A stretch of DNA of 64,000 nt from an uncultured Bacilli bacterium (GTDB taxonomy: Bacteria > Bacillota_I > Bacilli_A > RF39 > UBA660). The stretch is from NCBI GenBank assembly GCA_934085595.1, contig CAKOHK010000006.1, positions 12,883 to 76,882 of the forward strand. The letters run 5' to 3'. Numbering within the stretch: the stretch's first letter is position 1; every line of letters begins with the position of its first letter. The translations under genes and the position numbers were made by a program. Of the stretch, positions 1 to 64,000 are shown in pieces. The notes under the pieces are model-generated. The model was not told the origin of the DNA. It saw only the letters and a program-made list of their open reading frames with translations, and ran no database searches.

Positions 1-418
1 CTACACTAAATATAAAAGTATAAATATTCTTTTCTTTAAATCTATTTTTTAAATATATACACATAGTAAGACTACTAAGAGCTATTCTAAGTATTATGAT
101 AAACGTATAATATTTATATACACCAGCATTATCAAAGAATACGCATAATAAGTTAGTTGGATTTGACATATAATAAGCAAATGTACCAAAGAAATTATAT
201 CCAAGACCACCTTTAAAAGAATAAAATAAACTTTCATGACCAAATAATACTTCTCTATAGTATGAAGTAAATCCAGGATACTGTAAAAAGCCATCGTATT
301 TAGCAAGACTCCATTTTCCAAAAGGATATGTCTTATTTAATAAACATACTATTAACATTATAATAATAGGAACTATAAAACATAACACTTCTAATTTATA
401 TTTTTTTAAATATTTCAT
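1..418 (-). CDS. YfhO-family polytopic membrane protein (5' part; gene continues beyond window start)
   Basis: Manual reverse-strand translation from ATG (complement of 416-418) gives MKYLKKYKLEVLCFIVPIIIML...PFGKWSLAKYDGFLQYPGFTSYYREVLFGHESLFYSFKGGLGYNFFGTFAYYMSNPTNLL, open to position 1. The hydrophobic N-terminus and conserved blocks resemble the YfhO family. It is absent from the ORF track because it is truncated. Confidence 0.45.
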   Translation of the reverse strand, partial: MKYLKKYKLEVLCFIVPIIIMLIVCLLNKTYPFGKWSLAKYDGFLQYPGFTSYYREVLFGHESLFYSFKGGLGYNFFGTFAYYMSNPTNLLCVFFDNAGVYKYYTFIIILRIALSSLTMCIYLKNRFKEKNIYTFIFSV

Positions 419-543
419 AACACCACTACTTTCTAGACAATTGTAACATAAAAATAAAAATTATGAAATTTTTTTGAAAAAGGTCTTGAAAAAAAAGTTA
501 ATAACTGATAAGATGTTTATAGTAAAGGAGGAAAAAGAAGAGT

Positions 544-1251
544 ATGGATAATAATAAGGGACAAACAATATTCCTATCTGTAATAGGTATTGCTACTTTA
601 TTAGTTGCTATTATCGGAGCTACATTTGCATACTTTAGTATTACTGTTACTGGTAATGAACAAGCATCAAGTATTTTCGTAACAACAGCTACTCTTGGAC
701 AAATTAACTTTGTTGATGGAACTCAAATTAAATGGGATAAAGTTAATTTAGAAAAAGGTGGAACTGACAAAACTGAAAGCAAAACTTTCACAGTTGAAAA
801 TACTGCTACTACTGCATTAACTAGTGATGTGACTTATGATGTTTACATGAAAGTTACTGCTAATACTATTTCAGCTGCTGCAAATGGAAGTGCTGGTGCT
901 GGTGCAAGTATCACTTATACTAGTGGAGCTCAAGCTGGAACTACTAAAAATTTAACTGCAGGTGAAGATTACTTCGTTTACAAAATCGAAGATGCTGATT
1001 CTGCTACTGCTGGAAAAGTTAATACTGGTGACAACTTAATTAGTATTGCTGAAACTGCTGTTCCTGGAGTATCAACTGATACAACTAAAGGAACTAAATT
1101 AAGTACAACTAGTGGTAAAATGGCTACTGGTGGACTTAATAGTAAACATGTGTATAAGTTTACATTAACTCTTAAGAATGCTGCTGACGCTACTCAAAAC
1201 GGAGTACAAGGTAAATCATTCGCTGGACAATTACAAGTTTATACAGATTAG
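544..1251 (+). CDS. TasA/CalY (camelysin, M73)-like secreted fibre subunit with SipW-cognate signal peptide
   Basis: Strong RBS AAAGGAGG upstream. N-terminus ...LLVAIIGATFAYFSITVTGNE matches the SipW-cognate signal motif (compare B. cereus CalY GGTFAYFSD, B. subtilis TasA GTWAAFND). It lies 2 genes upstream of a SipW-type signal peptidase. The C-terminal GKSFAGQLQVYTD block recurs in other TasA-like proteins in this window. Confidence 0.75.
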   Translation: MDNNKGQTIFLSVIGIATLLVAIIGATFAYFSITVTGNEQASSIFVTTATLGQINFVDGTQIKWDKVNLEKGGTDKTESKTFTVENTATTALTSDVTYDVYMKVTANTISAAANGSAGAGASITYTSGAQAGTTKNLTAGEDYFVYKIEDADSATAGKVNTGDNLISIAETAVPGVSTDTTKGTKLSTTSGKMATGGLNSKHVYKFTLTLKNAADATQNGVQGKSFAGQLQVYTD

Positions 1252-1333
1252 TAATTGCTTAATGTAAAGTACAAGAAGTAAATATTATTCAACTCTATTT
1301 TACATAAAGTTGTTTAATACGTACGTATGGATT

Positions 1334-1366
1334 AAAAGTAGATGATTAATGTCTACTTTTTTCTTT
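1334..1366 (+). terminator. Rho-independent terminator after the TasA-like gene (AAGTAGA-loop-TCTACTT + T-run)
   Basis: Inverted repeat aagtaga/tctactt followed by tttttt read directly; coordinates approximate. Confidence 0.4.
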
Positions 1367-1405
1367 TGTATTGAATAACAATTAAAATAATGATATTATA
1401 ATAAT

Positions 1406-1879
1406 ATGAAGAATAGATGGGTTACTAATTTAATAATTATTTTAATGTTTATATCTGTATGTATAATGACAGCTTTATTTGCGGACAACTATCACAAAAT
1501 AAAAAACTCAAACATAAACTATGTAAATGCAAGTTTATTTATAACATATAATAACGATAAACAAATAAAGTTAGATAGAGAAAATATAGATTATGATTAT
1601 GAGTTTAATATTACTAATAATAGTGCATATACCGTAAAATATAAATTAGTGCTAGAAATAAACAGTAAAGATAATATAACTTATAATTTAGAAGGTAATC
1701 CATATAAGAAAACAAAAGAAGACATATTAATTAACAAAACTGGTAAAATTAATAATGAAAAAATAGAATTAACAGGTGCAGTTATAACAGGAGGACAAAC
1801 TCATTATTATAAACTAAATGTAAAATGTACAAAATGTAAAAGTAAAATACTTGGCGATGTAAAATTGGAGAGTGATTAA
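1406..1879 (+). CDS. Small secreted/membrane protein, candidate second SipW substrate (TapA/minor-subunit-like)
   Basis: N-terminal hydrophobic segment ending ...MTALFADNYHK resembles the A-x-F-x-D SipW-cognate motif. It is positioned between the TasA-like gene and sipW. Confidence 0.4.
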   Translation: MKNRWVTNLIIILMFISVCIMTALFADNYHKIKNSNINYVNASLFITYNNDKQIKLDRENIDYDYEFNITNNSAYTVKYKLVLEINSKDNITYNLEGNPYKKTKEDILINKTGKINNEKIELTGAVITGGQTHYYKLNVKCTKCKSKILGDVKLESD

Positions 1880-1880
1880 A

Positions 1881-2498
1881 ATGGAAGAAACAAAAAAAGA
1901 AAAAATATTAAGAAGACTTAAAATATTTATGAAAGTAATAGGATATTTTATAGTTGCAATACTAGTAGTAATAGGATTATTTTTAGTTTTCTATTTTGTT
2001 TCAGGTAAGTCAGCAGAAGCAAAAGGGCATAAACAACTGGTAGGTCTTTATACAATTATAAGCCCAAGTATGACTCCAATAATTAAACCATATGATGTGG
2101 TATTAACGTATAGAGTAGATGACCCTAATGATTTAAAAGTAGGGGATGTAATAACATTTTATTCTACAAATGATTTCTTTGGCGGAATACCAATAACACA
2201 CAGAATAAAAGATATAAGGGCTGTACCAAATGTAGGAACGGTATATATTACAAAAGGAGATGCTAACGGCAAAGAAGACAAAGAACAAGTATATTTCAAT
2301 AATATAGTTGGAAAAGTAGTAATTAAATTACCACAATTAGGTAAAGTACAATTCTTCCTAGCATCAAAAGGAGGCTGGATTATAGCAATACTAATCCCAT
2401 CACTAGCGGTTATATCTTATGATATATATAAAATATTTAAACTAATTCTTCTTAAAAATAAAATGTTAAGTTTAAGAAATAAACACGGTAATTTATAA
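1881..2498 (+). CDS. sipW: Signal peptidase I, SipW type (S26 family, ER/archaeal-type)
   Basis: N- and C-terminal TM segments. Catalytic Ser box ...LYTIISPSMTPIIKPYDVVL (SxSMxP) and downstream GDVITF...HRI motifs. The ORF track starts at GTG 1872, but ATG 1881 directly after the upstream stop is the likelier start. A terminator hairpin (actagg...cctagt + T-run) lies near 2512-2545. Confidence 0.75.
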   Translation: MEETKKEKILRRLKIFMKVIGYFIVAILVVIGLFLVFYFVSGKSAEAKGHKQLVGLYTIISPSMTPIIKPYDVVLTYRVDDPNDLKVGDVITFYSTNDFFGGIPITHRIKDIRAVPNVGTVYITKGDANGKEDKEQVYFNNIVGKVVIKLPQLGKVQFFLASKGGWIIAILIPSLAVISYDIYKIFKLILLKNKMLSLRNKHGNL

Positions 2499-2612
2499 AA
2501 TCACAAACTAGGTTACATAATACTCCTAGTTTTTTAATAAATATTAAAGTGTATTATTGCAATTGATTAAATAGTTTGATATACTTTAATATAGAAGAAT
2601 AGGGAGGATATA

Positions 2613-3740
2613 ATGAATAGTGTGTTAGAAAAGTATTTTCTCACAAAAGAAAAAGAAATATTCAAATATGCTGAAGAGATAATGCGTATGTTTTCTTATA
2701 CTCCAGTAATTAATTATGATAGTAAAACATTCAAAAAAATTATAAACATATTTTTTGAAGATAAATATAAAATATTAAATCCAACTTTCGATAGAGTATC
2801 GAAATATTATAATTTTGAAGAAGAAGTTGATCCTGAATATAAATACATACTAGATTCAGTAATTAAATGTTATGAACTAGAAGAAATAGAAATTGAAAAT
2901 AATGAAGATATATTCTTTTATTCATATATATTATACTTTGCTGTGCTAATTGATAAGTTAAAAGATACAATACTTATAATGCCAAGCAAAGCAGATTTTA
3001 TGGTAAGTATAGCGAAGAAAGTATCAAATAGATTTGAATATGAAAAAGATGAGTCATTTGATAAATATACGAATGAAATAGTACAAATGATTAAGGAAAA
3101 CATAAAATCTCATAACAAATTAAATAATGCTATTAACAAAGCATCTAACAAAGATTTCTATAATGAATATATTCTATTAAGTGATGAATATAGTTTATAT
3201 AAATTAAAATATAATACAGATATAAAAGGCAGAAATAAATACAAAGAAAAAGACTTAAATAAAATATATAAAAAGCAAAATATAGAAGACAAATTAAAAA
3301 TAATGAGTTATGGTTACTCTCAAATAGTACTATTAAGATGTTTGCTAAATGATATGAGAAAAACAGTAGCATTAGAAATAACAAAAGATTTCTACAGCAA
3401 GAAAAGTAATATAAATGCATTCTTAAGATTAGTTACAAATAAATATACTAGTGATTATTCTAAAGTGCTAATAAAAGCAGAAGAATATGAAGAATGTGAA
3501 AACTTAGAAATATTAAAAAATAACGATATTAAAATAATAATAGAAAGTGATAATTTCGAAGATATTCTTAAAATTAATTTTGATGAAAATATGGTTTTAT
3601 TAACATCTTTAAGTTTGATTAATGAACATAAAAGTGAACTAACTAATAAAAACATTAAATATATTAAAAGAGTGGATGAAACTACTTATACAAGTAAAGA
3701 ATTATTTATTACAAACAAAACGGAGGTAGATTATGAGTAA
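2613..3740 (+). CDS. Hypothetical Lys/Glu-rich soluble protein, first gene of the McrB-like operon
   Basis: Long ORF with a Shine-Dalgarno sequence (AGGGAGG). No recognisable domain. Confidence 0.45.
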   Translation: MNSVLEKYFLTKEKEIFKYAEEIMRMFSYTPVINYDSKTFKKIINIFFEDKYKILNPTFDRVSKYYNFEEEVDPEYKYILDSVIKCYELEEIEIENNEDIFFYSYILYFAVLIDKLKDTILIMPSKADFMVSIAKKVSNRFEYEKDESFDKYTNEIVQMIKENIKSHNKLNNAINKASNKDFYNEYILLSDEYSLYKLKYNTDIKGRNKYKEKDLNKIYKKQNIEDKLKIMSYGYSQIVLLRCLLNDMRKTVALEITKDFYSKKSNINAFLRLVTNKYTSDYSKVLIKAEEYEECENLEILKNNDIKIIIESDNFEDILKINFDENMVLLTSLSLINEHKSELTNKNIKYIKRVDETTYTSKELFITNKTEVDYE

Positions 3741-5238
3741 TACAGGATCATTTTTCTTAGATTTTTTAAAGCCATTTTTTAAAGGAATAATAAGTATATT
3801 TGAAGCAATATTTAAAGGATTGTTTCAAATGTTTAATGTAGTTGATTATATTAAAATTATAAGAGAACACAAAGAAGAATTAACAGGAGCTAAAATAATG
3901 CTTGTTATACTAGCAGTTCTATGTTTACTTGTTCTTTTAGGATTATTAATATATGTAATAATTAGAATTGTTAAAAGAGTAATTAGAATTAAAAGAAAAA
4001 GCCATGAACAAGATTTATTAATGGATGAAGTAGAAAAATTAAATTACGAAAACATTAAGCTAAAAAAAGAAAATGAAAAATATTTAGCAATGGCAAATGG
4101 CGAAGTAAATGAAAATGGAGAAGTAGTTCCAAAGGAAGGTGAAGAGGAAGACGAAACAGCAGAACGTTTCTATAGACTATCAAAAATTGATGAAGAATGG
4201 AAAGATTATGTTCCAGAACCAACTAACACTACAATAAAATTAAATGAATTATGTGAACAATTTAGAAATTATTCAGCAAGTAAATTAGGATTATATTATA
4301 ATATAGATTTAATTAGACTATTCATTTCAGCCTTTGCATCAAACAGATTAATAATTTTACAAGGTATATCTGGTACAGGTAAAACATCATTAGCATACGC
4401 AATGGGAAGTTTTATCAATAATGATTCAGTTATTGCACCAGTACAACCATCATGGAGAGACCGTGCTGAATTATTCGGATACTTTAACGAGTTTACTAAA
4501 AAGTTTAATGAAACAGAATTATTAGCTAAGATGTATGAAGCATCTTATAATGACAAAATATATATATCAATTCTAGATGAAATGAATATAGCACGTGTAG
4601 AATACTATTTTGCAGAAATGCTATCAATTATGGAAATGCCAAGTTATGATGAGTGGGTAATAGATTTAGTGCCAAACCCATGGCCAAGCGATCCAAAGAA
4701 ATTAGTAAATGGTAAGTTTAGAATACCAAAAAATATGTGGTATGTTGGAACAATAAATAACGATGATTCAACATTCATGGTAACAGATAAAGTTTATGAC
4801 CGTGCTTTACCAATCAGTATTGATGAAAAAGCGGAAGAGTTTAAAGCACCTGATACAGATAAAGTAAATATTGGGTGTGAATACTTACTAAAATTATTTG
4901 ATGAAGCACAAAAAGCAAATCCAATGAGCGAAGATGTTTTATCAAAACTAAGCACAATGGACGATTATGTAATTAAACATTTTAGAATATCATTTGGTAA
5001 TCGTATTTTACAACAAATGAGAAACTTCGTACCAGTATTCGTATCATGTGGAGGACAAGAAATAGTGGCAGTAGATTATCTTATCTGTCATAAAATATTA
5101 AGAAAGTTTGAACAATTAAATATGTCATACATAAGAAATGAAGTAGATGGATTTATAGAGTTTTTAAATCAAACATTTGGACAAGATGTTATGAAAGAAT
5201 GTACAAGATATCTATTAGAACTTAAAAAGAATGCGTAA
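3733..5238 (+). CDS. Membrane-anchored McrB-family AAA+ (AAA_5) GTPase/ATPase
   Basis: One TM helix (LVILAVLCLLVLLGLLIYVII) then a coiled coil. The C-terminal region aligns block-by-block to E. coli McrB: IILQGISGTGKTSLA ~ FILQGPPGCGKTFVA; VQPSW..ELFGYF ~ VQFHQSYSYEDFIQGY; ISILDEMNIARVEYYFAEMLSIME ~ IFIIDEINRANLSKVFGEVMMLME; IPKNMWYVGTINNDDSTFMVTDKVYDRALPISID ~ [34 protein letters not shown]. Confidence 0.7.
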   Translation: MSNTGSFFLDFLKPFFKGIISIFEAIFKGLFQMFNVVDYIKIIREHKEELTGAKIMLVILAVLCLLVLLGLLIYVIIRIVKRVIRIKRKSHEQDLLMDEVEKLNYENIKLKKENEKYLAMANGEVNENGEVVPKEGEEEDETAERFYRLSKIDEEWKDYVPEPTNTTIKLNELCEQFRNYSASKLGLYYNIDLIRLFISAFASNRLIILQGISGTGKTSLAYAMGSFINNDSVIAPVQPSWRDRAELFGYFNEFTKKFNETELLAKMYEASYNDKIYISILDEMNIARVEYYFAEMLSIMEMPSYDEWVIDLVPNPWPSDPKKLVNGKFRIPKNMWYVGTINNDDSTFMVTDKVYDRALPISIDEKAEEFKAPDTDKVNIGCEYLLKLFDEAQKANPMSEDVLSKLSTMDDYVIKHFRISFGNRILQQMRNFVPVFVSCGGQEIVAVDYLICHKILRKFEQLNMSYIRNEVDGFIEFLNQTFGQDVMKECTRYLLELKKNA

Positions 5239-5254
5239 TAATTAGGAGGAAAAA

Positions 5255-6349
5255 ATGATCGACAAAATCACAGAAATATTTGGAAATGTAAGTAATGAAG
5301 ATTATAAATCGTTTAACGATAAAATAAACTCAATAATAAACTTTACAAGAACAACTGAAAATGTTTCTCGTGATTTTAGTTGGGTACCAATTGTAGAAGA
5401 AACAATTCCATATTTAGATACTATTATTAGAAATCCAAAAAAGTTTTTACAACAAGAAGAAGATATAGTAATAGTGGAAAAATCTAAAAAAATATCTACA
5501 GAAACAGTAAGACACTTAGCTCAGCATACAAACTTTATACAAGATGTAGATGATGAAGGAATGGTAAAACCATCAAAAGTACTTAATGTAGAAAAAGAAG
5601 ATTCATGGGATTTGTATGAAAATAGGTTTATATATACTCTAGTAAAAGAACTAGCTTCATTTGTAGATAAATATGCAGGAAAAGAGTTAGAAAATCCAAA
5701 AATAGAAACTAATAGTAGTTTAGTTTATACTGCAACTACTAATTATGAAAACGAAGATATATCTGTAAGTATTAATTTAGAAAGCAGTAAAAAACAAGAA
5801 CCTAAAGATTTTGATATGGATGCAATGAAAAAAAGAATTACTTACATAAGAGATGTAGTAGGTGATTTTGAAAATAGTGCATTCATAAAAAGTTTATCAC
5901 AAGCAGTACCAGTAAAATCTCCAATTAAAAAGACAAACATAATACTAAAAGATCCAAACTTCCAAAAAGCACTAGCGTTATGGGAGTTTATAAAGAATAC
6001 AGAAATTGGCGAACCTCAAGATATTAAAAAAGATGTTAAAGATTTAACAACAAAAGAATTAAAATCAAAAATAGATATGTGCTCATTCTTAGAATACATA
6101 TCAACAACAGATAAAACAAATGATGAAGACATAACAGCAAAATCACTAGCTTCAAAGATATTATCTTTAATAGATGAATATGTAGATATAACAGAGCTAA
6201 CAGAAAAGAAAATACAAGATTTTGTACATGAAGAAATATCTAGTGAAATAGAAAAAAGAAAAGAAAAAGAAAAAAATATAAAAGAAATGTATGATAAATA
6301 CATTAAAGAATGCAATGCTTATATAAATGATTTATGTGAAATAATGTAA
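5255..6349 (+). CDS. Hypothetical protein in the McrC position downstream of McrB-like gene; no PD-(D/E)xK motif seen
   Basis: Starts 17 nt after the McrB-like gene with an RBS (AGGAGG). Acidic/Lys-rich C-terminus; no nuclease motif identifiable by eye. Confidence 0.45.
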   Translation: MIDKITEIFGNVSNEDYKSFNDKINSIINFTRTTENVSRDFSWVPIVEETIPYLDTIIRNPKKFLQQEEDIVIVEKSKKISTETVRHLAQHTNFIQDVDDEGMVKPSKVLNVEKEDSWDLYENRFIYTLVKELASFVDKYAGKELENPKIETNSSLVYTATTNYENEDISVSINLESSKKQEPKDFDMDAMKKRITYIRDVVGDFENSAFIKSLSQAVPVKSPIKKTNIILKDPNFQKALALWEFIKNTEIGEPQDIKKDVKDLTTKELKSKIDMCSFLEYISTTDKTNDEDITAKSLASKILSLIDEYVDITELTEKKIQDFVHEEISSEIEKRKEKEKNIKEMYDKYIKECNAYINDLCEIM

Positions 6350-6368
6350 GTATTAGAAAGGAAAAACT

Positions 6369-7730
6369 ATGCAAGACAATATAAATAAAGATACTGAAGA
6401 AAAAGTAACAAATGAACCAAAAGAAAATATAGAAGAAGTAAATGAAAGTTCTGTTGTTGATGATTTCTTCATGGAAGATATTTATAAGAACAATTATATA
6501 GATTTATATAAACTAGAAGGTTTAGATATTAAAGACCAATCTAAAATATTTACATTATTATTAACAAACATATATAAAGACTATAGTGACATTGATTATG
6601 GAAATATAAGAAAATATTCATTAAAATGTTTAAAATTAAGCTGTGACCCTGAAGAAAACGAGCTTAAATTACCATATAAATTATTAGTAACTAAAGATAC
6701 TAATAGAATGTATTTTAAGTTTGAAAAAGATAAAACTATGCTACTATTCTTTATAGTATTAGGACTATTTATAGCAATAGCTATCGCAGCAACTTATTTT
6801 GGATTAAGATACTTATCATTAGAGCATTTAAATATAGATATAAATGGTGATGGAATCGCAGATATTAACATTGATGTATCAGGAAACGAAAAAGCAGAGA
6901 TTAACATTTCAGAAGATAGAAAAACACCTATAAGAAATATAGATTATAAAGGCAATAGAAAACCAACATTTAATGTCGATGAAACAGGAAGTGGAAAAGC
7001 AACTAAAAACTTAATGAATCAAGATATAGATGGTGATGGAAAATGTGATTTGAACTGTGATACAACTGGTGATGGTTGGCCAGATTTAAACATTGATATA
7101 GACGGCGATGGAAAATGCGATTTATACTGTGATACTGATGGGGATGGGAAACCAAACTTAAACTTTGATACAACTGGTGATGGAACATGTGATTTACACT
7201 GTGATACAGATGGAGATAATATTTGTGATGTTAACTGTGTAAGTAATGTAAAAGCAGTAGAAGACATAACAGGTAACTCAAGTGTAGTAGGAAACAGTGC
7301 TACAGATGTAACAACAGCCCAGTTCGTAGTAGACTTCATAGATTCAAAAGAAATACGAGCCGAGAACTTATTCCCTGATGATCAAGATGATAAAGATGTA
7401 ACTAAATATGTGACAAAGACATTTACAATAGATAACAAATCTCCTATAAATGTTGTATATAGAGTAGAATTAGTTGTAAACAAAAATACATTTACAAGTG
7501 AAAACTTTGTGTATAATATGAAGTCAACTAATAATGGATTAACAAAAGATTTTGAGATGGTACCTAAGAAAACTGCGGATATAGCAGATAGAGTATTAAT
7601 AACACCAAATACAAAACAAACATATACATTAACATTTAAACTTAAAGGAATTGGAAAGAAACAGAACTTTGATCAAGGAAAAGTATTCCGAGGTTATTTA
7701 CAGGTTTACGTTTATGAACAAGGACACTAA
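6369..7730 (+). CDS. Membrane protein with thrombospondin-type-3-like Ca-binding Cys repeats and a TasA-like C-terminal beta domain
   Basis: Internal TM segment (LLFFIVLGLFIAIAIAATYFGL). Tandem DxDGDGxCDLxCDT repeats (DIDGDGKCDLNCDTTGDGWPDLNIDIDGDGKCDLYCDTDGDGKPNLNFDTTGDGTCDLHCDTDGDNICDVNC). The C-terminus ...QGKVFRGYLQVYVYEQGH parallels GKSFAGQLQVYTD of the 544-1251 protein and NYNQGK(R/S)xYGVLGV of the 52416/54301 proteins. A terminator (aggaca...tgtcct + T-run) overlaps the stop near 7725-7752. Confidence 0.55.
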   Translation: MQDNINKDTEEKVTNEPKENIEEVNESSVVDDFFMEDIYKNNYIDLYKLEGLDIKDQSKIFTLLLTNIYKDYSDIDYGNIRKYSLKCLKLSCDPEENELKLPYKLLVTKDTNRMYFKFEKDKTMLLFFIVLGLFIAIAIAATYFGLRYLSLEHLNIDINGDGIADINIDVSGNEKAEINISEDRKTPIRNIDYKGNRKPTFNVDETGSGKATKNLMNQDIDGDGKCDLNCDTTGDGWPDLNIDIDGDGKCDLYCDTDGDGKPNLNFDTTGDGTCDLHCDTDGDNICDVNCVSNVKAVEDITGNSSVVGNSATDVTTAQFVVDFIDSKEIRAENLFPDDQDDKDVTKYVTKTFTIDNKSPINVVYRVELVVNKNTFTSENFVYNMKSTNNGLTKDFEMVPKKTADIADRVLITPNTKQTYTLTFKLKGIGKKQNFDQGKVFRGYLQVYVYEQGH

Positions 7731-7859
7731 AATGTCCTTTTTCTTTTATAAAAAAAGTGATACAATTAAATAGCAACCAAATGTATACAAACAGCAATTG
7801 AAAATGTATTGTAAAGAATTATGATAAAATGATAATATTGTTATGAGAGGAAAAAAAGA

Positions 7860-9068
7860 ATGTTAGAAGTAATAAACAAAATATTAATAATATTTACTAA
7901 TTTATACGGATTATACTTTATTGTGACAGCACTTTCTATATTTAAAAAAGAAAAAAAGAAAGAAAACAAAAATAAATACAAAAATTATTTTTCAATATTA
8001 ATTCCAGCTAGAAATGAAGAGAAAGTTATAGCTAACTTAATAAATAGTTTAAATAATATGAATTATGATAAAGATAAATATGAAATAAATGTAATACTTA
8101 ATAATTCAAAAGATAATACCTATAATGTTTCTACAAACGCTGGAGCTAATGTATTAAGGTGTAAAAGTAAAATAACTACTAAAGGGGAGGCTTTAAAAGA
8201 AGCTTTTAGAAAAATTAACGATGATAAAATAGATGCATATATTATATTTGATGCTGACAATGTAGTAGACAAAGACTTTTTAAAATATATGAATGAATCT
8301 ATTAATAATGGTTATAAGGTTGCCCAAGGATTTAGAGATACAAAAAATGATAAATGTAATTGGATTTCATCTTCATATACAATATATTATTTTATACAAA
8401 ATCTATTCTATAATAAATCAAGAAAGAAATTAAATAGATCTGCATCTATTAATGGTACAGGTTTCATGATAAAAAAAGAAGTAATTGATACAATAGGATT
8501 TAATGTAAAAACATTATCAGAAGATGTAGAGTTTACAGGCATATGTGCATTAAATGATATTAAAATTGACTTTGTAGAAAAAGCAGTTACATATGATGAA
8601 CAAGCATCAGATTTTAAAATATCATGGATACAAAGAAAAAGATGGTCAAAAGGTTGTTTACAATGCTATAGAAATTATTTTAAATCACTAATAAAAAAAT
8701 CAAATAAACCTTCTTGTTTAGACATGCTATTGATATACTTTGCACCAATATTACAAATATTATCTTTATTCATTGTTATAATAGATTTAGTATCAATGTA
8801 TTATAATGGAATAATACAAAATATAAGTATGAATACAATAATTTTCAGTATATCATTTGCAGTTATAATATATTTATTACAAGTTATAGTTTCATTATAT
8901 TCTATTTATTATTTTAAAAGAGATATTAAGAAATATATAAGTGGAGTATTCCTTTTTCCAGTATTTCTAATAACTTGGCTTCCAATAAATATAGTAGTAT
9001 TATTTAGAAAAAATATTAAATGGGAGCATATAGAACATAGTAAAAGTTTAACAATAGAAGACATGTAA
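7860..9068 (+). CDS. Family 2 glycosyltransferase, polytopic membrane type
   Basis: LIPARNEEKVI and FDADNVVD (DxD) motifs in the N-terminal half; multiple C-terminal TM helices. Confidence 0.65.
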   Translation: MLEVINKILIIFTNLYGLYFIVTALSIFKKEKKKENKNKYKNYFSILIPARNEEKVIANLINSLNNMNYDKDKYEINVILNNSKDNTYNVSTNAGANVLRCKSKITTKGEALKEAFRKINDDKIDAYIIFDADNVVDKDFLKYMNESINNGYKVAQGFRDTKNDKCNWISSSYTIYYFIQNLFYNKSRKKLNRSASINGTGFMIKKEVIDTIGFNVKTLSEDVEFTGICALNDIKIDFVEKAVTYDEQASDFKISWIQRKRWSKGCLQCYRNYFKSLIKKSNKPSCLDMLLIYFAPILQILSLFIVIIDLVSMYYNGIIQNISMNTIIFSISFAVIIYLLQVIVSLYSIYYFKRDIKKYISGVFLFPVFLITWLPINIVVLFRKNIKWEHIEHSKSLTIEDM

Positions 9069-9077
9069 AAACAGGCA

Positions 9078-11054
<1,977 letters not shown>

Positions 11055-11192
11055 TTATATTTAAAGAATACTAAAATAAATATTATAAATGTCAGTAAAA
11101 CTATATCTCAACCTAAAGTTGATAAGATTCAACCACATAGTTATTTAAAAAAATAAGTATATATATTATGATTATATCGAAAGAGGTGAAAA

Positions 11193-11873
11193 ATGAAAAA
11201 ATTAAATTATATTATTATCGGAGGAATATCATTAATATTAGGATTTATATTAAGTATATTAATATTTGACTATAAAAATAATCTAGAAAAACTTCCATTA
11301 CCAGAAGTAACATCAGGACAAAGAGGTACACTTGGAATAGATAAGAACATTAACGAAGAAACAATTGATAATTATTTAGGAAGAAGTGATAGTGTATATT
11401 ATGATATGAGAATGTTAAAAGACCCAGGAAATTATGAAGCTATTGGAGGAGATTCATATTTATCTGGAATAATAAAAGGTTTTGAAGTTTTACCATATCC
11501 ATACATTACTGAAGTAAAAGGTTTGCCAGAGGCAGTAGGGGACTCATACAAAGGAGAAACTTTATTTAGAGAAGAAAATGGAAAGTACATAGAAAACTAT
11601 AAAGAGTCATTGGAAATATTAGAATACTTTTTCCCTAAAGATAAAAACATATTCTTAATGTGTGGAGGAGGTGGATATGCCGGAATGGCAAAAAATCTTC
11701 TAGTATCTCTAGGATGGGATGAAAACAAAATATATAATGTAGGTGGTTACTGGTACTATAACGGTAAAAATAATATAAATATAAAAAGAATAACAGATAA
11801 TAAAACTACATATGACTTTTGGAAACTAACATACCATAATATTGATTTTAACTTATTAACAAAGGTAAATTAA
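11193..11873 (+). CDS. Membrane-anchored protein with a rhodanese-like domain
   Basis: N-terminal TM segment. YYDMRMLKDPGNYEAIGGDSYLSGIIKGF and NIFLMCGGGGYAGMAKNLLVSLGWDENKIYNVGGYWYY match the rhodanese (D-R ... C-x-x-G ... GG..W) pattern. Confidence 0.45.
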   Translation: MKKLNYIIIGGISLILGFILSILIFDYKNNLEKLPLPEVTSGQRGTLGIDKNINEETIDNYLGRSDSVYYDMRMLKDPGNYEAIGGDSYLSGIIKGFEVLPYPYITEVKGLPEAVGDSYKGETLFREENGKYIENYKESLEILEYFFPKDKNIFLMCGGGGYAGMAKNLLVSLGWDENKIYNVGGYWYYNGKNNINIKRITDNKTTYDFWKLTYHNIDFNLLTKVN

Positions 11874-11876
11874 TTC

Positions 11877-12323
11877 ATGAAGAAAATAATAATCATTATA
11901 TTAACAGTCATTCTATTAACTGGATGCGTAAATAAAACTGAAAAAATATATTTAAGTGATGAATATTATAACAATGGTTCTTTCATAACTTATACAAGTG
12001 AAGATTTATCTAGTTTAAAAGATAAAACTTATTTGTTATATACATATAATAATTACTGCTCACTACCAGTATCATGTGAAGAAATCTTTAAATCATTTAT
12101 GGAAAAATATAAAATAGATATAGTTCAAATACCATATGCTGAGTTTAAAAAGACAAAGTTTTATAGCACAGTAAAATATGCTCCAAGTATATTAATAATA
12201 CAAAATGATAAAGTAATTTCATACTTAGATCCAAATAAAGATGAAGACCTACCAAAATATCAAGATAAATCAAAGTTTGAAAATTATCTAAAAGAATATA
12301 TATATTTCACTAAAGAAAACTAA
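11877..12323 (+). CDS. Lipoprotein, function unknown
   Basis: Signal peptide with lipobox LLTGC. A terminator (gaaaac...gttttc + T8) follows near 12316-12345. Confidence 0.5.
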   Translation: MKKIIIIILTVILLTGCVNKTEKIYLSDEYYNNGSFITYTSEDLSSLKDKTYLLYTYNNYCSLPVSCEEIFKSFMEKYKIDIVQIPYAEFKKTKFYSTVKYAPSILIIQNDKVISYLDPNKDEDLPKYQDKSKFENYLKEYIYFTKEN

Positions 12324-12353
12324 TTAATGTTTTCTTTTTTTTATAAAAAAATA

Positions 12354-12382
12354 TTGACAAAAAACTATAACTGTCATACAAT
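12354..12382 (+). promoter_or_regulatory. Sigma-A-type promoter TTGACA-17-TACAAT for the ytrA-like operon
   Basis: TTGACA at 12354-12359, 17-nt spacer, TACAAT at 12377-12382; read directly. Confidence 0.55.
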
Positions 12383-12386
12383 ATCA

Positions 12387-12408
12387 TTGTATTAGTGAAG
12401 TAATACAA
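12387..12408 (+). promoter_or_regulatory. Perfect palindrome TTGTATTA-N6-TAATACAA, candidate GntR/YtrA autoregulatory operator
   Basis: 8-bp inverted arms with a 6-bp spacer immediately downstream of the -10 element and upstream of the GntR-family gene. Confidence 0.5.
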
Positions 12409-12423
12409 TGAAAGAGAGGTAAC

Positions 12424-12786
12424 ATGTCTGTAGATTTTAACAACAATACTCCAATATATTTACAATTATTAGAAAGTGTAAAGACAAGTATAATAAAAGG
12501 AGAATTAAAATGTGGAGATAAACTTCCGTCAGTAAGAGAATATGCAAATATGTATAAAGTAAATCCTAATACGATGCAAAAGGCCTTAATCGAATTAGAA
12601 GATTTAAAATTAATATACACAGAGAGAACTAATGGAAAATATGTAACAAATGATTCAAAAATAATTGAAAAAATAAAAGAAGACTATGCTAAAAAAATAA
12701 TAGATAATTACTTTGATAGTATGAAAAGTATTGGATTAGATGAAAAAGAAGCAATTAGTTACCTAAATAATAGAAAGGAAAAATAA
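12424..12786 (+). CDS. ytrA: GntR-family (YtrA subfamily) transcriptional regulator
   Basis: Winged HTH KLPSVREYANMYKVNPNTMQKALIELEDLKLIYTERTNGKYV. Short (120 aa) YtrA-type protein heading an ABC operon. Confidence 0.7.
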   Translation: MSVDFNNNTPIYLQLLESVKTSIIKGELKCGDKLPSVREYANMYKVNPNTMQKALIELEDLKLIYTERTNGKYVTNDSKIIEKIKEDYAKKIIDNYFDSMKSIGLDEKEAISYLNNRKEK

Positions 12787-12787
12787 A

Positions 12788-13483
12788 ATGGAATTATTAA
12801 CAATAAATAGTTTATATAAAAATTATGATAATAAACAAGTACTTAAAGATATAAACTTGAATATTAATAGTGGAAAAATAATAGGTCTTTTAGGCAAAAA
12901 CGGAACAGGTAAGACAACACTTATAAAACTAATTAACGACTTATTAACACCGACAAAAGGTACTATAAAGTTTAAAGGAAAAACAATAGGAGTTGACAGT
13001 AAAAAAAGAATATCTTATTTACCTGAAAGAACTTATTTAGATAAGAATATGAAAGTATCAGAAGTAATAAAATATTTTGAAGATTTTTATACAAACTTTG
13101 ATAGTAAAAAAGCAATAAAGTTATTAAAAGATTTAAAACTTGATATTAATCAAAAATTATCTAAAATGAGTAAAGGTATGCAAGAAAAAGTACAGTTAGT
13201 TCTAGTAATGTCAAGAAAAGCAGACCTATATATATTAGATGAACCACTAGGTGGAGTAGATCCTGCTACAAGAGATTATATATTAGATACAATATTAAAT
13301 AACTTTAATGAAAATGCAAGCATAATAATATCTACACACTTAATATCAGATATAGAAAGAATACTTGATGAAGTAATATTTATAGATGATGGAAAGATAA
13401 TATTACAAAGTGATGCAGATAGTCTTAGAACAAAAGAAAAAGCATCCATAGATGAAATCTTTAGGAGGAAGTTCAAATGTTAA
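12788..13483 (+). CDS. ABC transporter ATP-binding protein
   Basis: Walker A GLLGKNGTGKTTL, signature LSKMSKGMQEK, Walker B LYILDEP. Confidence 0.85.
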   Translation: MELLTINSLYKNYDNKQVLKDINLNINSGKIIGLLGKNGTGKTTLIKLINDLLTPTKGTIKFKGKTIGVDSKKRISYLPERTYLDKNMKVSEVIKYFEDFYTNFDSKKAIKLLKDLKLDINQKLSKMSKGMQEKVQLVLVMSRKADLYILDEPLGGVDPATRDYILDTILNNFNENASIIISTHLISDIERILDEVIFIDDGKIILQSDADSLRTKEKASIDEIFRRKFKC

Positions 13484-14265
13484 AAAAGTTACTAAAATAT
13501 GATTTAAAAAACATGCTTAAATCAATAAGCATATTCTATCTTTTATCTATAGTATTTGCTATAACTACAAGAATATTAGAAGGATTAAATGAAACAATAG
13601 TGGTTAATATCATAACTCAAATATCAATGGGAATTATGTTTTCAATGATAGCAAGCTCAATAATAAATACTTTAATGAGAAACTGGGTAAGATTCAAACA
13701 AACTATATATGGTGATGAATCATATTTAACTCATACTCTTCCGGTAACAAAGCATCAAATATTAACATCAAAATCATTATTATCAGCAATTAATTTATTA
13801 ATCACATTTATAGTATGTATAATATCGTTATTAATAGCTTTTTATACTAAAGATAATATCATGTATTTAAAAGATTTAACAACTGTAATATCTACATCTA
13901 TTGACATAAATCCTAAAGTATTTATAGTACTAGTATTTATGATATTATATTTAGAAGTATATAACATTATAATATCAGGATACTTAGGAATATTACTTGG
14001 ACATAAAAAAAGTAATAATAAAGTTGGATTTTCAGTACTATATGGATTCATAACTTACATATTAACACAATTAATAGTATTACTTTGTATATATATAATA
14101 GGTTTATTTAATCAAGATGTTATGAATGTTTTTACTTCAAATAACTTAAATTATTCAATAATAACACCATTAATATACACTTTTACATTAATATATATAG
14201 TTATAATATATATAGTAAATATAGTAAGTAATAAAGTTTTTAACAAAGGCGTTAACGTAGAATAA
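13477..14265 (+). CDS. ABC-2-type transporter permease
   Basis: Six predicted TM segments; overlaps the upstream ATPase gene (operon). Confidence 0.6.
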   Translation: MLKKLLKYDLKNMLKSISIFYLLSIVFAITTRILEGLNETIVVNIITQISMGIMFSMIASSIINTLMRNWVRFKQTIYGDESYLTHTLPVTKHQILTSKSLLSAINLLITFIVCIISLLIAFYTKDNIMYLKDLTTVISTSIDINPKVFIVLVFMILYLEVYNIIISGYLGILLGHKKSNNKVGFSVLYGFITYILTQLIVLLCIYIIGLFNQDVMNVFTSNNLNYSIITPLIYTFTLIYIVIIYIVNIVSNKVFNKGVNVE

Positions 14266-14562
14266 ATACTTAAGGGAAACATATGCTCAAAGAAAAGTAT
14301 TAAAATTATCAGGTGGAGAACAACAAAGAGTAGCCATTGCTAGAAACTTATCTTATAATCCTAAAATAATACTTGCTGATGAACCAACGGGAAACTTAGA
14401 TAAAGATACAGAAAATGATATATTAAAAATATTTAAAGAACTTGCTAAAAAAGATAATAAATGTATTATTATCGTAACTCATTCAGAAAATGTTTGTAAT
14501 CAAGTAGATGAAGTATTTGAACTAAAAAAAACTAAAGAAACTAAAAGAGGCTCTAAACAATA
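14264..14562 (+). pseudogene. 3' fragment of a second ABC ATPase gene (YtrE/MacB-like); N-terminal Walker A half missing
   Basis: Manual translation gives ...YAQRKVLKLSGGEQQRVAIARNLSYNPKIILADEPTGNLDKDTENDILKIFKELAKKDNKCIIIVTHSE...*. This is the ABC signature, Walker B and H-loop, but with no in-frame start and no Walker A upstream. A terminator hairpin agaggct...agcctct is near 14537-14575. Confidence 0.55.
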
Positions 14563-14568
14563 AAGCCT

Positions 14569-15246
14569 CTATTTTATTTCTAATTCACTATTATTAAATT
14601 CTTTATCAATAAGTTCTTCATGCATAACTTCTTCATAAGAATTAAGATATACATCTTCAATTCTATCAACTCTACATTTTTCTGCCTTTATAATAGCTTT
14701 AACTTTACTAACAGCTTCATCTAAATCATCATTAACAACAACATAATTATATTTTTTATAATAATTTATTTCATTATATGCAGTTTTAAATCTTTCTAAT
14801 ATTCTTTCTTTAGATTCCGTATTTCTATTTTCAAGTCTTCTTTTAAGTTCTTCCATAGAAGGTGGCATTATAAATATAAATAATGCAGATTTAACTAACT
14901 TTTGTACTTTAATAGCGCCTTGAATATCAATTACTAATATTACATCAATTCCATTATTTAAATACTCTTCTATTTTATCTTTAGGAGTACCATAATATTT
15001 ATTATTATGAACAGTAGCGTATTCTAAAAAATATCCTTTTTTAATTCTATCTTCAAACTCTTCTTTACTAACAAAATAATAATCAACTCCATCTTTTTCA
15101 TTTCCTCTAATTTCTCTTGAAGTCATAGAAATAGAAATCCAAATATTATCCATTTCATTTTTAACTCTATTACATATACTATCTTTTCCAGTACCACTAG
15201 GACCAGAAACTATAATAAGCATTCCTTTATTATTTTTTTTAATCAT
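14569..15246 (-). CDS. gmk: Guanylate kinase
   Basis: IIVSGPSGTGKDSICNRV P-loop and SMTSREIRGNEKDGVDYYFVSKEEFE...LEYATVHNNKYYGT motifs. The start at MIKK has RBS AAAGGAG; the ORF track start is 27 nt upstream. Confidence 0.8.
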   Translation of the reverse strand: MIKKNNKGMLIIVSGPSGTGKDSICNRVKNEMDNIWISISMTSREIRGNEKDGVDYYFVSKEEFEDRIKKGYFLEYATVHNNKYYGTPKDKIEEYLNNGIDVILVIDIQGAIKVQKLVKSALFIFIMPPSMEELKRRLENRNTESKERILERFKTAYNEINYYKKYNYVVVNDDLDEAVSKVKAIIKAEKCRVDRIEDVYLNSYEEVMHEELIDKEFNNSELEIK

Positions 15247-15342
15247 GATTTCTCCTTTTATATATATTAACATATACTTTACAAAATAAAAATACTCTTA
15301 TAAAAAAATATAGTATAATAAAATAAACTAAATGGAGGAAAA

Positions 15343-15642
15343 ATGAAAAGATTTAAAGTAGATGATAGTTATGAAAATAATGTACCACATAACATTTTAT
15401 TAAAAGGTGAAGAGTATTATAATGAGGAAAGAATACTTGATATATGGTATAAGAAAAAAGAGATAACATCTTATATTAGTGGAAATGAAATATATAGAGT
15501 TAAACTAAGTATTAAAAATAACAAAATAGATTATTGTACTTGTACTTGTCCATATTTTATAGGTAATAATGGTATATGTAAACATATAATAGCGGTTATA
15601 TATTATATTAAAGAAAACAAAATACCAAAATTAAAAGAATAA
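15343..15642 (+). CDS. Small SWIM-type zinc-finger protein
   Basis: CTCTCPYFIGNNGICKHIIAV = CxCx(n)CxH SWIM signature. Confidence 0.45.
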   Translation: MKRFKVDDSYENNVPHNILLKGEEYYNEERILDIWYKKKEITSYISGNEIYRVKLSIKNNKIDYCTCTCPYFIGNNGICKHIIAVIYYIKENKIPKLKE

Positions 15643-15652
15643 AAAAGAAGAA

Positions 15653-16459
15653 TTAACTTCTTTTATCAAACATACAAACCATCTTATACATACTTACAGA
15701 TATAATAATTAATATAACAATTCCACTCATAACCAAATCTAAATTAAATATTTGACTTCCATATAATATCAAATGACCAATACCAGCTTTAGATGTTAAA
15801 AACTCTCCCATAATAACGCCAATTAAACACATAGATATATTTATTTTAAGAGTACTAATTATAGTATTTTTATTACTTGGTAATATTACATTCATAAGTA
15901 TACTAAATCTAGAAGCACCATAACATTTTAATAATTTAATTTTATTTTCATCTGTATTTATAAATCCATTAAGTAAAGACTCAGTACTAACTATAATAGA
16001 TATTAATATCGCCATAGTTATAATAGCTTTAATATTAGCACCAGCCCATATTATTATAATAGGACCAAGAGCAACTTTAGGAAGAGAGTTTAATATAGTA
16101 AGATATGGATCAAATACTTTATATAGAAACTTACTATAACAAAGTATAATAGCAATTATAATAGATAAAACACCTGCAAGTATAAAAGAAATCATAGTTT
16201 CTTTTACAGTAATCCATATATGATATACCAAATTATTATCATTAAATAAAGATATTATAGTTTTAAATATTTTATAAGGACTACTAGTTATAAATGAGTT
16301 TATAATATTTTTATCAGCAAGCACTTGCCATAAGATAATAAATAATATAAGAATAAATATTTGAGTAAATAATACTAATATTTTATTATATTTAATTTTT
16401 TTTAAATATTTTAATTGTTCACTACTCATATCCATCAATTTCTTTCCATAATAAATCAA
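15653..16459 (-). CDS. ABC transporter permease (NitT/TauT/SsuC family)
   Basis: Polytopic membrane protein in an operon with ATPase and SBP genes. Confidence 0.7.
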   Translation of the reverse strand: MIYYGKKLMDMSSEQLKYLKKIKYNKILVLFTQIFILILFIILWQVLADKNIINSFITSSPYKIFKTIISLFNDNNLVYHIWITVKETMISFILAGVLSIIIAIILCYSKFLYKVFDPYLTILNSLPKVALGPIIIIWAGANIKAIITMAILISIIVSTESLLNGFINTDENKIKLLKCYGASRFSILMNVILPSNKNTIISTLKINISMCLIGVIMGEFLTSKAGIGHLILYGSQIFNLDLVMSGIVILIIISVSMYKMVCMFDKRS

Positions 16460-17177
16460 AATAATAACTAAACTCTGGTGCTTTTCTATTCATAGTTGGA
16501 CTACTTCTATTACTTAGATTTATTTCATATATATTTTTAATAATTGCAGGCCTATTTGATAAAACTATAATTTTATTAGAAAGTGAAATTGCTTCCGAAA
16601 GATCATGCGTTACCATAAGTACAGTTTTATTTTCTTCTTTAATAATTCTATAAACATCATCACTAACTTTTAACCTTGTTTGATAATCAAGAGCTGAAAA
16701 GGGTTCATCAAGAAGCAATATATCAGGTTTAGTAGCAAGAGTTCTAATTAAAGCAACTCTTTGTCTCATCCCACCAGATAAATTAGAAGGATATTTATCT
16801 TTAAACTCATATAAATTATATTTCTTAAGTAAATGAATTACATATTCTTTACTATCTTTATTTAATTTTTTACTTATTTTAAGACCAAGCAAAGCATTAT
16901 CAAGTATAGTAAGCCAAGGAAATAAAGTATCATTTTGAAACATATAAGATACATTAATATTATCTTTAATTATAACATTACCATCATAATCATTATCAAG
17001 ATTAGAAATTATATTAAGTATAGAACTTTTACCACATCCAGAAGGACCAACTATACATATAAAATCCCCTTTATTAATATCAAAAGATATATTATTTATA
17101 GCTTTAGTTTCTCCACTTAAAGTATGATATGTTTTAGAAAGATTATATACACTCAAAATACTATTTGTTAAACTCAT
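16422..17177 (-). CDS. ABC transporter ATP-binding protein (SsuB/TauB-like)
   Basis: IVGPSGCGKSS Walker A; LSGGMRQRVALIRTL signature; LLLDEPFSALD Walker B. Confidence 0.85.
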   Translation of the reverse strand: MSLTNSILSVYNLSKTYHTLSGETKAINNISFDINKGDFICIVGPSGCGKSSILNIISNLDNDYDGNVIIKDNINVSYMFQNDTLFPWLTILDNALLGLKISKKLNKDSKEYVIHLLKKYNLYEFKDKYPSNLSGGMRQRVALIRTLATKPDILLLDEPFSALDYQTRLKVSDDVYRIIKEENKTVLMVTHDLSEAISLSNKIIVLSNRPAIIKNIYEINLSNRSSPTMNRKAPEFSYYFDLLWKEIDGYE

Positions 17178-18150
17178 TAGTTATTAGTAGAGTATTATCT
17201 ATTTTATTATTAATACTTTTTCCATATAATAATACATCTTGTAATCTATCAAAATCTTCTATTTTTATATAAGTACTATCATACCAAGAATCAGCATCTT
17301 TATATCTTTTAACAAGTAAAGTAAGATCATCTTTATTCATATCACTAAATTGATTAATAATCGCATCAGCTATATCTTTTTCATTATTATTTAAAACAAA
17401 TCTTATACCTTTATTAAGTGCTTTATTAAATCTCTTAATTAAATCTTTATTATTATTAATATAATCTTCTTTAGCATAGAAAGTTGTATAAGGAACTTCT
17501 CCAGATAAATTACCAAGTGAAGCTAAAACACAACCACTCTTAGACTGTTCAACTTTCAAAGCATTAGGTTCAAATAAATTAACAAAGTCTCCTTGACCAC
17601 TCATATAAGCACCAGCAAGACTAGCAAAATCAACAGAAGAATCGATATTAACTTTATTATAATCTACATTAGATTCTTTTAAAGCATACATAAACATCAT
17701 AAGAGGCATACCAGCAGTTCTACCAGCAAGAACTTTTTTACCTTTAAGCATATTCATATTAAACTTATCTTTAAGTGCGCAGTCACCTACTATAAATTGA
17801 CCATCTCTTTTAGTAAGTGAAGCAAATGTAATAAGTTTCATTTTAGAATTATTGTAAACATAGATAGTTGCTTCAGGTCCACTAAACCCTATATTAGCAT
17901 CTCCAGAAATAACAGAAGTAGCAACCTTATCAGCACCAAGAGTAAGTACTAAATCAATATCAATTCCTTCGTCTTTAAAATAACCTTTTTCAATACTAAC
18001 ATAAAGTGGACTATAAAATATTGAATGTGTAACCTCAGATAAAACAACAGTATCTAGTTTACTATCATTATGTTTTTCTTTATATGTATAAAACATAGTA
18101 ATACAAATCAATATAATAGTAGCACTACATACAAGTATAAATTTCTTCAT
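17161..18150 (-). CDS. ABC transporter substrate-binding protein (NMT1/SsuA-like)
   Basis: N-terminal membrane anchor/signal, periplasmic-binding-like domain, first gene of the 3-gene ABC operon. No TPP riboswitch motifs in the 5' leader. Confidence 0.65.
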   Translation of the reverse strand: MKKFILVCSATIILICITMFYTYKEKHNDSKLDTVVLSEVTHSIFYSPLYVSIEKGYFKDEGIDIDLVLTLGADKVATSVISGDANIGFSGPEATIYVYNNSKMKLITFASLTKRDGQFIVGDCALKDKFNMNMLKGKKVLAGRTAGMPLMMFMYALKESNVDYNKVNIDSSVDFASLAGAYMSGQGDFVNLFEPNALKVEQSKSGCVLASLGNLSGEVPYTTFYAKEDYINNNKDLIKRFNKALNKGIRFVLNNNEKDIADAIINQFSDMNKDDLTLLVKRYKDADSWYDSTYIKIEDFDRLQDVLLYGKSINNKIDNTLLITNEFNK

Positions 18151-18228
18151 AAATCACTCTCTCTTTCAAAGTATTATATTCAAAATACATATAAAAGTGT
18201 TTTACATGTCATTTCTTTTACATTTTAT

Positions 18229-18257
18229 TTGACAACTAGTATTGACTTTGATATAAA
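18229..18257 (+). promoter_or_regulatory. Sigma-A-type promoter TTGACA-17-TATAAA upstream of 18296 gene
   Basis: Read directly from sequence. Confidence 0.45.
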
Positions 18258-18295
18258 TAAATTATATAATTTATGCAGAAAAGGAGACAAAGAAT

Positions 18296-18658
18296 ATGTT
18301 AAACTTAATAAACTTTTTAGATACTATCGATAATACACAAGAGTTATGTGATAGTTTAAGACCAGTACTTAGATTAGTAGGATATGTATTATTATTAATA
18401 AAAATTGCTGTACCTATTATTTTAATAGTTGTTGGTGTAGTTGATTTAATGAATGCAGTATCTCAAAAGAAAGATGATGATATTAAAAAAGCTCAACAAT
18501 TATTAGTTAAAAGAATTGTGGCAGCAGTTATGGTATTCTTAGTAGCAACTTTAGTATCAGTAGTAATGAGATTAGTAGGAAATACTTCATATACTAAGTG
18601 TATGGATTGTATAGATCATCCAACAAGTTGTACAGTAGATGAAGATACAGGAGATTAA
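18296..18658 (+). CDS. Small membrane protein, unknown function
   Basis: Two hydrophobic segments. A terminator (agaagtag...ctacttct + T-run) follows near 18672-18700. Confidence 0.4.
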   Translation: MLNLINFLDTIDNTQELCDSLRPVLRLVGYVLLLIKIAVPIILIVVGVVDLMNAVSQKKDDDIKKAQQLLVKRIVAAVMVFLVATLVSVVMRLVGNTSYTKCMDCIDHPTSCTVDEDTGD

Positions 18659-18738
18659 TAAAATTAACTAGAAGTAGTAACTACTTCTTTTTATTTGAAA
18701 AAAAATATATATAGTGTTATAATCTTACTGAGGGAATT

Positions 18739-20793
18739 ATGAAAAAAGAAATAAAAAATAAAGTAAATAAAATAATAAAAAGTATAGCTAAGTTTCTTAA
18801 AAAATATGCTTCAACTAACATATTATTTTTGTCTTATGTAATATTATCAGTATTAGTTGGACTTAGCTTAAGATGGGCAACAATAGGTAATAAATATATA
18901 TTCAAGCCAATTTTCTGTGATATAGCAGTAGCATTATTAATCGGAGCATTTGGATATTTATTCAAACCAAAATACCAATTTAGATATTTTTTCTCATGGT
19001 TATTTTTTGCAGTAGCACTAGCAATAGCAAATACTATTTACTATCAATTTTTTAAATCATTCATATCAGTTAATTTAATATCAACCGCATCAATGATAGG
19101 TGAAGTAAATGATTCACTATTTGAAAAAATGCATTTTTACCAATTTTTATATTTAATATATCTATTTATATTCATATTCATACATAAAAAACTATCGAAA
19201 AAGAATTATTATTTTGAAGTTGAAAAAATAGAAAAAGGAAAGAGAATGTTTACATACACACTAGCGTCTTCTGGAATTATAGTATTACTTTTATCTATAA
19301 CTTTAACTGGTACTGATTTAAGTAGATTAATAAAACAATGGAATAGAGATTATGTTGTACAAAAGTTTGGACTTTATGTTTACACTATAAATGATATGGT
19401 TCAAAGTATGCAGCCTAAGATAGATACATTATTTGGATATGATGAATCAGCTAAAACATTTAGAGAATATTATTCATGCAGATGGGAAAATGAAAATAAA
19501 AAGAAAAATGAATATACAGACATATTTAAAGGTAAAAATTTAGTATTTATTCATATGGAAAGTATGCAAAACTTCTTACTTGATTTAGAGTTTAATGGAG
19601 AAAAAGTAACTCCAAATATAAATAGATTAGCAAGTGAAGGAATATATTTTTCAAGATTCTACCCACAAATAAGTACAGGAACATCTTCTGATACAGAGTT
19701 TACACTATTAACTGGTTTAATGCCATCAGCAAGTGGTACAGTATTTGTAAACTATTATGATAGAGATTATAAGTCAATGCCTAAATATTTTGATGATTTA
19801 GGATATTATACATTCAGTATGCATGCAAATAACGCAGAATATTGGAATAGAAAAACAATGCATAATAGCCTTGGATATAAAGAGTTTTATGCAAAAGATA
19901 GATATGAAGTACCGACAGATACAAAAGATCCAAATTATGTAGGCTTGGGTCTATCAGATAAATCATTCTTTAAACAAATATTACCAATATTAAATGATAT
20001 AAATGATACAAAATCTCCATACTTTGGAACAATTATTACGCTTTCGAATCACTCACCATTTAATTCGCTTGATAAATATGATCCAATAGATGTAACAATG
20101 AAATACACAGAATTAAATGAAAATGGTGAAGAGGAAGAAAAAACAGCAAAATATATAGATGGCACTCCAATGGGTAACTATGTAAAATCAGCACACTATG
20201 CAGATGCCGCACTAGGACAATTCTTTGAAGATGTCGAAAATGGTTCCTTTGCAGATGACACAGTATTCATTCTATATGGAGATCACGAAGCAAGACTTGC
20301 TAAAAGTCAATTCGATTTATTATATAATTACGACCCTAAAACAAATGAGAGAATACCAGAAGATGATGAAAACTATTACAGTTTAGATAATTATAAATAT
20401 GACCTATTAAAAAATACACCATTAATTATATGGACAAAAGACAAAAAGTTCCAAAAAGAAATAACAGATGTAATGGGAATGTATGATATTTTGCCAACAG
20501 TTGCTAATATGTTTGGCTTTGAAGAAAAATACGCTTTAGGACATGATATATTTAGCGATAATGAAAAAATAGTGGTATTTCCAAATGGGAATGTATTAAC
20601 AAATAAAGTATATTATAGTAACTTAAATAATAATTATGTAGTACTAACTGATGAAACTATAGATGAAGATTATATAACAAGAATATCTTCAAATGCCGAA
20701 AAAATATTAGATGTATCAAATGGGATAATTAGACACGATTTAATAAAAAAAGAAGCAGATAAGATAGGAGAATGTAATAGTGAAGAAAAATAA
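18739..20793 (+). CDS. ltaS: LtaS-family polyglycerolphosphate lipoteichoic acid synthase / sulfatase-like membrane protein
   Basis: Five N-terminal TM helices, then an extracellular sulfatase-fold domain with the GTSSDTEFTLLTGL, LSNHSPF and YGDHE motifs typical of LtaS/MdoB. Confidence 0.75.
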   Translation: MKKEIKNKVNKIIKSIAKFLKKYASTNILFLSYVILSVLVGLSLRWATIGNKYIFKPIFCDIAVALLIGAFGYLFKPKYQFRYFFSWLFFAVALAIANTIYYQFFKSFISVNLISTASMIGEVNDSLFEKMHFYQFLYLIYLFIFIFIHKKLSKKNYYFEVEKIEKGKRMFTYTLASSGIIVLLLSITLTGTDLSRLIKQWNRDYVVQKFGLYVYTINDMVQSMQPKIDTLFGYDESAKTFREYYSCRWENENKKKNEYTDIFKGKNLVFIHMESMQNFLLDLEFNGEKVTPNINRLASEGIYFSRFYPQISTGTSSDTEFTLLTGLMPSASGTVFVNYYDRDYKSMPKYFDDLGYYTFSMHANNAEYWNRKTMHNSLGYKEFYAKDRYEVPTDTKDPNYVGLGLSDKSFFKQILPILNDINDTKSPYFGTIITLSNHSPFNSLDKYDPIDVTMKYTELNENGEEEEKTAKYIDGTPMGNYVKSAHYADAALGQFFEDVENGSFADDTVFILYGDHEARLAKSQFDLLYNYDPKTNERIPEDDENYYSLDNYKYDLLKNTPLIIWTKDKKFQKEITDVMGMYDILPTVANMFGFEEKYALGHDIFSDNEKIVVFPNGNVLTNKVYYSNLNNNYVVLTDETIDEDYITRISSNAEKILDVSNGIIRHDLIKKEADKIGECNSEEK

Positions 20794-21385
20794 AAAAGTA
20801 CTAGCACTACTAATACTAATAGGGGTTATATTATTTGGATATTTAATATTTAGAGTACGCAATGATTTCTTTAAAAAACAAGATAAAACAGTAGTAGATT
20901 CAATAGGATTATATGGATACACACTAGAAAAGACAGATACAAAACTTTATGAAAACTATTTTAAAGAATTAAGTAAAATATTAAATGAAAAAACTATTGA
21001 TTATGAAAAATATGCAGAATACTTATCAAAATTATTCATAGTAGATACCTTTACATTAAATAATAAACTAGCATCAACAGATATAGGTGGAACTGAATTT
21101 ATACATCCAGACTTAAAAGAAAACTTCAAAGAAAATATGGGCAACAATATGTATAGGAATATAGAAGTAAACTTAGACGGAAAAAGACAGCAAGAATTAC
21201 CTATAGTTAAAGATGTTACAATAGACACTATTAAAGAAGACAAAGTAAAATATAATGATAAAGAATATGATGGATATATTATAAAAGCAAATATAGAATA
21301 TGAAAAAGACTTAGGATATCAAACAGAGATAGAACTAACAATTATAAAAGATGACAAAATATTATACATAATCAAAGGAAAGTAA
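20780..21385 (+). CDS. Membrane-anchored hypothetical protein
   Basis: N-terminal TM helix. A terminator (ctagttata...tataactag + T7) follows near 21383-21418. Confidence 0.45.
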   Translation: MKKNKKVLALLILIGVILFGYLIFRVRNDFFKKQDKTVVDSIGLYGYTLEKTDTKLYENYFKELSKILNEKTIDYEKYAEYLSKLFIVDTFTLNNKLASTDIGGTEFIHPDLKENFKENMGNNMYRNIEVNLDGKRQQELPIVKDVTIDTIKEDKVKYNDKEYDGYIIKANIEYEKDLGYQTEIELTIIKDDKILYIIKGK

Positions 21386-21459
21386 CTAGTTATAAAAAGT
21401 TAATATAACTAGTTTTTTTAACGAAAAAATTATGTTATAATCATAATAGGAGAAATATT

Positions 21460-22842
21460 ATGTATAGAGTAGAAGATATAAGCGATATAACAAAAAAGTT
21501 TGGAGATTATATCGCATCATATATTAGTGAACTAGAAAGTAAATTAGAAAAAGTATCAAATACTAAGTTTTATGAGGATTTAAAAAATATATTAAAAACA
21601 TCAACTGACTTAGAAGATTTTTTACATATAGAAAAAGATATATTAAAAATAAACCCTTCTTTAAAAGGAATATTTGATATATTAAACTTTTACTATGAAA
21701 ACAACGCATCAAACGCACCACAAGCTAGAAAAGCAATAGAGAATCTTAAAAATAGTGGTTTACTATCAAAAATAGATGTACTTTCACAAAATACAGAAGA
21801 AAAGAGTAAATTAGAAGAAGAAATAAAAAAATGTAAAATGATTCTATCAAATAATATAACTGATTGGGATTATTATTTTGATTTAATTAAAAAAAGTGAT
21901 TTAACAGATGAAGAACAAATAGAGCTTTTATCTAAAATTGCTTATGAAAGCACTCTTGAAAAAGAAAAAGTAACTACAAAAGAAGATAAAAAAGAAGAAA
22001 AACCCGCAAAAGAATATGTAAGTACTGAAAAAATGGGAGTAGAACTTGAAAGATTAAGAGAATTAAATAGAAAAATAAATAATTATATAGCAAAATACAG
22101 TAGTTTAGTTAACAATAAAACTCCTAATCAAATAACAATGTATAAAGATGTTATTAACGCCCTAGGAACTAATTTATATGATGAAGTAGGAAACTACAAA
22201 GTAAAAGAAGAAGCAATAATTCTTTTAACATTTAGAGCTCAAGCCTTACAAGCTGATATAAGTTCTGTAGTATCTTCTCTTAAAAGTACATACGAAAAAG
22301 AAGATTTTGACATGTTAGAATTATATTTAGACGAACTATCTAAAATAGAAGATTTATTAAGTGGTTTAGACTCAGAAATAACAGAAGAAGAAAAAGAAGC
22401 AAATAGTAATGGTACAAAGAATGTAATATACTTAACAGATGAAAACAACAACCCATACTTTAGTTACTCAAACTTACAATTTGAACAAAAATTATCATAT
22501 AAAACTCTTCTTGAAAAAATAAGTAAAGGTTTATTTGACTACAAAAAACATAAAAATGGAGCAACAGTACTAGGTACAAAATCAAATAGAGTATATGTAA
22601 ATATCTCAGGAAGATATGGTTGTTCTTATGTAATATTAAATGATGAATACCTTCTAGTATTATCTCTAGCACCATATCAAAATGTTTATTCTGAAAGTTT
22701 AAAAATTGAATCACAAGAAGAAAAGAAAATTAAAGAATTAAAACAAAATCCAGAACTAGCTTATGACATTTTAATATCACAAAGTGATTTAAGAAATAAA
22801 ATCGAAGAAGAAATAAGCGAAGACAAAGGAGTAGTGCTATGA
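21460..22842 (+). CDS. Hypothetical helical protein; C-terminal ~90 aa with possible RelE/ParE-like fold
   Basis: The C-terminus ...HKNGATVLGTKSNRVYVNISGRYGCSYVILNDEYLLVLSLAPYQNVY resembles the RelE/ParE pattern (R..Y..RIG-DYRIIY...D..L.IGHR...Y). Its stop overlaps (ATGA) the start of an XRE HTH gene. Confidence 0.4.
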   Translation: MYRVEDISDITKKFGDYIASYISELESKLEKVSNTKFYEDLKNILKTSTDLEDFLHIEKDILKINPSLKGIFDILNFYYENNASNAPQARKAIENLKNSGLLSKIDVLSQNTEEKSKLEEEIKKCKMILSNNITDWDYYFDLIKKSDLTDEEQIELLSKIAYESTLEKEKVTTKEDKKEEKPAKEYVSTEKMGVELERLRELNRKINNYIAKYSSLVNNKTPNQITMYKDVINALGTNLYDEVGNYKVKEEAIILLTFRAQALQADISSVVSSLKSTYEKEDFDMLELYLDELSKIEDLLSGLDSEITEEEKEANSNGTKNVIYLTDENNNPYFSYSNLQFEQKLSYKTLLEKISKGLFDYKKHKNGATVLGTKSNRVYVNISGRYGCSYVILNDEYLLVLSLAPYQNVYSESLKIESQEEKKIKELKQNPELAYDILISQSDLRNKIEEEISEDKGVVL

Positions 22843-23033
22843 AAGATATAGATATAGTATTTAATAAATTAAAAAAAGAATGTATAGACATAATACTAAA
22901 GCAAAAAGTAAGCGCAGAAGAATTATCTTTCAGATTAGGATGTTCTCCTAGTATGTTAATAAGTTTATTAAAAGGCAAAAATGAAGATATATCAATATAT
23001 TTAAAACTATATGATGTATTGGTGAATTGGTAG
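22839..23033 (+). CDS. Small XRE-family helix-turn-helix protein
   Basis: ELSFRLGCSPSMLISLLKGKNED matches the HTH_XRE pattern. Translationally coupled to the upstream gene. Confidence 0.5.
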   Translation: MKDIDIVFNKLKKECIDIILKQKVSAEELSFRLGCSPSMLISLLKGKNEDISIYLKLYDVLVNW

Positions 23034-23040
23034 GTGAATT

Positions 23041-24888
23041 ATGACATTAACAGAAATAATAGAAGATAAGAAAAATGATTTATCAAAAGAAGTAAGTACA
23101 CTTGAAAGAGCTACTAAAGAATCACCAGAAGAAATAAGAAAATTAAAAGAAGAAATATATAAAGTAACAGAAATGTTAAATGTCCTACAAGATGATATAT
23201 ATAGAATAGAAGAACTAAATGAAGAAGATATATTAAATTACATAGATAACTTTGATGAAGAAATAAAAGAAAAAATAAGATTAATGAAAATAACAGCAAG
23301 AGCCGTAAAGAAAGGATTAGATGTTGATTTAACAACAGAAGAAAGAGCATTACTTCAAGATATAATATCACATCTTCAAACTAAAAAAGATGATTTAAAA
23401 GACTTCTTATCAAGTCTTACAAGTAAAGTAAGAGCCTATAATGACCTATACGAAAGAGCATATCTAAATTATCAAGAACTAGAAACTATATTAGAAAAAT
23501 TAAAAGATCCGAGTAATGGAGAAAAATTAACTGAAGCAGAGTTTAATATTTTATATTCAAACATTATTGAAGATACTTTTATAAGTAATGAAGTTAAAAA
23601 AGAACTATTAATTCAAATAAAACTATACAATTTAAACGGAAAAAGAAAAACAGAAGTATCAGTAAAAAAAGCAAGTTTTGAAGAAATACAAGACTTATTA
23701 AGAGAATATAATGTACAAGATAAAACTATTAAAAGAGCTTCTTCATTTAAATCAGAATTAACTAGTAATATAAACATTAATAATGCAAGAGAAATCTTAG
23801 ATTTTATGTCAAGTACAAAAATAGATGGAAATATAAAACTATTATCTAAGTTTACAAGTGAAGCACTTTTAGCCATACTATCATATGGAACTTTGAGTAG
23901 TGTTAAAAATAGATTTGAAGTTCTAGAAAGAGAATCTCTACTTAATGATTTCTTCTTTGATACTCCAAGTGTGTGGATAGACAATTTAAAAATCAAAAAA
24001 ACAAGACAAAGAAATAATAAAGATAAAGAAACATTATCTTCAGTTAGAACTTTAAATTACTTTGCACACGTTTCTTCTTATGAAGATATAATGGCAAACT
24101 ATGAATATCTAAAAGGAGAAGGAGTAGACATTAGTTTCAAAGACGCTATAAGTAAAAGAATACTAACTATGAATAGTGAAACAATAAAAAGAAATACAAA
24201 AATAATTAATTTCTATGGACTATCTAAAGTACCAACGTTATATTTAATATCTTACCTTGATGAAAAATGTGATAAGTTCTCTGAATTAGAATTATTAAGC
24301 GGACCAGAAGCTAAGCATAAAATATATTCAAATGCAGTAGCCACTTTCCCAACAATACTAGCAAAAACACCAGAAGAAATATTTATGCTCCTTTATAAAG
24401 AAAAAAGAGCGTTAAGTAAAAATGATTTCTATAGAAGAATATTTTCTGAATCAAGACAAGGTAATTTTAAGACATATTTAACAAGAGATAAATTAGGTTA
24501 TAAATTAAAAACAAGTCAAGACATAGAAACATTCTTTGCTTCAGAGTTTATAGACCAAAGTCAAGAGATACCAGATTATATAGCATATGCAAAAGCATTA
24601 AGTGAAAACAAGAGCTTTGAATATGACAAGAATATATTATTACTACCAGAAATAATAGAACTAGAAGGTTATAAAGATGAAAATAATTCACTTATATATA
24701 GATTTGGAAGTGAAGCAATTTCAGTACATAAAGTATTATCAAACTATAGTGCTCTTCAAAAATCAGGCATACCACTTGATAAAAAAGCATTAATGTTCTG
24801 TATTTGTGAAGGAAGTTATTTAAACGAAGAAGCATTTAACATGATATCAGATATTATAGGTTTTAAAGAAGAAAGGAATCTAAACTAA
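23041..24888 (+). CDS. Hypothetical 615-aa protein, N-terminal coiled-coil
   Basis: Long ORF, operon-internal, no recognisable domain. Confidence 0.45.
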   Translation: MTLTEIIEDKKNDLSKEVSTLERATKESPEEIRKLKEEIYKVTEMLNVLQDDIYRIEELNEEDILNYIDNFDEEIKEKIRLMKITARAVKKGLDVDLTTEERALLQDIISHLQTKKDDLKDFLSSLTSKVRAYNDLYERAYLNYQELETILEKLKDPSNGEKLTEAEFNILYSNIIEDTFISNEVKKELLIQIKLYNLNGKRKTEVSVKKASFEEIQDLLREYNVQDKTIKRASSFKSELTSNININNAREILDFMSSTKIDGNIKLLSKFTSEALLAILSYGTLSSVKNRFEVLERESLLNDFFFDTPSVWIDNLKIKKTRQRNNKDKETLSSVRTLNYFAHVSSYEDIMANYEYLKGEGVDISFKDAISKRILTMNSETIKRNTKIINFYGLSKVPTLYLISYLDEKCDKFSELELLSGPEAKHKIYSNAVATFPTILAKTPEEIFMLLYKEKRALSKNDFYRRIFSESRQGNFKTYLTRDKLGYKLKTSQDIETFFASEFIDQSQEIPDYIAYAKALSENKSFEYDKNILLLPEIIELEGYKDENNSLIYRFGSEAISVHKVLSNYSALQKSGIPLDKKALMFCICEGSYLNEEAFNMISDIIGFKEERNLN

Positions 24889-25130
24889 TGGACTTTTTAA
24901 AAGAATATGGACTAACAAATGAAGACGTAGAAAACTTAGAAATTAACTTAGAAAATGACGACATTAACTTTATTTGTATGCATGAAGAAGAAATGAAAGA
25001 AATAATAGAATATTTTATATCTAAAGGACTTAATAAAGACGATATAATAGAACTATTAATATATAAAACAGAATTATTTTATGAAACAAAAGATAAAGTA
25101 AAAGAAATATACGAAACTAATGATAATTAA
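24888..25130 (+). CDS. Small acidic hypothetical protein
   Basis: Translationally coupled (ATGA overlap) to the upstream gene, followed by a strong terminator. Confidence 0.4.
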   Translation: MDFLKEYGLTNEDVENLEINLENDDINFICMHEEEMKEIIEYFISKGLNKDDIIELLIYKTELFYETKDKVKEIYETNDN

Positions 25131-25142
25131 AATAAGTATTAA

Positions 25143-25170
25143 AAGGTGATTTTCATCACCTTTTTATTAT
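25143..25170 (+). terminator. Rho-independent terminator (AAAGGTGAT-tttc-ATCACCTTT + T-run)
   Basis: Perfect 9-bp stem read directly. The ORF-track start of the 25146 ORF lies inside this hairpin and is therefore not the real start. Confidence 0.7.
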
Positions 25171-25187
25171 GGAAAAGTACAAATAAA

Positions 25188-25216
25188 TTGACTTTTAGCC
25201 ACTTTTGCAGTATAAT
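25188..25216 (+). promoter_or_regulatory. Consensus sigma-A promoter TTGACT-17-TATAAT
   Basis: TTGACT 25188-25193, 17-nt spacer, TATAAT 25211-25216; followed by RBS AAAAGGGG and ATG 25248. Confidence 0.65.
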
Positions 25217-25247
25217 AACAAAGCAAATTGAAAAAGGGGTTAGGGTT

Positions 25248-26498
25248 ATGAAATATTATAGTGTGGATAAAGAATTAAATGAAATATATAATATATCAAG
25301 AATCTCAAGTATAAAAATAAGTGATTCTACAAATGCTAGTTCTAAAGTAGTAATTCCAGTAGTGACAATAACTTATTATGATGAAGACAATAACGAAAAA
25401 ATCATGGTTTATTATGGAACAGATAAATATTTTGATATATTAATAAAGAAAATAACTGAAGTTTATAATAATGAAGTAGGAAAAGAAGTTTTACCAAACC
25501 TAAGTCCATTTAGAAAAGAAACTTTAGTTATAGATGAAAACACAAAAGATATACTTTTAAAAGGAAACTTAGAGTTCCAAAGAGATTTATTTAAACAATA
25601 TAATGATATGAATTATTATAATAGAAGTATTTTAAGAAGTAATAATAAACTAGAGTTTTATTTACAAATAGCACTTTATCATCTAAATCAATTCTTAAAA
25701 AATACAGATGCTAACATAACATTTGGAAATAATTTAAGAGGCTATAAAGAAAATAATGTAATAATTGGTATTAAAAATGGTCATGCTACATATTTTCCAG
25801 TTATATTTTATGAACCAGAAAATAATAAAGCTGTACTAGAGATAGGTAACATATTTGATGTAATATCACCAGTTAAAATATTAATAGAGTTTAAAAATAA
25901 TGGCGTTATGGTTACCATAACAAATAAAGAACATAATTTAGAATTATTCTCATCATACACTATAGATAAAGAAGAATTAGAAGAAGAACATTATACATAC
26001 ATAAATGGAGAAATAAGTTCATTTTATAGAAATAAACATCAAAAACAAGATGGAAAGTATCCACTTCCATGGAATGCATATTTACAAGAAACTAAAAATG
26101 TAGAACCTTTAGAAGATGGATTTATCACAGAAAGTATATTTAGATATTATAGTGAAACCGAAGACAGATTCTTAGAAAAAGAGTTTTATTCTAAATATTA
26201 TAGTAAGAGTGCATATAACAGAGAATATACATTAAATGAATATATAAGGACAAGAGTGTCACAAGTATTAAATCATCAAGAAAATGTACATGTAATCGAA
26301 ACATATTTCCATAACGCTTTATATAGTAATGAGTTTTATAGAGATATGTTAAGAAATAAATATTTCTATCATCTATACAAAGGTGACATTCACGATATAG
26401 ATGAAATAAGTACTATAGGCTATTATGATAAAGATTCAAGATATGAAACAGATATCAAAAATAGTAGTGTAGCACTAAAATTAATAGGGGGTAATTAA
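25248..26498 (+). CDS. Hypothetical 417-aa protein, first gene of AAA_5 operon
   Basis: Start reassigned to ATG 25248 (MKYYSVDKE) downstream of the promoter and RBS. No domain recognised. Confidence 0.5.
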   Translation: MKYYSVDKELNEIYNISRISSIKISDSTNASSKVVIPVVTITYYDEDNNEKIMVYYGTDKYFDILIKKITEVYNNEVGKEVLPNLSPFRKETLVIDENTKDILLKGNLEFQRDLFKQYNDMNYYNRSILRSNNKLEFYLQIALYHLNQFLKNTDANITFGNNLRGYKENNVIIGIKNGHATYFPVIFYEPENNKAVLEIGNIFDVISPVKILIEFKNNGVMVTITNKEHNLELFSSYTIDKEELEEEHYTYINGEISSFYRNKHQKQDGKYPLPWNAYLQETKNVEPLEDGFITESIFRYYSETEDRFLEKEFYSKYYSKSAYNREYTLNEYIRTRVSQVLNHQENVHVIETYFHNALYSNEFYRDMLRNKYFYHLYKGDIHDIDEISTIGYYDKDSRYETDIKNSSVALKLIGGN

Positions 26499-26499
26499 A

Positions 26500-28686
26500 A
26501 TGGGTATATTTAGTGAACAAACAAGAATAGATAGTTTAATTAAAATAGCAAGATTAATAAATACAAATTACGAAAAAGAGGGTGAAGTATTAGAATACTT
26601 ATCAAAACTACAAAAAGGAAAAATAAATAATGATTTTATTGATGATGATATATTAGAGGCATGTATAAAGTCATACTTAAATGCTAAAGATAGTACTGTG
26701 AGTTTTGACGAGTTAAAAGAAACTATAAAGTTTATGCTTCCATATGCTGAAGAAACAGAAGACTTTGAAAGTATAAAATCTATGATATTAAGAAGTTCAG
26801 ACTTAATAGTATATGATAAAGACTTAGTTAATACAAAATTATATATGTTATTTAACGATAAGATTTTATATACACAGTTTATGAGAATATTAAAAAGAAC
26901 AGGTATTTTAGAAAATAAAATAATATATAGAAACTTAGTTGATTATGCATGTAATATTGCACCTTTATGTATGAACTCAAGTGAGTTTTCTAATGAACTT
27001 ATTTCTTATGTAAATGATATTCAAAAAGAACTAGGTAGTTTAGATGAAGCCAAATTAAAAGATTATAATGTTAAAAGATTAGTAGAAATGAAAAAAAGAC
27101 GTGGCATTTATCCACTTGATGAAACAACATTACTTGAAATAAGTTCTATGCTAGATAGAGTACAAAGAATCTCTTCTACCTTTGAAGATATTGAAACAAG
27201 AGTAAAAAAATATGAAGAACAAATTAGCCTAATAACAGCAAGAGGTATTGAAAAAATAGATAATGAAGCAGCAGATAAAATTAGAAAACTAGCCTCAGAC
27301 ATAGAAGAAGTAAAAGCTGATTTGATAAAAAGAGTAGATGATTATGTTCTACTATTAAAACAAGCAATGAAAAAAACAAGTGACGAAGTTTTAGCAAAAG
27401 TACTTGAAGAAGCATCAGAAACATTAAATAAAATTAAAGTACAAGCAAAAGAGATAACAGTTATTTCAAATAACGATTTAGTTCGTATGAAAAAACAAAA
27501 AGATGAAATAGTAGAAGAAATTAAAAGTAGTCCAGAACTAAGAAATATGTTGACAGAAGAAGATCTATCAAGCAAATTAAAAGAAGTTCTTAAAGGAGTT
27601 AAAAATGGAGATATAAGTAATGCACCAGTAGCAAGTAGTGAAGTTATAATTCCATCTACTCCATATATAATAGTTCCAGAAGAAAAGATAGACTACACTA
27701 TATTAAAAGCATTCGATGAAAGCATTCCTTATTCTGAAAGAATAGGAATGATAAAAGACGAAATGTCTACAAGACAAAGAAATGGAGAAAGATTCCATAG
27801 AAAAACACTTGAAATAGCGGGAGCTTTAATCGAGGGGGATTGGCCTTATGTATATGGTCCATCTGGAATGGGCAAGAGTTACTGTATAGAACAAGCAGCA
27901 GAACTACTTGGTATGAAAAGCATAGATAATGGTAAGATAACAGATAAATATAGCATTATGGCATATAATGACCCACACGGAAGATTTAGAGTTACACCTA
28001 CATATAATGCAGTCGCTTTTGGAAAACTACTTACACTTGATGAGTTTGATAATGGTAACACTGATAGTTTCATAATATATAATAATATCTATTCTAATTT
28101 ATTAAGCACTCTTGAAACTGGTAAAGCAAGATATATTACATTCGGAGAAAATGTACAAACTCGTGTTCATCCAAACTTCAGGATGATATCAGCAGGAAAT
28201 ACAGATGGAGAAGGTGAAAACGAAGCATATTCAGATAGACATAAAATAGACGAATCAGTAATTGAAAGAATGGTGCCAATATATTTTGATTATGATAATG
28301 AAGTAGAAAAAACTATATTAGGTGATTATAAAGCATGGTACGATATAATAGTTAAGTTTAGAAGTGCATGTATGGCTTATTCTAATTCTACTGGAGTGTA
28401 TGCAAAAGGTATAATTACCACAAGAGATGCATCTTTAATATCAAAATATATAAGACATAATAGTAAAACAGTAGATGAAGTGTTATCACAAAAGTTTGTA
28501 CAAATAAAAGATGAAGCATATCTAAATGCAATAGCACAAGAATTAAGAAAATACTATGGTTTAACTGATAGTAGAATAATAGATTTAGATATGTCAAATA
28601 CAAGACTTGATAGTATAAAAGATCCAAAAGCCATCGCAAAGAAATTAATATGTAAATGTGAGGGAAGACATAATGCAAGATGGTAA
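26500..28686 (+). CDS. AAA_5 / McrB-MoxR-like AAA+ ATPase with ~430-aa coiled-coil N-terminal extension
   Basis: C-terminal Walker A YGPSGMGKSY; LDEFDNGNTDSFIIYNNIYSNL (Walker B / sensor region, compare McrB IDEINRANLSKVFGEVMMLME); VHPNFRMISAGNTDGEG...RHKIDESVIERMVPIYFDY (compare McrB VPENVYIIGLMNTADRS...ALRRRFSFIEI). Confidence 0.65.
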   Translation: MGIFSEQTRIDSLIKIARLINTNYEKEGEVLEYLSKLQKGKINNDFIDDDILEACIKSYLNAKDSTVSFDELKETIKFMLPYAEETEDFESIKSMILRSSDLIVYDKDLVNTKLYMLFNDKILYTQFMRILKRTGILENKIIYRNLVDYACNIAPLCMNSSEFSNELISYVNDIQKELGSLDEAKLKDYNVKRLVEMKKRRGIYPLDETTLLEISSMLDRVQRISSTFEDIETRVKKYEEQISLITARGIEKIDNEAADKIRKLASDIEEVKADLIKRVDDYVLLLKQAMKKTSDEVLAKVLEEASETLNKIKVQAKEITVISNNDLVRMKKQKDEIVEEIKSSPELRNMLTEEDLSSKLKEVLKGVKNGDISNAPVASSEVIIPSTPYIIVPEEKIDYTILKAFDESIPYSERIGMIKDEMSTRQRNGERFHRKTLEIAGALIEGDWPYVYGPSGMGKSYCIEQAAELLGMKSIDNGKITDKYSIMAYNDPHGRFRVTPTYNAVAFGKLLTLDEFDNGNTDSFIIYNNIYSNLLSTLETGKARYITFGENVQTRVHPNFRMISAGNTDGEGENEAYSDRHKIDESVIERMVPIYFDYDNEVEKTILGDYKAWYDIIVKFRSACMAYSNSTGVYAKGIITTRDASLISKYIRHNSKTVDEVLSQKFVQIKDEAYLNAIAQELRKYYGLTDSRIIDLDMSNTRLDSIKDPKAIAKKLICKCEGRHNARW

Positions 28687-29620
28687 AAGTAATATAACTA
28701 GATATCCTTATAATATATTTTCACCAGTGAAAATATTAGATGATAGTTATATTCTTTATCCTGCAAAGTTTAAAGGCTTAAAAGATTTATATACTTTCTT
28801 AAAATCAAATCCTGAAATAAATAGTGCTGTATTTAAAGATCCTCATAGTCAAAGGGTAAGTGAAAGTGATTCATTCTATGGCGTATCTTATGAAGAAAGT
28901 TTAGAAAGATTGATTCATGATGACCCTCAAAACTATAGATTATTTGCAGAACTTAATAAAGAATATGTAGGTGCTGGTAAAGTGGTAACTCATAGATATA
29001 AAACAGTAAACACCCTAGCAGGAGGACATATAGATCCAGTTTTATACTCAAAAGGTTCACCATTATGTTATGAAACACAAGAAGTAATAGTTGCACCTAG
29101 ATACATAACAGCACATGTAGGTATTTCTACATCATATAAAACAACAGATGCTCAAATATACAATAAAGCAATATCAGTAATTAATATAGTTTATGCACTT
29201 CAAAAATATGGATATAAAATAAAATTAGATTCTTATGTTAGAGTAAAATGTAAAAATGAAATAATACAAATAATAATAGATTTAAAAGAAAGAAATGGTA
29301 GATTAAATATAAATGATTTATATGAAGCTACATGCAACAAAGAGTTTTATAGAAGAATAATATTTAGAGTAATAGAAAGTATGTCTGTAGAAGATACACG
29401 TTGGCCTACTATATATGGTTCAGAATTCTCTGGCTCAATAGTTAAAAATGATAAAGATTTATATTTTGCTTCTCCTATGGAAATGGGTCTTACAGGTGAA
29501 GATTTATATGAAGATTTTAGAAGAGTTTTAGCTTATATGCACTTAGAAGATTATATTGATGTACCAAGAGTAGAAAAAGATTTTAAAGAGAAGAGCACTA
29601 AACTAAAATTACAGTTATAA
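28673..29620 (+). CDS. Hypothetical 315-aa protein, last gene of AAA_5 operon
   Basis: Likely start ATG 28673 (MQDGKSNIT) with RBS GAGGGAAG; the track start 28658 is in the same frame. A bidirectional terminator (aaaaaacgattt/aaatcgtttttt) is near 29625-29660. Confidence 0.45.
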   Translation: MQDGKSNITRYPYNIFSPVKILDDSYILYPAKFKGLKDLYTFLKSNPEINSAVFKDPHSQRVSESDSFYGVSYEESLERLIHDDPQNYRLFAELNKEYVGAGKVVTHRYKTVNTLAGGHIDPVLYSKGSPLCYETQEVIVAPRYITAHVGISTSYKTTDAQIYNKAISVINIVYALQKYGYKIKLDSYVRVKCKNEIIQIIIDLKERNGRLNINDLYEATCNKEFYRRIIFRVIESMSVEDTRWPTIYGSEFSGSIVKNDKDLYFASPMEMGLTGEDLYEDFRRVLAYMHLEDYIDVPRVEKDFKEKSTKLKLQL

Positions 29621-29654
29621 TTAAAAAAAACGATTTAAATCGTTTTTTATTTTT

Positions 29655-30101
29655 TTAAAAGAACTTTTGATATTCACTTCCATCAGGTCTCTTACAAGTA
29701 TGAGTACTATAAGTATATACTGAACCAGGAACTGATTTTTCACATTCGTATTTTAATATATAGTTTTTTTCTATAGGTAATACTAAAAATACAAATATTA
29801 AAGCAGCAATAGTATAAGTAACAAGTCCAAATATTGATGCTTCTAAAGCTCCATGTGCTTTATTAGGAAAATCTTTTTTACTCATAAAGTAATAAGCAAT
29901 ACCAAAAGGTGGTACTAATAAAGAACCTGCAGCCATACCCTTAGTTGTTTTATCATATGAATCATTACTATATGTTTTAACTACTTCCTTATTTTCTTCT
30001 TTAGCAATTTCCTCTTCTGGTTGTACTGAAGTTTCTTTGTTGCAATAAGGACACACTTTATCATTATCATTTATTTCATTTCCACAATTTAAACAAAACA
30101 T
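29655..30101 (-). CDS. Zinc-ribbon domain membrane protein
   Basis: N-terminus CLNCGNEI...CPYCNK zinc ribbon; C-terminal hydrophobic segments. Confidence 0.5.
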   Translation of the reverse strand: MFCLNCGNEINDNDKVCPYCNKETSVQPEEEIAKEENKEVVKTYSNDSYDKTTKGMAAGSLLVPPFGIAYYFMSKKDFPNKAHGALEASIFGLVTYTIAALIFVFLVLPIEKNYILKYECEKSVPGSVYTYSTHTCKRPDGSEYQKFF

Positions 30102-30137
30102 TTTATCATCTACTTTCTATAAAAAGAATACCACAAA

Positions 30138-32108
30138 TTATTTATCATTGTCAATTGATTTAAGTTCAAACATAATATCTCTAAGTTCAGTAGCTCTTTC
30201 AAAATCAAGCTTACTCGCAGCTTCTCTCATTTCTTTCTCAATACGGCTAACCATTTCGTTAATTTCTTTCTTAGAATATTTTGGCTTTTTAGTCTTTTCT
30301 TCACTTATTTCAGTACTAATTACATCTTTAATTTCTTTAACTATTGTTTTAGGAACAATACCATGCTCTTTATTATATGCCTCTTGTATACTTCTTCTTC
30401 TATTAGTTTCTTTAATAGCTTTATCCATCGCATCACTAATATAATCAGCATACATTATTACATGCCCATTTTCATTACGCGCAGCTCTTCCTATAGTTTG
30501 AATTAAACTTCTATCACTACGTAAGAACCCTTGCTTATCAGCATCCATAATACATATAAGTGATACTTCAGGAATATCTATACCTTCACGAAGTAAATTA
30601 ATACCAACTATAACATCTATTTTACCAAGCCTAAGATTTCTAATAATATTAAGTCTCTCAAGAGTTTTAATTTCATTATGCAAATAAGTAACTTTATACC
30701 CAAGTTCTTTTAAATAACTAGTAAGTTCTTCACTCATTCTAATAGTTAAAGTGGTTATAAGAACCCTCTCATTCCTTTCAATTCTCTTATTTATTTCATT
30801 CACTATATCATCTACTTGATTCTTAATTGGCTTAACTTCAATGGTAGGATCTAATAATCCAGTAGGTCTAATTATCTGTTCAGTACATTTTTTTACAAGA
30901 GATAATTCGTAATCACCAGGAGTAGCAGATATATATATTGTTTGATTCAGTTTTTCATTAAACTCCTCAAACTTTAAAGGTCTATTGTCAAGCGCACTTG
31001 GTAATCTAAATCCATAATCAACAAGAGTTTGTTTTCTCATTCTATCCCCATTATACATAGCTCTTACTTGAGGTATAGTTACATGGCTCTCATCAATAAC
31101 AAGTAAAAAATCATCAGGAAAGAAATCAATTAAAGTAGTTGGTGTTTCACCTTTATCTCTTAAAGACATATGTCTACTATAATTCTCAATACCATGACAA
31201 AATCCAGTTTCACTAAGCATCTCTATATCATACATAGTTCTTTCTTTAAGCCTTTGTTCTTCAAGTAATTTTCCTTCATCATGTAACTCTTTAAGCCTAA
31301 TATCAAGTTCATTTTTAATTCTCTTAATTGCCTCTTTAAGTTTTTCATCACTTGTAACAAATAATGAAGCAGGGAATATACTTGTAGTTCTAAGATTACT
31401 GATAACATGACCAGTTAAAGGATCAAATGTACTAATTTTCTCTATCGTATCACCAAACATTTCTATTCTAATACCATTCTTTTTTTCATAAACAGGTATT
31501 AATTCAATCGTATCTCCCTTAACTCTAAATGTACCTCTTTTTAAATCAAAATCACTTCTCTCATACTGCATATTAATAAGTTTCTCTAAAATACTATCTC
31601 TCTCAATTTCATCATCAACACTTAAATTAAGCATCTTATTGATATATTCTTCTTTTTCACCAATACTATATATACATGATACAGAAGAAACAACAATAAC
31701 ATCTCTTCTATTAATTAATGCACTAACCGCAGCATGTCTAAGTTCATCTATCTCATCATTAATAGATGAATCTTTTTCTATATATAAGTCTTTACTTGGT
31801 ACATATGCTTCTGGCTGATAATAATCGTAGTAACTTACAAAGTATTCAACACGGTTATTAGGAAATAACTCTTTAAACTCACTATATAATTGACCCGCTA
31901 AAGTCTTATTATGTGCAAGTACTAAAGTAGGTTTATTAACCTTATTAATAACATTAGCAATTGTAAATGTCTTACCAGTACCAGTCGCACCAAGTAAAAC
32001 TTGACTCTTTAAATTATTATTAAGTCCACTCACAAGCTCATCTATAGCCTGTGGTTGATCCCCGCTAGGTTTATAATTAGAAACTAATTCAAACATAATG
32101 CCCTCCAT
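30138..32108 (-). CDS. uvrB: Excinuclease ABC subunit B
   Basis: [25 protein letters not shown] Walker A, helicase motifs and the C-terminal UvrB/UvrC interaction domain are all recognisable. The true start is possibly at MFELV, 12 nt downstream. Confidence 0.9.
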
Positions 32109-32110
32109 AA

Positions 32111-32770
32111 TTATATAATATATTTTTTATATCCCATATTTTTTAAATATTCATAAGCATAAATAACATCATTTGGAATAATACTCTTACTAAGAAAAAA
32201 TAATCTATAATGTTTTAACATAAATATTTCATGAGTTAATTCGTTAATCACTTCATCACTATCAATATTATTTTGCTTCTTAGTTTTACTAACATACTCT
32301 TTAAAATTAACATCATCACATGTAACAAAACATTTTACATTATATTTACTATATATAAGTTTACATCTCCTACATGCATAAGGCTTATGAACAGCAATAA
32401 TCTTATCATACTTTATATTAAGCTTTTTAAGTTTTTTAATAGACAATTTAACATTAAGGTTAGTACTAAAAGATTTACTTTCAGTTATAATATTGCTTTC
32501 ATCTATATCATTACTTATGGCTATTTTCTTAAAAATTTCTGCTTCACTATCACTTACTTTATTTATTGTTCCTTTTCCTTTATAACCAGTAAATAAAATA
32601 TATTTAGCATAATTATTCTTATAAAGATTACAGCAAAGTAGTGCTATCTCAGTATCAGCTGAACCATGTCCAATTATAACATCATTTTTAGTAATTTTAT
32701 CACATACTTTAAGATAATCATATAGTATTTCACTTGCCTTAAAAACATCACTATTCATATTAAAACTCAT
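32111..32770 (-). CDS. Hypothetical protein, possible DUF218/YdcF-like
   Basis: [21 protein letters not shown]...[11 protein letters not shown] weakly resembles the DUF218 fold. Low confidence. Confidence 0.3.
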
Positions 32771-32889
32771 TTCTACATAATAATATCATTTAACTTTTAT
32801 TGTGTCAAGCAAAAAAACAAACATATTTTTGCAAATTAAATCATTTACAAAACATAACAATTTTATTATAATAAAAATAGGAGAAACTT

Positions 32890-33414
32890 ATGATTATAAT
32901 GTTAGAAAACCCTATACAAACTTATAAAGCATTTAATAAAGTAGACGGAAAACTCATAAATAGATATAAAAGAGTATTTGAAATAGGAAAAGAATACTTT
33001 ATAGAAGGAGAAATAAGGTTTGGAAATAATGGAAACGGATTTCATTCATGTAAGAATCTAGAAGATACTTTAAGATATTTTGATTTTTTTAATGAAGAAT
33101 GTACAATATGTACATGTGAAATAAAAGGTGAAATATCAGTAAGAAATGATGAATATTATGGCTATTATGATCAATATTCTTCATCATATCTAAAACTATT
33201 AAAAGAATTATCAAGAGATGAAATAATATCTTATGCTAAGCAAATAAGACATAATGATATAGCATTAGAAAGATTTATAAGAGATTTTTATCTGACTCAA
33301 GAAGAAATAGATTATTTTAGAAATAAATATAAAAGAAATCCACATGTACTTTACACACTAGATTATTTTAAAGGAACAACAGAAGACTATCAAATGAAAT
33401 TAAAATCATATTAG
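32890..33414 (+). CDS. Hypothetical 174-aa protein
   Basis: ORF with RBS AGGAGAA. No domain recognised. Confidence 0.4.
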   Translation: MIIMLENPIQTYKAFNKVDGKLINRYKRVFEIGKEYFIEGEIRFGNNGNGFHSCKNLEDTLRYFDFFNEECTICTCEIKGEISVRNDEYYGYYDQYSSSYLKLLKELSRDEIISYAKQIRHNDIALERFIRDFYLTQEEIDYFRNKYKRNPHVLYTLDYFKGTTEDYQMKLKSY

Positions 33415-33584
33415 TAATTTTAAAGTTTAATTACAAAACAAACTGGTATAGCAATATACTTGTTTTATTTTGAAAATATCGGCCGAAATTACTTAACAAT
33501 GTCAAAATAATTTGGAAGAATATAGAGTCAATTAAGGGGTTATGTGTAACCTTTTAAAAATATTTATCAGGGGGTTTGATTTAA

Positions 33585-33838
33585 TGATCAAAAGAAAACT
33601 ATTAGCTGTTCTTTTATCATTTGGTTTAGCTTTTACAAATGTTCTATTTGTAAATGCGTCTGAAACTCAAAGATTAGTTGATACTAAAGTTGAAACTAAT
33701 AAAGATGTTTGCATAGATTTAACAAAAGAAGAAGCTGAAGCAAAAGGATATGTTTTAATTAATAAAACTGTCGAAGAAATTACTCACAGCGAAGAATATA
33801 CTTTAGCAGAAGTATATACAAGTGAAGAGGAAGCGTGA
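33585..33838 (+). CDS. Small secreted protein (signal peptide)
   Basis: MIKRKLLAVLLSFGLAFTNVLFVNA|SETQ signal peptide. Probably the upstream half of a gene split by a frameshift (see findings). Confidence 0.35.
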
Positions 33839-34047
33839 AAGGATACGATTTAAAATTCGAATCAGTGAAAATCATTGAAGGAAAAGTAGTAATTGATACT
33901 AATTTGGTAGTTAAATACGAAGTAACTGGACCTGATGTAGATCCAGATTTCTCAGTAACTGGAGTAGAATCAAATGATGTAGCAGGTTATACACTATTTA
34001 CTAGTATATTAATGTTACTAGCTATTATAATCAAAAAAAGATTCTAA
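33835..34047 (+). CDS. Small protein with C-terminal hydrophobic anchor + KKRF tail
   Basis: GTG start overlapping the previous stop. Ends ...GYTLFTSILMLLAIIIKKRF. A palindromic terminator ACACATGTGT + T-run is near 34058-34082. Confidence 0.3.
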   Translation: MKGYDLKFESVKIIEGKVVIDTNLVVKYEVTGPDVDPDFSVTGVESNDVAGYTLFTSILMLLAIIIKKRF

Positions 34048-34144
34048 TTAAAAACTAAAGGCACACATGTGTCTTTTTTGATGTCTAAATCTCTTTCAAT
34101 TTATTTAATACTAATGTATAATTTAATAGGTTAGGAGAAGTAAA

Positions 34145-36226
34145 ATGATTTTAAATAAAGAACAACAATTAGCTGTTAATCACACAGAAGGACCATGTTT
34201 AGTTCTCGCAGGAGCAGGAAGTGGTAAAACAAGAGTATTAACACAAAGAATAATAAAATTAATAGAAGATGGTATAAGACCACAAAATATACTAGCAATA
34301 ACATTTACAAACAAAGCAGCAAAAGAAATGAAACAAAGAGTTGAAGAAAAAATAGGTATTCTAGCAAATGATATTTTTATCGGAACATTTCACTCTTTTG
34401 GACTTAAAATAGTAAGAGAAAACTATAGCGAACTTGGATATACAAAGAATATTAATATACTTGATACAGATGATGCTAAAACTCTTATAAAAAGAATATT
34501 AAAAGATAATGGCTACATGGTAGAAAATTATGATATAAAGCATATATTATCAAGAATAAGTAGTGCTAAAAATGATGGTATATCACCAGTAGAGTTTTCA
34601 AAACTCTTTCTAAATGAAGAAGATAAAGTAACAGGTGTAGTTTACATGGACTATACAAGACTTTTACACACTAATAATTCAGTTGACTTTGATGATTTAC
34701 TTATAAAACCAGTAGAATTATTTAAAACACATAAAGATATACTAGAAAAATACCAAGAACACTTTAAATATATATTAGTAGATGAATATCAAGATACAAA
34801 CACCATTCAATATGATTTATGTAAACTATTAGCAAGTAAATATAAAAACATATTTATAGTAGGAGATGTAAACCAATCAATATATGCATGGAGAAATGCA
34901 GATTATAAAAACATATTAAAGTTTAAAAATGATTATAAAGACTGTAAAGTGATAAAACTAGAAGAAAATTATAGAAGTACAAATAACATATTAAAAGCAG
35001 CTAACTCTGTTATACATAATAATAAAAATAATGAACACTTAAAACTATGGTCAAGTTTTGAAGATGGAGAAAAAATAGATTATATTAGATGTAACGATGA
35101 AAAAGAAGAAGCATCATTTATAACTAGAAAAATAAAATCATTAGTAAACACTGGATATAAATATGAAGACTTTGCAGTTTTATATAGAACTAATGCTCAA
35201 AGTAGAGTTATTGAAGAAGCGTTTATAAATAGTAATATTCCATATAATATTATAGGTAGTTATTTTTTCTATAATAGAAAAGAAATAAAAGATTTAATCG
35301 CATACTTAAATATAATATATAATCAAAATGATAGTATTAGTTTAGAAAGAGTAATTAATGTACCTAAAAGAGGAATAGGTAATAAAAGTATAGAAGAATT
35401 AAGAAGAAAAGCTAAAGAAAATAATACTACTATGTTTGACGCTATTGATAGTGGTAAAGAACTAGCGTGGAAAAAAATAATTCTTGAATTAATAGAAGAT
35501 TCTAAAAATATGGGAATAAAAGACTTAGTAGAAAGTGTCTTAAATAAAACAGGATTATTAAAAGAATATGAAGATAATCCATCATTAGAAAATGATATTA
35601 AGAAAGAAAACTTAGAAGAGTTTGTAAGTTTAGCTGTTAATTTTGAAGAAAATAATATTTATGATTTAGAAACATTTCTTCAAAATGTAATGCTTGTAAG
35701 TGATAAAGGTCAATATAATGATAGTAATGATAGAGTTAATATAATGACACTACACTCAGCAAAAGGTCTTGAGTTTAAAGTAGTATTTCTAGTAGGTATG
35801 GAAGAAGGCTTATTCCCTCATTCAAGAAGTTTCTATGAACCAGAAGAATTAGAAGAAGAAAGAAGACTATGTTATGTTGGAATAACAAGAGCAAAGAAAA
35901 AACTTTACTTAATTAACACTAAAAAAAGAACAATCTATGGTAAAACTAATATGAGTATTCCAAGTAGATTTATAAAAGAAATAGATGAAGAATTATTAAA
36001 TCAAGAAGAAGAAATATCTAATACAAAACCACATACAATTATATACAATACAAAAGAAATGTATAATGAAACATCATCACTAAAAGCAGGTGATAAAGTA
36101 AAACATACTATATATGGAAATGGAGTAGTAATATCAGTAAAAGATAATCTAGCATCTATTGCTTTCTCACATGGTATAGGATTAAAAACAATCGCAGCAA
36201 ATCATAAAAGTATAACAAAGATTTAA
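34145..36226 (+). CDS. pcrA: ATP-dependent DNA helicase PcrA/UvrD
   Basis: LVLAGAGSGKTRVLTQRI Walker A; UvrD-family helicase motifs throughout (VDEYQDTN, YRSTNNIL, TLHSAKGLEF, GITRAK). Confidence 0.85.
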   Translation: MILNKEQQLAVNHTEGPCLVLAGAGSGKTRVLTQRIIKLIEDGIRPQNILAITFTNKAAKEMKQRVEEKIGILANDIFIGTFHSFGLKIVRENYSELGYTKNINILDTDDAKTLIKRILKDNGYMVENYDIKHILSRISSAKNDGISPVEFSKLFLNEEDKVTGVVYMDYTRLLHTNNSVDFDDLLIKPVELFKTHKDILEKYQEHFKYILVDEYQDTNTIQYDLCKLLASKYKNIFIVGDVNQSIYAWRNADYKNILKFKNDYKDCKVIKLEENYRSTNNILKAANSVIHNNKNNEHLKLWSSFEDGEKIDYIRCNDEKEEASFITRKIKSLVNTGYKYEDFAVLYRTNAQSRVIEEAFINSNIPYNIIGSYFFYNRKEIKDLIAYLNIIYNQNDSISLERVINVPKRGIGNKSIEELRRKAKENNTTMFDAIDSGKELAWKKIILELIEDSKNMGIKDLVESVLNKTGLLKEYEDNPSLENDIKKENLEEFVSLAVNFEENNIYDLETFLQNVMLVSDKGQYNDSNDRVNIMTLHSAKGLEFKVVFLVGMEEGLFPHSRSFYEPEELEEERRLCYVGITRAKKKLYLINTKKRTIYGKTNMSIPSRFIKEIDEELLNQEEEISNTKPHTIIYNTKEMYNETSSLKAGDKVKHTIYGNGVVISVKDNLASIAFSHGIGLKTIAANHKSITKI

Positions 36227-36284
36227 TATCTTGAAAAAATAATATAAAAATGATATAATATGCCTAATTCATGAGGGGGATAAT

Positions 36285-37412
36285 ATGAAAGAAACACTTA
36301 CAGGTTTATTCATTCAAAGAAGATTTGAAGATTATGTTAAAGAATTAGAAGAATATTTATATGAAGGTTGTGCAGTAGATGCAGATATAATACTTGAATA
36401 TGCAAAAGTATTAACATATTTAAGTAAGTTTGATGAATCATACAAAATATTAAAAAATATGGAACCACTAGCAAACAAATATAAATTAACATCAAGGATC
36501 GCATGGGGTTACTATATAAATAATAAACCAAAAGATACTATCAGAATGTTAAAACAAATGAAGTTTTTAAATGATACAAATGCATATTTATTAGCTAAAG
36601 CATATATGCTAGATGGTAACTATTTAGAAGCAAAATGCACACTAAATAATATATTATATGATTTTCCACATACTACCATAAGATATAAAGTAGAAGATAT
36701 GTTAACAATATTATCAAATCACACTAAATATCACATGCCTTTAGAAATGGCATATGATAGTTTTAAAGACAAAGGTCTTAAACTAGAAAAAGGACACGTT
36801 GTTTATTTAAAAAAGAATGTGTTTCCAAATAAAAAATATATGGGTAAAGGTTATCATAGAAGACCATTCTTAATATATAAAATAGAAGGCGATAAACTAT
36901 ACTTATTTCCATTAACAAAGAATCCTATAAATAAAACATTTGTATTAAAAGAACATAAATATCCATACATAGGATTTGATAGGTACATAGTACCAGATAT
37001 TTATATAACTACTTTATCAAATGTATTAAGTGTAAAAGATAAAATATATGACTCTGACTATGAAAATGCTCTTAAATATCTAGCATGTAAGATATATAAT
37101 GTTAGAAATAAAGAAGATGAAACAGTAAAAGATTTCTATAGTGATGTTTATGGAAAGCCAAAATTATTTGATGTAATAGTTGACTATACTCCTGAAACTA
37201 AAGAAAGAAGATTTTACTTTGTAATTGGGTTCACTTTAGATGGATATAAAGTAGTAGAAATAGATTTTAAAACAAAAGAAGCTATATCAAGTATAATGAC
37301 ATATCCTGATAATAGATTTATTTATAGTATTAAAAAATTAGAAGATGAAGAAAGAAGTATTACAATAAATAGTATAAACTTTGATGAAACTTCTTTAAAA
37401 TTATTAAAATAA
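36285..37412 (+). CDS. Hypothetical protein with TPR-like N-terminus and a central MazF/PemK-like segment
   Basis: KGHVVYLKKNVF...GKGYHRRPFLIYKIEGDKLYLFPLTKNP resembles PemK/MazF (RGDIylvdf...GkrRPalVvS...vvPiTs). Speculative. A bidirectional terminator aaaggtttgc/gcaaaccttt is near 37413-37440. Confidence 0.4.
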   Translation: MKETLTGLFIQRRFEDYVKELEEYLYEGCAVDADIILEYAKVLTYLSKFDESYKILKNMEPLANKYKLTSRIAWGYYINNKPKDTIRMLKQMKFLNDTNAYLLAKAYMLDGNYLEAKCTLNNILYDFPHTTIRYKVEDMLTILSNHTKYHMPLEMAYDSFKDKGLKLEKGHVVYLKKNVFPNKKYMGKGYHRRPFLIYKIEGDKLYLFPLTKNPINKTFVLKEHKYPYIGFDRYIVPDIYITTLSNVLSVKDKIYDSDYENALKYLACKIYNVRNKEDETVKDFYSDVYGKPKLFDVIVDYTPETKERRFYFVIGFTLDGYKVVEIDFKTKEAISSIMTYPDNRFIYSIKKLEDEERSITINSINFDETSLKLLK

Positions 37413-37436
37413 AAAGGTTTGCTTAATGCAAACCTT

Positions 37437-38009
37437 TTATGATACAATCTCATTTCCATCAAACTTAACATCTAAGAACTTTTGAGCAGATAAATAATCA
37501 CACATATGAACAAATCTCTGATATTTACTAACAGGTTTTTTAAGAACTTCATTCCCTTTATAATCTGTAGTCCATTGTCCCATATGAGTTTCTACACATG
37601 AACAAATAAACTCTATTTCTTCATCTTCAAGAGTAAGTTTATCCATATTATCTTTAATAAAATTACTAATTAATATAGGATGATCAAATCTAGTATATTC
37701 TTCCTTAGGATTACCACATTTAAGACCATCATGTATTAATATTGATATAAGTAATAAATCTTTTTCATGACTATTAAAGTTTTGAACTGAATCATTATTT
37801 AATAATGTATATCCAATTCTAGTAGCAACCTTACTATGTCTAACAAGACCACCTTCACCAAGAGAAAAACTAGGATGATATTTTCCAGTGCTACTAGCAG
37901 GAACTTCATAAAAATAATCTGGTAACATATTTAATATAATAACAAGATTATCTCTAAGTCTTTTATCTTTTATATAATTAATTTCTGTATTAAAAACATC
38001 ACTTTTCAT
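37437..38009 (-). CDS. HD-domain phosphohydrolase
   Basis: H...HD..K pattern (HSKVATRIGYTLL ... LISILIHDGLKCG). The start at MKSDV has RBS TAGGAG; the track start is 45 nt upstream. Confidence 0.5.
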   Translation of the reverse strand: MKSDVFNTEINYIKDKRLRDNLVIILNMLPDYFYEVPASSTGKYHPSFSLGEGGLVRHSKVATRIGYTLLNNDSVQNFNSHEKDLLLISILIHDGLKCGNPKEEYTRFDHPILISNFIKDNMDKLTLEDEEIEFICSCVETHMGQWTTDYKGNEVLKKPVSKYQRFVHMCDYLSAQKFLDVKFDGNEIVS

Positions 38010-38151
38010 ATTAACTCCTATAAAAATATTATATAATAAAACTAAATAAAACAAAACAAAAAAATCATGTCAAAATAAGTCGAATAATAAAAAATAAATT
38101 GAATAAATAAATAGTGTATGTTAAAATTATATTGTAAGTAGGAGCGGGTAT

Positions 38152-38679
38152 ATGAAAAAAATATTAAAAAATGATAAAAAAATAACAAGTAGAAATTACT
38201 ATATGGTTTTAATAGTGTCAATTATAGTAATAGTATTAACATTATATATAAGATCATTTATTATAAATTATCAAAACAATGTTAATAATACTAGCGTATT
38301 TGAAAAGAATAATATTAAATCTATAACAATAAATGATTTAGATTACATAATCCCAGAAACTGATGAAGCAATTATTTATGTAAGTTACACTGGAGATAAA
38401 AAAGTAACGGCTATGGAAAGTAAACTTTACAAAGAAATTAAAAAGAAAAAATTAGAAGAAAAGATAATATATTTAAATATAACAGATAATTTAGAAGGAA
38501 ATGAATACAGCGTATTATTAAAAGAAAAATTAAAAGATGTTAAAGAAAAAATAAACACACCACCAATGCTTATATATATTAAAGATGGTAAATGTATAGA
38601 TGCGATGAGTAGCGAATTAAAACAAATAGATTATAAAGTATTCGATAAACTAGTAGAAGAGTACAATATAACGGATTAA
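38152..38679 (+). CDS. Membrane-anchored hypothetical protein
   Basis: N-terminal TM helix. A terminator (aatatgtt...aacatatt + T-run) is near 38683-38712. Confidence 0.4.
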   Translation: MKKILKNDKKITSRNYYMVLIVSIIVIVLTLYIRSFIINYQNNVNNTSVFEKNNIKSITINDLDYIIPETDEAIIYVSYTGDKKVTAMESKLYKEIKKKKLEEKIIYLNITDNLEGNEYSVLLKEKLKDVKEKINTPPMLIYIKDGKCIDAMSSELKQIDYKVFDKLVEEYNITD

Positions 38680-38747
38680 ATATGTTCAAAACATATTTTT
38701 TTTTATTAGAAAATATGCTATTATATTTTTAGGGTAGAAGAGGTTAT

Positions 38748-40367
38748 ATGAAAGGATATATAGTAATTAATTATATAAAAGATTCTTTATGTTATAACTT
38801 TAGAAAAATAACAAAAGAAGAAAAAAAATATGTAAATAGTAATTCTTTATATAAAGATAGTCTTTTTTATAGCTTAAATTACCTAAAAAAGAATATTAAT
38901 AAAATCTCTTCAACCATAAAAAATAACTTTAATGAAATAAATTATTTTATAGTAAGAACTACAGTAACATTTAAATATGTTAAAATGTTAATGGAAAAAC
39001 TATCATGTAATAAATTAAGGCTATTATTTGAATACTCTATATCAATAGAAGATTATAATTTATTATCAAGTATTAAAGATTTAAAAGAAATAGATGTATA
39101 CTTTATGCCTACATTTATTATAAATAGATTTGAATCATTAAATATAAAAGTAATAACACACTATACAAATAAAATATCATCAAAGTTTATGTTAGAACAA
39201 GATTCAATAGATTATGATACTTTATATTATAGAAAAAAATTATATATAACAGATGACTATGAAGAATTAGAAGAAGATATAAAAGAGTTCTTTAAAATAA
39301 ATTATTATTTAAAATCAATAGATTTATATTGTTTCGAAAAATCTATTATAGAAAAATTAGTTAAATTAATAACAGAAGATAACACTAAAAATATAGTTAT
39401 TTTAATGCATCAATATAGTGATAAAGGTAACTTTATAAAAACAAACTTTAAATATTTAAAAGATATTAATAAAAAGTGCAAAGAAAACTCTTTATGTGAG
39501 TTTAGAGTAGTATATTCAGAAGACTATTTAAGAAATAATTTATTTAAACAACTATCATATAATAATTTAAAATTAATGATGATAATGATTATATATCTAT
39601 GTGCTAGTACATTTATAATATCTTCTTCATTTAATGCAGTTAATTCACTAAATGCAGATAAATTAAAACATGAAATAATAGAAAATGAAAACAATGATAC
39701 AAAAACCGAGCCATCAGAAGATAATAAAAATGAATTAACAGATAATGATATAGTACTTGATAATAAAGAAGAAGAACAAGTAAAAAGATCTAAATATGAT
39801 TTAGAAAATATAATGGATAATCTTTTAAAAATAAATAATGAAACTGTAGGATACTTAGTAGTAAAAAATACTAATATATCTTATCCAGTAGTTAAACACA
39901 CAGATAATAGTTATTATTTAAAAAGAGACTTCTATAAGAAAAAAACAAGTATGGGATGGGTATTCTTAGACTATAGAAATAGTAAAGATAAGTTTGATGA
40001 TAATAATGTAATATATGCTCATAGTATGAAAAATGGTACGATGTTTGGTACACTTAAAAAAGTAATAGAAAGTAGTTATAGAAGTAATAGTGAAAATATG
40101 ATTATTTCATATGATACATTATTTGGAAAATATAAGTTTAAAATATTCTCAGTATATAAAGTAGATTATACAACAGATTATTTAAAAACTAACTTTGATA
40201 GTGAAAAAGACTTTAATGAATTTGTAAAATTAATTAAATCTCGTAGTGTATTTAAATCAAAAGATAAAGTAAAATATGGAGATAAAATATTAACGCTATC
40301 AACATGTACAGGAAATAACAATAGAAGACTAGTAGTACATGCAGTACTTATAAAGGAGGAAAAGTGA
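38748..40367 (+). CDS. srtB: Class B sortase with ~330-aa N-terminal cytoplasmic extension and one TM helix
   Basis: The C-terminal ~210 aa carry class B sortase motifs: NNETVGYLVVKNTNISYPVVKHTDNSYYLKRDF, MGWVFLDYRNS, NNVIYAHSMKNGTMFGTL (catalytic His), ILTLSTCTGNNNRRLVVHAVL (TLxTC catalytic Cys plus Arg). These are preceded by a TM helix (LKLMMIMIIYLCASTFIISSSF) and a 280-aa N-terminal domain of unknown function. Confidence 0.75.
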   Translation: MKGYIVINYIKDSLCYNFRKITKEEKKYVNSNSLYKDSLFYSLNYLKKNINKISSTIKNNFNEINYFIVRTTVTFKYVKMLMEKLSCNKLRLLFEYSISIEDYNLLSSIKDLKEIDVYFMPTFIINRFESLNIKVITHYTNKISSKFMLEQDSIDYDTLYYRKKLYITDDYEELEEDIKEFFKINYYLKSIDLYCFEKSIIEKLVKLITEDNTKNIVILMHQYSDKGNFIKTNFKYLKDINKKCKENSLCEFRVVYSEDYLRNNLFKQLSYNNLKLMMIMIIYLCASTFIISSSFNAVNSLNADKLKHEIIENENNDTKTEPSEDNKNELTDNDIVLDNKEEEQVKRSKYDLENIMDNLLKINNETVGYLVVKNTNISYPVVKHTDNSYYLKRDFYKKKTSMGWVFLDYRNSKDKFDDNNVIYAHSMKNGTMFGTLKKVIESSYRSNSENMIISYDTLFGKYKFKIFSVYKVDYTTDYLKTNFDSEKDFNEFVKLIKSRSVFKSKDKVKYGDKILTLSTCTGNNNRRLVVHAVLIKEEK

Positions 40368-41002
40368 AAAAGATATTAATTGCAATATTAACAGTTATAT
40401 TATTTATACCTTATCTAAAAGCAGATTGTGACTATCAAAGTGAAGTTAGATTAGGAAAACTAGCAAGTTCAATAACATATGAATATAAATATGATAAAAC
40501 ACATAATAATTTCACATTAACTCTTTATAATGTAAGTGATGAATTATATATAACATACAATCAAAGAATAATAGCACCTACTGATGGTAAAGTTACAATA
40601 AATAATTTAAATCAAGGAACGTATTTATCTTTACCAGTAGAAGCATTAAAAGGAAGCTGTAATGGTTCATTAATGACTTTATATATAATACTTCCATACT
40701 TTAATAAATACTATAATTCAGTAGAATGTAAAGATTATGTTGATAAATTAAAAATATGTACAGATGAATTCTTATCATATGAACCAAATGAAGAATTATT
40801 AACATCAAATATAAATAATTATTTAAATGGAATTAAAAATAATGAAATAAAAGATGATACAAATCAAACAATAACTATAGTAGATAAAGCAAAAAACTTC
40901 GCAAGTAAATGGGGTATAAAAATAGGCTTATCACTAATAACAACAATATCATGTATAGTTTATTTTCAAGTAAAAATAAGAAAATTAAAACATGGACTAT
41001 AA
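40364..41002 (+). CDS. Secreted protein with C-terminal TM anchor, sortase-operon associated
   Basis: Signal peptide MKKILIAILTVILFIPYLKA|DCD. C-terminal hydrophobic segment + KIRKLKHGL. Same architecture and size as the 222-aa cassette protein. Confidence 0.5.
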   Translation: MKKILIAILTVILFIPYLKADCDYQSEVRLGKLASSITYEYKYDKTHNNFTLTLYNVSDELYITYNQRIIAPTDGKVTINNLNQGTYLSLPVEALKGSCNGSLMTLYIILPYFNKYYNSVECKDYVDKLKICTDEFLSYEPNEELLTSNINNYLNGIKNNEIKDDTNQTITIVDKAKNFASKWGIKIGLSLITTISCIVYFQVKIRKLKHGL

Positions 41003-41087
41003 TAGATTTACTTTATAGACAATATTACAATTTTCTTTTTAATATTAATAGTTAAATAAAGTTAATATCTATAATAAAGGAGTGTAT

Positions 41088-41750
41088 ATGAAGAAAATAA
41101 ATAAAATAATGCTCATAATATTAGGAATGTTAATAACTGTTAATGTAAAGGCAGTATGTCAAGATAATAAAATAAATGATTGGGCAGAAAGTTTAGAAAT
41201 AAAGTTTCAAGAAGTAAAAAATGAAGAATATCCATATTCATATTTATTAATGTTAAATAATCCAAGAGAAGATTTAAAAGTAATCGCAAAAGATACATAT
41301 AGTAATGGAGAATATAATGTAGAATATGATACAGACTTTAAAAACTATGTTATTGGAAGCGAAATACATTTTATAAAAAAAGAATATGAATTAAATATAT
41401 ATATGTCAGATAATGCATCTACTTGTGCAAAAGAATTAGTAAAAACTATTAAATATGCAGTACCAAAATATAATGAATATAATGATACATTATATTGTGA
41501 AGCTAATCCAGATGATAAAGAATGTGGAGCATACACAGATACAACAAAGAATGATAAAATGGATGATAAAGTAAAAGACTATTATGATAAACAAATAGAA
41601 AAAGAAGAAATAAGAAATCTACCTACAGGACAAAAAGTATTAAGATATATATTAGAATATGCTCCATATGTACTAGTACCACTAGTTATCCTAGTAACAG
41701 TATATCTAATAGTAATAAAAGTTATAAAGAAAAGAAGTGATGAAGAATGA
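41088..41750 (+). CDS. Small secreted protein with LPxTG-like C-terminal sorting signal (NLPTGQ + TM + KKRSDEE), cassette copy 1
   Basis: Signal peptide ...TVNVKA|VCQD. The C-terminus is RNLPTGQKVLRYILEYAPYVLVPLVILVTVYLIVIKVIKKRSDEE. The ATG 41088 start has RBS AAAGGAG; the track uses GTG 41082. Confidence 0.55.
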   Translation: MKKINKIMLIILGMLITVNVKAVCQDNKINDWAESLEIKFQEVKNEEYPYSYLLMLNNPREDLKVIAKDTYSNGEYNVEYDTDFKNYVIGSEIHFIKKEYELNIYMSDNASTCAKELVKTIKYAVPKYNEYNDTLYCEANPDDKECGAYTDTTKNDKMDDKVKDYYDKQIEKEEIRNLPTGQKVLRYILEYAPYVLVPLVILVTVYLIVIKVIKKRSDEE

Positions 41751-44700
41751 GAAAATTAAAATACCTATTCTTTAGTACATTAGTATTACTAACAAGTATA
41801 AGTACTACATTAGCCATTACTTCATCAGGACAAGTTCCAAATAGTGAAAAAGAAACAATATATCCAAGAGGATACACTACATCATGTAGACCAACTAGTT
41901 CATCAAAAGATGCGATTTATAGCTCAGTTGGAGGAGTACTTAGTGGATATATAGAAAATTCAAATATATATTATGATTCTAAAGTTTCCGATGAACTATA
42001 TACAGACGAAGTATATGCGGAAAGAGCATGTAATGAATATACAGGTTCAAGTGATAATAAAATCCACAATTATGTCTGTGATGGCACTAAACAAACTACT
42101 GGATATGCTTGCTACAAAGAAGGTAAAGTAACATTTGAAATAGATGGAAGAACCTATGAAAATATTGATGTTGATGGTGGAAGAATGTATCCCACAGAAT
42201 CTGATTGTAGTTCAAACTGTTCAGGTACATGTAAACTTCAACAAGGATATAAATATATTTATGGAAAGCAAACACAAACTGGTGAACTAAAAAATGGGAA
42301 AATAATTAATGTTGAAGGTATGCAATATCTTACTAAAAGTGGTGGAAATGCGTTTTGTATTCAGCCTATTTATTCAATGGGGTGCAATCCTGATGGTAGT
42401 CCAAATTATTGCTTAGATAGTCAATTTGATTTAAATACATGTAATAATGCTAAAGAATATAACAATGACTATAGATGTGGACTTGCACATATAGCACTTC
42501 ATGCAACAGAAGTCTTTTCTAAGAACGATAATAAGTTAGATGATAGAGAATATGCAATAGCGGATATAGCGATGAGAATGTATGCGGCATATAAAGGAAA
42601 ATTAAGAGGAACTGTTACATCAGGAGTACCAACAAAGCCAAAAGAGTATCTATATCAATATATATTCGCATTGACTGCTAAAAGAACAATAGCGGATTCC
42701 AATTATCAGAAAGATGGAATGATATGCAACTATGATGCGAATAATATAGGAGTATTATGTACGAATAATAATAACACTTTATACAAAGAAGCACTTAAAT
42801 TATTTATTAATGCTTATAATGCTAATAAACTAGATGCTAGCGGAAATAAAGTACCGGATTTAATAACAAAAAAGATAGATAATTCAACAGAAGAAATTGA
42901 AATAACAAAACCGTGTGAACCTGGTGAAAATGGATGTAAAATAAAAGTGACTCTTGTAACTGCCGATGGAAAAGTAGTAGACGAAGATGACAATGTAACA
43001 TGTTCAAAAAATATATGTACAGCAAAAATATCAGGAGAAAAAACCTGTGTAATCAAAGGTGGACAATCTTATCAAATAAGAGTACAAATAAGTAATTTTA
43101 CTGCAGAAGGTTCGATGAAAATATATCACGATTGTAAACATCCAAATAGTAATCAAATAATGTTCGTATTTGATGCGAAAGGAACCGAAACAGTTGATAC
43201 ATTTGAAAAGAAATACGAAATAAATGCAGTCTGTGAAGATACAACTTGTGATAATAAATCATTACAGACAAAAGTAACAAAAACAAATGCAAGTGGAACA
43301 AGTAACAATATCACATCATGTGATGGATATAGTGAAAATGCATATGGAAAAACGACAAAAGAAATTAATAGCAAATATTATGGAAAAGGAAATTATGATG
43401 GTTATGACAAAATAACTATCGCAGAACCTTCCCTTAAAGATATTTTAAATAATTGTGATAAAAGTTATTTTAGACAAACAAAATATGATCAGGGTGGTGG
43501 AGGATATTGTGAAGTTTACTGCCGTAAAGAAACTGTAATTTATATGGCAGATAAAACAAAAGTGTTCTCTGGAATGCAATTTCAGTATAAATTAGAAGAA
43601 AAAATACCAAATAGTAAAACGACAGATAATCATATAACTTCAATTGTTCAAGTAAAGCAAGAATGTGCATCAGTAATTCATTTTGATGAATGGTATGCAA
43701 AATTAGAAGAATTATTAAAAAATGTTGCAAATGCATGGAACGATTGGAAACATTATGAAGCAATGTATCTTCAAGAAATAGATAAATCTACGGATTATCC
43801 AGAGATCACATGGTATGACCCTCCTTGTACAGCTAACTGTGATGCTTTAAGTGGAAGCAAAACAATGAAAGATGCATGTAATGCTACAAAAGATTTAGAG
43901 GGAGAGTTCTCAACAGGTGGTCAAAAAATTAAAATAGAAGAAGCATGTAAAAATAGAGTAACATATGACCAGTCGACCGGAAGTGTTTGTAATCCAGGAT
44001 GTACATACATTATTAGTTGGTTGCAAAAAAATACCGAACATAACACATACACATATAATAATGGTGGTTCATTATCTAAAAAAGTAGATAAAAGTTCCGA
44101 AATAGATGGTAATTATGGAGGCTCAAGATTGAGCTGTACATATAATAGCGGAACATATAATTATACTTATAGTAGAGACAAAGACGGATCAATTTCATCT
44201 GGTTCAGGTGTGTTAGAAACAGGATTAACTCGTCCATCTAATAGAATTGAGTCATTAAACTATAAAAGTTTCTTAGGAAACGATCCGGATTATTACTATG
44301 GATACTCTAAAGAGCAATGTGAGAATGATGCAGCAAATAGTCTTGGACAAGCTCAATCACTAGCTGCATCAAGAGCATCTGCAGGAGACTATAATTATTG
44401 TGCAGATGTTAAGATATGCAAAAGAATGGTAAATAAAAAATTAGTGCAATATGAATGTGGATGTAACAGGTATACATGGCAAATTACTTCAATATCATCA
44501 ACAACATATAATAGAGGAACGTGCTCATATACTAGTGGTGGAACTTGCTCTCAAGGTAAAAATGCTGATCCTGACAAAGTAAAAAACGCAACACTTGCTA
44601 AAAGAAGTGCATATTTAGCAGCACAAGCAGCAGTACAACAACATTTAAAATATATTCAAAATTGTAACTTATATGGTGCAAATGATTGGGTACATGTTGA

Positions 44701-46150
44701 TTCAGCAATAAAAGATTATGTTTTAACTCTCGGAAGTACAGGATACCCTAGAGAATCTTCTGGAACTGGTGGATCTGGTGGATCTGGTGGCGGAGGTACT
44801 GGAAGTGGAGGAGATGGCACAGGCGGAGGTGGAAACACCGGAGGCGGTGGTGGAGATACAATATATATAACTAAACCTGGTCAGGAACAAACGGCAGCTA
44901 TGCCTGGATATGAAAATTTAAAAGCCACAAACGCTTTATCAACTACTAGCAAATATGCAACAATAAAATTAGCAACTGATAGTTCGTTGAGTACAATAAT
45001 AAAGAAAAATATATTATCAGATGCGAGTTGTCTAAGAACTGGAACATGTCCAGAATTAGATGTGGAATATGATGATATAGCTTACGGAAACACACAAAGA
45101 TATGATAGAACTGCTCATGTAGTAGATTCAGAAGATTTACCTAATAAATATTGTAAAGACGAAAAAGGACAAGACTGTGAATACAGTTACTCAGATATAG
45201 AAAAATGGGTTCCACTAATAGTTTGCGATAACAGCTCTGAAAAAGAAATAAACAAATATTGCTATATACCAAGTGATACAAAAGTACCAACAGCAAGAAG
45301 AGCCTATTTTACAACAACAACAGAACTTATGTATTATAGACCAAATGAATATTATACAGAAAATCATACTGGAAAAGTAATTGAAGTTAAAAGTAATACA
45401 AGGGTTGATTCAAATAAATATGCAATGCTTGGTAAAAACGTATATCCTATATCTAACGTAGATACTGGAATATACGGAATTAGATATCATTTTATAGGAA
45501 TTGGTAGTGGAAAGTTCTATAACATTTCTAAAAACAATAACACAGGATTAAAACTTAACAATTTTGATTATACATGTGCATATGAAGCGTATAATAACTC
45601 AAATAAATATGACTGTGATGGAAGCAGTTGCAATGGAAATGATAATACATGTGTAAGAGTAACTGAAACGGCTCCAAATCTATCAACAACAAAATGGGAT
45701 AAATTAACAGATAAAAAGAGTTATGGATTTATGTTCAAAAATACTGAACTATCAGATATTTTCAAAAATGAAAATAGAAAAATAGGAAATAACTGGAATA
45801 ATGAAAAAGCTCAAATAGCAAAACAAGAAATAGAAGAGTCGGCAACTGATATTTATACAAATAGTGAAAGATTAATGTTAAGTGTAACATTGTCAACAGA
45901 TGCAATTAAGAAAATTAGAGAATATAACGAATCAAGAGAAACAAATGCAGGAGGATATACAGATGATTCACTAATTAGTTGTGAACTTGCAAACGCTATA
46001 GATGGAGATGGAAAAGTGTTCAAAAACTGTAGAAGTGCATTTATAGATGAAATAAGTACAGGAAGTGGGGTACTTGGAATAAAATCAAATAGTGAAATTA
46101 TAAGGGGAGGAAAAGAAATAGGAAGTAGTAGCAAAGGAGGCAATAATTAG
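41747..46150 (+). CDS. Giant (1467 aa) cysteine-rich secreted protein, cassette copy 1
   Basis: Signal peptide MRKLKYLFFSTLVLLTSISTTLA. Dozens of Cys in paired patterns (CDGSSCNGNDNTC, CEPGENGCKIK, CSKNICTAKI). Gly-rich linker SGTGGSGGSGGGGTGSGGDGTGGGGNTGGGGGD. No C-terminal sorting signal. Confidence 0.6.
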   Translation: MRKLKYLFFSTLVLLTSISTTLAITSSGQVPNSEKETIYPRGYTTSCRPTSSSKDAIYSSVGGVLSGYIENSNIYYDSKVSDELYTDEVYAERACNEYTGSSDNKIHNYVCDGTKQTTGYACYKEGKVTFEIDGRTYENIDVDGGRMYPTESDCSSNCSGTCKLQQGYKYIYGKQTQTGELKNGKIINVEGMQYLTKSGGNAFCIQPIYSMGCNPDGSPNYCLDSQFDLNTCNNAKEYNNDYRCGLAHIALHATEVFSKNDNKLDDREYAIADIAMRMYAAYKGKLRGTVTSGVPTKPKEYLYQYIFALTAKRTIADSNYQKDGMICNYDANNIGVLCTNNNNTLYKEALKLFINAYNANKLDASGNKVPDLITKKIDNSTEEIEITKPCEPGENGCKIKVTLVTADGKVVDEDDNVTCSKNICTAKISGEKTCVIKGGQSYQIRVQISNFTAEGSMKIYHDCKHPNSNQIMFVFDAKGTETVDTFEKKYEINAVCEDTTCDNKSLQTKVTKTNASGTSNNITSCDGYSENAYGKTTKEINSKYYGKGNYDGYDKITIAEPSLKDILNNCDKSYFRQTKYDQGGGGYCEVYCRKETVIYMADKTKVFSGMQFQYKLEEKIPNSKTTDNHITSIVQVKQECASVIHFDEWYAKLEELLKNVANAWNDWKHYEAMYLQEIDKSTDYPEITWYDPPCTANCDALSGSKTMKDACNATKDLEGEFSTGGQKIKIEEACKNRVTYDQSTGSVCNPGCTYIISWLQKNTEHNTYTYNNGGSLSKKVDKSSEIDGNYGGSRLSCTYNSGTYNYTYSRDKDGSISSGSGVLETGLTRPSNRIESLNYKSFLGNDPDYYYGYSKEQCENDAANSLGQAQSLAASRASAGDYNYCADVKICKRMVNKKLVQYECGCNRYTWQITSISSTTYNRGTCSYTSGGTCSQGKNADPDKVKNATLAKRSAYLAAQAAVQQHLKYIQNCNLYGANDWVHVDSAIKDYVLTLGSTGYPRESSGTGGSGGSGGGGTGSGGDGTGGGGNTGGGGGDTIYITKPGQEQTAAMPGYENLKATNALSTTSKYATIKLATDSSLSTIIKKNILSDASCLRTGTCPELDVEYDDIAYGNTQRYDRTAHVVDSEDLPNKYCKDEKGQDCEYSYSDIEKWVPLIVCDNSSEKEINKYCYIPSDTKVPTARRAYFTTTTELMYYRPNEYYTENHTGKVIEVKSNTRVDSNKYAMLGKNVYPISNVDTGIYGIRYHFIGIGSGKFYNISKNNNTGLKLNNFDYTCAYEAYNNSNKYDCDGSSCNGNDNTCVRVTETAPNLSTTKWDKLTDKKSYGFMFKNTELSDIFKNENRKIGNNWNNEKAQIAKQEIEESATDIYTNSERLMLSVTLSTDAIKKIREYNESRETNAGGYTDDSLISCELANAIDGDGKVFKNCRSAFIDEISTGSGVLGIKSNSEIIRGGKEIGSSSKGGNN

Positions 46151-46630
46151 ATGAAAGAATCAATATGGGGCTATATGATATTAGCACTAGGAATAGTAAT
46201 AATAGTAGTATTACTATTGGTACAAAGAGTAACAACAACAGGAGAAGAAGATTACTACCTAGTAAGAGAAATATTAGAGTCCTCAATGATAGACGCAATA
46301 GATTATGGTTCTTATAGATTATCAGGAAGAATAGTAATGTCAGCAGAAAAGTTTGAAGAAGTATTTATAAGAAGATTCGCAGAAAGTGTAACGAATAATA
46401 GAGAATATAAATTAGAGTTCTATGAAATCTATGAAGACCCTCCAAAAGCAACAGTAAGAGTAAGGACAGCAAGTGGAGATTATAGTGTAAACTCTGATAC
46501 ATTAAATGTAAGTATAGATACACTATTAAGTGGAATATTAGAAACAAAAGATACAAGAACATGCGATGATGTACCAGAAGATACAGATACTGCTCCAACA
46601 ATACCAGTACTTCCAGTATTTGGAAATTAA
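46151..46630 (+). CDS. Small membrane-anchored protein (159 aa), cassette copy 1
   Basis: Start ATG overlaps/abuts the giant gene's stop (TAGATG). N-terminal TM ILALGIVIIVVLLLV. Confidence 0.5.
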   Translation: MKESIWGYMILALGIVIIVVLLLVQRVTTTGEEDYYLVREILESSMIDAIDYGSYRLSGRIVMSAEKFEEVFIRRFAESVTNNREYKLEFYEIYEDPPKATVRVRTASGDYSVNSDTLNVSIDTLLSGILETKDTRTCDDVPEDTDTAPTIPVLPVFGN

Positions 46631-46635
46631 ACTTA

Positions 46636-46676
46636 AAAGAACTATTAAGGAATAAGATATTTATAGTTCTTTTTTT
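46636..46676 (+). terminator. Rho-independent terminator (AGAACTAT...ATAGTTCT + T7)
   Basis: Inverted repeat read directly. Confidence 0.55.
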
Positions 46677-46822
46677 ATAGTAAAACTTAATAACTGTTTA
46701 TAAAGTTAAAGCCTTAAAACATTAAAATAAGTATGAAAATGTACAAATTTTATTTTCAAATAAAACATGGACTATAATTTATAAAAATGATATACTTATT
46801 TTATAAAAGTAAAGGAGTGTAT

Positions 46823-47485
46823 ATGAAGAAAATAAATAAAATAATGCTCATAATATTAGGAATGTTAATAACTGTTAATGTAAAGGCAGTATGTCAAGAT
46901 AATAAAATAAATGATTGGGCAGAAAGTTTAGAAATAAAGTTTCAAGAAGTAAAAAATGAAGAATATCCATATTCATATTTATTAATGTTAAATAATCCAA
47001 GAGAAGATTTAAAAGTAATCGCAAAAGATACATATAGTAATGGAGAATATAATGTAGAATATGATACAGACTTTAAAAACTATGTTATTGGAAGCGAAAT
47101 ACATTTTATAAAAAAAGAATATGAATTAAATATATATATGTCAGATAATGCATCTACTTGTGCAAAAGAATTAGTAAAAACTATTAAATATGCAGTACCA
47201 AAATATAATGAATATAATGATACATTATATTGTGAAGCTAATCCAGATGATAAAGAATGTGGAGCATACACAGATACAACAAAGAATGATAAAATGGATG
47301 ATAAAGTAAAAGACTATTATGATAAACAAATAGAAAAAGAAGAAATAAGAAATCTACCTACAGGACAAAAAGTATTAAGATATATATTAGAATATGCTCC
47401 ATATGTACTAGTACCACTAGTTATCCTAGTAACAGTATATCTAATAGTAATAAAAGTTATAAAGAAAAGAAGTGATGAAGAATGA
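46823..47485 (+). CDS. Small secreted LPxTG-like protein, cassette copy 2 (identical to 41088-41750)
   Basis: Identical amino-acid sequence to copy 1 from MKKINKIM on. Confidence 0.55.
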   Translation: MKKINKIMLIILGMLITVNVKAVCQDNKINDWAESLEIKFQEVKNEEYPYSYLLMLNNPREDLKVIAKDTYSNGEYNVEYDTDFKNYVIGSEIHFIKKEYELNIYMSDNASTCAKELVKTIKYAVPKYNEYNDTLYCEANPDDKECGAYTDTTKNDKMDDKVKDYYDKQIEKEEIRNLPTGQKVLRYILEYAPYVLVPLVILVTVYLIVIKVIKKRSDEE

Positions 47486-50400
47486 GAAAATTAAAATACC
47501 TATTCTTTAGTACATTAGTATTACTAACAAGTATAAGTACTACATTAGCCATTACTTCATCAGGACAAATACCATCAAATCAAAAAGAGTTTATATGGTA
47601 TAAAGGAAAAAGCTGTGCTCCAGGTTCAGAAGTAAAATATGGTCCAGTATCAGGTTATTATAGTGCTTTTTCTTCAGATAGTAAGAAATCTTATACATAT
47701 TACACATCACCAACTATATATACTGATGAAGCATATGCTACAAAAGGATGTGAATACTTTACATCACAAAGTAAAAATAAAGATAAAAATTATTTATGTA
47801 CAGGGACTAAACAAACATCAGGATATGCTTGTTACAAAGAAGGAAAAGTAACATTTGAAATAGATGGAAGAACATACGAAAATATTAATGTTGATGGTGG
47901 AAGAATGTACACTAGTGAATCAGAATGTGCTGATAACTGTAGCGGAACATGTAAAGTTCAAAAAGCATATGGATTTGAATATGCAACAGAAATAGACACA
48001 GGAACAACTACTAACGGTGAAATAGCGCCTCTTTATGGAGATGTATACTCAACAGCAAATGGTAACCCTGCATTTTGTATACAACCAGCAGCAAGAATGA
48101 GTTGTTATGGAGATAATAGTGCCCAATATTGTTTAAACAGTACTTTCGATTTAACAACATGTAATACAGCAAATGGATATAAATCTGATTATAGATGTGG
48201 TCTTGCAAATATAGCACTTCATGCAACAAAATTAAAAAATAATGACAATGCATTAAACGATGAAGAATATGCTATCGCAGATATTGCAATGAGAATGTAT
48301 GCAGCATATAAAGGAAAATTAAGAGGAACTGAATACGCATCAGTGCCAACAGAATCAGCATTCAATGAAAGCGGATTAAAAAAGAATGTGTTTATGGGTA
48401 AATATCTATTTGGATTAACAGCCAAAAGAGTAGACCAAGATGGTAATTATTTAAATAATGGACTTAAATGTAATACAGATACAAGAAACATAGGAATTAT
48501 GTGTAACTGTGATCCAAAAACAGGAAGCTGTCAATATAATCAAACTACATACTTAGAAGCATTAAAATTATTTAAAATGGCACTTGATACAAATACACTA
48601 GATAGTGAAGGAAACAAAGTACCAGACTTAATTACAAAAAATATAGATAACACAACAAGTGAAATAGAAATAACTAAACCATGTGAGCCAGGAGAAGACG
48701 GATGTAAAATAAAAATAAGTCTTGTAACTGCTGATGGAAAAGTAGTAGACGAAGATGACAATGTAACATGTTCAAAAAATATATGTACAGCAAAAATAAC
48801 TGGTGAAAAAACATGTATTGAAAAAAGTCAAAAGTATAGCGTAAAAGTTGAAATATCTAATATAAAGTTTGATGGAGAAATTAAAGAATACCATCACTGT
48901 ACTTATCCAAACGATAGACAAATAATGATGGTTCTAGATATAGCGGCACAGGAAGTAACAGATAACTTTACTAAAACTTATGAAGTTAAAACAACATGTG
49001 ATTCATGTGTTAATAATTCTTCTGATATGAAAACAACAATAACATCAGAAAATGCTAATGGAACTAAAAATAAATCATTAACAGCATGTGACGGAAATAA
49101 AAATTATGGTGAAGGTGACTACGATGGATATGACAAAATAACAATCGCTGAACCATCAATGGATTCTATACTTAAAAGTTGTGATAAAGAATCATTTAGA
49201 GAGAGTGAGTTTGAAATAAATACTGGAGGATATTGTCAAATATATTGTAGAAAAGAAACTGTAATATATTTAGCAGATAAAACAAAAGTATTCTCAGGAA
49301 TGCAATTCCAATATAAATTAGAAGAGAAAGTACCTAATAGTAAAAAAACAGATAATCATATATCATCAATAGTACAAGTTAAAAAAGAATGTACATCTGT
49401 TATAAATTATCAAAAGTTTGAATCAGAATTAGAAGCAAAATTAAAACAAGTAGCAAATGCTTGGACTGAATATAAAAAATGGGAAGCTCTTAGATATGCT
49501 GAGTCATATGCAGATGATTCAAGTTATCCAAAAGTAGCATCTTATAAACCACAATGTAGCGCAAACTGTGATATAGGTGACAATCAAACTGTAAATAAAG
49601 CATGTCAAGAAGTAAGTGGAGAAGGTGCATTTATATTAGAATGGACAAGTGGAAAAATTGCTGGTACTAAAGGCTATGGCGCTAATGCATGGTGTGGTTC
49701 AGTACCTCAAACAGATATAGATTCAGGCGGTGTGTGTAATCCAGGATGTCACTTTAAATTAAGATGGTATAAAAACGGAAATACAAAATATCAACAATTT
49801 ACATATAGTGGAAACGGAAACGGAAGTAATTCAGGAAAAGAAGCATCAGCACAAGATGGAGAACTATATGGAATATCTAATAGAACATGTATAGCAAGAG
49901 ACGGAGGATATAACTATAAAACCATTGATAATGGTGGTGGAAAGTGTTCATGTGCATCATCCGGAACAGTAAATGGATTTACAGAAGTTATGTCATTGGA
50001 TAATCCATACACTAAAGCAAAATGTAATGCAGATTATAAAGACAAAAAAGGTTTTTCTGCACCAAGTAATAGTTGTTCATATCAATCAGGAACAGAAAAG
50101 TATGAATGTGGAACCATTAGAAGACCTAAGTCATGTATTAGAGCTGTGTATACAACTAAAACATGTGAAGGTTCATTTACAGGTTATGCATCAAGTTCAT
50201 GTAATTTTACATCAACAGGATCTTGTACACCGGGTAAAGATGGTGATCCACAATATGTAGCTAAACATTTAGTTGAAGCAGCGGAAAAATATTATTCACT
50301 ACAAAATGAAGTATTACAAATGCTTAAAAACTTAGAAAACTGTAATTTCTATGGTAATGATTGGATTGCAGGAGAACCAAGCTTTAAATCATATGAATTA

Positions 50401-51786
50401 AGTCTTACAAAAGGTGGAACTCGTGGTCTAGTATCAACTGCACAAGCAATATTAAACGCAGGAAAAGTAGTTGAAGGAAATTATGGTGAAGGTGGAGGCG
50501 GTGGCGGAGAAGTCATTAGTATTCCAGAATTCGATGCATTAAAAATGTCATACGACTTCACAAGCGATGTTAAAACATCAACTGCTCTAGAAGAATATAA
50601 TAATAACTATGCAAAAATAAAACTAGCAACAAGTACAAACGATGTAATAAAGAAAAATATTCTAGCATCAGCTACATGTTTAACAAATAATACATGTCCA
50701 GAACTAGATGTAGAATATAATGATGTAGCATATGGAAATACACAAAGATATGATAGAACTGTAAATGTAGTAGCAGATGACGATATATTTAATCATTATT
50801 GTATAGGTGACAATTGTGGTTTATCAGTAGATCAAGTTAAAAGTAATACATACTTTATAGAATGTGACGATACAGGATTAAAACCAGAAAAGAAAACATG
50901 TAAAGTAATAACAGTTCCAGTATCACATGCAACAAAAGCATACTTTACTTCAACAACAGAACTTATGTATTATAGACCAAATGAATATTATACAGAAAAC
51001 CATACTGGAAAAGTAATTGAAGTTAAAAGTAATACAAGAGTTGATAGTGGAAAATATGTATCATTAGGTAAAAATGTATATCCAATATCAAATGTAAATA
51101 CAGGAATATATCCTATAAGTTATCATTTTACTAATATAGGTAGTGGTAAATATTATAATGTTTCTAAATATAATCAAACAGGTTTAAAACTAACTAATTT
51201 TGATTATGATTGTGCATATGAAGCATACAATAATTCAAATAAATATGACTGTGATGGAAGCAGTTGTAATGGAAATGATAATACATGTGTAAGAGTAGTA
51301 GAAACAGCTCCAAATCTATCAACAACAAAATGGGATAAATTAACAGATAAAAAAAGCTACGGATTTATGTTCAAAAATACTGAACTATCAGATATTTTCA
51401 AAAATGAAAATAGAAAAATAGGAAATAACTGGAATAATGAAAAAGCTCAAATAGCAAAACAAGAAATAGAAGAGTCGGCAACTGATATTTATACAAATAG
51501 TGAAAGATTAATGTTAAGTGTAACATTGTCAACAGATGCAATTAAGAAAATTAGAGAATATAACGAATCAAGAGAAACAAATGCAGGAGGATATACAGAT
51601 GATTCACTAATTAGTTGTGAACTTGCAAACGCTATAGATGGAGATGGAAAAGTGTTCAAAAACTGTAGAAGTGCATTTATAGATGAAATAAGTACAGGAA
51701 GTGGGGTACTTGGAATAAAATCAAATAGTGAAATTATAAGGGGAGGAAAAGAAATAGGAAGTAGTAGCAAAGGAGGCAATAATTAG
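47482..51786 (+). CDS. Giant (1434 aa) cysteine-rich secreted protein, cassette copy 2 (mosaic paralog)
   Basis: The first ~29 aa and the last ~165 aa are identical to copy 1, and the preceding ~120 aa are near-identical. The centre alternates identical blocks (YACYKEGKVTFEIDGRTYENI; EYAIADIAMRMYAAYKGKLRG; EIEITKPCEPGE.GCKIK..LVTADGKVVDEDDNVTCSKNICTAKI; KTKVFSGMQFQYKLEEK) with strongly divergent stretches. The Gly-rich linker is shortened to GEGGGGGGE. Confidence 0.6.
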   Translation: MRKLKYLFFSTLVLLTSISTTLAITSSGQIPSNQKEFIWYKGKSCAPGSEVKYGPVSGYYSAFSSDSKKSYTYYTSPTIYTDEAYATKGCEYFTSQSKNKDKNYLCTGTKQTSGYACYKEGKVTFEIDGRTYENINVDGGRMYTSESECADNCSGTCKVQKAYGFEYATEIDTGTTTNGEIAPLYGDVYSTANGNPAFCIQPAARMSCYGDNSAQYCLNSTFDLTTCNTANGYKSDYRCGLANIALHATKLKNNDNALNDEEYAIADIAMRMYAAYKGKLRGTEYASVPTESAFNESGLKKNVFMGKYLFGLTAKRVDQDGNYLNNGLKCNTDTRNIGIMCNCDPKTGSCQYNQTTYLEALKLFKMALDTNTLDSEGNKVPDLITKNIDNTTSEIEITKPCEPGEDGCKIKISLVTADGKVVDEDDNVTCSKNICTAKITGEKTCIEKSQKYSVKVEISNIKFDGEIKEYHHCTYPNDRQIMMVLDIAAQEVTDNFTKTYEVKTTCDSCVNNSSDMKTTITSENANGTKNKSLTACDGNKNYGEGDYDGYDKITIAEPSMDSILKSCDKESFRESEFEINTGGYCQIYCRKETVIYLADKTKVFSGMQFQYKLEEKVPNSKKTDNHISSIVQVKKECTSVINYQKFESELEAKLKQVANAWTEYKKWEALRYAESYADDSSYPKVASYKPQCSANCDIGDNQTVNKACQEVSGEGAFILEWTSGKIAGTKGYGANAWCGSVPQTDIDSGGVCNPGCHFKLRWYKNGNTKYQQFTYSGNGNGSNSGKEASAQDGELYGISNRTCIARDGGYNYKTIDNGGGKCSCASSGTVNGFTEVMSLDNPYTKAKCNADYKDKKGFSAPSNSCSYQSGTEKYECGTIRRPKSCIRAVYTTKTCEGSFTGYASSSCNFTSTGSCTPGKDGDPQYVAKHLVEAAEKYYSLQNEVLQMLKNLENCNFYGNDWIAGEPSFKSYELSLTKGGTRGLVSTAQAILNAGKVVEGNYGEGGGGGGEVISIPEFDALKMSYDFTSDVKTSTALEEYNNNYAKIKLATSTNDVIKKNILASATCLTNNTCPELDVEYNDVAYGNTQRYDRTVNVVADDDIFNHYCIGDNCGLSVDQVKSNTYFIECDDTGLKPEKKTCKVITVPVSHATKAYFTSTTELMYYRPNEYYTENHTGKVIEVKSNTRVDSGKYVSLGKNVYPISNVNTGIYPISYHFTNIGSGKYYNVSKYNQTGLKLTNFDYDCAYEAYNNSNKYDCDGSSCNGNDNTCVRVVETAPNLSTTKWDKLTDKKSYGFMFKNTELSDIFKNENRKIGNNWNNEKAQIAKQEIEESATDIYTNSERLMLSVTLSTDAIKKIREYNESRETNAGGYTDDSLISCELANAIDGDGKVFKNCRSAFIDEISTGSGVLGIKSNSEIIRGGKEIGSSSKGGNN

Positions 51787-52266
51787 ATGAAAGAATCAAT
51801 ATGGGGCTATATGATATTAGCACTAGGAATAGTAATAATAGTAGTATTACTATTGGTACAAAGAGTAACAACAACAGGAGAAGAAGATTACTACCTAGTA
51901 AGAGAAATATTAGAGTCCTCAATGATAGACGCAATAGATTATGGTTCTTATAGATTATCAGGAAGAATAGTAATGTCAGCAGAAAAGTTTGAAGAAGTAT
52001 TTATAAGAAGATTCGCAGAAAGTGTAACGAATAATAGAGAATATAAATTAGAGTTCTATGACATCTATGAAGACCCTCCAAAAGCAACGGTAAGAGTAAG
52101 AACAGCAAGCGGAAATTATAGTGTAAACTCTGATACATTAAATGTAAGTATAGATACATTACTAAGTGGAATATTAGAAACAAAAGATACAAGAACGTGT
52201 GAAGATGTACCAGAAGATACAGATACTGCCCCAACAATACCAGTACTTCCAGTATTTGGAAATTAA
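51787..52266 (+). CDS. Small membrane-anchored protein (159 aa), cassette copy 2
   Basis: 3 aa substitutions relative to copy 1. A terminator (aagatact...agtatctt + T-run) follows near 52271-52298. Confidence 0.5.
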   Translation: MKESIWGYMILALGIVIIVVLLLVQRVTTTGEEDYYLVREILESSMIDAIDYGSYRLSGRIVMSAEKFEEVFIRRFAESVTNNREYKLEFYDIYEDPPKATVRVRTASGNYSVNSDTLNVSIDTLLSGILETKDTRTCEDVPEDTDTAPTIPVLPVFGN

Positions 52267-52358
52267 AACGAAAGATACTAAAAAAGTATCTTTTTGTATA
52301 CACAAAAATGTTAGAAAATTAACTTATAAAATCAGACTAATAATTTTAATTTTGCTTC

Positions 52359-52388
52359 TTGACATTGAAGGAAGAATATAATTATAAT
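52359..52388 (+). promoter_or_regulatory. Sigma-A-type promoter TTGACA-18-TATAAT upstream of TasA-like paralog A
   Basis: TTGACA 52359-52364; tandem TATAAT hexamers at 52377-52388. The block TTTGCTTCTTGACA...TATAATT(G/A)TTAATAGAGAATA is repeated upstream of paralog C at 55765-55815. Confidence 0.5.
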
Positions 52389-52415
52389 TGTTAATAGAGA
52401 ATAAAGGAATGTAGA

Positions 52416-54212
52416 ATGAAAGATAAAAAGTTTATATTTGCAAGTGTATTGGTAGCAGTATTTTTATTAACAGTAGGTCTAACTTATGCTTATTTTAGTT
52501 TGACAGTTAGTGGTAATGATGTAGCTGAGACTATAAATGTAAATACTACAAAGTTAGAATTAAAATATACTGATGGAAAAGAAGTAAAAGCAAATGGTAT
52601 AGAACCAGGCTGGACCATGACTAAAACTTTAACTATTGAAAATACTGGAACAGAAGAAGTTTTTTATGATTTAGGATGGCAAGATTTAACTAATGAAATA
52701 GAACAAGATGAACTTAAAATAAGTGGTACATGTGATAGTGGAAGCTGTGAAGATATAGAAGAAAGTATAGTACCTCTAGTATCAAATCAAAAAGCAAGTT
52801 CTGGTAAAGTAGTTAATCCATATAAAAGTGGAATAGCTATCGCAGGTGGTGAAACACATTCATATACAATTAAACTTGAGTTTATAAATTATACTGATAA
52901 AGCACAAAACTATAATCAAGGTAAAAGATTATATGGAGTACTTGGAGTAGCTGAAAGCACTAAAACATTTAACTTAACATTGAATTTAGAAGATGAAAAT
53001 GGAAATCCACTAGCAAATAAAGAAGTGACAATACATTCAGAACCTAAAACTTCAACATCTGATAGTGCAGGAAAAGTTGTATTTAATGACGTAGAAGTAG
53101 GAATGCATAATTTAGAAGTAAAAACTGATACTAAAACATTAAATGCTAAAGTAAAAGTACAAGGTTCAAATAATAATGCGGTTGAAAAAACAGATAATAA
53201 TTATACAATTAAAGGAACTTCAAAGGAAAATAATATTAACTTAGGAATAACAGTTGATAGTGAAAAGGTAACAGATGTATACGTGAAAGGTAGTAAACTT
53301 AATGCTTATTTAATAGATAATTATAGTGCGTTAGGTTTAACTAAAATTGAGCAGGCGGCAGTAAATAATCAAACTTATGATAGTACTGAATATAGATATC
53401 AAGGAGCAAATCCAAATAATTATATAACTTTTAATAATGAAGAAGGTAAGTGGAGAATCATCGGCGTATTCGAAGTTGAAACACCTAATGATGATGGAAC
53501 ATATACTAAAGAAAATAAAGTAAAGATAATAAGAGATTCAATAGGTACATCGGCGTATGATGGTAAAACAACACTTTTAGTAAATTATAAAGTTTCAACT
53601 ATAAATAGTAATTTAAATAATTCTAATGGTGCAGCGCCTTATGATATATTGAAAAATAATTCAAGCTATATTACTAAAACAAGATATTATATGGGAAATG
53701 TATCAGAATCTCAAATGTTGAAAGGTATTTATAGCGATGAGAGAAACAAAAGTTCTAATAGTGATAGCGACTATGATGACTTCTTTATTGGGTTAATTTA
53801 TACAAGTGATTATATGTATGCAAGTAGTAGTTGTTATGATAAAGATAATAATACATCCACAAAGTTAGGATACTCTACAAGTGAAAGTAATGATTACAGA
53901 GCATGTACAAATGATAATTGGTTGTATACTGGTAATAATTATTGGACTTTTAATAATAGCAAATATAGTGACGAAGAACACATTTATACAGACAATTATC
54001 AAGTTGGAAAGTTGAGATTCACTTCTGCAAAAATTGCAGCTCCAAGTGGAGGATATTTATTTCCTGTTTATATTTCTGAAGATGGAAAAATATACTACCA
54101 AAACAGAAAATCCAGTTATAATGTAAGACCTTCATTATATCTAAGTACAGATGTAACATTTATGAGTGGCAATGGCACTATAGATAATCCATTTACTATA
54201 TCAATTAAATAA
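52416..54212 (+). CDS. TasA/CalY-like multidomain fibre protein (paralog A, 598 aa) with SipW-cognate signal peptide
   Basis: N-terminus ...LLTVGLTYAYFSLTVSGNDVAE (SipW-cognate motif). Conserved NYNQGKRLYGVLGVAES block. A central Ig/CnaB-like insert and a ~250-aa Cys-containing C-terminal domain are shared with paralog B. Confidence 0.65.
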   Translation: MKDKKFIFASVLVAVFLLTVGLTYAYFSLTVSGNDVAETINVNTTKLELKYTDGKEVKANGIEPGWTMTKTLTIENTGTEEVFYDLGWQDLTNEIEQDELKISGTCDSGSCEDIEESIVPLVSNQKASSGKVVNPYKSGIAIAGGETHSYTIKLEFINYTDKAQNYNQGKRLYGVLGVAESTKTFNLTLNLEDENGNPLANKEVTIHSEPKTSTSDSAGKVVFNDVEVGMHNLEVKTDTKTLNAKVKVQGSNNNAVEKTDNNYTIKGTSKENNINLGITVDSEKVTDVYVKGSKLNAYLIDNYSALGLTKIEQAAVNNQTYDSTEYRYQGANPNNYITFNNEEGKWRIIGVFEVETPNDDGTYTKENKVKIIRDSIGTSAYDGKTTLLVNYKVSTINSNLNNSNGAAPYDILKNNSSYITKTRYYMGNVSESQMLKGIYSDERNKSSNSDSDYDDFFIGLIYTSDYMYASSSCYDKDNNTSTKLGYSTSESNDYRACTNDNWLYTGNNYWTFNNSKYSDEEHIYTDNYQVGKLRFTSAKIAAPSGGYLFPVYISEDGKIYYQNRKSSYNVRPSLYLSTDVTFMSGNGTIDNPFTISIK

Positions 54213-54300
54213 GATACTAAAACCTAGTACCTTTTTATAGGTTCTATTGTAATTAATCATTAGAGTTGATATAATAATAACTAGAGTAAAGGAAGATAAT

Positions 54301-55725
54301 ATGAAAGATAAAAAGTTTATATTTTCAAGTATATTGGTTGCAACATTCTTGTTAACAGTAGGGCTAACTTATGCTTATTTTAGTTTGACAGTTAGTGGTA
54401 ACGATGTAGCTGAAACTATTAATGTAAATACTACAAAGTTAGAATTAAAATATACTGATGGTAAAGAAGTAAAAGCAGACGGTATAGAACCAGGGTGGAC
54501 TACAACTAAAACTATTACAGTAGAAAATAAAGGTAATGAAGAAACATATTACACTCTTGGATGGCAAAAACTTTATAATGAGATTCAAAAAGATGAACTT
54601 GTTATAAGAAGTTCGTGTACAAGTAGTGGAGTAACTACAGGTACATGTCAAAGCACTGAAAATGTAATAATTTCACAGACTCTAGTAGTGACAGCAGAAA
54701 CAAATAAAGTAGTATATCCATATAAAGAAAATGCAAAGATATTACCAGGTGAAGTTCATACCTATACTATAACGATAGAATTTATAAATTATACTGACAT
54801 GCCACAAAACTATAATCAAGGCAAAAGCTTTTATGGAGTGTTAGGAGTAGCAGAAAGTGGCGAAAAATCAATTCTTGCAGATTATCTAATAGAAAATTAT
54901 CAAACGTTAGGTTTAACAAAAATAGATCAAGCTGCAACTGGTAATCAAAATTATGCTACAACCGAATATAGATATCAAGGAAAAGATCCAAATAATTATA
55001 TTACATTTAATGATGAAACTGGAGTATGGAGGATAATTGGTGCTTTAGAAGTAGAAACACCTCAAACAGATGGAACTTATATTAAGGAATATAAAGTTAA
55101 AATTGTTAGAGATAGTCTAGAAAATGGAAAGTGGGGAAGCGTGTCTGCAAATGACTGGACTTCAGCATCACTTATGACTACATTCAATAGCGGAGATTAT
55201 TATAATAGAAGTGGTTCTTATAGTGAAACTGGATTAACGGAAAATGCAAAAAATCAAATAAGCAGTACGAAATGGTATTTAGGAAATGCACAATATGGTG
55301 TTAATACGCAAAAAGTATATTCATCTGAAAGAAGTACTAGTGTACAAAGTGGCAATAAGCAAACATGGGATGGAAAAGTTGCGCTTATATATCCTAGTGA
55401 CTATATGTATGCAAGTAGCGCATGTTATAATGATGATACAAAAAAAGGTTGGGATACTAATGGTATATCACCATTTAATACAGATTATAGAAGTGAAACA
55501 TGCAAAAGTACAGGATGGTTATTAGATACAAATCAATGGTATTGGGCTATTTCCCCAAACAATTTCAGTTCAGATTTTGCAATGGTTATACTTAGTGAAG
55601 GATATATGAGAAGTTATAGTAGTTATCGTAATTCAGGTGGTATTCGTCCTTCATTGTATCTTAACGCTAGTGTAAATTACATATCAGGATCTGGAAGTAA
55701 TAGTGACCCATTTATAATAGGTTAA
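54301..55725 (+). CDS. TasA/CalY-like multidomain fibre protein (paralog B, 474 aa)
   Basis: The N-terminal ~60 aa are nearly identical to A. It has the NYNQGKSFYGVLGVAES block and a homologous C-terminal domain (YRYQGKDPNNYITFNDETGVWRIIGALEVETP...). Confidence 0.65.
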   Translation: MKDKKFIFSSILVATFLLTVGLTYAYFSLTVSGNDVAETINVNTTKLELKYTDGKEVKADGIEPGWTTTKTITVENKGNEETYYTLGWQKLYNEIQKDELVIRSSCTSSGVTTGTCQSTENVIISQTLVVTAETNKVVYPYKENAKILPGEVHTYTITIEFINYTDMPQNYNQGKSFYGVLGVAESGEKSILADYLIENYQTLGLTKIDQAATGNQNYATTEYRYQGKDPNNYITFNDETGVWRIIGALEVETPQTDGTYIKEYKVKIVRDSLENGKWGSVSANDWTSASLMTTFNSGDYYNRSGSYSETGLTENAKNQISSTKWYLGNAQYGVNTQKVYSSERSTSVQSGNKQTWDGKVALIYPSDYMYASSACYNDDTKKGWDTNGISPFNTDYRSETCKSTGWLLDTNQWYWAISPNNFSSDFAMVILSEGYMRSYSSYRNSGGIRPSLYLNASVNYISGSGSNSDPFIIG

Positions 55726-55822
55726 CTAATAAAAAAGTGTTCACGAAAGTGTTCGCTTTTTATTTGCTTCTTGACAGGGGGGGTACCTTTATAATTATTA
55801 ATAGAGAATAGAGGTACATAGA

Positions 55823-56191
55823 ATGAAAGATAAAAAGATTATTTTTGCAAGTGTATTAATTGGTATATTCTTGTTAACAGTAGGAATTACTTATGCTTAT
55901 TTTAGTTTGACAGTTAGTGGTAACGATGTAGCTGAAACTATTAATGTAAATACTACAAAGTTAGAATTAAAATATACTGATGGAAAAGAAATAAAAGCAA
56001 ATAGTATAGAACCAGGTTGGACTATAACTAAGAGTTTAACTATCGAAAATACTGGAAGTGAAGAAGTATATTATGATTTAGGATGGCAAAAGTTAACTAA
56101 TGAAATACAAAAAGATGAACTTAAAATAAGTGGTACATGTGATAGCGGCAATGGAACTATAGATAGTCCATTCACAATATCAATTGATTGA
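55823..56191 (+). pseudogene. Internally deleted TasA-like paralog C (122 aa): N-terminal 107 aa fused to the last 13 aa of the family
   Basis: The sequence is colinear with paralog A to ...KISGTCDSG, then jumps to NGTIDSPFTISID (A ends ...SGNGTIDNPFTISIK). The deletion junction lies at the microhomology AGTGG(C/A)AATGG. Confidence 0.5.
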
Positions 56192-56271
56192 TACTAACCT
56201 CTAGTATCTTTTAATTTGCTTAAAGTTGTAATATAATTATAGTGTTAGTAACTATGGAAAGGATATATTAT

Positions 56272-59200
56272 ATGAAAAAAGATTTTATTATAGATGGTAA
56301 TGAAGCATGTGCTAAAGGAGCATATTTATTTAGTGAAGTATGTGGTATTTATCCAATAACACCAGCATCCCCTATGGCTAGTCTTGTAGATAAATGGAGC
56401 TCTAAAGGAAAGAAAAACATTTTTGGAAGTAGAGTTAAAGTAATCGAAATGCAAAGTGAAGCAGGTGCAGCAGCAGTAACACATGGTAGTCTTCAAGCAG
56501 GTAGTTTAAGCACAACATTCACATCATCTCAGGGTTTACTATTAATGATACCAACAATGTATAAAATGGCAGGTGAAATGTTACCTGGTGTAATCCATGT
56601 AGCAGCAAGAAGTATCGCAACTCACGCTCTTTCTATATTTGGAGATCATCAAGACGTATATTCTACCCGTACAACAGGCTTTTGTATGTTATCTTCAAGT
56701 AGTGTAGAAGATGCTTATTATTTAGGATCAATAGCACATCTATCAGCAATTGAAGGCTCTCTTCCATTTTTACATTTCTTTGATGGATTTAGAACAAGTC
56801 ATGAGCTTAATAAAGTATCACTTCTTGACGAAGAAGAAATAATGAATCTTGTAGATAAAGAAAAAATAAATGAGTTTAAAAATAGAGCACTAAATCTAGG
56901 CAAAGAAATAACAAGGGGAACTTCTCAAACAGCAGATGTATATTTTCAAAATACTGAAGTAAGAAATAAATATTATGATGACATGCCAGATATCGTAAAC
57001 AATTATATGGAGAAAATAAATAAACTTGCAGGTACATCATATAAACCTTTTGAGTACTATGGAGATAAAAATGCAGAATATGTACTAGTTGCCATGGGAA
57101 GTGTAACAAAAACTATCATGTCTGTTATTGATGAATTAATAAAAGAAGGTAAAAAAGTTGGATTAATAACAGTACATCTATATAGACCATTTAGTACTAA
57201 ATATCTATTAAATGTATTACCAAAAACTACTAAAAAAATATGTGTATTAGATAGAACTAAAGAGCCAGGTAGTATTGCTGAACCTCTATACTTAGACATT
57301 GTATCTAGTTTAAAAGATAAAGATATTGAAATATATGGTGGTAGATATGGTCTATCAAGTAAAAATATTTCATTAAATGATATAAATGGTGTATTTTATA
57401 ATCTAATGAATGTAAACACAAAAGATCACTTTACAGTTGGTATTATAGATGATATTACTAATCATAGTATAGATTCTAAAGAAATAAATATATCTCATAA
57501 TTATAAAGAAATAAAAGTATGGGGATTTGGTTCTGATGGTATGGTCGGAGCATCTAAAAACTTCATGAAAGTACTAGGAAGTGAAGAAAATACTTATGTT
57601 CAAGGATACTTTGAATATGATTCTAAAAAAAGTGGAGGAGTCACTATATCTCATTTAAGATTCTCATCTTCTAAAATAGAAGCTCCTTATTTTTTAGTAA
57701 ATCCTGATTTTACAGTAGTATCAAAAGATGTATATTTAAGTAAATATGATTGTCTAGAAAATGTAAAGAAAAACTCAATACTATTAATTAATACAAGTTT
57801 GAATGATAAAGATTTAAATGATTTAATAAGTTTAAACAATAAAAAACAAATATTAAATAATAATATTAAAGTTTATGTGTGTTCTTTAGAAGAATTAAAT
57901 GAGAAATATAATCTTAATGGAAAAATAAATAATGTTATTTGTAGTTATATGTTAGAATTAATGGATAAATCAAATTTACTTGATAAGTTTAAAGAATTAA
58001 TAAAGAAAACATATCAAAGTAAAGGTGATACTGTAATTACTAATAATATAGAAGCAATTTCTTCATCATTAAAATATTTATATGAAATAGATAATTCTAT
58101 CTTTACCTTAAGAGAAGATAACTCTATAAATGATAATAATATTATGAATGAAATGCTTTATAGAAGAGGAGACCTACTAAAAGTTTCAGATTTTATTGAT
58201 CATAGAGATGGTACTTTTGAAGGTGGAGTAGCTGCTTCTGATAAGAGAAAAATATCTTCTTTTGTTCCTAAGTGGTGTAAAGAAAATTGTATACAGTGTA
58301 ATAGATGTGCGTTTGTATGTCCTCATGCAGTTATAAGGCCTTTCTCTCTTGATGATAAAGATTTAATAAATGCTCATTTAGATAAAGATGAAACTCTAGA
58401 AAGTCTAGGAGAAAGTAATAAAAGATTTTATATATCTATTAATGAAGCTAACTGTACTGGATGTGGTTTATGTATGCAGGCTTGCCCTGGTAAAAATGGC
58501 GAAAAGGCTTTGATAAAGGGAACATATAATGATAGACTTGATAAAGTAAGTGATAGATTATTTAAAGATCAAATAAATGATACAAAGTTTAACAAGTTTA
58601 CAGTAAAAGGAGTAAGTTATCAAAAACCATATTTTGAGTTTAGTGGAGCTTGTGCTGGATGTGGAGAAGCAGGTTATATAAAAATATTAACTTTACTTTA
58701 TGGAAGAAATATTGTTATAAGTAACGCTACTGGATGTTCTTCTATATATGGTGGAAGTCTTCCATTAACTCCATATAAAATACCATGGATGAACTCATTA
58801 TTCGAAGATAATGCAGAGTTTGCATTTGGTATTCATGAATCATACAAAAACACAAGAAATAGAATTAAAGATATAATGTATGAAACAAGAAATGAAGTTT
58901 CTCCATTAGTTAAAGATATTTATAAAACATGGATAGATAATATGGAAGATGATGATATTACAAATGCTGTAAAATATGAACTAGAGAATAAAGATATACC
59001 ATCATCATTAAGAGAATTAATTGATTATATTCCATCAAGAAAAGTATGGGTAATCGGAGGAGATGGTTGGGCTTACGATATAGGATATGGTGGACTTGAT
59101 CATGTACTTCATTCAAATGAAAATATTAATATTTTAGTTCTTGATACAGAAGTATATTCAAATACAGGAGGTCAAAGATCAAAATCAACTAGAGTAGGAA

Positions 59201-59676
59201 GTGTAGCAGAGTTTGCATCAAATGGTAAACTAGAAAATAAAAAAGATTTATTCAAAATAGCAATGGCTATACCAAATGTTTATATAGCATCCATATCAAT
59301 GGGAGCAGATATGAATCAAACACTAAAAGCATTCAAAGAAGCTACAGAACACGATGGACCATCATTAATAATAGCTTATAGTACATGTATAGAACAAGGT
59401 ATAAAAGGTGGTCTTACTTCTTCACTTGATGAACAAAAAATGTTAGTAGATGTTGGATATAATATTCTAATGAGATATAATCCAGAAACTAATAAATTAA
59501 CAGTTGATTCTAAAGAGCCAGATTTTACAAGATATGAAGAAGTATTTAAAAGAGAACTTAGATATAAAAATCTAGAAGTAAATAATGAAGATTATGAATC
59601 ATTATATGAAGAAAATCTTAATAATGCTAAATCAAGATATAATTATTTTAAAGATTTAGAATCAAAGAGTGAATAA
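56272..59676 (+). CDS. nifJ: Pyruvate:ferredoxin (flavodoxin) oxidoreductase
   Basis: ~1135 aa single-chain PFOR with two ferredoxin-type CxxCxxCxxxCP clusters (CIQCNRCAFVCP; CTGCGLCMQACP), a TPP-binding GDG motif and a conserved N-terminal domain. The start at ATG 56272 has RBS GGAAAGGA; the track uses GTG 56242. Confidence 0.9.
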   Translation: MKKDFIIDGNEACAKGAYLFSEVCGIYPITPASPMASLVDKWSSKGKKNIFGSRVKVIEMQSEAGAAAVTHGSLQAGSLSTTFTSSQGLLLMIPTMYKMAGEMLPGVIHVAARSIATHALSIFGDHQDVYSTRTTGFCMLSSSSVEDAYYLGSIAHLSAIEGSLPFLHFFDGFRTSHELNKVSLLDEEEIMNLVDKEKINEFKNRALNLGKEITRGTSQTADVYFQNTEVRNKYYDDMPDIVNNYMEKINKLAGTSYKPFEYYGDKNAEYVLVAMGSVTKTIMSVIDELIKEGKKVGLITVHLYRPFSTKYLLNVLPKTTKKICVLDRTKEPGSIAEPLYLDIVSSLKDKDIEIYGGRYGLSSKNISLNDINGVFYNLMNVNTKDHFTVGIIDDITNHSIDSKEINISHNYKEIKVWGFGSDGMVGASKNFMKVLGSEENTYVQGYFEYDSKKSGGVTISHLRFSSSKIEAPYFLVNPDFTVVSKDVYLSKYDCLENVKKNSILLINTSLNDKDLNDLISLNNKKQILNNNIKVYVCSLEELNEKYNLNGKINNVICSYMLELMDKSNLLDKFKELIKKTYQSKGDTVITNNIEAISSSLKYLYEIDNSIFTLREDNSINDNNIMNEMLYRRGDLLKVSDFIDHRDGTFEGGVAASDKRKISSFVPKWCKENCIQCNRCAFVCPHAVIRPFSLDDKDLINAHLDKDETLESLGESNKRFYISINEANCTGCGLCMQACPGKNGEKALIKGTYNDRLDKVSDRLFKDQINDTKFNKFTVKGVSYQKPYFEFSGACAGCGEAGYIKILTLLYGRNIVISNATGCSSIYGGSLPLTPYKIPWMNSLFEDNAEFAFGIHESYKNTRNRIKDIMYETRNEVSPLVKDIYKTWIDNMEDDDITNAVKYELENKDIPSSLRELIDYIPSRKVWVIGGDGWAYDIGYGGLDHVLHSNENINILVLDTEVYSNTGGQRSKSTRVGSVAEFASNGKLENKKDLFKIAMAIPNVYIASISMGADMNQTLKAFKEATEHDGPSLIIAYSTCIEQGIKGGLTSSLDEQKMLVDVGYNILMRYNPETNKLTVDSKEPDFTRYEEVFKRELRYKNLEVNNEDYESLYEENLNNAKSRYNYFKDLESKSE

Positions 59677-59748
59677 GAAAATTGATTAACATCTAAGTAA
59701 ATGTTATACTAATAACTAAGGTTGATTATAACTAGAAGGGAGTAAGAT

Positions 59749-61050
59749 ATGTTTGAGAATCTAAGTGAAAGATTAGCTAAAGTAGTAAGTAATATAAAAA
59801 GTAAAGGTGTAATAAATGAAGATAATATTTCTGATATGATGAGAGAAATAAGATTATGCTTACTTGAAGCTGATGTTAATATATCTATTGTGCGTGAGTT
59901 TACAAATAAAGTTAAAGAGAAAGCTTTAGGAGAAGAAGTTAGAAAGAGTATTAAACCTGGTGATATGTTCGTTAAGATATTGAAAGATGAATTAATTGAA
60001 CTATTAGGTGGAGATAATGCTCCTTTAGTAACTAATAAAAATAGAGTAGTAGTAATGCTTGCTGGTTTACAAGGAAGTGGAAAAACTACAACAGCAGGAA
60101 AACTTGCTAACCTAGTAAGAAAGAAATATCATAAGAAACCATTACTTGTAGCATGTGATATTTATAGACCTGCCGCTATTGACCAATTACAAACAATAGG
60201 AAAATCATTAAATATTCCGGTATACACAGAAGATAGTAAAGATGCTGTATTAATCGCAGAGCACGCTCTATCATACGCTAAAGAAAATAATTATGATTAT
60301 ATAATTATAGATACAGCAGGTAGACTTCAAATAGATGAAAATCTAATGAATGAACTTGTAAATATTTCACAATCTGTAAATCCAGATGAAGTGTTACTTG
60401 TACTAGATGCTATGATAGGTCAAGATTCAATTAATGTAATAAATGGATTTAACGAAAAATTAAAATTAACTGGATGTATCTTAACAAAAATGGATGGAGA
60501 TACAAAAGGTGGAGTTGCTTTATCAGTAAGACACTTAACACACATTCCTATTAAAATGATAGGTGATTCTGAAAAATTAGATGGATTAAGTGAGTTCTAT
60601 CCTGATAGAATGGCAAGTAGAATACTTGGTGATGGAGACTTAATGTCTATCATTGAAAAAACAGAAGCAGAACTTAATAATGAAGAAATGATGAGTACTG
60701 CTAAAAAGTTTCAAAAAGGTAAGTTTGATTTAGAAGATTTCTTAGTAACTTTAAAACAAATTAAAAAAATGGGGCCACTAGAAAACTTATTAAAACTTTT
60801 ACCAGGAGCTTCTAAAATGGGATTAAATAAAGTAACTATCGACCCAAAAGCTATGCCAAGAGTTGAAGCAATTATACTTTCTATGACAAAAGAAGAAAGA
60901 AAAAATCCAGATACAATTAAAGCATCTAGAAAAATAAGAATAGCAAGTGGATGTGGACAAAAAGTAGAAGATGTAAATAGACTTATAAAACAATTTGATG
61001 AAATGAAATCAATGATGAAAAAAATGAATAGTGGTAATTTTAAGTTTTAA
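59749..61050 (+). CDS. ffh: Signal recognition particle protein Ffh
   Basis: N domain, G domain (MLAGLQGSGKTTTAGKLA, DTAGRL, TKMDGD) and a Met-rich M domain. Confidence 0.9.
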   Translation: MFENLSERLAKVVSNIKSKGVINEDNISDMMREIRLCLLEADVNISIVREFTNKVKEKALGEEVRKSIKPGDMFVKILKDELIELLGGDNAPLVTNKNRVVVMLAGLQGSGKTTTAGKLANLVRKKYHKKPLLVACDIYRPAAIDQLQTIGKSLNIPVYTEDSKDAVLIAEHALSYAKENNYDYIIIDTAGRLQIDENLMNELVNISQSVNPDEVLLVLDAMIGQDSINVINGFNEKLKLTGCILTKMDGDTKGGVALSVRHLTHIPIKMIGDSEKLDGLSEFYPDRMASRILGDGDLMSIIEKTEAELNNEEMMSTAKKFQKGKFDLEDFLVTLKQIKKMGPLENLLKLLPGASKMGLNKVTIDPKAMPRVEAIILSMTKEERKNPDTIKASRKIRIASGCGQKVEDVNRLIKQFDEMKSMMKKMNSGNFKF

Positions 61051-61140
61051 TTTGACTATTCTTTCTAATAATAGTATTATTATATTAGGTAAACTATATA
61101 ATAATACTTTTTATATGGTTTAGAATAAAAGGGTGTTCTT

Positions 61141-64000
61141 ATGCAAATAGTATTAATTAAAAGTGAAAAATTATATAAATATCCTTTTCCAGATGAAAAT
61201 GTTAATTCATACCCTGTTAGTGATTATGACGAAAATGAAAATGAAAGACATTTATTAAACTTTGAAAGAGAAGATAAAGGCTGGTTACTTGTAAGCGCTA
61301 GTGGTAGCCAAATAATTGAAAATGGAAAAGAATATGAAAAAGTACCATTACTAATAAATAAGTATTATTCTATTAGAATTAAATCAAGAAATGGATATAC
61401 AAATGCATTAATTTTGGTTTGCGAAGAAAATGATAAAACGTATAAATCATATGCCCTAGCTACTGATGGAGAGTATACTATAGGAAGTGAAAACCAAAGT
61501 ATTATTATGAATGCACCAGGAATTAGTGCACTTCATGCAGTTATAACAAAAAAAGAAAAACAATATTATATAGAAGCAAAAGATTTACTTTATGGCGTTT
61601 ATGTAAATGATATAAAAATCTCAAAAAAACTTTTAAATAATGGTGACAAGATATTTATAATGGGATTTAGAATTATATACCTAGATGGATATTTTATAAT
61701 AAATAATTTTAATAATGGATTATATTTAAACAACAATAATATTTTAATAAAGAACTTACCAAAGTTTACAGGAGAACTATTACCAACAAAAGATGATGAT
61801 CAAGCAAAACTTTATGGTGAAAATGATTATTATTATAGATCACCAAGATTTGTAACGTCAGTAAATCCAGAAGACTTTAGAATAGATAGTCCACCAGCAG
61901 GAAGTATTCCAGATGATACTCCAGTAATATATACAATAGGACCTATGCTAACTATGGCACTATCTTCAGGAGTAACCGCAGCAACTTCAGTTGTAAGTTT
62001 AGTAAATGGAAACAGAGGAATAGTATCAGCTTTACCAGGACTATTAATCGCAGTTGGAATGGTCGCATCAACTATACTTTGGCCATCACTAATGAGAAAA
62101 TACACTAAAAAGAAAGCAAAAGAAGCAGAAACATTAAGACAAAAGAAATATCAAGAATACCTAACAGATAAAAGAAGAAAAATAGAAGCGTTTAAAATAA
62201 ATCAATCACAAGTATTAATAGAAAACTATCCAGATGCTAAAGGTTTAAGAGCAATCATAATAAACAAAAAAAGAAATCTATGGCAAAGACAAATAGATAG
62301 TGAAGACTTCTTATCAGTAAGAGTAGGTTTAGGAACAATACCACTTAAAATAAAGTTAAGTTATTCTAAAGAAGACTTCCAAATGACTACAGATAACTTA
62401 AAAGAAGAATTAGAAAGAGTAGGTAAAAGCGCTGAAACTATACCAAACTCACCAGTTACTATAAACTTAACAGAAAGAAATAAACTAGTTTTAATTGGTG
62501 AAAAGATGTATAGAGATAGTTTACTTAAATATATAATATTACAGTTAGCTACATATCATGCATACACAGATTTAAAATTAGTATTTATGGTAAATGATGA
62601 AATAACTGATTTATGGAATGAGTTTAAAGTATTACCACATGTATGGTCTAACAGTAGAGATATAAGATTCTATGCTAATAATTATGAAGACATGAGTAAA
62701 ATATCTTTCTACTTAGAACAAGTTTATACTAAAAGAAAATATAGTGATGATGATGGAAATGAAAGAAAAGAAAGCGATATCACATATAGAAATGTAACTC
62801 CATATTATCTTTTAATAGTTGATAACATTAAGAAAAATAAAAATGTAGAAATTATTAACAAAGTATTAAAAGAAAAAAGAAATATAGGATTTGGACTAAT
62901 AGTATTAAATGATGGAATATCTAACTTACCAAATGAATGTAATGATTTCTTAATGGCGGCAGGTGAAAAATCAGCAATTATTAAAAATGATTTAAATAAA
63001 GAAAATCAAGTAGCATTTAATATGGATACATTCGAAGGAGTAGATGTAGAAACACTATGTGAAAAATTATCAAATATTCCAGTTAAAGTACCACTAAGAT
63101 TAGATGAAATGAAAACATCTTTAGGCTTCTTAGAAATGTTTAAAGTTGGAAAAATAGAGCAACTAAATATATTTGATAGATGGATTAAAAATAACCCAGT
63201 AAATAGTTTAAATACACCTATAGGTATTCATGCTGATGGAGAATTATTTAATTTAGATTTGCATGAAAAGTTTCATGGACCACACGGATTAATCGCAGGT
63301 ATGACTGGTAGTGGTAAATCAGAGTTTATTATTACATATATCTTATCTATGTGTTTAAACTTTAATCCATTTGAAGTATCATTCGTACTTATAGATTACA
63401 AAGGTGGAGGTTTAACCGGAGCATTTGAAAATAAATTAACTGGAGTAAAACTACCACATCTAGCAGGTACAATAACTAACTTAGATAAAGCAGAAATAAA
63501 TAGAAGTCTTGCATCTATACGAAGTGAACTTAAAAGAAGACAAGAATTATTTAATAAAGCAAAACTAGATTTAAATGAAAGTACTCTAGATATATACAAA
63601 TATCAACAATTATATAGAGATGGTAAATTAAAAGAACCAATATCTCATCTATTTATAATTTCAGATGAGTTTGCAGAGTTAAAAAGTCAACAACCAGATT
63701 TCATGCAAGAATTAATATCAACAGCACGTATTGGTCGTAGTCTTGGAGTTCACTTAATACTAGCAACCCAGAAACCAAGTGGTATAGTTGATGATCAAAT
63801 ATGGTCAAACTCTAAGTTTAAAGTATGTTTAAAAGTACAAGAAAAAGCTGATAGTATGGATGTTATTAAATGTCCAGATGCAGCAGCTCTTAAGAAAGCA
63901 GGTAACTTCTACTTACAAGTAGGTTATAATGACTATTTTGCAATGGGACAAGCCGCATATGCAGGAGTTAAATATATACCAAGAGATAAACTAACTCAAA
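61141..64000 (+). CDS. essC: Type VII secretion FtsK/SpoIIIE-family ATPase EssC/YukA (5' part; continues beyond window end)
   Basis: Manual translation from ATG 61141 (RBS AAAAGGGTG) is open to the window end. It shows N-terminal FHA-like domains (TIGSENQSIIMNAPGISALHAVI), two TM segments, and an FtsK-type ATPase domain with Walker A GMTGSGKSEF and IISDEFAELK. It is absent from the ORF track because no stop lies within the window. Confidence 0.7.
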   Translation, partial: MQIVLIKSEKLYKYPFPDENVNSYPVSDYDENENERHLLNFEREDKGWLLVSASGSQIIENGKEYEKVPLLINKYYSIRIKSRNGYTNALILVCEENDKTYKSYALATDGEYTIGSENQSIIMNAPGISALHAVITKKEKQYYIEAKDLLYGVYVNDIKISKKLLNNGDKIFIMGFRIIYLDGYFIINNFNNGLYLNNNNILIKNLPKFTGELLPTKDDDQAKLYGENDYYYRSPRFVTSVNPEDFRIDSPPAGSIPDDTPVIYTIGPMLTMALSSGVTAATSVVSLVNGNRGIVSALPGLLIAVGMVASTILWPSLMRKYTKKKAKEAETLRQKKYQEYLTDKRRKIEAFKINQSQVLIENYPDAKGLRAIIINKKRNLWQRQIDSEDFLSVRVGLGTIPLKIKLSYSKEDFQMTTDNLKEELERVGKSAETIPNSPVTINLTERNKLVLIGEKMYRDSLLKYIILQLATYHAYTDLKLVFMVNDEITDLWNEFKVLPHVWSNSRDIRFYANNYEDMSKISFYLEQVYTKRKYSDDDGNERKESDITYRNVTPYYLLIVDNIKKNKNVEIINKVLKEKRNIGFGLIVLNDGISNLPNECNDFLMAAGEKSAIIKNDLNKENQVAFNMDTFEGVDVETLCEKLSNIPVKVPLRLDEMKTSLGFLEMFKVGKIEQLNIFDRWIKNNPVNSLNTPIGIHADGELFNLDLHEKFHGPHGLIAGMTGSGKSEFIITYILSMCLNFNPFEVSFVLIDYKGGGLTGAFENKLTGVKLPHLAGTITNLDKAEINRSLASIRSELKRRQELFNKAKLDLNESTLDIYKYQQLYRDGKLKEPISHLFIISDEFAELKSQQPDFMQELISTARIGRSLGVHLILATQKPSGIVDDQIWSNSKFKVCLKVQEKADSMDVIKCPDAAALKKAGNFYLQVGYNDYFAMGQAAYAGVKYIPRDKLTQ

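What the first reader, a model, noticed from the sequence alone, without database searches (positions are those of the whole stretch)
2613..7730. Operon encoding a membrane-anchored McrB-family GTPase next to a TasA-like/TSP3-repeat membrane protein, directly downstream of sipW
The 501-aa protein has an unmistakable McrB-type AAA+ (AAA_5) domain. Its N-terminal DNA-binding domain is replaced by a TM helix plus coiled coil. The following 364-aa protein sits where McrC would, but no PD-(D/E)xK nuclease motif is visible. The operon ends with a membrane protein carrying an extracellular TasA-like beta domain. McrB-like GTPases are known from restriction (McrBC) systems. A membrane-tethered version embedded in a biofilm-fibre locus suggests either a non-canonical envelope-associated defence module or an assembly/export motor co-opted for matrix fibres.
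Basis: partly seen in the sequence, partly recalled or inferred. Interest (0 to 1): 0.7.

Follow-up and report, generated by a model that had tools for sequence, protein, structure and literature searches.

The report
Membrane-tethered McrBC-like module beside pilus genes
A four-gene unit encodes a restriction-enzyme-type (McrB-like) motor protein anchored in the membrane, its McrC-like partner without the DNA-cutting domain, and two accessory proteins that tie it to SipW-processed surface-fibre proteins. This class was named "CoCoPALM" in 2024, but its function has never been tested.

Summary
The four ORFs are at the stated coordinates.

**Main identifications**
- The 501-aa protein is a McrB-clade AAA+ NTPase of the NxD branch. 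It carries an N-terminal TM helix and a short coiled coil.
- The 364-aa partner has the McrC N-terminal domain (DUF2357) and no detectable nuclease.

**New points**
- The cassette looks like its own transcription unit, bracketed by terminator-like hairpins.
- It is conserved in all 22 related loci from uncultured gut Bacilli.
- The 453-aa protein's extracellular β-domain is homologous to the 235-aa secreted protein encoded next to sipW.
- The 375-aa protein has an EAL-like fold. Its relatives occur fused to SipW in five loci.
- In relatives without the 453-aa gene, SipW is always adjacent (15 of 15 de-replicated lineages).

**Interpretation**
This matches "CoCoPALM" (Bell et al. 2024, eLife), a class named but never studied. 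The most likely role is a nuclease-less McrBC-derived motor or switch coupled to SipW-dependent pilus or fibre assembly. Defence and cell-division roles are not excluded.

- "Unmistakable AAA_5": below Pfam's threshold for this protein.
- "TasA-like" and "TSP3": no family-model hits, weak fold support only.
- "Clostridia".

Verdict: a new member of a known but uncharacterised kind, interest about 0.55.

The parts
544..1251 (+). 235-aa signal-anchored secreted protein (pilin-like). After its hydrophobic segment it carries the motif GATFAYFS. Residues 54-233 are homologous to the C-terminal beta-domain of the 453-aa protein.
   Evidence: ORF. An HMM built only from 21 orthologues of the 453-aa C-domain (the window's own sequence excluded) hits it at E=7.8e-7 in 1327 ORFs. 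BLASTP finds 49% identity over the last 35 residues. No Pfam or NCBIfam hit. Reading the motif as TasA/CalY-type is from my own knowledge.
1406..1879 (+). 157-aa small signal-anchored protein. It may be a second, minor fibre subunit. It overlaps the sipW start by 8 nt.
   Evidence: ORF. Weak match to the iterated beta-domain HMM (E=2e-5). BLASTP against the 453-aa protein gives E=0.08. The assignment is weak.
1872..2498 (+). SipW-type (archaeal/ER-type) signal peptidase I with TM helices at both ends, an SPSM serine motif and an ITHR histidine motif.
   Evidence: TIGR02228 at 86.9 bits (cut-off 51.85) and SipW model NF046067 at 79.9 bits. Hydropathy.
2505..2538 (+). Terminator-like hairpin (8-bp stem) plus U6 tract directly after sipW.
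   Evidence: Fold energy -7.8 kcal/mol, z=-3.3 against shuffles. Sequence. The consensus scan missed it because its loop is 12 nt.
2557..2612 (+). Promoter-like site (TTGCAA-17-TATACT with TG) and strong RBS (GGGAGG, 2602-2607) ahead of the 375-aa gene.
   Evidence: Promoter-like sites are no more frequent here than in shuffles, so this is only suggestive.
2613..3740 (+). 375-aa cytoplasmic protein: an N-terminal helical domain (about 1-176) and a C-terminal alpha/beta domain with a degenerate EAL-like fold. It belongs to the family found directly upstream of the ATPase in most related loci and fused to SipW in five.
3733..5238 (+). 501-aa membrane-tethered McrB-clade AAA+ NTPase of the NxD branch. 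It has an N-terminal Phe-rich amphipathic segment, one TM helix, a short coiled coil, the AAA+ core (about 195-360) and a conserved C-terminal helical domain.
3898..3966 (+). TM helix of the ATPase (residues about 56-78). The basic stretch RIVKRVIRIKRK follows it, which places the AAA+ domain in the cytoplasm by the positive-inside rule.
   Evidence: Hydropathy. The topology is inferred.
4363..4386 (+). Walker A motif (G211-x-x-G214-x-G216-K217-T).
   Evidence: Invariant in 63 diverse homologues.
4756..4764 (+). N342-N-D344, the NxD version of the McrB signature motif. The following D345 is not invariant.
   Evidence: invariant T340, N342, D344, S346, T347. One homologue, P0143, reads NSDQ. 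Aligned to NTAD of E. coli McrB.
5255..6349 (+). 364-aa McrC-like partner. It has the DUF2357 (McrC N-terminal) domain with conserved NPRRF and YENRF motifs. Its C-terminal ~110 residues are poorly conserved and helical. No PD-(D/E)xK domain was detected.
6369..7730 (+). 453-aa bitopic membrane protein. In order: a cytoplasmic alpha/beta domain (31-118), a TM helix (about 124-147, ending in AATYFG), about eleven 12-residue Asp-rich (DxDxDG-like, Cys-containing) repeats (154-293), a disordered linker, and a beta-sandwich (317-448).
   Evidence: AF2 model with pLDDT 85 from 58 sequences. Repeats and TM. Fold searches. Domain homology.
7317..7712 (+). C-terminal beta-sandwich of the 453-aa protein. 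It is the same domain as in the secreted 235-aa protein, and its best solved-structure match is the TasA fibre subunit (weak).
7716..7750 (+). Terminator-like hairpin plus U-tract overlapping the stop codon of the 453-aa gene. It marks the end of the unit.
   Evidence: stem 7720-7739. Fold energy -10.3 kcal/mol, z=-4.2.

Best explanation
[quoted passage not shown] It is a McrBC-derived two-protein NTPase module that has lost both the DNA-binding domain and the nuclease, and now works at the cytoplasmic membrane with SipW-processed, TasA-fold-like surface filament proteins.

Proposed working (steps 1 and 2 are inferred from homology, steps 3 to 5 from context):
1. The 501-aa protein forms a McrB-like hexameric ring. 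The ring is held under the membrane by six TM and coiled-coil stalks.
2. The 364-aa McrC-N-like subunit inserts into the ring and triggers GTP hydrolysis, as McrC does for McrB.
3. The 375-aa EAL-like protein links the ring to the SipW peptidase. In some relatives it is covalently fused to SipW's cytoplasmic tail. It may act as a nucleotide (c-di-GMP-type) sensor.
4. The 453-aa protein spans the membrane. Its cytoplasmic domain faces the motor. Outside the cell, a Ca2+-binding Asp-rich stalk carries a pilin-like beta-domain, which can serve as the membrane-anchored base or primer for the filament. The filament would be built from the SipW-cleaved 235-aa and possibly 157-aa subunits.
5. NTP hydrolysis is used to drive or gate the extraction, priming or anchoring of subunits. 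By analogy this would be an assembly motor or switch for a TasA-type pilus.
For: Identity of the module:
- McrB is the top and only significant AAA+ PDB hit.
- Invariant Walker A, Walker B, N-x-D and Arg residues.
- AAA_5 hits in 41 of 63 relatives.
- The partner is DUF2357 above Pfam threshold, as are 12 of 13 orthologues.
- The pair is adjacent in 42 of 42 well-flanked loci.
- TM helix and coiled coil.
- This matches the published CoCoPALM definition (PMC11090510).

Link to SipW and filament proteins:
- SipW lies within 9 kb in 27 of 27 loci, or 15 of 15 lineages de-replicated at 75% ATPase identity, that lack the 453-aa gene. It is often directly adjacent and in 2-5 paralogues, together with several signal-anchored pilin-like genes.
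- SipW calls were validated with TIGR02228.
- The 375-aa family is fused to SipW in L080, L083, L086, L092 and L095.
- The 453-aa C-domain is homologous to the window's secreted 235-aa protein.
- The best solved fold for that domain is the TasA fibre.
- In three loci the cassette follows CpaF-like pilus ATPase genes.

Housekeeping-like behaviour rather than defence-like:
- The ATPase is 58-62% identical across loci in which the neighbouring cassette genes are only 20-44% identical.
- The cassette sits at conserved positions among DnaE/ClpB/rpsB/tsf or PBP2B/MraY/FtsW, with no mobile or defence genes nearby.
Against: - No experiment exists for any member of this class.
- Known TasA/BsaA fibres need only SipW and a chaperone, with no NTPase (background from PMC9674648, PMC10151520 and PMC11580942, listed).
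- In the window's own subtype, SipW is not nearby in 12 of 15 well-flanked loci (5 of 6 lineages). The cassette also looks transcriptionally separate from sipW here.
- The EAL-like call rests on an AF2 model from only 7 sequences, and the catalytic or ligand-binding residues are not conserved.
- Loci were retrieved by similarity and many are closely related, so the counts are not independent events.
Confidence: 0.5

Rival explanations
1. It is an envelope-associated anti-phage or abortive-infection module descended from type IV restriction. The membrane-tethered McrB-like NTPase senses infection, for example phage adsorption or DNA entry sensed through the extracellular 453-aa protein. It then triggers membrane damage or growth arrest without a nuclease.
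For: - McrBC ancestry.
- The ATPase region hits the PADLOC candidate model PDC-M26A at 2.9e-40.
- The related NxD-branch CoCoNuT systems are predicted to be defence systems (PMC11090510).
Against: - PDC-x models are unpublished and unvalidated candidates (PMC11811056).
- Only the ATPase region matches. The 364-, 375- and 453-aa proteins hit no PADLOC model.
- No nuclease or other recognisable effector was found.
- The cassette lies at conserved chromosomal positions among housekeeping genes. The ATPase is the most conserved gene, and no integrases or other defence genes are nearby.
- There is a constant association with signal peptidases and secreted pilin-like proteins.
Confidence: 0.15
2. 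It is a cell-division or cell-wall morphogenesis factor of this Bacilli lineage. The FtsB/DivIC-like TM and coiled-coil stalk would place an NTPase at the divisome. The 453-aa protein would contact the wall. The SipW link would be ancestral but no longer functional in this subtype.
For: - Bell et al. describe the N-terminus as FtsB-like. There is a weak Pfam DivIC hit at residues 68-116 (E=0.008).
- In 9-10 of 22 loci of this subtype the cassette is next to PBP2B-MraY-FtsW. In L015 it lies between PBP2B and MraY.
- Conservation is housekeeping-like.
Against: - The DivIC hit is below threshold and seen in only 1 of 63 relatives. A TM helix plus coiled coil is a generic architecture.
- Another 8 loci sit between ClpB and rpsB-tsf, so dcw adjacency is not constant and may reflect shared synteny of related genomes.
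- This reading does not explain the pilin-like extracellular domain, the SipW fusions or the universal SipW and pilin context in sister subtypes.
Confidence: 0.15
3. The adjacency to sipW and the fibre genes in this window is a chance juxtaposition. The four-gene cassette would be an autonomous membrane NTPase system of unrelated function, for example protein quality control or transport.
For: - A terminator-like hairpin lies between sipW and the cassette, which has its own RBS.
- Most loci of this subtype lack a nearby sipW.
Against: - The 453-aa protein, part of the cassette itself, carries the same domain as the secreted protein beside sipW.
- The cassette's 375-aa family is fused to SipW elsewhere.
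- SipW is adjacent in all sister subtypes.
Confidence: 0.07

Closest known systems
[quoted passage not shown]
   Same: - An NxD-branch McrB-like GTPase fused to an FtsB-like TM and coiled-coil N-terminus.
- A McrC homologue that retains DUF2357.
- Genomic association with SipW-family signal peptidases.
- All three were seen here.
   Different: - The published description is two sentences long, and analysis was deferred to a 'forthcoming publication' that I could not find in the library.
- In this window's subtype the McrC homologue is short (364 aa) and lacks the long coiled coil seen in the 772-848-aa versions.
- The cassette carries a dedicated 453-aa membrane protein with a pilin-like ectodomain and an EAL-like 375-aa protein.
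- The cassette is usually separated from sipW.
- I cannot tell whether Bell et al. noticed these parts.
E. coli McrBC type IV restriction enzyme (PDB 6hz4, 6ut6, 7vsr)
   Same: - AAA+ GTPase core with Walker A, Walker B and the Asn-Asp signature.
- A partner gene directly downstream with the McrC N-terminal domain, which in McrBC plugs the hexamer and stimulates GTP hydrolysis.
   Different: - No N-terminal DNA-binding domain; a TM helix and coiled coil take its place.
- The signature is NxD rather than NxxD.
- The partner lacks the PD-(D/E)xK nuclease.
- Only about 25 bits of sequence similarity over about 165 residues.
- The genomic context is secreted proteins and a signal peptidase, not DNA-modification genes.
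CoCoNuT systems (CnuB/CnuC; same paper)
   Same: NxD-branch McrB-like GTPase with N-terminal coiled coil. The McrC homologue often lacks an active nuclease.
   Different: CoCoNuTs are soluble and come with HEPN or other nucleases, CnuH helicases and RNA-binding domains. None of these is present here. This system has a TM anchor and a SipW/pilin context.
SipW-TasA-TapA (B. subtilis) and SipW-BsaA/B/C (C. perfringens) fibre operons; archaeal TasA-like bundling pili and cannulae
   Same: - A SipW-type peptidase encoded next to one or more small signal-anchored beta-sandwich proteins.
- The N-terminal motif GATFAYFS resembles the TasA/CalY type.
- The best solved-structure match of the shared beta-domain is the TasA fibre.
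- BsaA polymers are membrane-anchored (PMC11580942), as proposed here for the 453-aa protein.
   Different: - No Pfam or NCBIfam TasA/camelysin hit for any of the proteins.
- Fold scores are weak.
- Known TasA systems have no NTPase, no McrC-like protein and no EAL-like partner.
Degenerate EAL-domain receptors that control pili or adhesins (FimX, LapD, YdiV)
   Different: - Only 8-12% identity.
- The domain is truncated, at about 175 against about 240 residues.
- No conserved EAL, DDFG or other ligand-binding motif.
- The Pfam EAL model is not hit by the window protein.
- c-di-GMP binding is pure conjecture.

Membership tests
McrB-like GTPase (AAA+, AAA_5 clade) | AAA+ core with Walker A (GxxGxGKT) and Walker B (hhhhDE) | tested here: met
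   GISGTGKT (K217) and ILDE (D282, E283) are invariant in 63 homologues.
McrB-like GTPase (AAA+, AAA_5 clade) | Asn/Asp signature motif (NxxD, or NxD in one major branch) after the sensor-1 strand | tested here: met
   N342 and D344 are invariant and D345 is variable; a homologue reads NSDQ. This gives NxD, as in the branch defined in PMC11090510.
McrB-like GTPase (AAA+, AAA_5 clade) | Closer to McrB than to other AAA_5 proteins (MoxR, dynein, midasin and others) | tested here: met
   McrB is the only AAA+ protein with E<1e-3 in PDB searches with the sequence and with the family profile. The NCBIfam McrB model is the top hit at 8.5e-5, far below its equivalog cut-off. Pfam AAA_5 scores 18.5 against 22 bits for this protein, and hits 41 of 63 relatives.
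McrB-like GTPase (AAA+, AAA_5 clade) | N-terminal DNA-binding (target-recognition) domain | tested here: not met
   Residues 1-190 hold an amphipathic segment, one TM helix, a coiled coil and an acidic linker. This is not a canonical restriction McrB.
McrB-like GTPase (AAA+, AAA_5 clade) | GTP-specific hydrolysis stimulated by the partner | not testable with these tools
   Needs biochemistry.
McrC | N-terminal DUF2357 domain, encoded directly downstream of mcrB | tested here: met
   PF09823 at 34.9 bits against 23.3. 12 of 13 orthologues hit it. The gene is adjacent in 42 of 42 loci.
McrC | C-terminal PD-(D/E)xK nuclease domain | tested here: not met
   No nuclease Pfam hit in 13 orthologues. 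The C-terminal ~110 residues are poorly conserved and helical, with no conserved D...(D/E)xK. The fold was not modelled, so an unrecognisable degenerate fold cannot be fully excluded.
CoCoPALM (Bell et al. 2024) | NxD McrB-like GTPase fused to an FtsB-like TM and coiled-coil domain | tested here: met
   TM helix at 56-78 with a coiled-coil-like segment at 88-120. Weak DivIC (0.008) and bZIP (0.034) hits cover this region. FtsB homology itself is only weakly supported here.
CoCoPALM (Bell et al. 2024) | Association with signal-peptidase-family (SipW) genes | tested here: met
   SipW lies 114 nt upstream of the cassette. It is present in 15 of 15 lineages of sister subtypes but only 1 of 6 lineages of this subtype, not counting the window.
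CoCoPALM (Bell et al. 2024) | [quoted passage not shown] | tested here: inconclusive
   The McrB homologue has one. The 364-aa McrC homologue has only a short helical tail. The 772-848-aa relatives hit Rod_CreS and Tropomyosin.
TasA/camelysin family (Peptidase_M73) | Match to the family's sequence models | tested here: not met
   No Pfam or NCBIfam hit for the 235-, 157- or 453-aa proteins, or for pilin-like proteins of related loci.
TasA/camelysin family (Peptidase_M73) | TasA-type jelly-roll fold | tested here: inconclusive
   [not shown]
TasA/camelysin family (Peptidase_M73) | SipW-dependent cleavage and donor-strand polymerisation | not testable with these tools
   Only the motif GATFAYFS in the 235-aa protein and AATYFG in the 453-aa protein suggest it, read from the sequence.
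Thrombospondin type 3 repeat | Match to Pfam TSP_3 | tested here: not met
   No hit at E<=0.1. What is present is about eleven 12-residue DxDxDG-like repeats, so a Ca2+-binding role is inferred.
EAL domain (c-di-GMP phosphodiesterase or receptor) | EAL-type TIM-barrel fold | tested here: inconclusive
   [not shown]
EAL domain (c-di-GMP phosphodiesterase or receptor) | Sequence-model match and conserved catalytic or binding residues | tested here: not met
   The window protein has no Pfam hit. One of 42 relatives hits EAL at 7.7e-4. There are no invariant columns across 42 relatives.
PADLOC candidate system PDC-M26 | All components of the candidate system present | tested here: not met
   Only the ATPase region matches PDC-M26A (2.9e-40). 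The other three proteins hit nothing. PDC-x systems are unvalidated candidates.

The most novel reading that the evidence does not exclude
The cassette is the core of a previously unrecognised class of NTP-driven pilus machine in Gram-positive bacteria. A McrBC-derived GTPase ring, membrane-tethered and activated by a nuclease-less McrC, would power or gate the assembly of SipW-processed, donor-strand-type (TasA-fold) filaments. Assembly would start from a membrane-anchored, pilin-like primer (the 453-aa protein). A degenerate EAL-like adaptor that docks on SipW, and may sense c-di-GMP, would control it. This would be a third solution to pilus assembly, beside type IV pilus ATPases and sortases, and an exaptation of a restriction enzyme into a cell-surface motor.
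Probability: 0.2. Interest if true: 0.85.

Novelty: new member of a known kind. Interest (0 to 1): 0.55.

Why it matters
McrBC is a textbook DNA restriction motor. Here the same two-protein engine has lost both its DNA-recognition domain and its nuclease. It sits in the membrane and is genomically tied to signal peptidases and secreted fibre subunits.

If the link is functional, a defence motor has been exapted into a cell-surface assembly or control machine. TasA-type fibres have so far been thought to self-assemble without energy input, so an NTP-dependent route would be new.

The family is very abundant in gut and rumen metagenomes: 728 clusters at 50% identity with E<1e-30. In the window's lineage of uncultured, small-genome Bacilli it behaves like a conserved housekeeping gene set. 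It may therefore shape how these common gut bacteria attach or aggregate.

This analysis also gives concrete handles for experiments:
- the SipW fusions of the 375-aa family;
- the pilin-like ectodomain of the 453-aa protein;
- the invariant Walker A, Walker B, NxD and Arg residues.

Tried and rejected
- Sequence searches of the 364-, 375- and 453-aa proteins and their family profiles against PDB sequences gave nothing useful. The 42-sequence profile of the 375-aa family hit only an AI-designed TIM barrel through a repeated beta-alpha unit.
- Pfam, NCBIfam and PADLOC gave no hit for the 375- and 453-aa proteins.
- The supplementary files of the CoCoNuT paper held as text do not mention CoCoPALM, FtsB, TasA or signal peptidase.
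- No follow-up CoCoPALM paper was found. 'PDC-M26' appears in no paper.
- The one paper containing both SipW and McrB mentions mcrB only in an E. coli strain genotype.
- My first neighbourhood scan found only close relatives (genome contigs, single query). It suggested that sipW linkage was rare, at 5 of 18 loci. The wider metagenome scan reversed that impression for the sister subtypes.
- My first single-linkage clustering merged the '-1' 320-340-aa proteins with SipW. This turned out to be caused by real SipW fusion proteins and was resolved with domain HMMs.
- I considered that the window was Clostridium (perfringens-like bsa locus). I rejected this because all relatives come from uncultured Bacilli/'Tenericutes' MAGs and the gene order differs.
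- I considered a phage or plasmid origin. I rejected it because UvrB, a UvrD/PcrA-family helicase, PFOR, a sulfatase-family protein and a sortase lie in the window.
- There are no tRNA or Rfam hits in the window.

Full report
**1. The observation**

The four ORFs are at the coordinates given: 2613-3740 (375 aa), 3733-5238 (501 aa), 5255-6349 (364 aa) and 6369-7730 (453 aa). All are on the + strand, with an 8-nt overlap followed by gaps of 16 and 19 nt.

Upstream lie a 235-aa ORF (544-1251), a 157-aa ORF (1406-1879) and a 208-aa ORF (1872-2498). The 208-aa ORF is a SipW-type signal peptidase (TIGR02228, 86.9 bits against a cut-off of 51.85; SipW model NF046067, 79.9 bits).

A hairpin plus U6 tract follows sipW (2505-2538; -7.8 kcal/mol, z=-3.3). 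A second hairpin plus U-tract overlaps the stop codon of the 453-aa gene (7716-7750; -10.3 kcal/mol, z=-4.2). With the strong RBS GGGAGG at 2602-2607, the four genes look like a transcription unit of their own. They do not look like a continuation of the sipW operon, although read-through cannot be excluded.

The window itself is chromosomal. UvrB, a UvrD/PcrA-family helicase, PFOR, a sulfatase-family protein and a sortase-domain protein lie further along.

**2. The ATPase (501 aa)**

Hydropathy shows one TM helix (about residues 56-78), followed by RIVKRVIRIKRK and a heptad-like segment. Weak DivIC and bZIP hits cover this region. By the positive-inside rule the AAA+ part is cytoplasmic; this is inferred.

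Placement in the McrB clade:
- Pfam AAA_5 is below its gathering score for this protein (18.5 against 22 bits), so the domain is not 'unmistakable' at face value.
- The only AAA+ protein in the PDB that matches significantly is the E. coli McrB GTPase domain (E=8e-5 as a single sequence; E=4e-5 with a 63-sequence family profile over about 165 residues).
- The NCBIfam McrB model is the top hit (8.5e-5).
- 41 of 63 relatives hit AAA_5 (best 4.6e-8).

Invariant residues in 63 homologues with 27-61% identity to the window protein are G211/G214/G216/K217 (Walker A), D282 (E283 nearly invariant), N285/R288/E290, T340-N342-x-D344-x-S346-T347, R357 and R424.

The signature is therefore N-x-D followed by a variable D/Q (a homologue reads NSDQ). 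Bell et al. use this 'NxD' variant to define one major branch of McrB GTPases (PMC11090510).

The family is large. All 8000 scored candidates passed E<=1e-3 in the 90%-clustered database. In the 50%-clustered library there are 728 clusters with E<=1e-30.

The ATPase with its C-terminal domain (residues about 140-500) is the conserved part. The N-termini vary:
- TM helix plus coiled coil, as here;
- coiled coils of about 400 aa;
- multi-TM regions;
- signal peptide, ectodomain and TM helix.

**3. The partner (364 aa)**

It hits Pfam DUF2357, the N-terminal domain of McrC, above threshold (34.9 against 23.3 bits, residues 54-142). So do 12 of 13 orthologues, and none hits a nuclease family.

Conservation is concentrated in the first 250 residues, with the motifs IIRNPRRF, YENRF and SPIRKTN..LK..NF...L.LW. 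The last ~110 residues are variable and helical, without a conserved D...(D/E)xK.

Relatives of 772-848 aa carry a long coiled coil here, with Rod_CreS and Tropomyosin hits.

So the protein is McrC-like in its activating half only. I did not model its fold, so a completely degenerate nuclease fold is not formally excluded.

**4. The 453-aa protein**

An AF2 model from 58 homologues is confident (pLDDT 85). Its parts, in order:
- a cytoplasmic alpha/beta domain (31-118);
- one long TM helix;
- about eleven 12-residue Asp-rich repeats (xDLNxDxDGDGK, several with Cys pairs);
- a disordered linker;
- a beta-sandwich (317-448).

Pfam TSP_3 is not hit, so 'TSP3' is only a motif-level resemblance (DxDxDG, presumably Ca2+-binding).

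For the beta-sandwich:
- The best Foldseek hit among solved structures is the TasA fibre subunit (8aur_A, E=2.9e-4). Its TM-score is low, and generic beta-sandwiches follow closely.
- No TasA/camelysin sequence model is hit by this protein, by the 235-aa protein or by pilin-like proteins of related loci.

'TasA-like' is therefore consistent with the data but not demonstrated.

What is demonstrated is an internal link. An HMM built only from the C-terminal domains of 21 orthologues, excluding the window's own sequence, finds the window's 235-aa secreted protein at E=7.8e-7 among 1327 ORFs. It also finds four similar signal-anchored proteins in related loci at 4e-9 to 3e-8. BLASTP shows 49% identity over the last 35 residues.

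The 235-aa protein has the motif GATFAYFS after its hydrophobic segment. From my own knowledge this is the TasA/CalY-type SipW-substrate motif. The 453-aa protein's TM helix ends in AATYFG, a similar motif (read from the sequence).

So the cassette's last gene carries the same extracellular module as the presumed SipW substrate next door.

**5. The 375-aa protein**

It has no sequence-family hit and evolves fast, at 18-25% identity among orthologues.

An AF2 model from only 7 sequences is nevertheless reasonably confident (pLDDT 77.7, pTM 0.70). It shows a helical N-domain and a beta/alpha C-domain.

One of 42 family members hits Pfam EAL at 7.7e-4. No catalytic or binding motif is conserved. 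I call it EAL-like and degenerate, with moderate confidence. Nucleotide sensing is conjecture.

Context evidence is more informative:
- The family occupies the position directly upstream of the ATPase in most related loci.
- In five loci (L080, L083, L086, L092, L095) it is the C-terminal part of a 631-696-aa protein.
- The N-terminal part of that protein is a complete SipW (TIGR02228, 68-72 bits in the three fusions scanned, L080, L086 and L092). It has both TM helices, the GSM serine motif and the THR histidine motif.
- An acidic linker follows. The C-terminal part matches the stand-alone family at E=1e-38 to 1e-45.

This fusion predicts that the 375-aa protein works with SipW on the cytoplasmic side.

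**6. Neighbourhoods**

I collected 98 related loci from three sources:
- L001-L004 by exact-protein look-ups;
- L005-L018 from one genome per species;
- L019-L098 from metagenomes.

I called ORFs and classified them with my own clusters and HMMs.

The ATPase+DUF2357 pair is present in 42 of 42 loci with at least 5 kb on both sides.

Loci fall into subtypes. In those without a 453-aa gene:
- SipW is always within 9 kb (27 of 27 loci, or 15 of 15 lineages after de-replication at 75% ATPase identity).
- SipW is often directly adjacent, in two to five paralogues.
- It is accompanied by several signal-anchored 'pilin-like' genes and sometimes by giant Gly-rich surface proteins.

In the window's subtype (22 loci including the window), the order 375-501-364-453 is invariant, but the flanks are housekeeping genes:
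- RNase Y-DnaE-ClpB | cassette | membrane protein-rpsB-tsf in 8 loci;
- PBP2B-MraY-FtsW next to the cassette in 9-10 loci. In L015 the cassette lies between PBP2B and MraY.
- A CpaF-like Tad pilus ATPase operon directly upstream in three loci (CpaF, E=5e-18).

SipW is nearby only in L001-L003 and in the window.

Within this subtype the ATPase is 58-62% identical to the window's. The other three proteins are 34-41%, 33-44% and 21-30% identical.

There are no integrases, transposases or known defence genes nearby.

The loci were found by similarity and many are close relatives. The counts are therefore descriptive, not independent events.

**7. What it is**

The architecture was described in two sentences by Bell et al. 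(eLife 2024, PMC11090510). [quoted passage not shown] They named these CoCoPALM and deferred analysis to a later paper. I found no later paper.

The window's locus meets these criteria, so I file it as a member. The coiled coil on the McrC homologue, which the authors say is 'usual', is not evident in this short version.

It is not a canonical McrBC, because both the DNA-binding domain and the nuclease were tested and not found.

It is not demonstrably a TasA-family or TSP3-family protein, nor an EAL enzyme.

**8. How it most likely works (confidence 0.5)**

By homology with McrBC, the 501-aa protein should form a hexameric ring whose NTPase is switched on by the DUF2357 protein inserted into the ring.

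The ring is tethered under the membrane. It has no DNA-binding domain or nuclease.

Its constant companions are a SipW peptidase, a SipW-linked EAL-like protein and secreted or membrane-anchored proteins that share one beta-sandwich module.

The simplest reading is a motor or switch that couples cytoplasmic NTP hydrolysis to the processing, priming or anchoring of a SipW-dependent surface filament. The 453-aa protein would be the transmembrane link and filament base. The 375-aa protein would be the adaptor or sensor on SipW.

Ring formation and partner activation are inferred from homology. Everything else is inferred from context.

Rivals:
- A nuclease-less membrane defence module (0.15). It rests on McrBC ancestry and a hit to the unvalidated PADLOC candidate PDC-M26A. 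The housekeeping-like conservation and the lack of any effector argue against it.
- A division or cell-wall role (0.15). The FtsB-like stalk and the dcw adjacency support it. It does not explain the pilin-like domain or the SipW fusions.
- Chance juxtaposition (0.07). It is contradicted by the domain homology and the fusions.

**9. Novelty and interest**

The class is known by name only and its function is untested. This locus is a new member.

The subtype-specific parts are observations I could not find in the literature available to me:
- the pilin-like 453-aa membrane protein;
- the EAL-like 375-aa protein and its fusion to SipW;
- the housekeeping-like placement, often beside the dcw genes.

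A specialist who knows the 2024 census would not be surprised by the McrB-SipW pairing. The system is nonetheless abundant in gut bacteria and mechanistically open, and these handles make it testable. Interest is 0.55.

Noticed in passing
window 21460-29620 (+): Five co-directional ORFs (460, 615, 450, 728 and 320 aa), mostly without family hits. The 728-aa protein (26500-28686) has an N-terminal helical, coiled-coil-like region of about 400 aa. It also has a C-terminal AAA+ domain (GPSGMGKS, LTLDEFDNG, 'AGNTDGEG') with weak Pfam AAA and AAA_5 hits (0.002-0.005). The next gene is DUF7192 (1.5e-13). There are no PADLOC hits. This is a second coiled-coil AAA_5-like ATPase cluster of unknown function in the same window.
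   Followed up: partly
window 41082-46630 and 46787-52266 (+): A tandemly duplicated three-gene module: 222/232 aa, 1467/1434 aa with no Pfam hit, and a 159-aa gene in each copy (only the first, 46151-46630, was scanned: DUF5411, 5.6e-49). It lies just downstream of a 539-aa sortase-domain protein (38748-40367).
   Followed up: partly
window 10173-11036 (-): A 287-aa collagen-like protein made of GPT/GAT triplets. Local GC reaches 58% in a genome of about 25% GC. It is flanked by two GT2 glycosyltransferases (7860-9068; 9078-10166, the latter with TPR repeats), which suggests a glycosylated surface or exosporium-type fibre.
   Followed up: no
L007, L008, L013 (about 4 kb upstream of the ATPase): In three related loci the cassette directly follows a Tad-type pilus gene set: a CpaB-like gene, a CpaF-like ATPase (PDB CpaF, E=5e-18) and two TadB/C-like membrane proteins. 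Only the CpaF-like gene was tested; the other three were named by eye from their sequences.
   Followed up: partly
L015 8931-13938; also L008, L013, L018, L019, L020: The cassette lies beside, and in L015 inside, the PBP2B-MraY-FtsW part of the division and cell-wall cluster (the PBP is backed by precomputed Pfam domains; MraY and FtsW were named by eye from their sequences). This holds for about 9-10 of 22 loci of this subtype.
   Followed up: partly
[not shown]
   Followed up: no
L001 13953-19498: Downstream of the cassette in L001-L003 lie two 197-aa signal-anchored proteins. They are followed by a 385-aa protein with a multi-TM N-terminal domain fused to SipW (TIGR02228, 78.9 bits), a DUF5305 protein, and a 629-aa Gly-rich protein. 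This is another SipW-linked surface-protein set.
   Followed up: partly
L044, L049, L052, L061, L076, L080, L088 (upstream of the SipW genes): Sister-subtype loci encode giant proteins of 900-1700 aa with GGGNxG-type Gly-rich repeats, next to multiple SipW paralogues. They may be filament tips or adhesins.
   Followed up: no

Follow-up and report, generated by a model that had tools for sequence, protein, structure and literature searches.

A 453-aa protein encoded by an uncultured bacterium combines a predicted cytoplasmic domain, a single transmembrane (TM) helix, a stalk of about eleven Asp-rich repeats and a C-terminal domain that, by profile and fold comparison, is homologous to the TasA/camelysin superfamily. 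Its gene invariably comes fourth in a McrBC-derived gene module that matches the CoCoPALM system. We propose that the protein is an accessory subunit, an anchor or nucleator, of a TasA-superfamily donor-strand filament produced from the CoCoPALM operon and coupled to its GTPase, and we hold this proposal with about even confidence.

The window, which is the whole stretch of DNA analysed, comprises 64,000 nt (positions 12,883 to 76,882 of contig CAKOHK010000006.1). Positions below are those of the window, and features located by their start and end are on the + strand. The host of the proposed CoCoPALM-encoded filament is a low-GC gut bacterium of the class Bacilli.

The gene and its unnamed family

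The ORF of the 453-aa protein (6369..7730) is complete in the ORF table and belongs to a family without a name. A Shine-Dalgarno-like AGAAAGGA (6355..6362), read from the sequence, is located 6 nt 5' of the ATG. It lies only 19 nt past the stop codon of the upstream McrC-like gene, which suggests that the two genes are probably co-transcribed. A terminator-like hairpin with a T-run (7720..7749), of which the hairpin proper (7720-7739) overlaps the stop codon of the ORF, marks the gene as the final one of its operon. A collagen-like gene, which we take to be BclA-like, is found in the window 2.5 kb downstream.

Among the candidates scored, 840 homologues were detected at E<=1e-3. The ORF called in the initial annotation is genuine: it has a ribosome-binding site and a terminator, and its unnamed homologues exceed 800. 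None of the 120 matches listed carried a Pfam domain or an informative name, and Pfam and NCBIfam scans of the 453-aa protein returned sub-threshold noise only (DUF6802, SGP). The domain combination had been put forward as undescribed, and we found neither a Pfam or NCBIfam model for it nor a source name among the listed homologues.

Domain architecture

The conserved N-terminal domain (aa ~30-120; 6456..6728) has the consensus RKYxLKCIKLTCDPKDNxIHLPYGLxVxK in the homologue alignment, and AF2 modelled it as alpha/beta with pLDDT 72-91. A K/R-rich stretch lies directly ahead of the TM helix, and this richness, together with the positive-inside rule, suggests that the domain is cytoplasmic. An exhaustive profile search with the N-domain gave only 60 clusters at 50 % identity, and nearly all full-length matches had the target architecture; by this search the domain appears specific to the versions of the protein that are linked to McrBC-like genes. 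A word-indexed search for homologues of the isolated N-domain yielded fragments only, and Foldseek with the full model gave no match for the N-domain or the repeat stalk. The N-terminal ~120 aa, which had earlier been considered a segment that SipW might remove, are a conserved, predicted cytoplasmic domain that had been overlooked, and not a disposable leader.

The single TM helix or signal-anchor (aa 124-148; 6738..6812) contains the hydrophobic MLLFFIVLGLFIAIAIAATYFGL and was modelled by AF2 as a helix over aa 123-151 with pLDDT 86-97; its predicted topology is N-in/C-out. At its end is the motif AATYFG (6786..6803), which we analysed by column profile, motif comparison and family statistics. 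This is an atypical variant of the family consensus G-A-T-Y-S/A-A/G, also written [G/A][A/S][T/S]Y, in which Y143 is kept in 53 of 54 homologues of the column profile. The pattern [AGS][TS][YF] was present at the TM end in 124 of 135 full-length homologues, and in 121 of these 124 the aromatic residue stands exactly 12 residues before the first repeat. For numbering around the putative site we used as template the TasA cleavage site GGTWA|A, as assumed from the literature. A small residue (S/A/T) occupies the position equivalent to TasA -1 in 102 of the 124 motif-bearing homologues, and G or A is at +1 in 96; Phe at the putative -1, as in the window's protein, occurs in 3 overall. At locus L003 the homologue lacks the motif, and at locus L010 a lipobox-like LIGC stands in its place.

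The TM-end motif resembles the SipW-cognate GATFAYF/ATYAYF of the co-encoded TasA-like proteins, and in some genomes ATYAGVQY in the target homologue compares with ATYAYFQA in the co-encoded proteins. The initial annotation had described this resemblance as loose; its occurrence in 124 of 135 full-length homologues, with the 12-residue spacing in 121 of the 124, makes it better founded than that. The motif is possibly a SipW recognition or cleavage site. Across the family, cleavage at the GATY-S/A motif seems to us about evenly balanced between occurring and not, and for the window's own copy the likelihood would be lower.

The TM helix is followed by about eleven 12-residue repeats of the pattern D-x-D-G-D-G-x-[C/P/A]-D-L-N-[C/I/F], of which six are clear and about five degenerate. 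The degenerate units (aa 155-218; 6831..7022) are rich in Asp and Asn and lack Cys (NIDINGDGIADI, NIDVSGNEKAEI and others); AF2 modelled them with pLDDT ~90 and with beta-bridges every 12 residues. The clear units (aa 219-290; 7023..7238), delimited by TRF, Cys positions and alignment, have the consensus D-x-D-G-D-G-x-[C/P]-D-L-N-[C/I/F]. At the DNA level there is a tandem array at 7023-7217 with a 72-nt unit, 2.7 copies and 79 % matches (TRF periods 36/72 nt). CX3C pairs are present in four repeats (C226/230, C250/254, C274/278 and C286/290), and three of the four pairs are invariant across 54 homologues. Occupation of repeat positions 8 and 12 by Cys is all-or-none (502 both, 1240 neither, 4 single). 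Homologues at L010 and L011 have up to an estimated ~55-60 copies. Five to six Cys-paired repeats had originally been reported; the repeats stand, as six clear units, but the pairing is confined to four.

The further claim that these repeats are exactly like thrombospondin (TSP) type-3 repeats was not supported. No match to TSP_3 or TSP3_bac was obtained for the 453-aa protein (E<=1) or in the 54 homologues (E<=0.1), and no thrombospondin or COMP chain was retrieved by the PDB sequence search (E<=10) or among the top 50 Foldseek matches. Tandem Asp-rich loops, a generic DxDxDG motif and interspersed Cys are common to our repeats and to TSP type-3 (TSP_3) and bacterial TSP3-like repeats. However, the present repeat is a strict 12-mer, its intra-repeat CX3C pair swaps with a Pro/Ala...Ile/Leu pair, and AF2 gives a beta-bridged periodic stack, whereas the cysteines of TSP type-3 repeats join neighbouring repeats and are differently spaced. 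Dockerin/EF-hand-type loops and FG-GAP share the 12-residue periodicity and Asp/Asn at positions 1, 3, 5 and 9; compared with dockerin and EF-hand, our repeats lack a helix-loop-helix and have many more tandem copies. A dockerin identity was rejected, with no Dockerin_1 match in the 453-aa protein or the 54 homologues, and the EF-hand Pfam models likewise had no match in the 54 homologues. In Nocardia, Dactylosporangium, delta-proteobacterial and Chthonomonadaceae genomes, tblastn with the repeat region gave distant matches that were judged to be non-relatives: two had no Pfam match and two carried generic FG-GAP/EF-hand domains.

The core of the repeat (D-x-D-G-D-G-x-x-D-x-N) contains the generic DxDxDG motif, which is common to many unrelated Ca-binding folds, and it is from DxDxDG-type motifs alone that we predict a calcium-binding stalk. 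The repeats may pack as a solenoid. The Tenebrio molitor antifreeze protein is a disulfide-braced beta-helix with 12-residue coils, too narrow for a normal hydrophobic core, with one Cys pair per coil. For the Cys-bearing repeats it offers a possible structural analogy only: the two are unrelated in sequence, they differ in Cys spacing and in calcium dependence, and the protein was absent from the top 50 Foldseek matches. As an unclassified calcium/cysteine module, the repeat is a candidate for a new Pfam model.

A flexible linker (aa 291-316; 7239..7316), recognized by the column profile and by AF2 pLDDT <50 for aa 293-324, connects the stalk to the C-terminal domain. It carries the conserved motif N-x-G-[ST]-S-x-x-[VI]-G-N and is alike, by eye only, to the mature N-terminal donor-strand region of TasA-like subunits (ITGNSS... 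vs LTVSGND...). The C-terminal domain is a TasA/camelysin-superfamily jelly-roll (aa ~317-449; 7317..7715) by hhalign, AF2 and Foldseek. BLASTP aligned it with the TasA-like protein at 52416 of the window (25 % identity over 147 aa, E 1e-5), with the alignment beginning just past the linker. By hhalign, the C-domain alignment matched that of nine co-encoded SipW-type TasA-like proteins at 99.6 % (E 2.9e-24, 129 columns). Peptidase_M73 matches four of these nine (best E 8.1e-7), including the first of them at 29.5 bits, above the cutoff of 22.5. The TasA-like C-terminus noted in the initial annotation on the strength of its last strand is a likeness of the whole ~140-aa domain, evident from BLASTP, hhalign and fold.

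Structure prediction and Foldseek comparison of the C-domain, the check that the annotation had proposed, gave a jelly-roll whose best PDB match was the TasA fibre 8aur_A (E 3.2e-4, probability 1.0). The AF2 model of the C-domain had pLDDT 90 and pTM 0.83, with C-domain pLDDT of 85-95 across models. The match to 8aur_A was the only one with E<=1e-3 for the C-domain model and was also the best for the full model; its absolute strength is low (TM 0.41, rmsd ~9 A), and many generic jelly-rolls score barely worse. The other matches of the C-domain model included the archaeal TasA-superfamily protein CanA and the CBM61, CBM32 and CBM6 jelly-rolls (E 2e-3 to 1e-2). The Peptidase_M73 and BsaA/TasA NCBIfam models gave no direct match to the 453-aa protein, and a search of PDB sequences with the C-domain profile did not find the TasA chains. 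PDB sequence matches to filamin and Als, seen with the whole protein and with the C-domain profile, were judged to be due to chance, and neither query retrieved TasA.

The operon and its McrBC-derived module

Upstream of the ORF, the operon partners begin with a presumed major TasA-like subunit of 235 aa (544..1251), recognized by hhalign and by its SipW-cognate signal ...IIGATFAYFS. A 157-aa protein (1406..1879), also kept at locus L019, is probably a divergent minor TasA-like subunit (hhalign 81 %, E 1.2e-5, against the C-domain alignment of the target family). Next is an archaeal/ER-type signal peptidase I of the SipW type (1872..2498), which matches TIGR02228 above cutoff (E 1.3e-24) and the SipW model (E 1.8e-22).

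The first gene of the module (2613..3740) encodes a 375-aa protein to which no function was assigned: it matched no Pfam or NCBIfam family and has no TM segment by eye. Homologues were detected at L001, L003, L004 and L019 in both homologue searches and at L005 and L006 by BLAST only, and L020 and L021 have a similar-sized gene at this position. Weak structure matches to sortase (E~0.1) were judged to be due to chance. The second gene (3733..5238), by matches to AAA_5, DivIC and McrB, encodes a McrB-like AAA+ GTPase that carries a TM segment near its N-terminus and, probably, an FtsB/DivIC-like coiled coil. It matches E. coli McrB 6hz4 (E 8e-5) and the PADLOC model PDC-M26A (E 3e-40). Its signature INNDD aligns with E. 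coli MNTAD as NxD followed by a second D, in one pairwise alignment in which an NxxD reading is also possible. A TM segment can be discerned at aa ~55-78, and the DivIC/FtsB match (aa 68-116, E 0.008) is below cutoff. The third gene (5255..6349) encodes a McrC-like protein with a DUF2357 N-domain (PF09823, E 1.2e-8, above cutoff). No nuclease domain was detectable in this protein, and a PDB sequence search with it gave no match. PADLOC gave no match for the 453-aa, 375-aa and McrC-like proteins, and Pfam, NCBIfam, PADLOC and PDB searches found no nuclease or recognisable effector in the module.

The order McrB-like, McrC-like and 453-aa protein homologue was conserved at 11 of 11 loci, at 40-60 % identity, and a gene for ~355-390 aa precedes the McrB-like gene wherever the contig extends far enough. 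Most loci have TasA-like genes with SipW-cognate signals within 10 kb. SipW adjoins the module only in the window and at L019, and is not adjacent at the other nine module-bearing loci; a 173-aa gene upstream of the L001 module was considered as SipW and is not recognisable as one. The flanking genes vary from locus to locus: the L021 module is inside the dcw cluster, that of L001 is near murG/ftsQ, and that of L020 adjoins germination genes. A second module at L019 has the gene of a plain TasA-like protein after McrC. The homologues at L010 and L011 lack the N-domain and are sited directly in TasA-like/SipW clusters, and those without the N-domain at L011 and L009 have ordinary signal-peptide-like N-termini.

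The module matches CoCoPALM, which is described as a McrB GTPase of the NxD branch, joined to an FtsB-like TM/coiled coil, that occurs with signal peptidases (Bell et al. 2024, eLife, PMC11090510). Shared are the NxD-type McrB GTPase, the DUF2357 McrC homologue and the associated signal peptidase. These operons were flagged in 2024 as joining a McrBC restriction GTPase with 'pilus assembly' genes; the paper named CoCoPALM, defined it in one paragraph and deferred analysis to a 'forthcoming publication' (PMC11090510). It makes no mention of the 453-aa protein, the 375-aa protein or a TasA-like component, and its supplementary text contains nothing on CoCoPALM. Literature searches for a follow-up paper on CoCoPALM, or for TasA and McrB together, found nothing relevant. 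This context of the gene was overlooked in the initial annotation.

Possible roles of the 453-aa protein

The accessory-subunit reading draws on the homology of the C-domain, the gene linkage, the TasA-like partners near most loci, the near-restriction of the N-domain to this architecture, the variants at L010, L011 and the second L019 module, the AF2 models, the all-or-none cysteines and the published work on TasA-superfamily anchors and CoCoPALM. One signal-anchor helix would insert the protein N-in/C-out, so that the ~90-aa cytoplasmic domain may contact the products of the three preceding genes, namely the 375-aa protein, the McrB-like GTPase tethered to the membrane and the McrC-like protein that lacks a nuclease. 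On the extracellular side, the ~eleven Asp-rich repeats would bind Ca2+ and stack as a stiff solenoid-like stalk, each coil braced by a Pro/Ala8-Ile/Leu12 hydrophobic pair or a Cys8-Cys12 pair. The donor-strand-like linker and the TasA-like jelly-roll would form a distal module that engages the SipW-processed TasA-like subunits (544-1251 and 1406-1879) via beta-strand complementation. The protein might then anchor or nucleate the fibre or form its base, in a TapA-like role, and tie the fibre to the GTPase. Both the strand complementation and the contact between N-domain and GTPase we infer from homology and gene order only.

This arrangement has parallels in the TasA/TapA/SipW system of B. subtilis, with which it shares a jelly-roll best matching the TasA fibre (8AUR), homology to partners that match Peptidase_M73, a SipW-type peptidase in the operon and a TM-end motif resembling a SipW-cognate signal; the presumed role as accessory, nucleator or anchor parallels that of TapA. 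Here, however, the TasA-like domain is C-terminal and is preceded by a TM helix with a cytoplasmic domain before it and a Ca/Cys repeat stalk after it, none of which TapA has, and the tapA-sipW-tasA operon is without the McrBC-derived genes found here. Membrane or wall anchors, which AF3 predicts to associate with the fibre, are common at the loci of TasA-superfamily filaments, and a role of calcium in filament assembly is documented for AbpX (bioRxiv 10.64898/2026.01.04.697558). The archaeal Tafi membrane anchor and the SLH/LPXTG anchors of abpX clusters likewise are locus proteins that join a TasA-like or strand-complementing module with a surface anchor. By description, abpX-type anchors use SLH or LPXTG, whereas here an N-terminal signal-anchor and cytoplasmic domain would do so; and calcium sits at the donor-strand interface in AbpX-type filaments, whereas the sites predicted here are in a separate repeat stalk.

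Counted against anchoring is the conserved, signal-peptidase-compatible TM-end motif, which points to a possible release of many family members. SipW would then cut after GATY-S/A to yield a ~310-aa fibre or matrix subunit, with the cytoplasmic domain as a pro-piece, possibly regulatory. The secreted form would start with an amphipathic strand and continue with the Ca-repeat rod and then the TasA-like domain; it would share the accessory role of the anchored protein and differ on anchoring. We regard release as possible, though somewhat improbable. It is consistent with the frequency of the motif (124/135), its spacing of 12 (121/124), the residues at -1 (102/124) and +1 (96/124), the likeness of ATYAGVQY to the co-encoded ATYAYFQA in some genomes, the signal-peptide-like N-termini of the N-domain-less homologues at L011 and L009, and the presence of SipW in the same operon in the window. 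However, the window's copy has at -1 a Phe shared by 3/124 only, the motif is absent from L003 and replaced by LIGC at L010, the TasA site used as template is assumed, and a folded, conserved cytoplasmic domain of 90 aa, in strict linkage with three partners that are themselves cytoplasmic or membrane proteins, would be an unusual leader.

The remaining alternatives give the module or the jelly-roll a different purpose. That the protein is a surface sensor of anti-phage defence by a module akin to the related CoCoNuTs, an extracellular receptor or decoy with the TasA-like tip and Ca-stalk detecting phage contact or envelope damage and signalling to the GTPase, we consider very unlikely: the McrB homologue does match the candidate defence model PDC-M26A (E 3e-40) and falls in the NxD branch, which includes CoCoNuTs, and the protein crosses the membrane and has conserved domains at either end, but the module yielded no nuclease or other recognisable effector, lies amid housekeeping and cell-envelope genes and not in defence islands, and is consistently linked to TasA-like structural genes. 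There is a slighter chance still that the protein is a wall-spanning scaffold for the envelope, division or sporulation, acting with an FtsB/DivIC-like GTPase and unrelated to fibre polymerisation. The DivIC/FtsB-like similarity (E 0.008), the dcw, murG/ftsQ and germination neighbourhoods of L021, L001 and L020 and the collagen-like gene in the window point that way; against this, the DivIC match is below cutoff, the flanking genes differ between loci and the homology of the C-domain is specifically with fibre subunits that depend on SipW. Slightest of all is the probability of a stand-alone calcium-dependent adhesin, dockerin- or thrombospondin-like, that attaches to host matrix or polysaccharide with its jelly-roll as a carbohydrate-binding module. 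The Asp-rich stalk and the CBM61, CBM32 and CBM6 matches would suit it, yet the TSP_3, dockerin and CBM Pfam models fail in the 453-aa protein and the 54 homologues, and in profile-profile comparison the domain matches TasA-like subunits much more strongly than it resembles any CBM.

We prefer the reading as an accessory subunit of a GTPase-coupled filament. An extension of it, in which the protein is the transmembrane coupler by which the McrBC GTPase, engaging its cytoplasmic domain, controls an extracellular TasA-type filament (its SipW processing, nucleation, anchoring or even retraction) and the fibre is held beyond the wall on a novel type of calcium/cystine-braced 12-residue solenoid, we regard as unlikely.

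Bacillus biofilms have TasA-type fibres as their principal protein scaffold, and these fibres have relatives across bacteria and archaea. To our knowledge, all of them are believed to assemble extracellularly without an energy source. A filament controlled by a GTPase in this way would, if real, represent an NTP-dependent filament machinery of a kind not known before in Gram-positive bacteria. Of the CoCoPALM components, only the 453-aa protein has conserved domains at both faces of the membrane, which makes it the obvious physical link between GTPase and fibre. It would open to testing both the role of a McrBC-derived motor without a nuclease and the anchoring and nucleation of TasA-like fibres in abundant uncultured gut Bacilli.

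The operon and its genomic setting

The gene at 6369-7730 (+ strand), encoding a 453-aa protein, is real and conserved. It starts 19 nt past the end of the upstream gene, with a Shine-Dalgarno-like AGAAAGGA 6 nt 5' of its ATG, and its stop codon overlaps with a terminator-like hairpin (7720-7739), marking it as the closing gene of the operon. Among the candidates scored in our homologue search, 840 were homologous at E≤1e-3; the 120 matches listed contained no Pfam domain and were named only 'hypothetical protein'. G+C content in the window is ~25%, and its nearest relatives among genomes are rabbit- and human-gut MAGs carrying the label uncultured Bacilli or 'Tenericutes'.

The preceding genes of the operon encode a TasA-like protein with the signal ...IIGATFAYFS (544-1251), a 157-aa probable minor TasA-like protein (1406-1879; hhalign 81%), a SipW-type signal peptidase (1872-2498; TIGR02228, 1.3e-24), a 375-aa protein of unknown function, p375 (2613-3740), a McrB-like AAA+ GTPase with an N-terminal TM segment and a putative DivIC/FtsB-like coiled coil (3733-5238), and a DUF2357 McrC-like protein in which no nuclease was detected (5255-6349). 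The last four genes, from p375 to the 453-aa protein, are a module. The order McrB-like, McrC-like, 453-aa homologue was retained in 11/11 loci examined (the window, L001, L003-L008 and L019-L021), across which this last protein is ~40-60% identical. A gene of ~355-390 aa lies 5' of the McrB-like gene wherever the contig extends far enough; depending on the search, this gene can be identified as a p375 homologue in four to six of the loci. Flanking genes vary from locus to locus: SipW adjoins the module only in the window and in L019, the closest NCBI relative, and TasA-like genes with SipW-cognate signals are found ≤10 kb away in most loci.

CoCoPALM, as defined by Bell et al. in a single paragraph that left its analysis to a future paper, consists of a McrB GTPase of the NxD type with a fused FtsB-like TM/coiled coil, a McrC homologue and an associated signal peptidase (PMC11090510). 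The genes 5' of the 453-aa gene in the window match this system. The GTPase signature in the window, INNDD, aligns with E. coli MNTAD. Our literature search found no later CoCoPALM paper and no description of the 453-aa protein. p375 had no family match; class C sortase structures matched its residues 267-360 repeatedly but not significantly (E~0.1), the catalytic Cys being replaced by Ser, a resemblance probably due to chance. In L021 (1025-17336) the four-gene module interrupts the division/cell-wall (dcw) cluster, with a PBP gene to either side and mraZ, mraW, mraY and ftsW close by, and in L001 (16788-18582) the module is ~5 kb from murG/ftsQ; these neighbourhoods are noteworthy because the GTPase carries an FtsB/DivIC-like segment.

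Elsewhere in the window, a class B sortase (38748-40367; TIGR03064, E 7e-50) precedes a tandemly duplicated three-gene unit (copies at 41082-46630 and 46787-52266; whole region 38748-52266), each copy encoding a TM protein (222/232 aa), a Cys-rich secreted giant (1467/1434 aa) without a family match, and a DUF5411 protein of 159 aa (E 5.6e-49). The region seems to encode a further surface structure, as yet uncharacterised. Three more SipW-signal TasA-like genes follow at 52416-56191 (598 aa, 474 aa and a truncated 122 aa), with near-identical N-terminal domains and differing C-terminal extensions; the first and third products pass the Pfam Peptidase_M73 cutoff, and the third has a weak BsaA family match (TIGR04090). 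A collagen-like GxT-repeat protein (10173-11036, - strand), presumably BclA-like, has two neighbours, a GT2 glycosyltransferase (7860-9068) and, at 9078-10166, a protein of 362 aa that by eye resembles a glycosyltransferase with TPR-like repeats, suggesting a possible glycosylated surface or spore filament. At 26500-29620, a second AAA_5-like ATPase (728 aa, its N-terminal half long and coiled-coil-like) is encoded by a gene overlapping that of a DUF7192 protein (E 1.5e-13); the two genes form a separate module of unknown function.

Architecture of the 453-aa protein

Six parts can be told apart in the protein from 54 aligned homologues and an AlphaFold2 model (mean pLDDT 81): a disordered N-terminus (aa 1-28); a conserved alpha/beta domain (aa ~30-120; consensus RKYxLKCIKLTCDPKDNxIHLPYGLxVxK); a single TM helix (aa 124-148); 12-residue repeats (aa 155-290); a low-confidence linker (aa 293-324) with the conserved column profile N-x-G-[ST]-S-x-x-[VI]-G-N; and a beta-sandwich (aa ~317-449; domain-only model pLDDT 90, pTM 0.83). 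The TM helix is preceded by Lys/Arg-rich and followed by acidic sequence, which by the positive-inside rule points to an N-in/C-out topology.

The initial annotation had proposed a TasA-like C-terminal domain, and both sequence and predicted structure support this. By BLASTP, it aligned at 25% identity (E 1e-5) over 147 residues with the 52416-54212 protein, in the domain after its signal peptide, and, over the C-terminal strands, with the 544-1251 protein. Its profile matched that of nine SipW-signal TasA-like proteins from the window and related loci by hhalign with 99.6% probability (E 2.9e-24) over 129 columns, the whole mature domain. Pfam Peptidase_M73 (camelysin/TasA) is matched by four of these nine proteins, the first scoring over the gathering cutoff. 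Foldseek ranked the TasA fibre 8aur_A first for full and domain-only models alike; for the domain-only model it was the sole match with E≤1e-3, at a modest TM-score of 0.41 with generic jelly-rolls close behind. Direct Pfam/NCBIfam and PDB sequence-profile searches from the 453-aa protein did not reach TasA. Homology to the TasA-like subunits of the same genome is firmly established, and through these subunits there is good support for placing the domain in the wider TasA superfamily.

In the DNA the repeats form a tandem array with a 72-nt period (7023-7217). In the protein, aa 219-290 consist of six clear units, D-x-D-G-D-G-x-[C/P]-D-L-N-[C/I/F], preceded by ~five degenerate, Cys-free ones. 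A CX3C pair is present in four of the units only (226/230, 250/254, 274/278 and 286/290), not in the five to six of the earlier count; 250/254 is an extra pair in this protein, and the other three are invariant across the family alignment. Describing the repeats as exactly like thrombospondin type-3 was an over-statement: TSP_3, TSP3_bac, Dockerin_1 and EF-hand models had no match in the protein (E≤1) or its 54 homologues (E≤0.1), thrombospondin was absent from PDB sequence and fold search results, and only the generic DxDxDG calcium-loop motif is held in common. These results speak against TSP type-3 or dockerin membership, and the repeat module is unclassified.

Across 1,746 repeats from ~180 sequences, which are related and so do not provide independent events, Cys occurred at both positions 8 and 12 in 502, at neither in 1,240 and at one in 4. 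This all-or-none rule is essentially absolute. Where Cys is lacking, position 8 is Pro/Ala and position 12 is Ile/Leu, and the rule implies that the two residues of one unit would touch, through hydrophobic contact or as paired cysteines (in a disulfide or at a common metal site). AlphaFold2 placed isolated beta-bridges at positions 10 and 12 in every unit (pLDDT ~90), which we read as probable stacked coils of a narrow solenoid. Unit number varies widely among homologues, with ~28 all-Cys units in L009 (7151-8722) and an estimated 55-60 units each in L010 (5392-8088) and L011 (8557-11448), and homologue forms of 540-700 aa have additional repeat blocks. Such variability would suit a stalk or spacer whose length can be adjusted, and suggests that this length is tuned, perhaps to wall thickness. 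The L009 repeat consists of consecutive CDLNCDTDxDGK units, and P0163, another expanded-repeat homologue, has an added Thr-rich linker resembling an O-glycosylation region.

Variant loci and possible recognition by SipW

Homologues without the cytoplasmic domain occur directly within TasA-like clusters that have no McrBC genes. In L010 a pair of TasA-like genes comes first, then the gene for a repeat/TasA-domain protein of 898 aa that carries a lipobox-like LIGC, and then SipW; in L011 a TasA-like gene lies immediately 5' of a 963-aa homologue whose N-terminus is ordinary and signal-peptide-like. L019 has a second, paralogous CoCoPALM-like module (15702-21355), ordered TasA-like (366 aa), SipW (194 aa), McrB-like, McrC-like and a plain SipW-signal TasA-like protein (372 aa), which occupies the place of the 453-aa protein after McrC. 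From these variants we conclude that the ectodomain works together with TasA-like subunits. An exhaustive search with the N-domain profile recovered only 60 clusters (50% identity) among 1.84 billion representatives, and nearly all full-length matches had the architecture of the 453-aa protein. Given this confinement and the homologues lacking it in McrBC-free clusters, we conclude that the N-domain is a CoCoPALM-specific addition to the ectodomain. The profile (aa 36-120; window 6474-6728) also weakly matched P0168, P0171 and P0175 (E 2e-6 to 6e-4), whose N-termini resemble tRNA(Ile)-lysidine synthetase (TilS; SGGxDS PP-loop), over '...LPxGxxVxKxYxxLxF'; this may reflect a small common fold or chance.

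The TM helix ends in [G/A][A/S][T/S]-Y, with Y143 in 53/54 homologues. The motif is present in 124/135 full-length homologues, and among these 124 the aromatic residue lies exactly 12 residues ahead of the first repeat in 121, S/A/T directly follows it in 102, and G/A comes next in 96. This pattern mirrors the signal sequence of TasA at its cleavage site, which we take to be GGTWA|A. The mature N-terminus of TasA is at residue 28 (PMC9674648). In several genomes the similarity is longer, for example ATYAGVQY in the 453-aa homologue and ATYAYFQA in neighbouring TasA-like proteins. Together these features lend substantial circumstantial support to recognition of the family by SipW. Release by SipW as a secreted subunit is possible, although we lean against it: at the putative -1 position the window copy has Phe, found there in only 3/124, the motif is absent altogether from some family members, and conservation of the cytoplasmic domain speaks for a function of the uncleaved form.

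A proposed accessory subunit coupled to a GTPase complex

TasA polymerises by donor-strand insertion, the N-terminal strand of one subunit entering the next, and TapA has been proposed as first-strand donor and fibre anchor (PMC9674648). Anchors or minor subunits, predicted to become part of the fibre, are often encoded in TasA-superfamily loci, and in the AbpX clade calcium can drive assembly (bioRxiv 10.64898/2026.01.04.697558). On these precedents, we propose that the 453-aa protein serves the TasA-like filament of the operon as an accessory subunit, acting as its base, anchor or nucleator and coupled to the McrBC-derived GTPase complex, a role to which we give about an even chance. The TasA-like domain and donor-like linker would be displayed on a Ca2+-stiffened stalk, and the cytoplasmic domain would tie the filament to the GTPase complex. 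SipW release is partly compatible with such an accessory role. A defence sensor seems very improbable, an envelope, division or spore scaffold still more so, and a stand-alone adhesin the least probable of all.

TasA-superfamily accessory subunits and CoCoPALM operons were already known. What is new is an architecture in which a putative cytoplasmic coupling domain and a SipW-like signal-anchor are followed by a 12-residue Asp/Cys solenoid-like stalk, with a TasA-like domain at the end. We found no Pfam or NCBIfam model and no published description of this architecture, in agreement with the initial annotation, which had considered the combination of the repeats with a TasA-like domain undescribed. 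More speculatively, and at rather long odds, the operon may encode an NTP-controlled TasA-type filament machine in which the 453-aa protein would be the transmembrane coupler.

Follow-up and report, generated by a model that had tools for sequence, protein, structure and literature searches.

Insertion of iron into nitric oxide reductase is carried out by NorQ-NorD, a MoxR AAA+ ATPase with a VWA partner, and in the known MoxR/VWA systems the client is captured by the DxSxS motif of the MIDAS. An AAA_5 ring with a MIDAS domain is also found in midasin (Rea1), which removes ribosome assembly factors. The mechanics of NorQ-NorD, in which a VWA protein docks on a ring (PMC9976466, PMC13036017), are likely shared by the locus described here, and a two-gene arrangement of ATPase and partner, of the CobS-CobT kind, is also borne by phages (PMC8651126). 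In the MoxR-vWA-VMAP ternary systems the third protein carries a VMAP-C domain and effector domains are found on the vWA or VMAP component (PMC7159879), and the McrBC and CoCoNuT systems are recognised by an McrB GTPase with the signature Nx(x)D and by an McrC partner that combines DUF2357 and a PD-DxK nuclease (PMC11090510).

The locus considered here lies in a window of 64,000 nucleotides from an uncultured Bacilli bacterium, and is a genuine, self-contained three-gene operon, as an earlier note on this DNA had described. Its elements follow one another in the order hairpin, sigma-70 promoter, gene A (416 aa; 25248..26498, + strand), gene B (728 aa; 26500..28686, + strand), gene C (315 aa; 28673..29620, + strand) and two-way hairpin, with B beginning 1 nt past the stop codon of A and C overlapping B by 14 nt. 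The layout from promoter to plausible bidirectional terminator around an AAA_5 ATPase was confirmed together with both hairpins; of the three tightly packed genes reported, the sizes of B and C stand, and only that of A, previously given as 417 aa, is corrected, its start codon being the one supported both by aligned homologues and by gene calls made independently.

The upstream hairpin (25141..25164, both strands) has a 10-bp stem and folds on either strand (-10.4 kcal/mol, z = -3.2 on the + strand; -12.3 kcal/mol, z = -4.4 on the - strand), closing the upstream operon (21460-25130) and insulating the triad. The promoter TTGACT-17-TATAAT (25188..25216, + strand), said earlier to be perfect, is present and near-perfect, matching the consensus at 11 of 12 positions, and is the top site in the interval 24000-31000. 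That interval contains 48 promoter-like sites in total against 50.7 expected from shuffles, so a single site is in itself weak proof and it is the position upstream of A that counts. In 14 of 19 loci there is a site of at least 10/12 whose -10 box stops 19-31 nt short of gene A, and locus L026 has a weaker one (9/12, 41 nt before A); judged from these sites the promoter is conserved across loci, and expression of the three genes is probably constitutive. A ribosome-binding region (AAAGGGGTTAGGG; 25233..25246, + strand) precedes the ATG at 25248, and G-rich ribosome-binding regions stand at the equivalent place before gene A in homologous loci. Downstream, a hairpin made of an A-tract, stem and T-tract (29625..29648, both strands; -7.7 and -7.2 kcal/mol, z = -2.5 and -2.4) is common to C and the convergent gene 29655-30101 and is plausibly a two-way terminator, which the terminator scan missed because the stem is AT-rich.

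Gene B joins a family-specific N-terminal extension of about 430 residues to an ATPase of the AAA_5 (MoxR/CobS) class. The extension, previously described as a coiled coil throughout, is so in part: residues ~165-345 (26993..27534, + strand) form a long, coiled-coil-like stretch of amphipathic helix into which aligned homologues have insertions of differing length, its sole matches being of apolipoprotein, keratin and spectrin type, whereas residues 1-160 constitute a conserved block without an assigned fold. Within the ATPase domain, G453, G456, G458 and K459 of the Walker A motif GPSGMGKS (residues 453-460; 27856..27879, + strand) are invariant in 40 homologues, as are E515, D517 and N518 of the Walker B motif LLTLDEFDN (residues 510-518; 28027..28053, + strand), where D514 is nearly so (at least 90%), and N567, R580, R590 and R642 further along; the catalytic motifs (Walker A, Walker B, sensor and arginine residues) are intact. 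B itself scores 17.3 bits against Pfam AAA_5, below the 22-bit cut-off, and AAA or AAA_5 is detected in 39-40 of the 40 homologues (PF07728 in 39); the CobS-like family phrog_249 matches B at E = 8e-23. Compared with the PDB, a profile of the ATPase domain retrieved midasin as its top-scoring relative (9e-43, summed over six AAA modules), followed by CobS (1.6e-11), CbbQ (5e-9) and NorQ (1.6e-4), as well as dynein, and no McrB chain is present among the best 60 matches listed. By these comparisons the ATPase belongs to the midasin/CobS/CbbQ/NorQ (AAA_5, MoxR/CobS) clade and not to that of McrB, so the likeness to MoxR noted earlier holds and the likeness to McrB does not. The window does contain a separate McrBC-like pair, at 3733-6349 and about 20 kb away, although B cannot be counted as a second such module within 30 kb.

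Gene C had been regarded as lacking a recognisable family; it is a member of Pfam DUF7192 (PF23822; 51.2 bits against a cut-off of 27, E = 1.5e-13) and also matches phrog_1909. No paper mentioning DUF7192 was found in the literature. An exhaustive search with C returned 539 clusters at E <= 1e-3, and these matches served as the homologue set for its AF2 model (pLDDT 92.9); a single-sequence word-index search returned three near-identical proteins and no others. One further candidate homologue, P0190 (2521 aa), is a repetitive surface protein and was rejected as a false positive. The model comprises an N-terminal subdomain (~1-100) and a divergent VWA-like alpha/beta domain (~105-300), in which, from residue 143 onwards, the secondary-structure elements succeed one another as they do in the first half of a VWA domain. 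In Foldseek the four top-ranking chains are all NorD VWA, taken from NorQ-NorD complexes (E = 1.2e-4, probability 1.0), and below them come the VWA domains present in Ku, TRAP, factor B, integrins and collagen VI; the match is weak in extent, with a TM of only ~0.2 over ~150-230 aligned columns. The MIDAS motif (DxSxS...T...D) is absent from C, no conserved Asp occurs at the equivalent loop in 101 family members, and this loop (148-154) reads Y/N/H-x-N/S/G-L-S/A-Y-S. C is thus predicted to have a VWA-like fold closest to that of NorD and without the MIDAS metal site; it carries no extra or fused effector domain.

Gene A, always found upstream of B, represents an orphan family. Searches of A and 27 members of its family against Pfam, PHROGs, NCBIfam and PADLOC gave zero matches, profiles of the A and C families found nothing among PDB sequences, and a search with joined A and C sequences yielded two close A homologues and nothing else. 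The AF2 model of A (pLDDT 79.5, pTM 0.72), for which the homologue set consisted of ids from cluster look-ups, predicts an N-terminal alpha/beta part (1-150) followed by an up-and-down beta meander of ~14 strands (157-354), and has no significant structural match in the PDB or BFVD. Porins and fatty-acid-binding proteins were considered as relatives and rejected, being generic beta-meander matches with E > 0.005 in these two collections. A has no motif that looks catalytic, and constitutes a beta-rich protein family without detectable relatives.

The nearest relatives of the B ATPase and of C are phage genes without assigned function. In every bacterial and phage example checked, the ATPase gene adjoins a DUF7192 gene (the 18 Bacilli genomes, loci L026 and L027, Listeria phage P100, a prophage, Lactobacillus and Gordonia phages, and phage K), and the pairs ORF15-ORF14 of phage K, gp90-gp91 of P100, gp158-gp159 of A511 and those of the Lactobacillus and Gordonia phages are true homologues of the B ATPase and C, adjacent and in the same order. 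The phage version is shorter, without gene A and without the N-terminal 430 residues of B, its ATPases being annotated at ~190-400 aa, and no functional annotation accompanies the pairs in the records examined. In phages of hosts such as Listeria and Staphylococcus the pair sits among early and nucleotide-metabolism genes, and phage CS266P1 encodes a fusion of its ATPase to the first ~80 residues of DUF7192 (E = 1.8e-14).

In bacteria, A, B and C occur as one unit in 18 of 18 distinct genomes examined, all belonging to uncultured gut Bacilli of small genome size (RF39 and relatives), and these three are the only genes common to the 18 loci. The flanks consist of housekeeping genes in all loci and differ between genomes, though seven genomes have the triad at the same der...thrS position and in one sub-clade its neighbours include engB and der, which encode ribosome-assembly GTPases. 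None of the neighbouring ORFs in the window recurs beside the triad in another genome examined; in seven genomes a 622-aa gene lies ahead of the triad, and the upstream 615-aa ORF of the window was compared with it and is not its counterpart. Divergence of the triad correlates with that of ThrRS (r = 0.86-0.92), and although the rate of change in A and B is much higher than in ThrRS, a neighbouring lineage-specific gene diverges at least as fast as the triad. In GC and GC3 the triad agrees with the housekeeping genes of the window, the ORFs are intact in all genomes examined, with the B of the window identical on 18 contigs, and dN/dS values of 0.11-0.22 show all three genes to be under purifying selection. 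Neither the plasmid set nor the IMG/VR viral contigs, scanned with triad-type B, yielded the triad, and no phage or mobile-element genes adjoin it in the window. In the genomes examined, from a scan that covered 600 pattern matches, it appears to behave as a vertically inherited chromosomal locus, unlike island cargo.

Taken together, we favour, with a probability of roughly 60%, the reading that A, B and C make up a chromosomal three-part protein-remodelling machine of the MoxR-AAA+/VWA type, and one of a new subtype, with a lineage-specific role in assembly or maintenance favoured over immunity. By analogy with NorQD, CbbQO and CobST, B would form a hexameric ring on which C would dock, and ATP hydrolysis by B would pull on or twist C so that a bound client is remodelled. 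The N-terminal subdomain of C is a likely contact with the ATPase, because it is fused to an ATPase in one phage. Since C lacks the MIDAS, client capture probably takes place through the conserved K205/R227/R228/E235/Y248-G249 surface or through the lineage-specific parts, namely the 430-residue N-terminal arm of B and protein A; the latter is most likely an adaptor or the client itself. The flanks of the 18 loci contain no linked candidate client (cNOR, Rubisco, CobN/BchH, LdcI etc.).

Each of the described systems shares part of this design. As in NorQ-NorD, an AAA_5-clade ATPase gene lies beside that of a partner whose predicted fold best matches the NorD VWA, but here the partner lacks the MIDAS, no NorD-like linker or C-terminus was seen in it, cNOR is absent, B has its extra N-terminal arm and gene A is obligatory. 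The motors of CobS-CobT and BchI-BchD, with the phage CobS-like genes of phrog_249, are the nearest sequence relatives of the B ATPase, whereas the partner is DUF7192 in place of CobT and there is no CobN. Midasin is built on a like principle, with a motor, a long helical linker and a VWA-type domain, yet it is a single giant eukaryotic polypeptide with a true MIDAS, in contrast to three separate small proteins with none. RavA-ViaA likewise combines a MoxR ATPase bearing an additional client-binding arm with a VWA partner, but the sequence relation is limited to the AAA+ core, and the arm of B is N-terminal with no fold assigned. The MoxR-vWA-VMAP systems (Kaur et al. 2020, PMC7159879) also have three components, a MoxR-type ATPase and a vWA-type protein being joined by one that is specific to the system; however, C is free of fused effectors, the hosts are small-genome gut Bacilli as opposed to multicellular actinobacteria and cyanobacteria, and the 27 members of the A family, matching no Pfam family at all, therefore match none of the VMAP-related models.

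The existence of such ternary conflict systems (PMC7159879) is one reason to consider that the triad may be a defence or superinfection-exclusion module, domesticated from the phage ATPase and DUF7192 pair, in which A or the arm of B senses infection and the pair triggers the response. The B-C core is common to many phages, and its relatives there are of unassigned function, so a conflict-related role retains some probability; the fast divergence of A and B relative to ThrRS, the McrBC-like pair 20 kb away and the apparently constitutive expression would also fit. We nevertheless consider this doubtful, and the proposal of the earlier note that the operon is a candidate phage-defence module is unsupported. 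The PADLOC scan that it suggested gave no credible match, only coiled-coil noise for B (ZorA, LeoBC; E > 0.01) and nothing for A and C, and no nuclease, protease, TIR or membrane effector domain occurs in A, B or C. The same note had named two findings that would speak against defence, and both largely describe the triad: a MoxR-like ATPase with a VWA partner, as the clade of B and the NorD match of C indicate, and conservation like that of housekeeping genes, with presence in 18 of 18 genomes examined, housekeeping flanks at all loci, an identical position in seven, divergence that tracks ThrRS and does not exceed that of the neighbouring lineage-specific gene, native composition, low dN/dS and no occurrence on the plasmids or viral contigs searched.

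That phage homologues of the B ATPase domain and of C exist could also suggest a decaying prophage remnant or recently gained mobile cargo without host function, but with native GC and GC3, no adjacent phage or mobile-element genes, intact ORFs (and B identical on 18 contigs), purifying selection and a conserved promoter this is very improbable. Somewhat less remote, though still unlikely, is that the triad assists metal chelation or cofactor insertion in the manner of CobS-CobT or NorQ-NorD, which is what the PHROG label 'porphyrin biosynthesis' means; the top sequence matches of the B ATPase include phrog_249 and CobS, and NorD is the best structural match of C, against which stand the missing MIDAS, the lack of CobN/BchH, cNOR, Rubisco or another known client nearby in 18 genomes, the lack of any resemblance of A to CobN and the presence of the same pair among early and nucleotide-metabolism genes in Listeria and Staphylococcus phages. 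The label on the phage ATPase is probably the result of annotation transfer. As for a type IV restriction system resembling McrBC or CoCoNuT, in which the NTPase would be McrB-like and coiled-coil, the impression of an McrB-like ATPase in the earlier note, the weak AAA_5 match and the coiled-coil-like N-terminus of B are in keeping with it, CoCoNuT NTPases being McrB-like GTPases that also bear coiled coils (PMC11090510). It is hardly credible here: the partner is DUF7192 and not McrC, DUF2357 or PD-DxK, sensor 1 is not followed by a conserved Nx(x)D signature (consensus GNTSGEGEN, with only N567-T568 invariant), in the PDB the B ATPase comes closest to midasin, CobS, CbbQ and NorQ, and PADLOC found no McrB or McrC match.

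A bolder reading, which we put forward only tentatively, is that the triad is a new three-component AAA+ machine whose motor and VWA-like core were exchanged with phages and then fixed chromosomally in small-genome gut Bacilli, being either an uncatalogued anti-phage system or a split bacterial midasin that remodels a large cellular assembly, and that the fold of A is previously unseen.

In conclusion, this analysis defines a conserved and apparently constitutively expressed locus of three genes in uncultured gut Bacilli, one of which codes for a protein family without detectable relatives, and gives a structural and evolutionary frame for DUF7192. It also reframes hundreds of phage records (phage K, P100/A511 groups), in which an ATPase now labelled 'porphyrin biosynthesis' becomes one half of a couple formed by a MoxR-type ATPase and a putative VWA-like protein without the usual metal site. 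If a client is found, it would show how a MoxR/VWA machine works without a MIDAS, and why phages carry one.

The three-gene operon around an ATPase that the earlier note had described is present in the window, where a hairpin (25141-25164) 3' of the upstream operon is followed by a TTGACT-17-TATAAT promoter (25188-25216; score 11/12, the top site of the 7-kb region scanned), gene A (25248-26498, 416 aa), gene B (26500-28686, 728 aa), which starts 1 nt past the stop codon of A, gene C (28673-29620, 315 aa), which overlaps B by 14 nt, and an A-tract/stem/T-tract hairpin (29625-29648) common to the triad and the convergent gene. The same three genes appear in independent gene calls from human-gut metagenome contigs encoding an identical B protein. 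Since this DNA is AT-rich (window G+C 26.8%) and the scanned region holds 48 promoter-like sites against 50.7 expected, a single promoter-like match has little weight. The position of the promoter is conserved, with a site scoring at least 10/12 and ending 19-31 nt upstream of the A start in 14 of 19 homologous loci.

The surrounding genes in the window are ordinary chromosomal ones (gmk, ABC transporters, an LtaS-type sulfatase, uvrB, pcrA). The upstream operon (21460-25130) encodes four proteins (460, 64, 615 and 80 aa) without a family, the 64-aa one having a weak HTH_3 match and the other three looking coiled-coil-rich, and it was not found beside the triad in any other genome examined. 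At 7860-11036 two family-2 glycosyltransferases adjoin a protein with collagen-triple-helix repeats (10173-11036, minus strand), a grouping that recalls glycosylated collagen-like proteins of the surface or exosporium; GerA-type germination genes and cotE are present in a related genome (locus L003). A sortase-domain protein (38748-40367) lies directly upstream of a tandemly duplicated three-gene module (41082-46630 and 46787-52266) comprising a 222/232-aa protein, a secreted Cys-rich protein of 1467/1434 aa that falls into no Pfam family, and an ORF of 159 aa (DUF5411 at 46151-46630; twin at 51787-52266). The large twins are 55% identical overall, with the first ~29 residues identical and the last ~230 nearly so, a mosaic suggestive of gene conversion or of a middle part that varies.

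Homologues of B fall into 84 clusters, most near full length at 29-43% identity and all from metagenomes or MAGs, with 'Bacilli bacterium', 'Firmicutes bacterium' and Candidatus Coprovivens, which belongs to GTDB order RF39 (PMC8035907), as named sources. A, B and C are adjacent and in constant order in 18 of 18 distinct genomes (14 being GTDB species representatives), and they are the only genes common to all 18 loci, the flanks being housekeeping genes that depend on the genome: engB-der...thrS in seven genomes, and prs...sua5, the mraZ-rsmH-PBP cluster or femAB in others. In the loci L001, L005, L012, L013, L015, L019 and L024 the order is der, an unknown 622-aa protein, A-B-C and, further on, thrS, L019 ending before der is reached; engB lies 5' of der in both loci with gene calls (L001 and L005), which also have an EssC-like FtsK/SpoIIIE gene downstream, and L005 has a WXG100 gene upstream (type VII secretion).

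Pairwise divergence of the three proteins follows that of ThrRS (r = 0.86-0.92), as it does among themselves (0.91-0.98), and they evolve at about the rate of a neighbouring lineage-specific gene. Together with dN/dS values of 0.20-0.22 (A), 0.17-0.21 (B) and 0.11 (C), and with GC and GC3 that agree with the window's housekeeping genes, this points to functional genes that are vertically inherited. Searches of plasmids and of IMG/VR contigs did not turn up the triad.

B itself gives only sub-threshold AAA and AAA_5 matches in Pfam, one or the other being detected in 39-40 of 40 homologues, and it matches the phage 'CobS-like' family phrog_249 (8e-23). Walker A/B residues G453, G456, G458, K459, E515, D517 and N518 are invariant, D514 nearly so, and N567, R580, R590 and R642 are likewise invariant in the homologue alignment. 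An ATPase-domain profile that includes phage relatives matched midasin (9e-43, over its six modules), CobS (1.6e-11), CbbQ (5e-9), dynein and NorQ (1.6e-4) in the PDB, with no McrB chain among the 60 matches listed; as the family does not conserve the McrB signature Nx(x)D either, the McrB resemblance proposed earlier does not hold for B. The other McrB-like module mentioned in that note, at 3733-6349, is probably a McrBC-like restriction pair (a 501-aa protein with weak AAA_5 matches, then a 364-aa protein carrying the N-terminal domain of McrC, DUF2357), and is unrelated to the triad. No family was found for the N-terminal 430 residues of B, in which residues 1-160 form a conserved block and residues ~165-345 match only apolipoprotein, keratin and spectrin-type proteins, which indicates long amphipathic helices.

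C belongs to Pfam DUF7192 and phrog_1909, and an exhaustive search gave 539 homologous clusters (50% identity, E <= 1e-3). An AlphaFold model built from 101 of these sequences is confident (pLDDT 92.9, pTM 0.88), and its top four PDB matches are NorD VWA chains from NorQ-NorD complexes (E = 1.2e-4, probability 1.0), followed by VWA domains of Ku70/80, TRAP, factor B, integrins and collagen VI. Because TM-scores are low (about 0.2), the predicted fold is termed VWA-like rather than VWA proper. The MIDAS motif DxSxS is not conserved in the family, which instead conserves G117, G128, P130, E177, K205, R227, R228, F231, E235, Y248 and G249. Two independent lines, the sequence of B and the predicted fold of C, thus converge on a putative MoxR-AAA+/VWA-type couple.

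A short ATPase gene followed by a DUF7192 gene also occurs in Listeria phage P100 (gp90-gp91; L008 3785-5633), Staphylococcus phage K (ORF15-ORF14; L036 3753-5194; C-family profile E = 8e-62), Lactobacillus phage 3-521, Gordonia phage Octobien14 and a prophage, where the pair adjoins the integrase and repressor genes; 355 phage records match the ATPase alone. In contrast with the bacterial triad, the phages have no gene A and their ATPases lack the N-terminal arm of B. In Clostridium phage CS266P1 (L007 4782-5825) the ATPase bears the N-terminal ~80 residues of DUF7192 at its own N-terminus (E = 1.8e-14), a fusion which argues that the two proteins touch; a separate DUF7192 gene was not detected among the neighbouring genes. 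The K and P100 ATPases are of the AAA_5 class, and CobS is the probable source of their 'porphyrin biosynthesis' label. The annotated K ORF15 (194 aa) seems to lack 5' sequence, as the profile match continues upstream in frame. A more distant bacterial locus (L027 1152-4501) encodes an 811-aa AAA_5 ATPase and a DUF7192 protein, with no A detected; its ATPase N-terminal region is unrelated to that of B, so that the arm appears to be an exchangeable module.

A has no match in Pfam, PHROGs, NCBIfam or PADLOC, none of 27 family members matches Pfam, and tblastn found nothing in phages. Its model (pLDDT 79.5) starts with an alpha/beta part and continues with about 14 long antiparallel strands; neither the PDB nor BFVD gave a significant match to it. 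Most of the residues conserved in A are aromatic or hydrophobic, with no catalytic-looking motif among them.

The defence interpretation in the earlier note is not supported, and the evidence is against a catalogued defence system; the phage ancestry of the triad's core could speak for a role in conflict, which we consider unlikely. Evidence is also against a McrBC/CoCoNuT system, given the unconserved signature, a VMAP ternary system, given the A family's lack of Pfam matches, and a chelatase, since both CobN and MIDAS are absent. In the genomes examined, the triad's place on the chromosome, its vertical inheritance and its apparently constitutive expression favour a cellular function.

In known MoxR/VWA couples the VWA protein sits in or on the pore of a hexameric ring (PMC9976466, PMC13036017), and by analogy B would form a hexamer with C docked on it. 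Such a machine would act on a client, and, as C lacks a MIDAS and only the bacterial form has A and the arm, recognition of this client may fall to A together with the arm, or A may itself be the client. The triad is probably a MoxR/VWA variant not previously characterised, in which the partner has no MIDAS, the ATPase bears an N-terminal arm and an orphan protein is a third, obligatory subunit.
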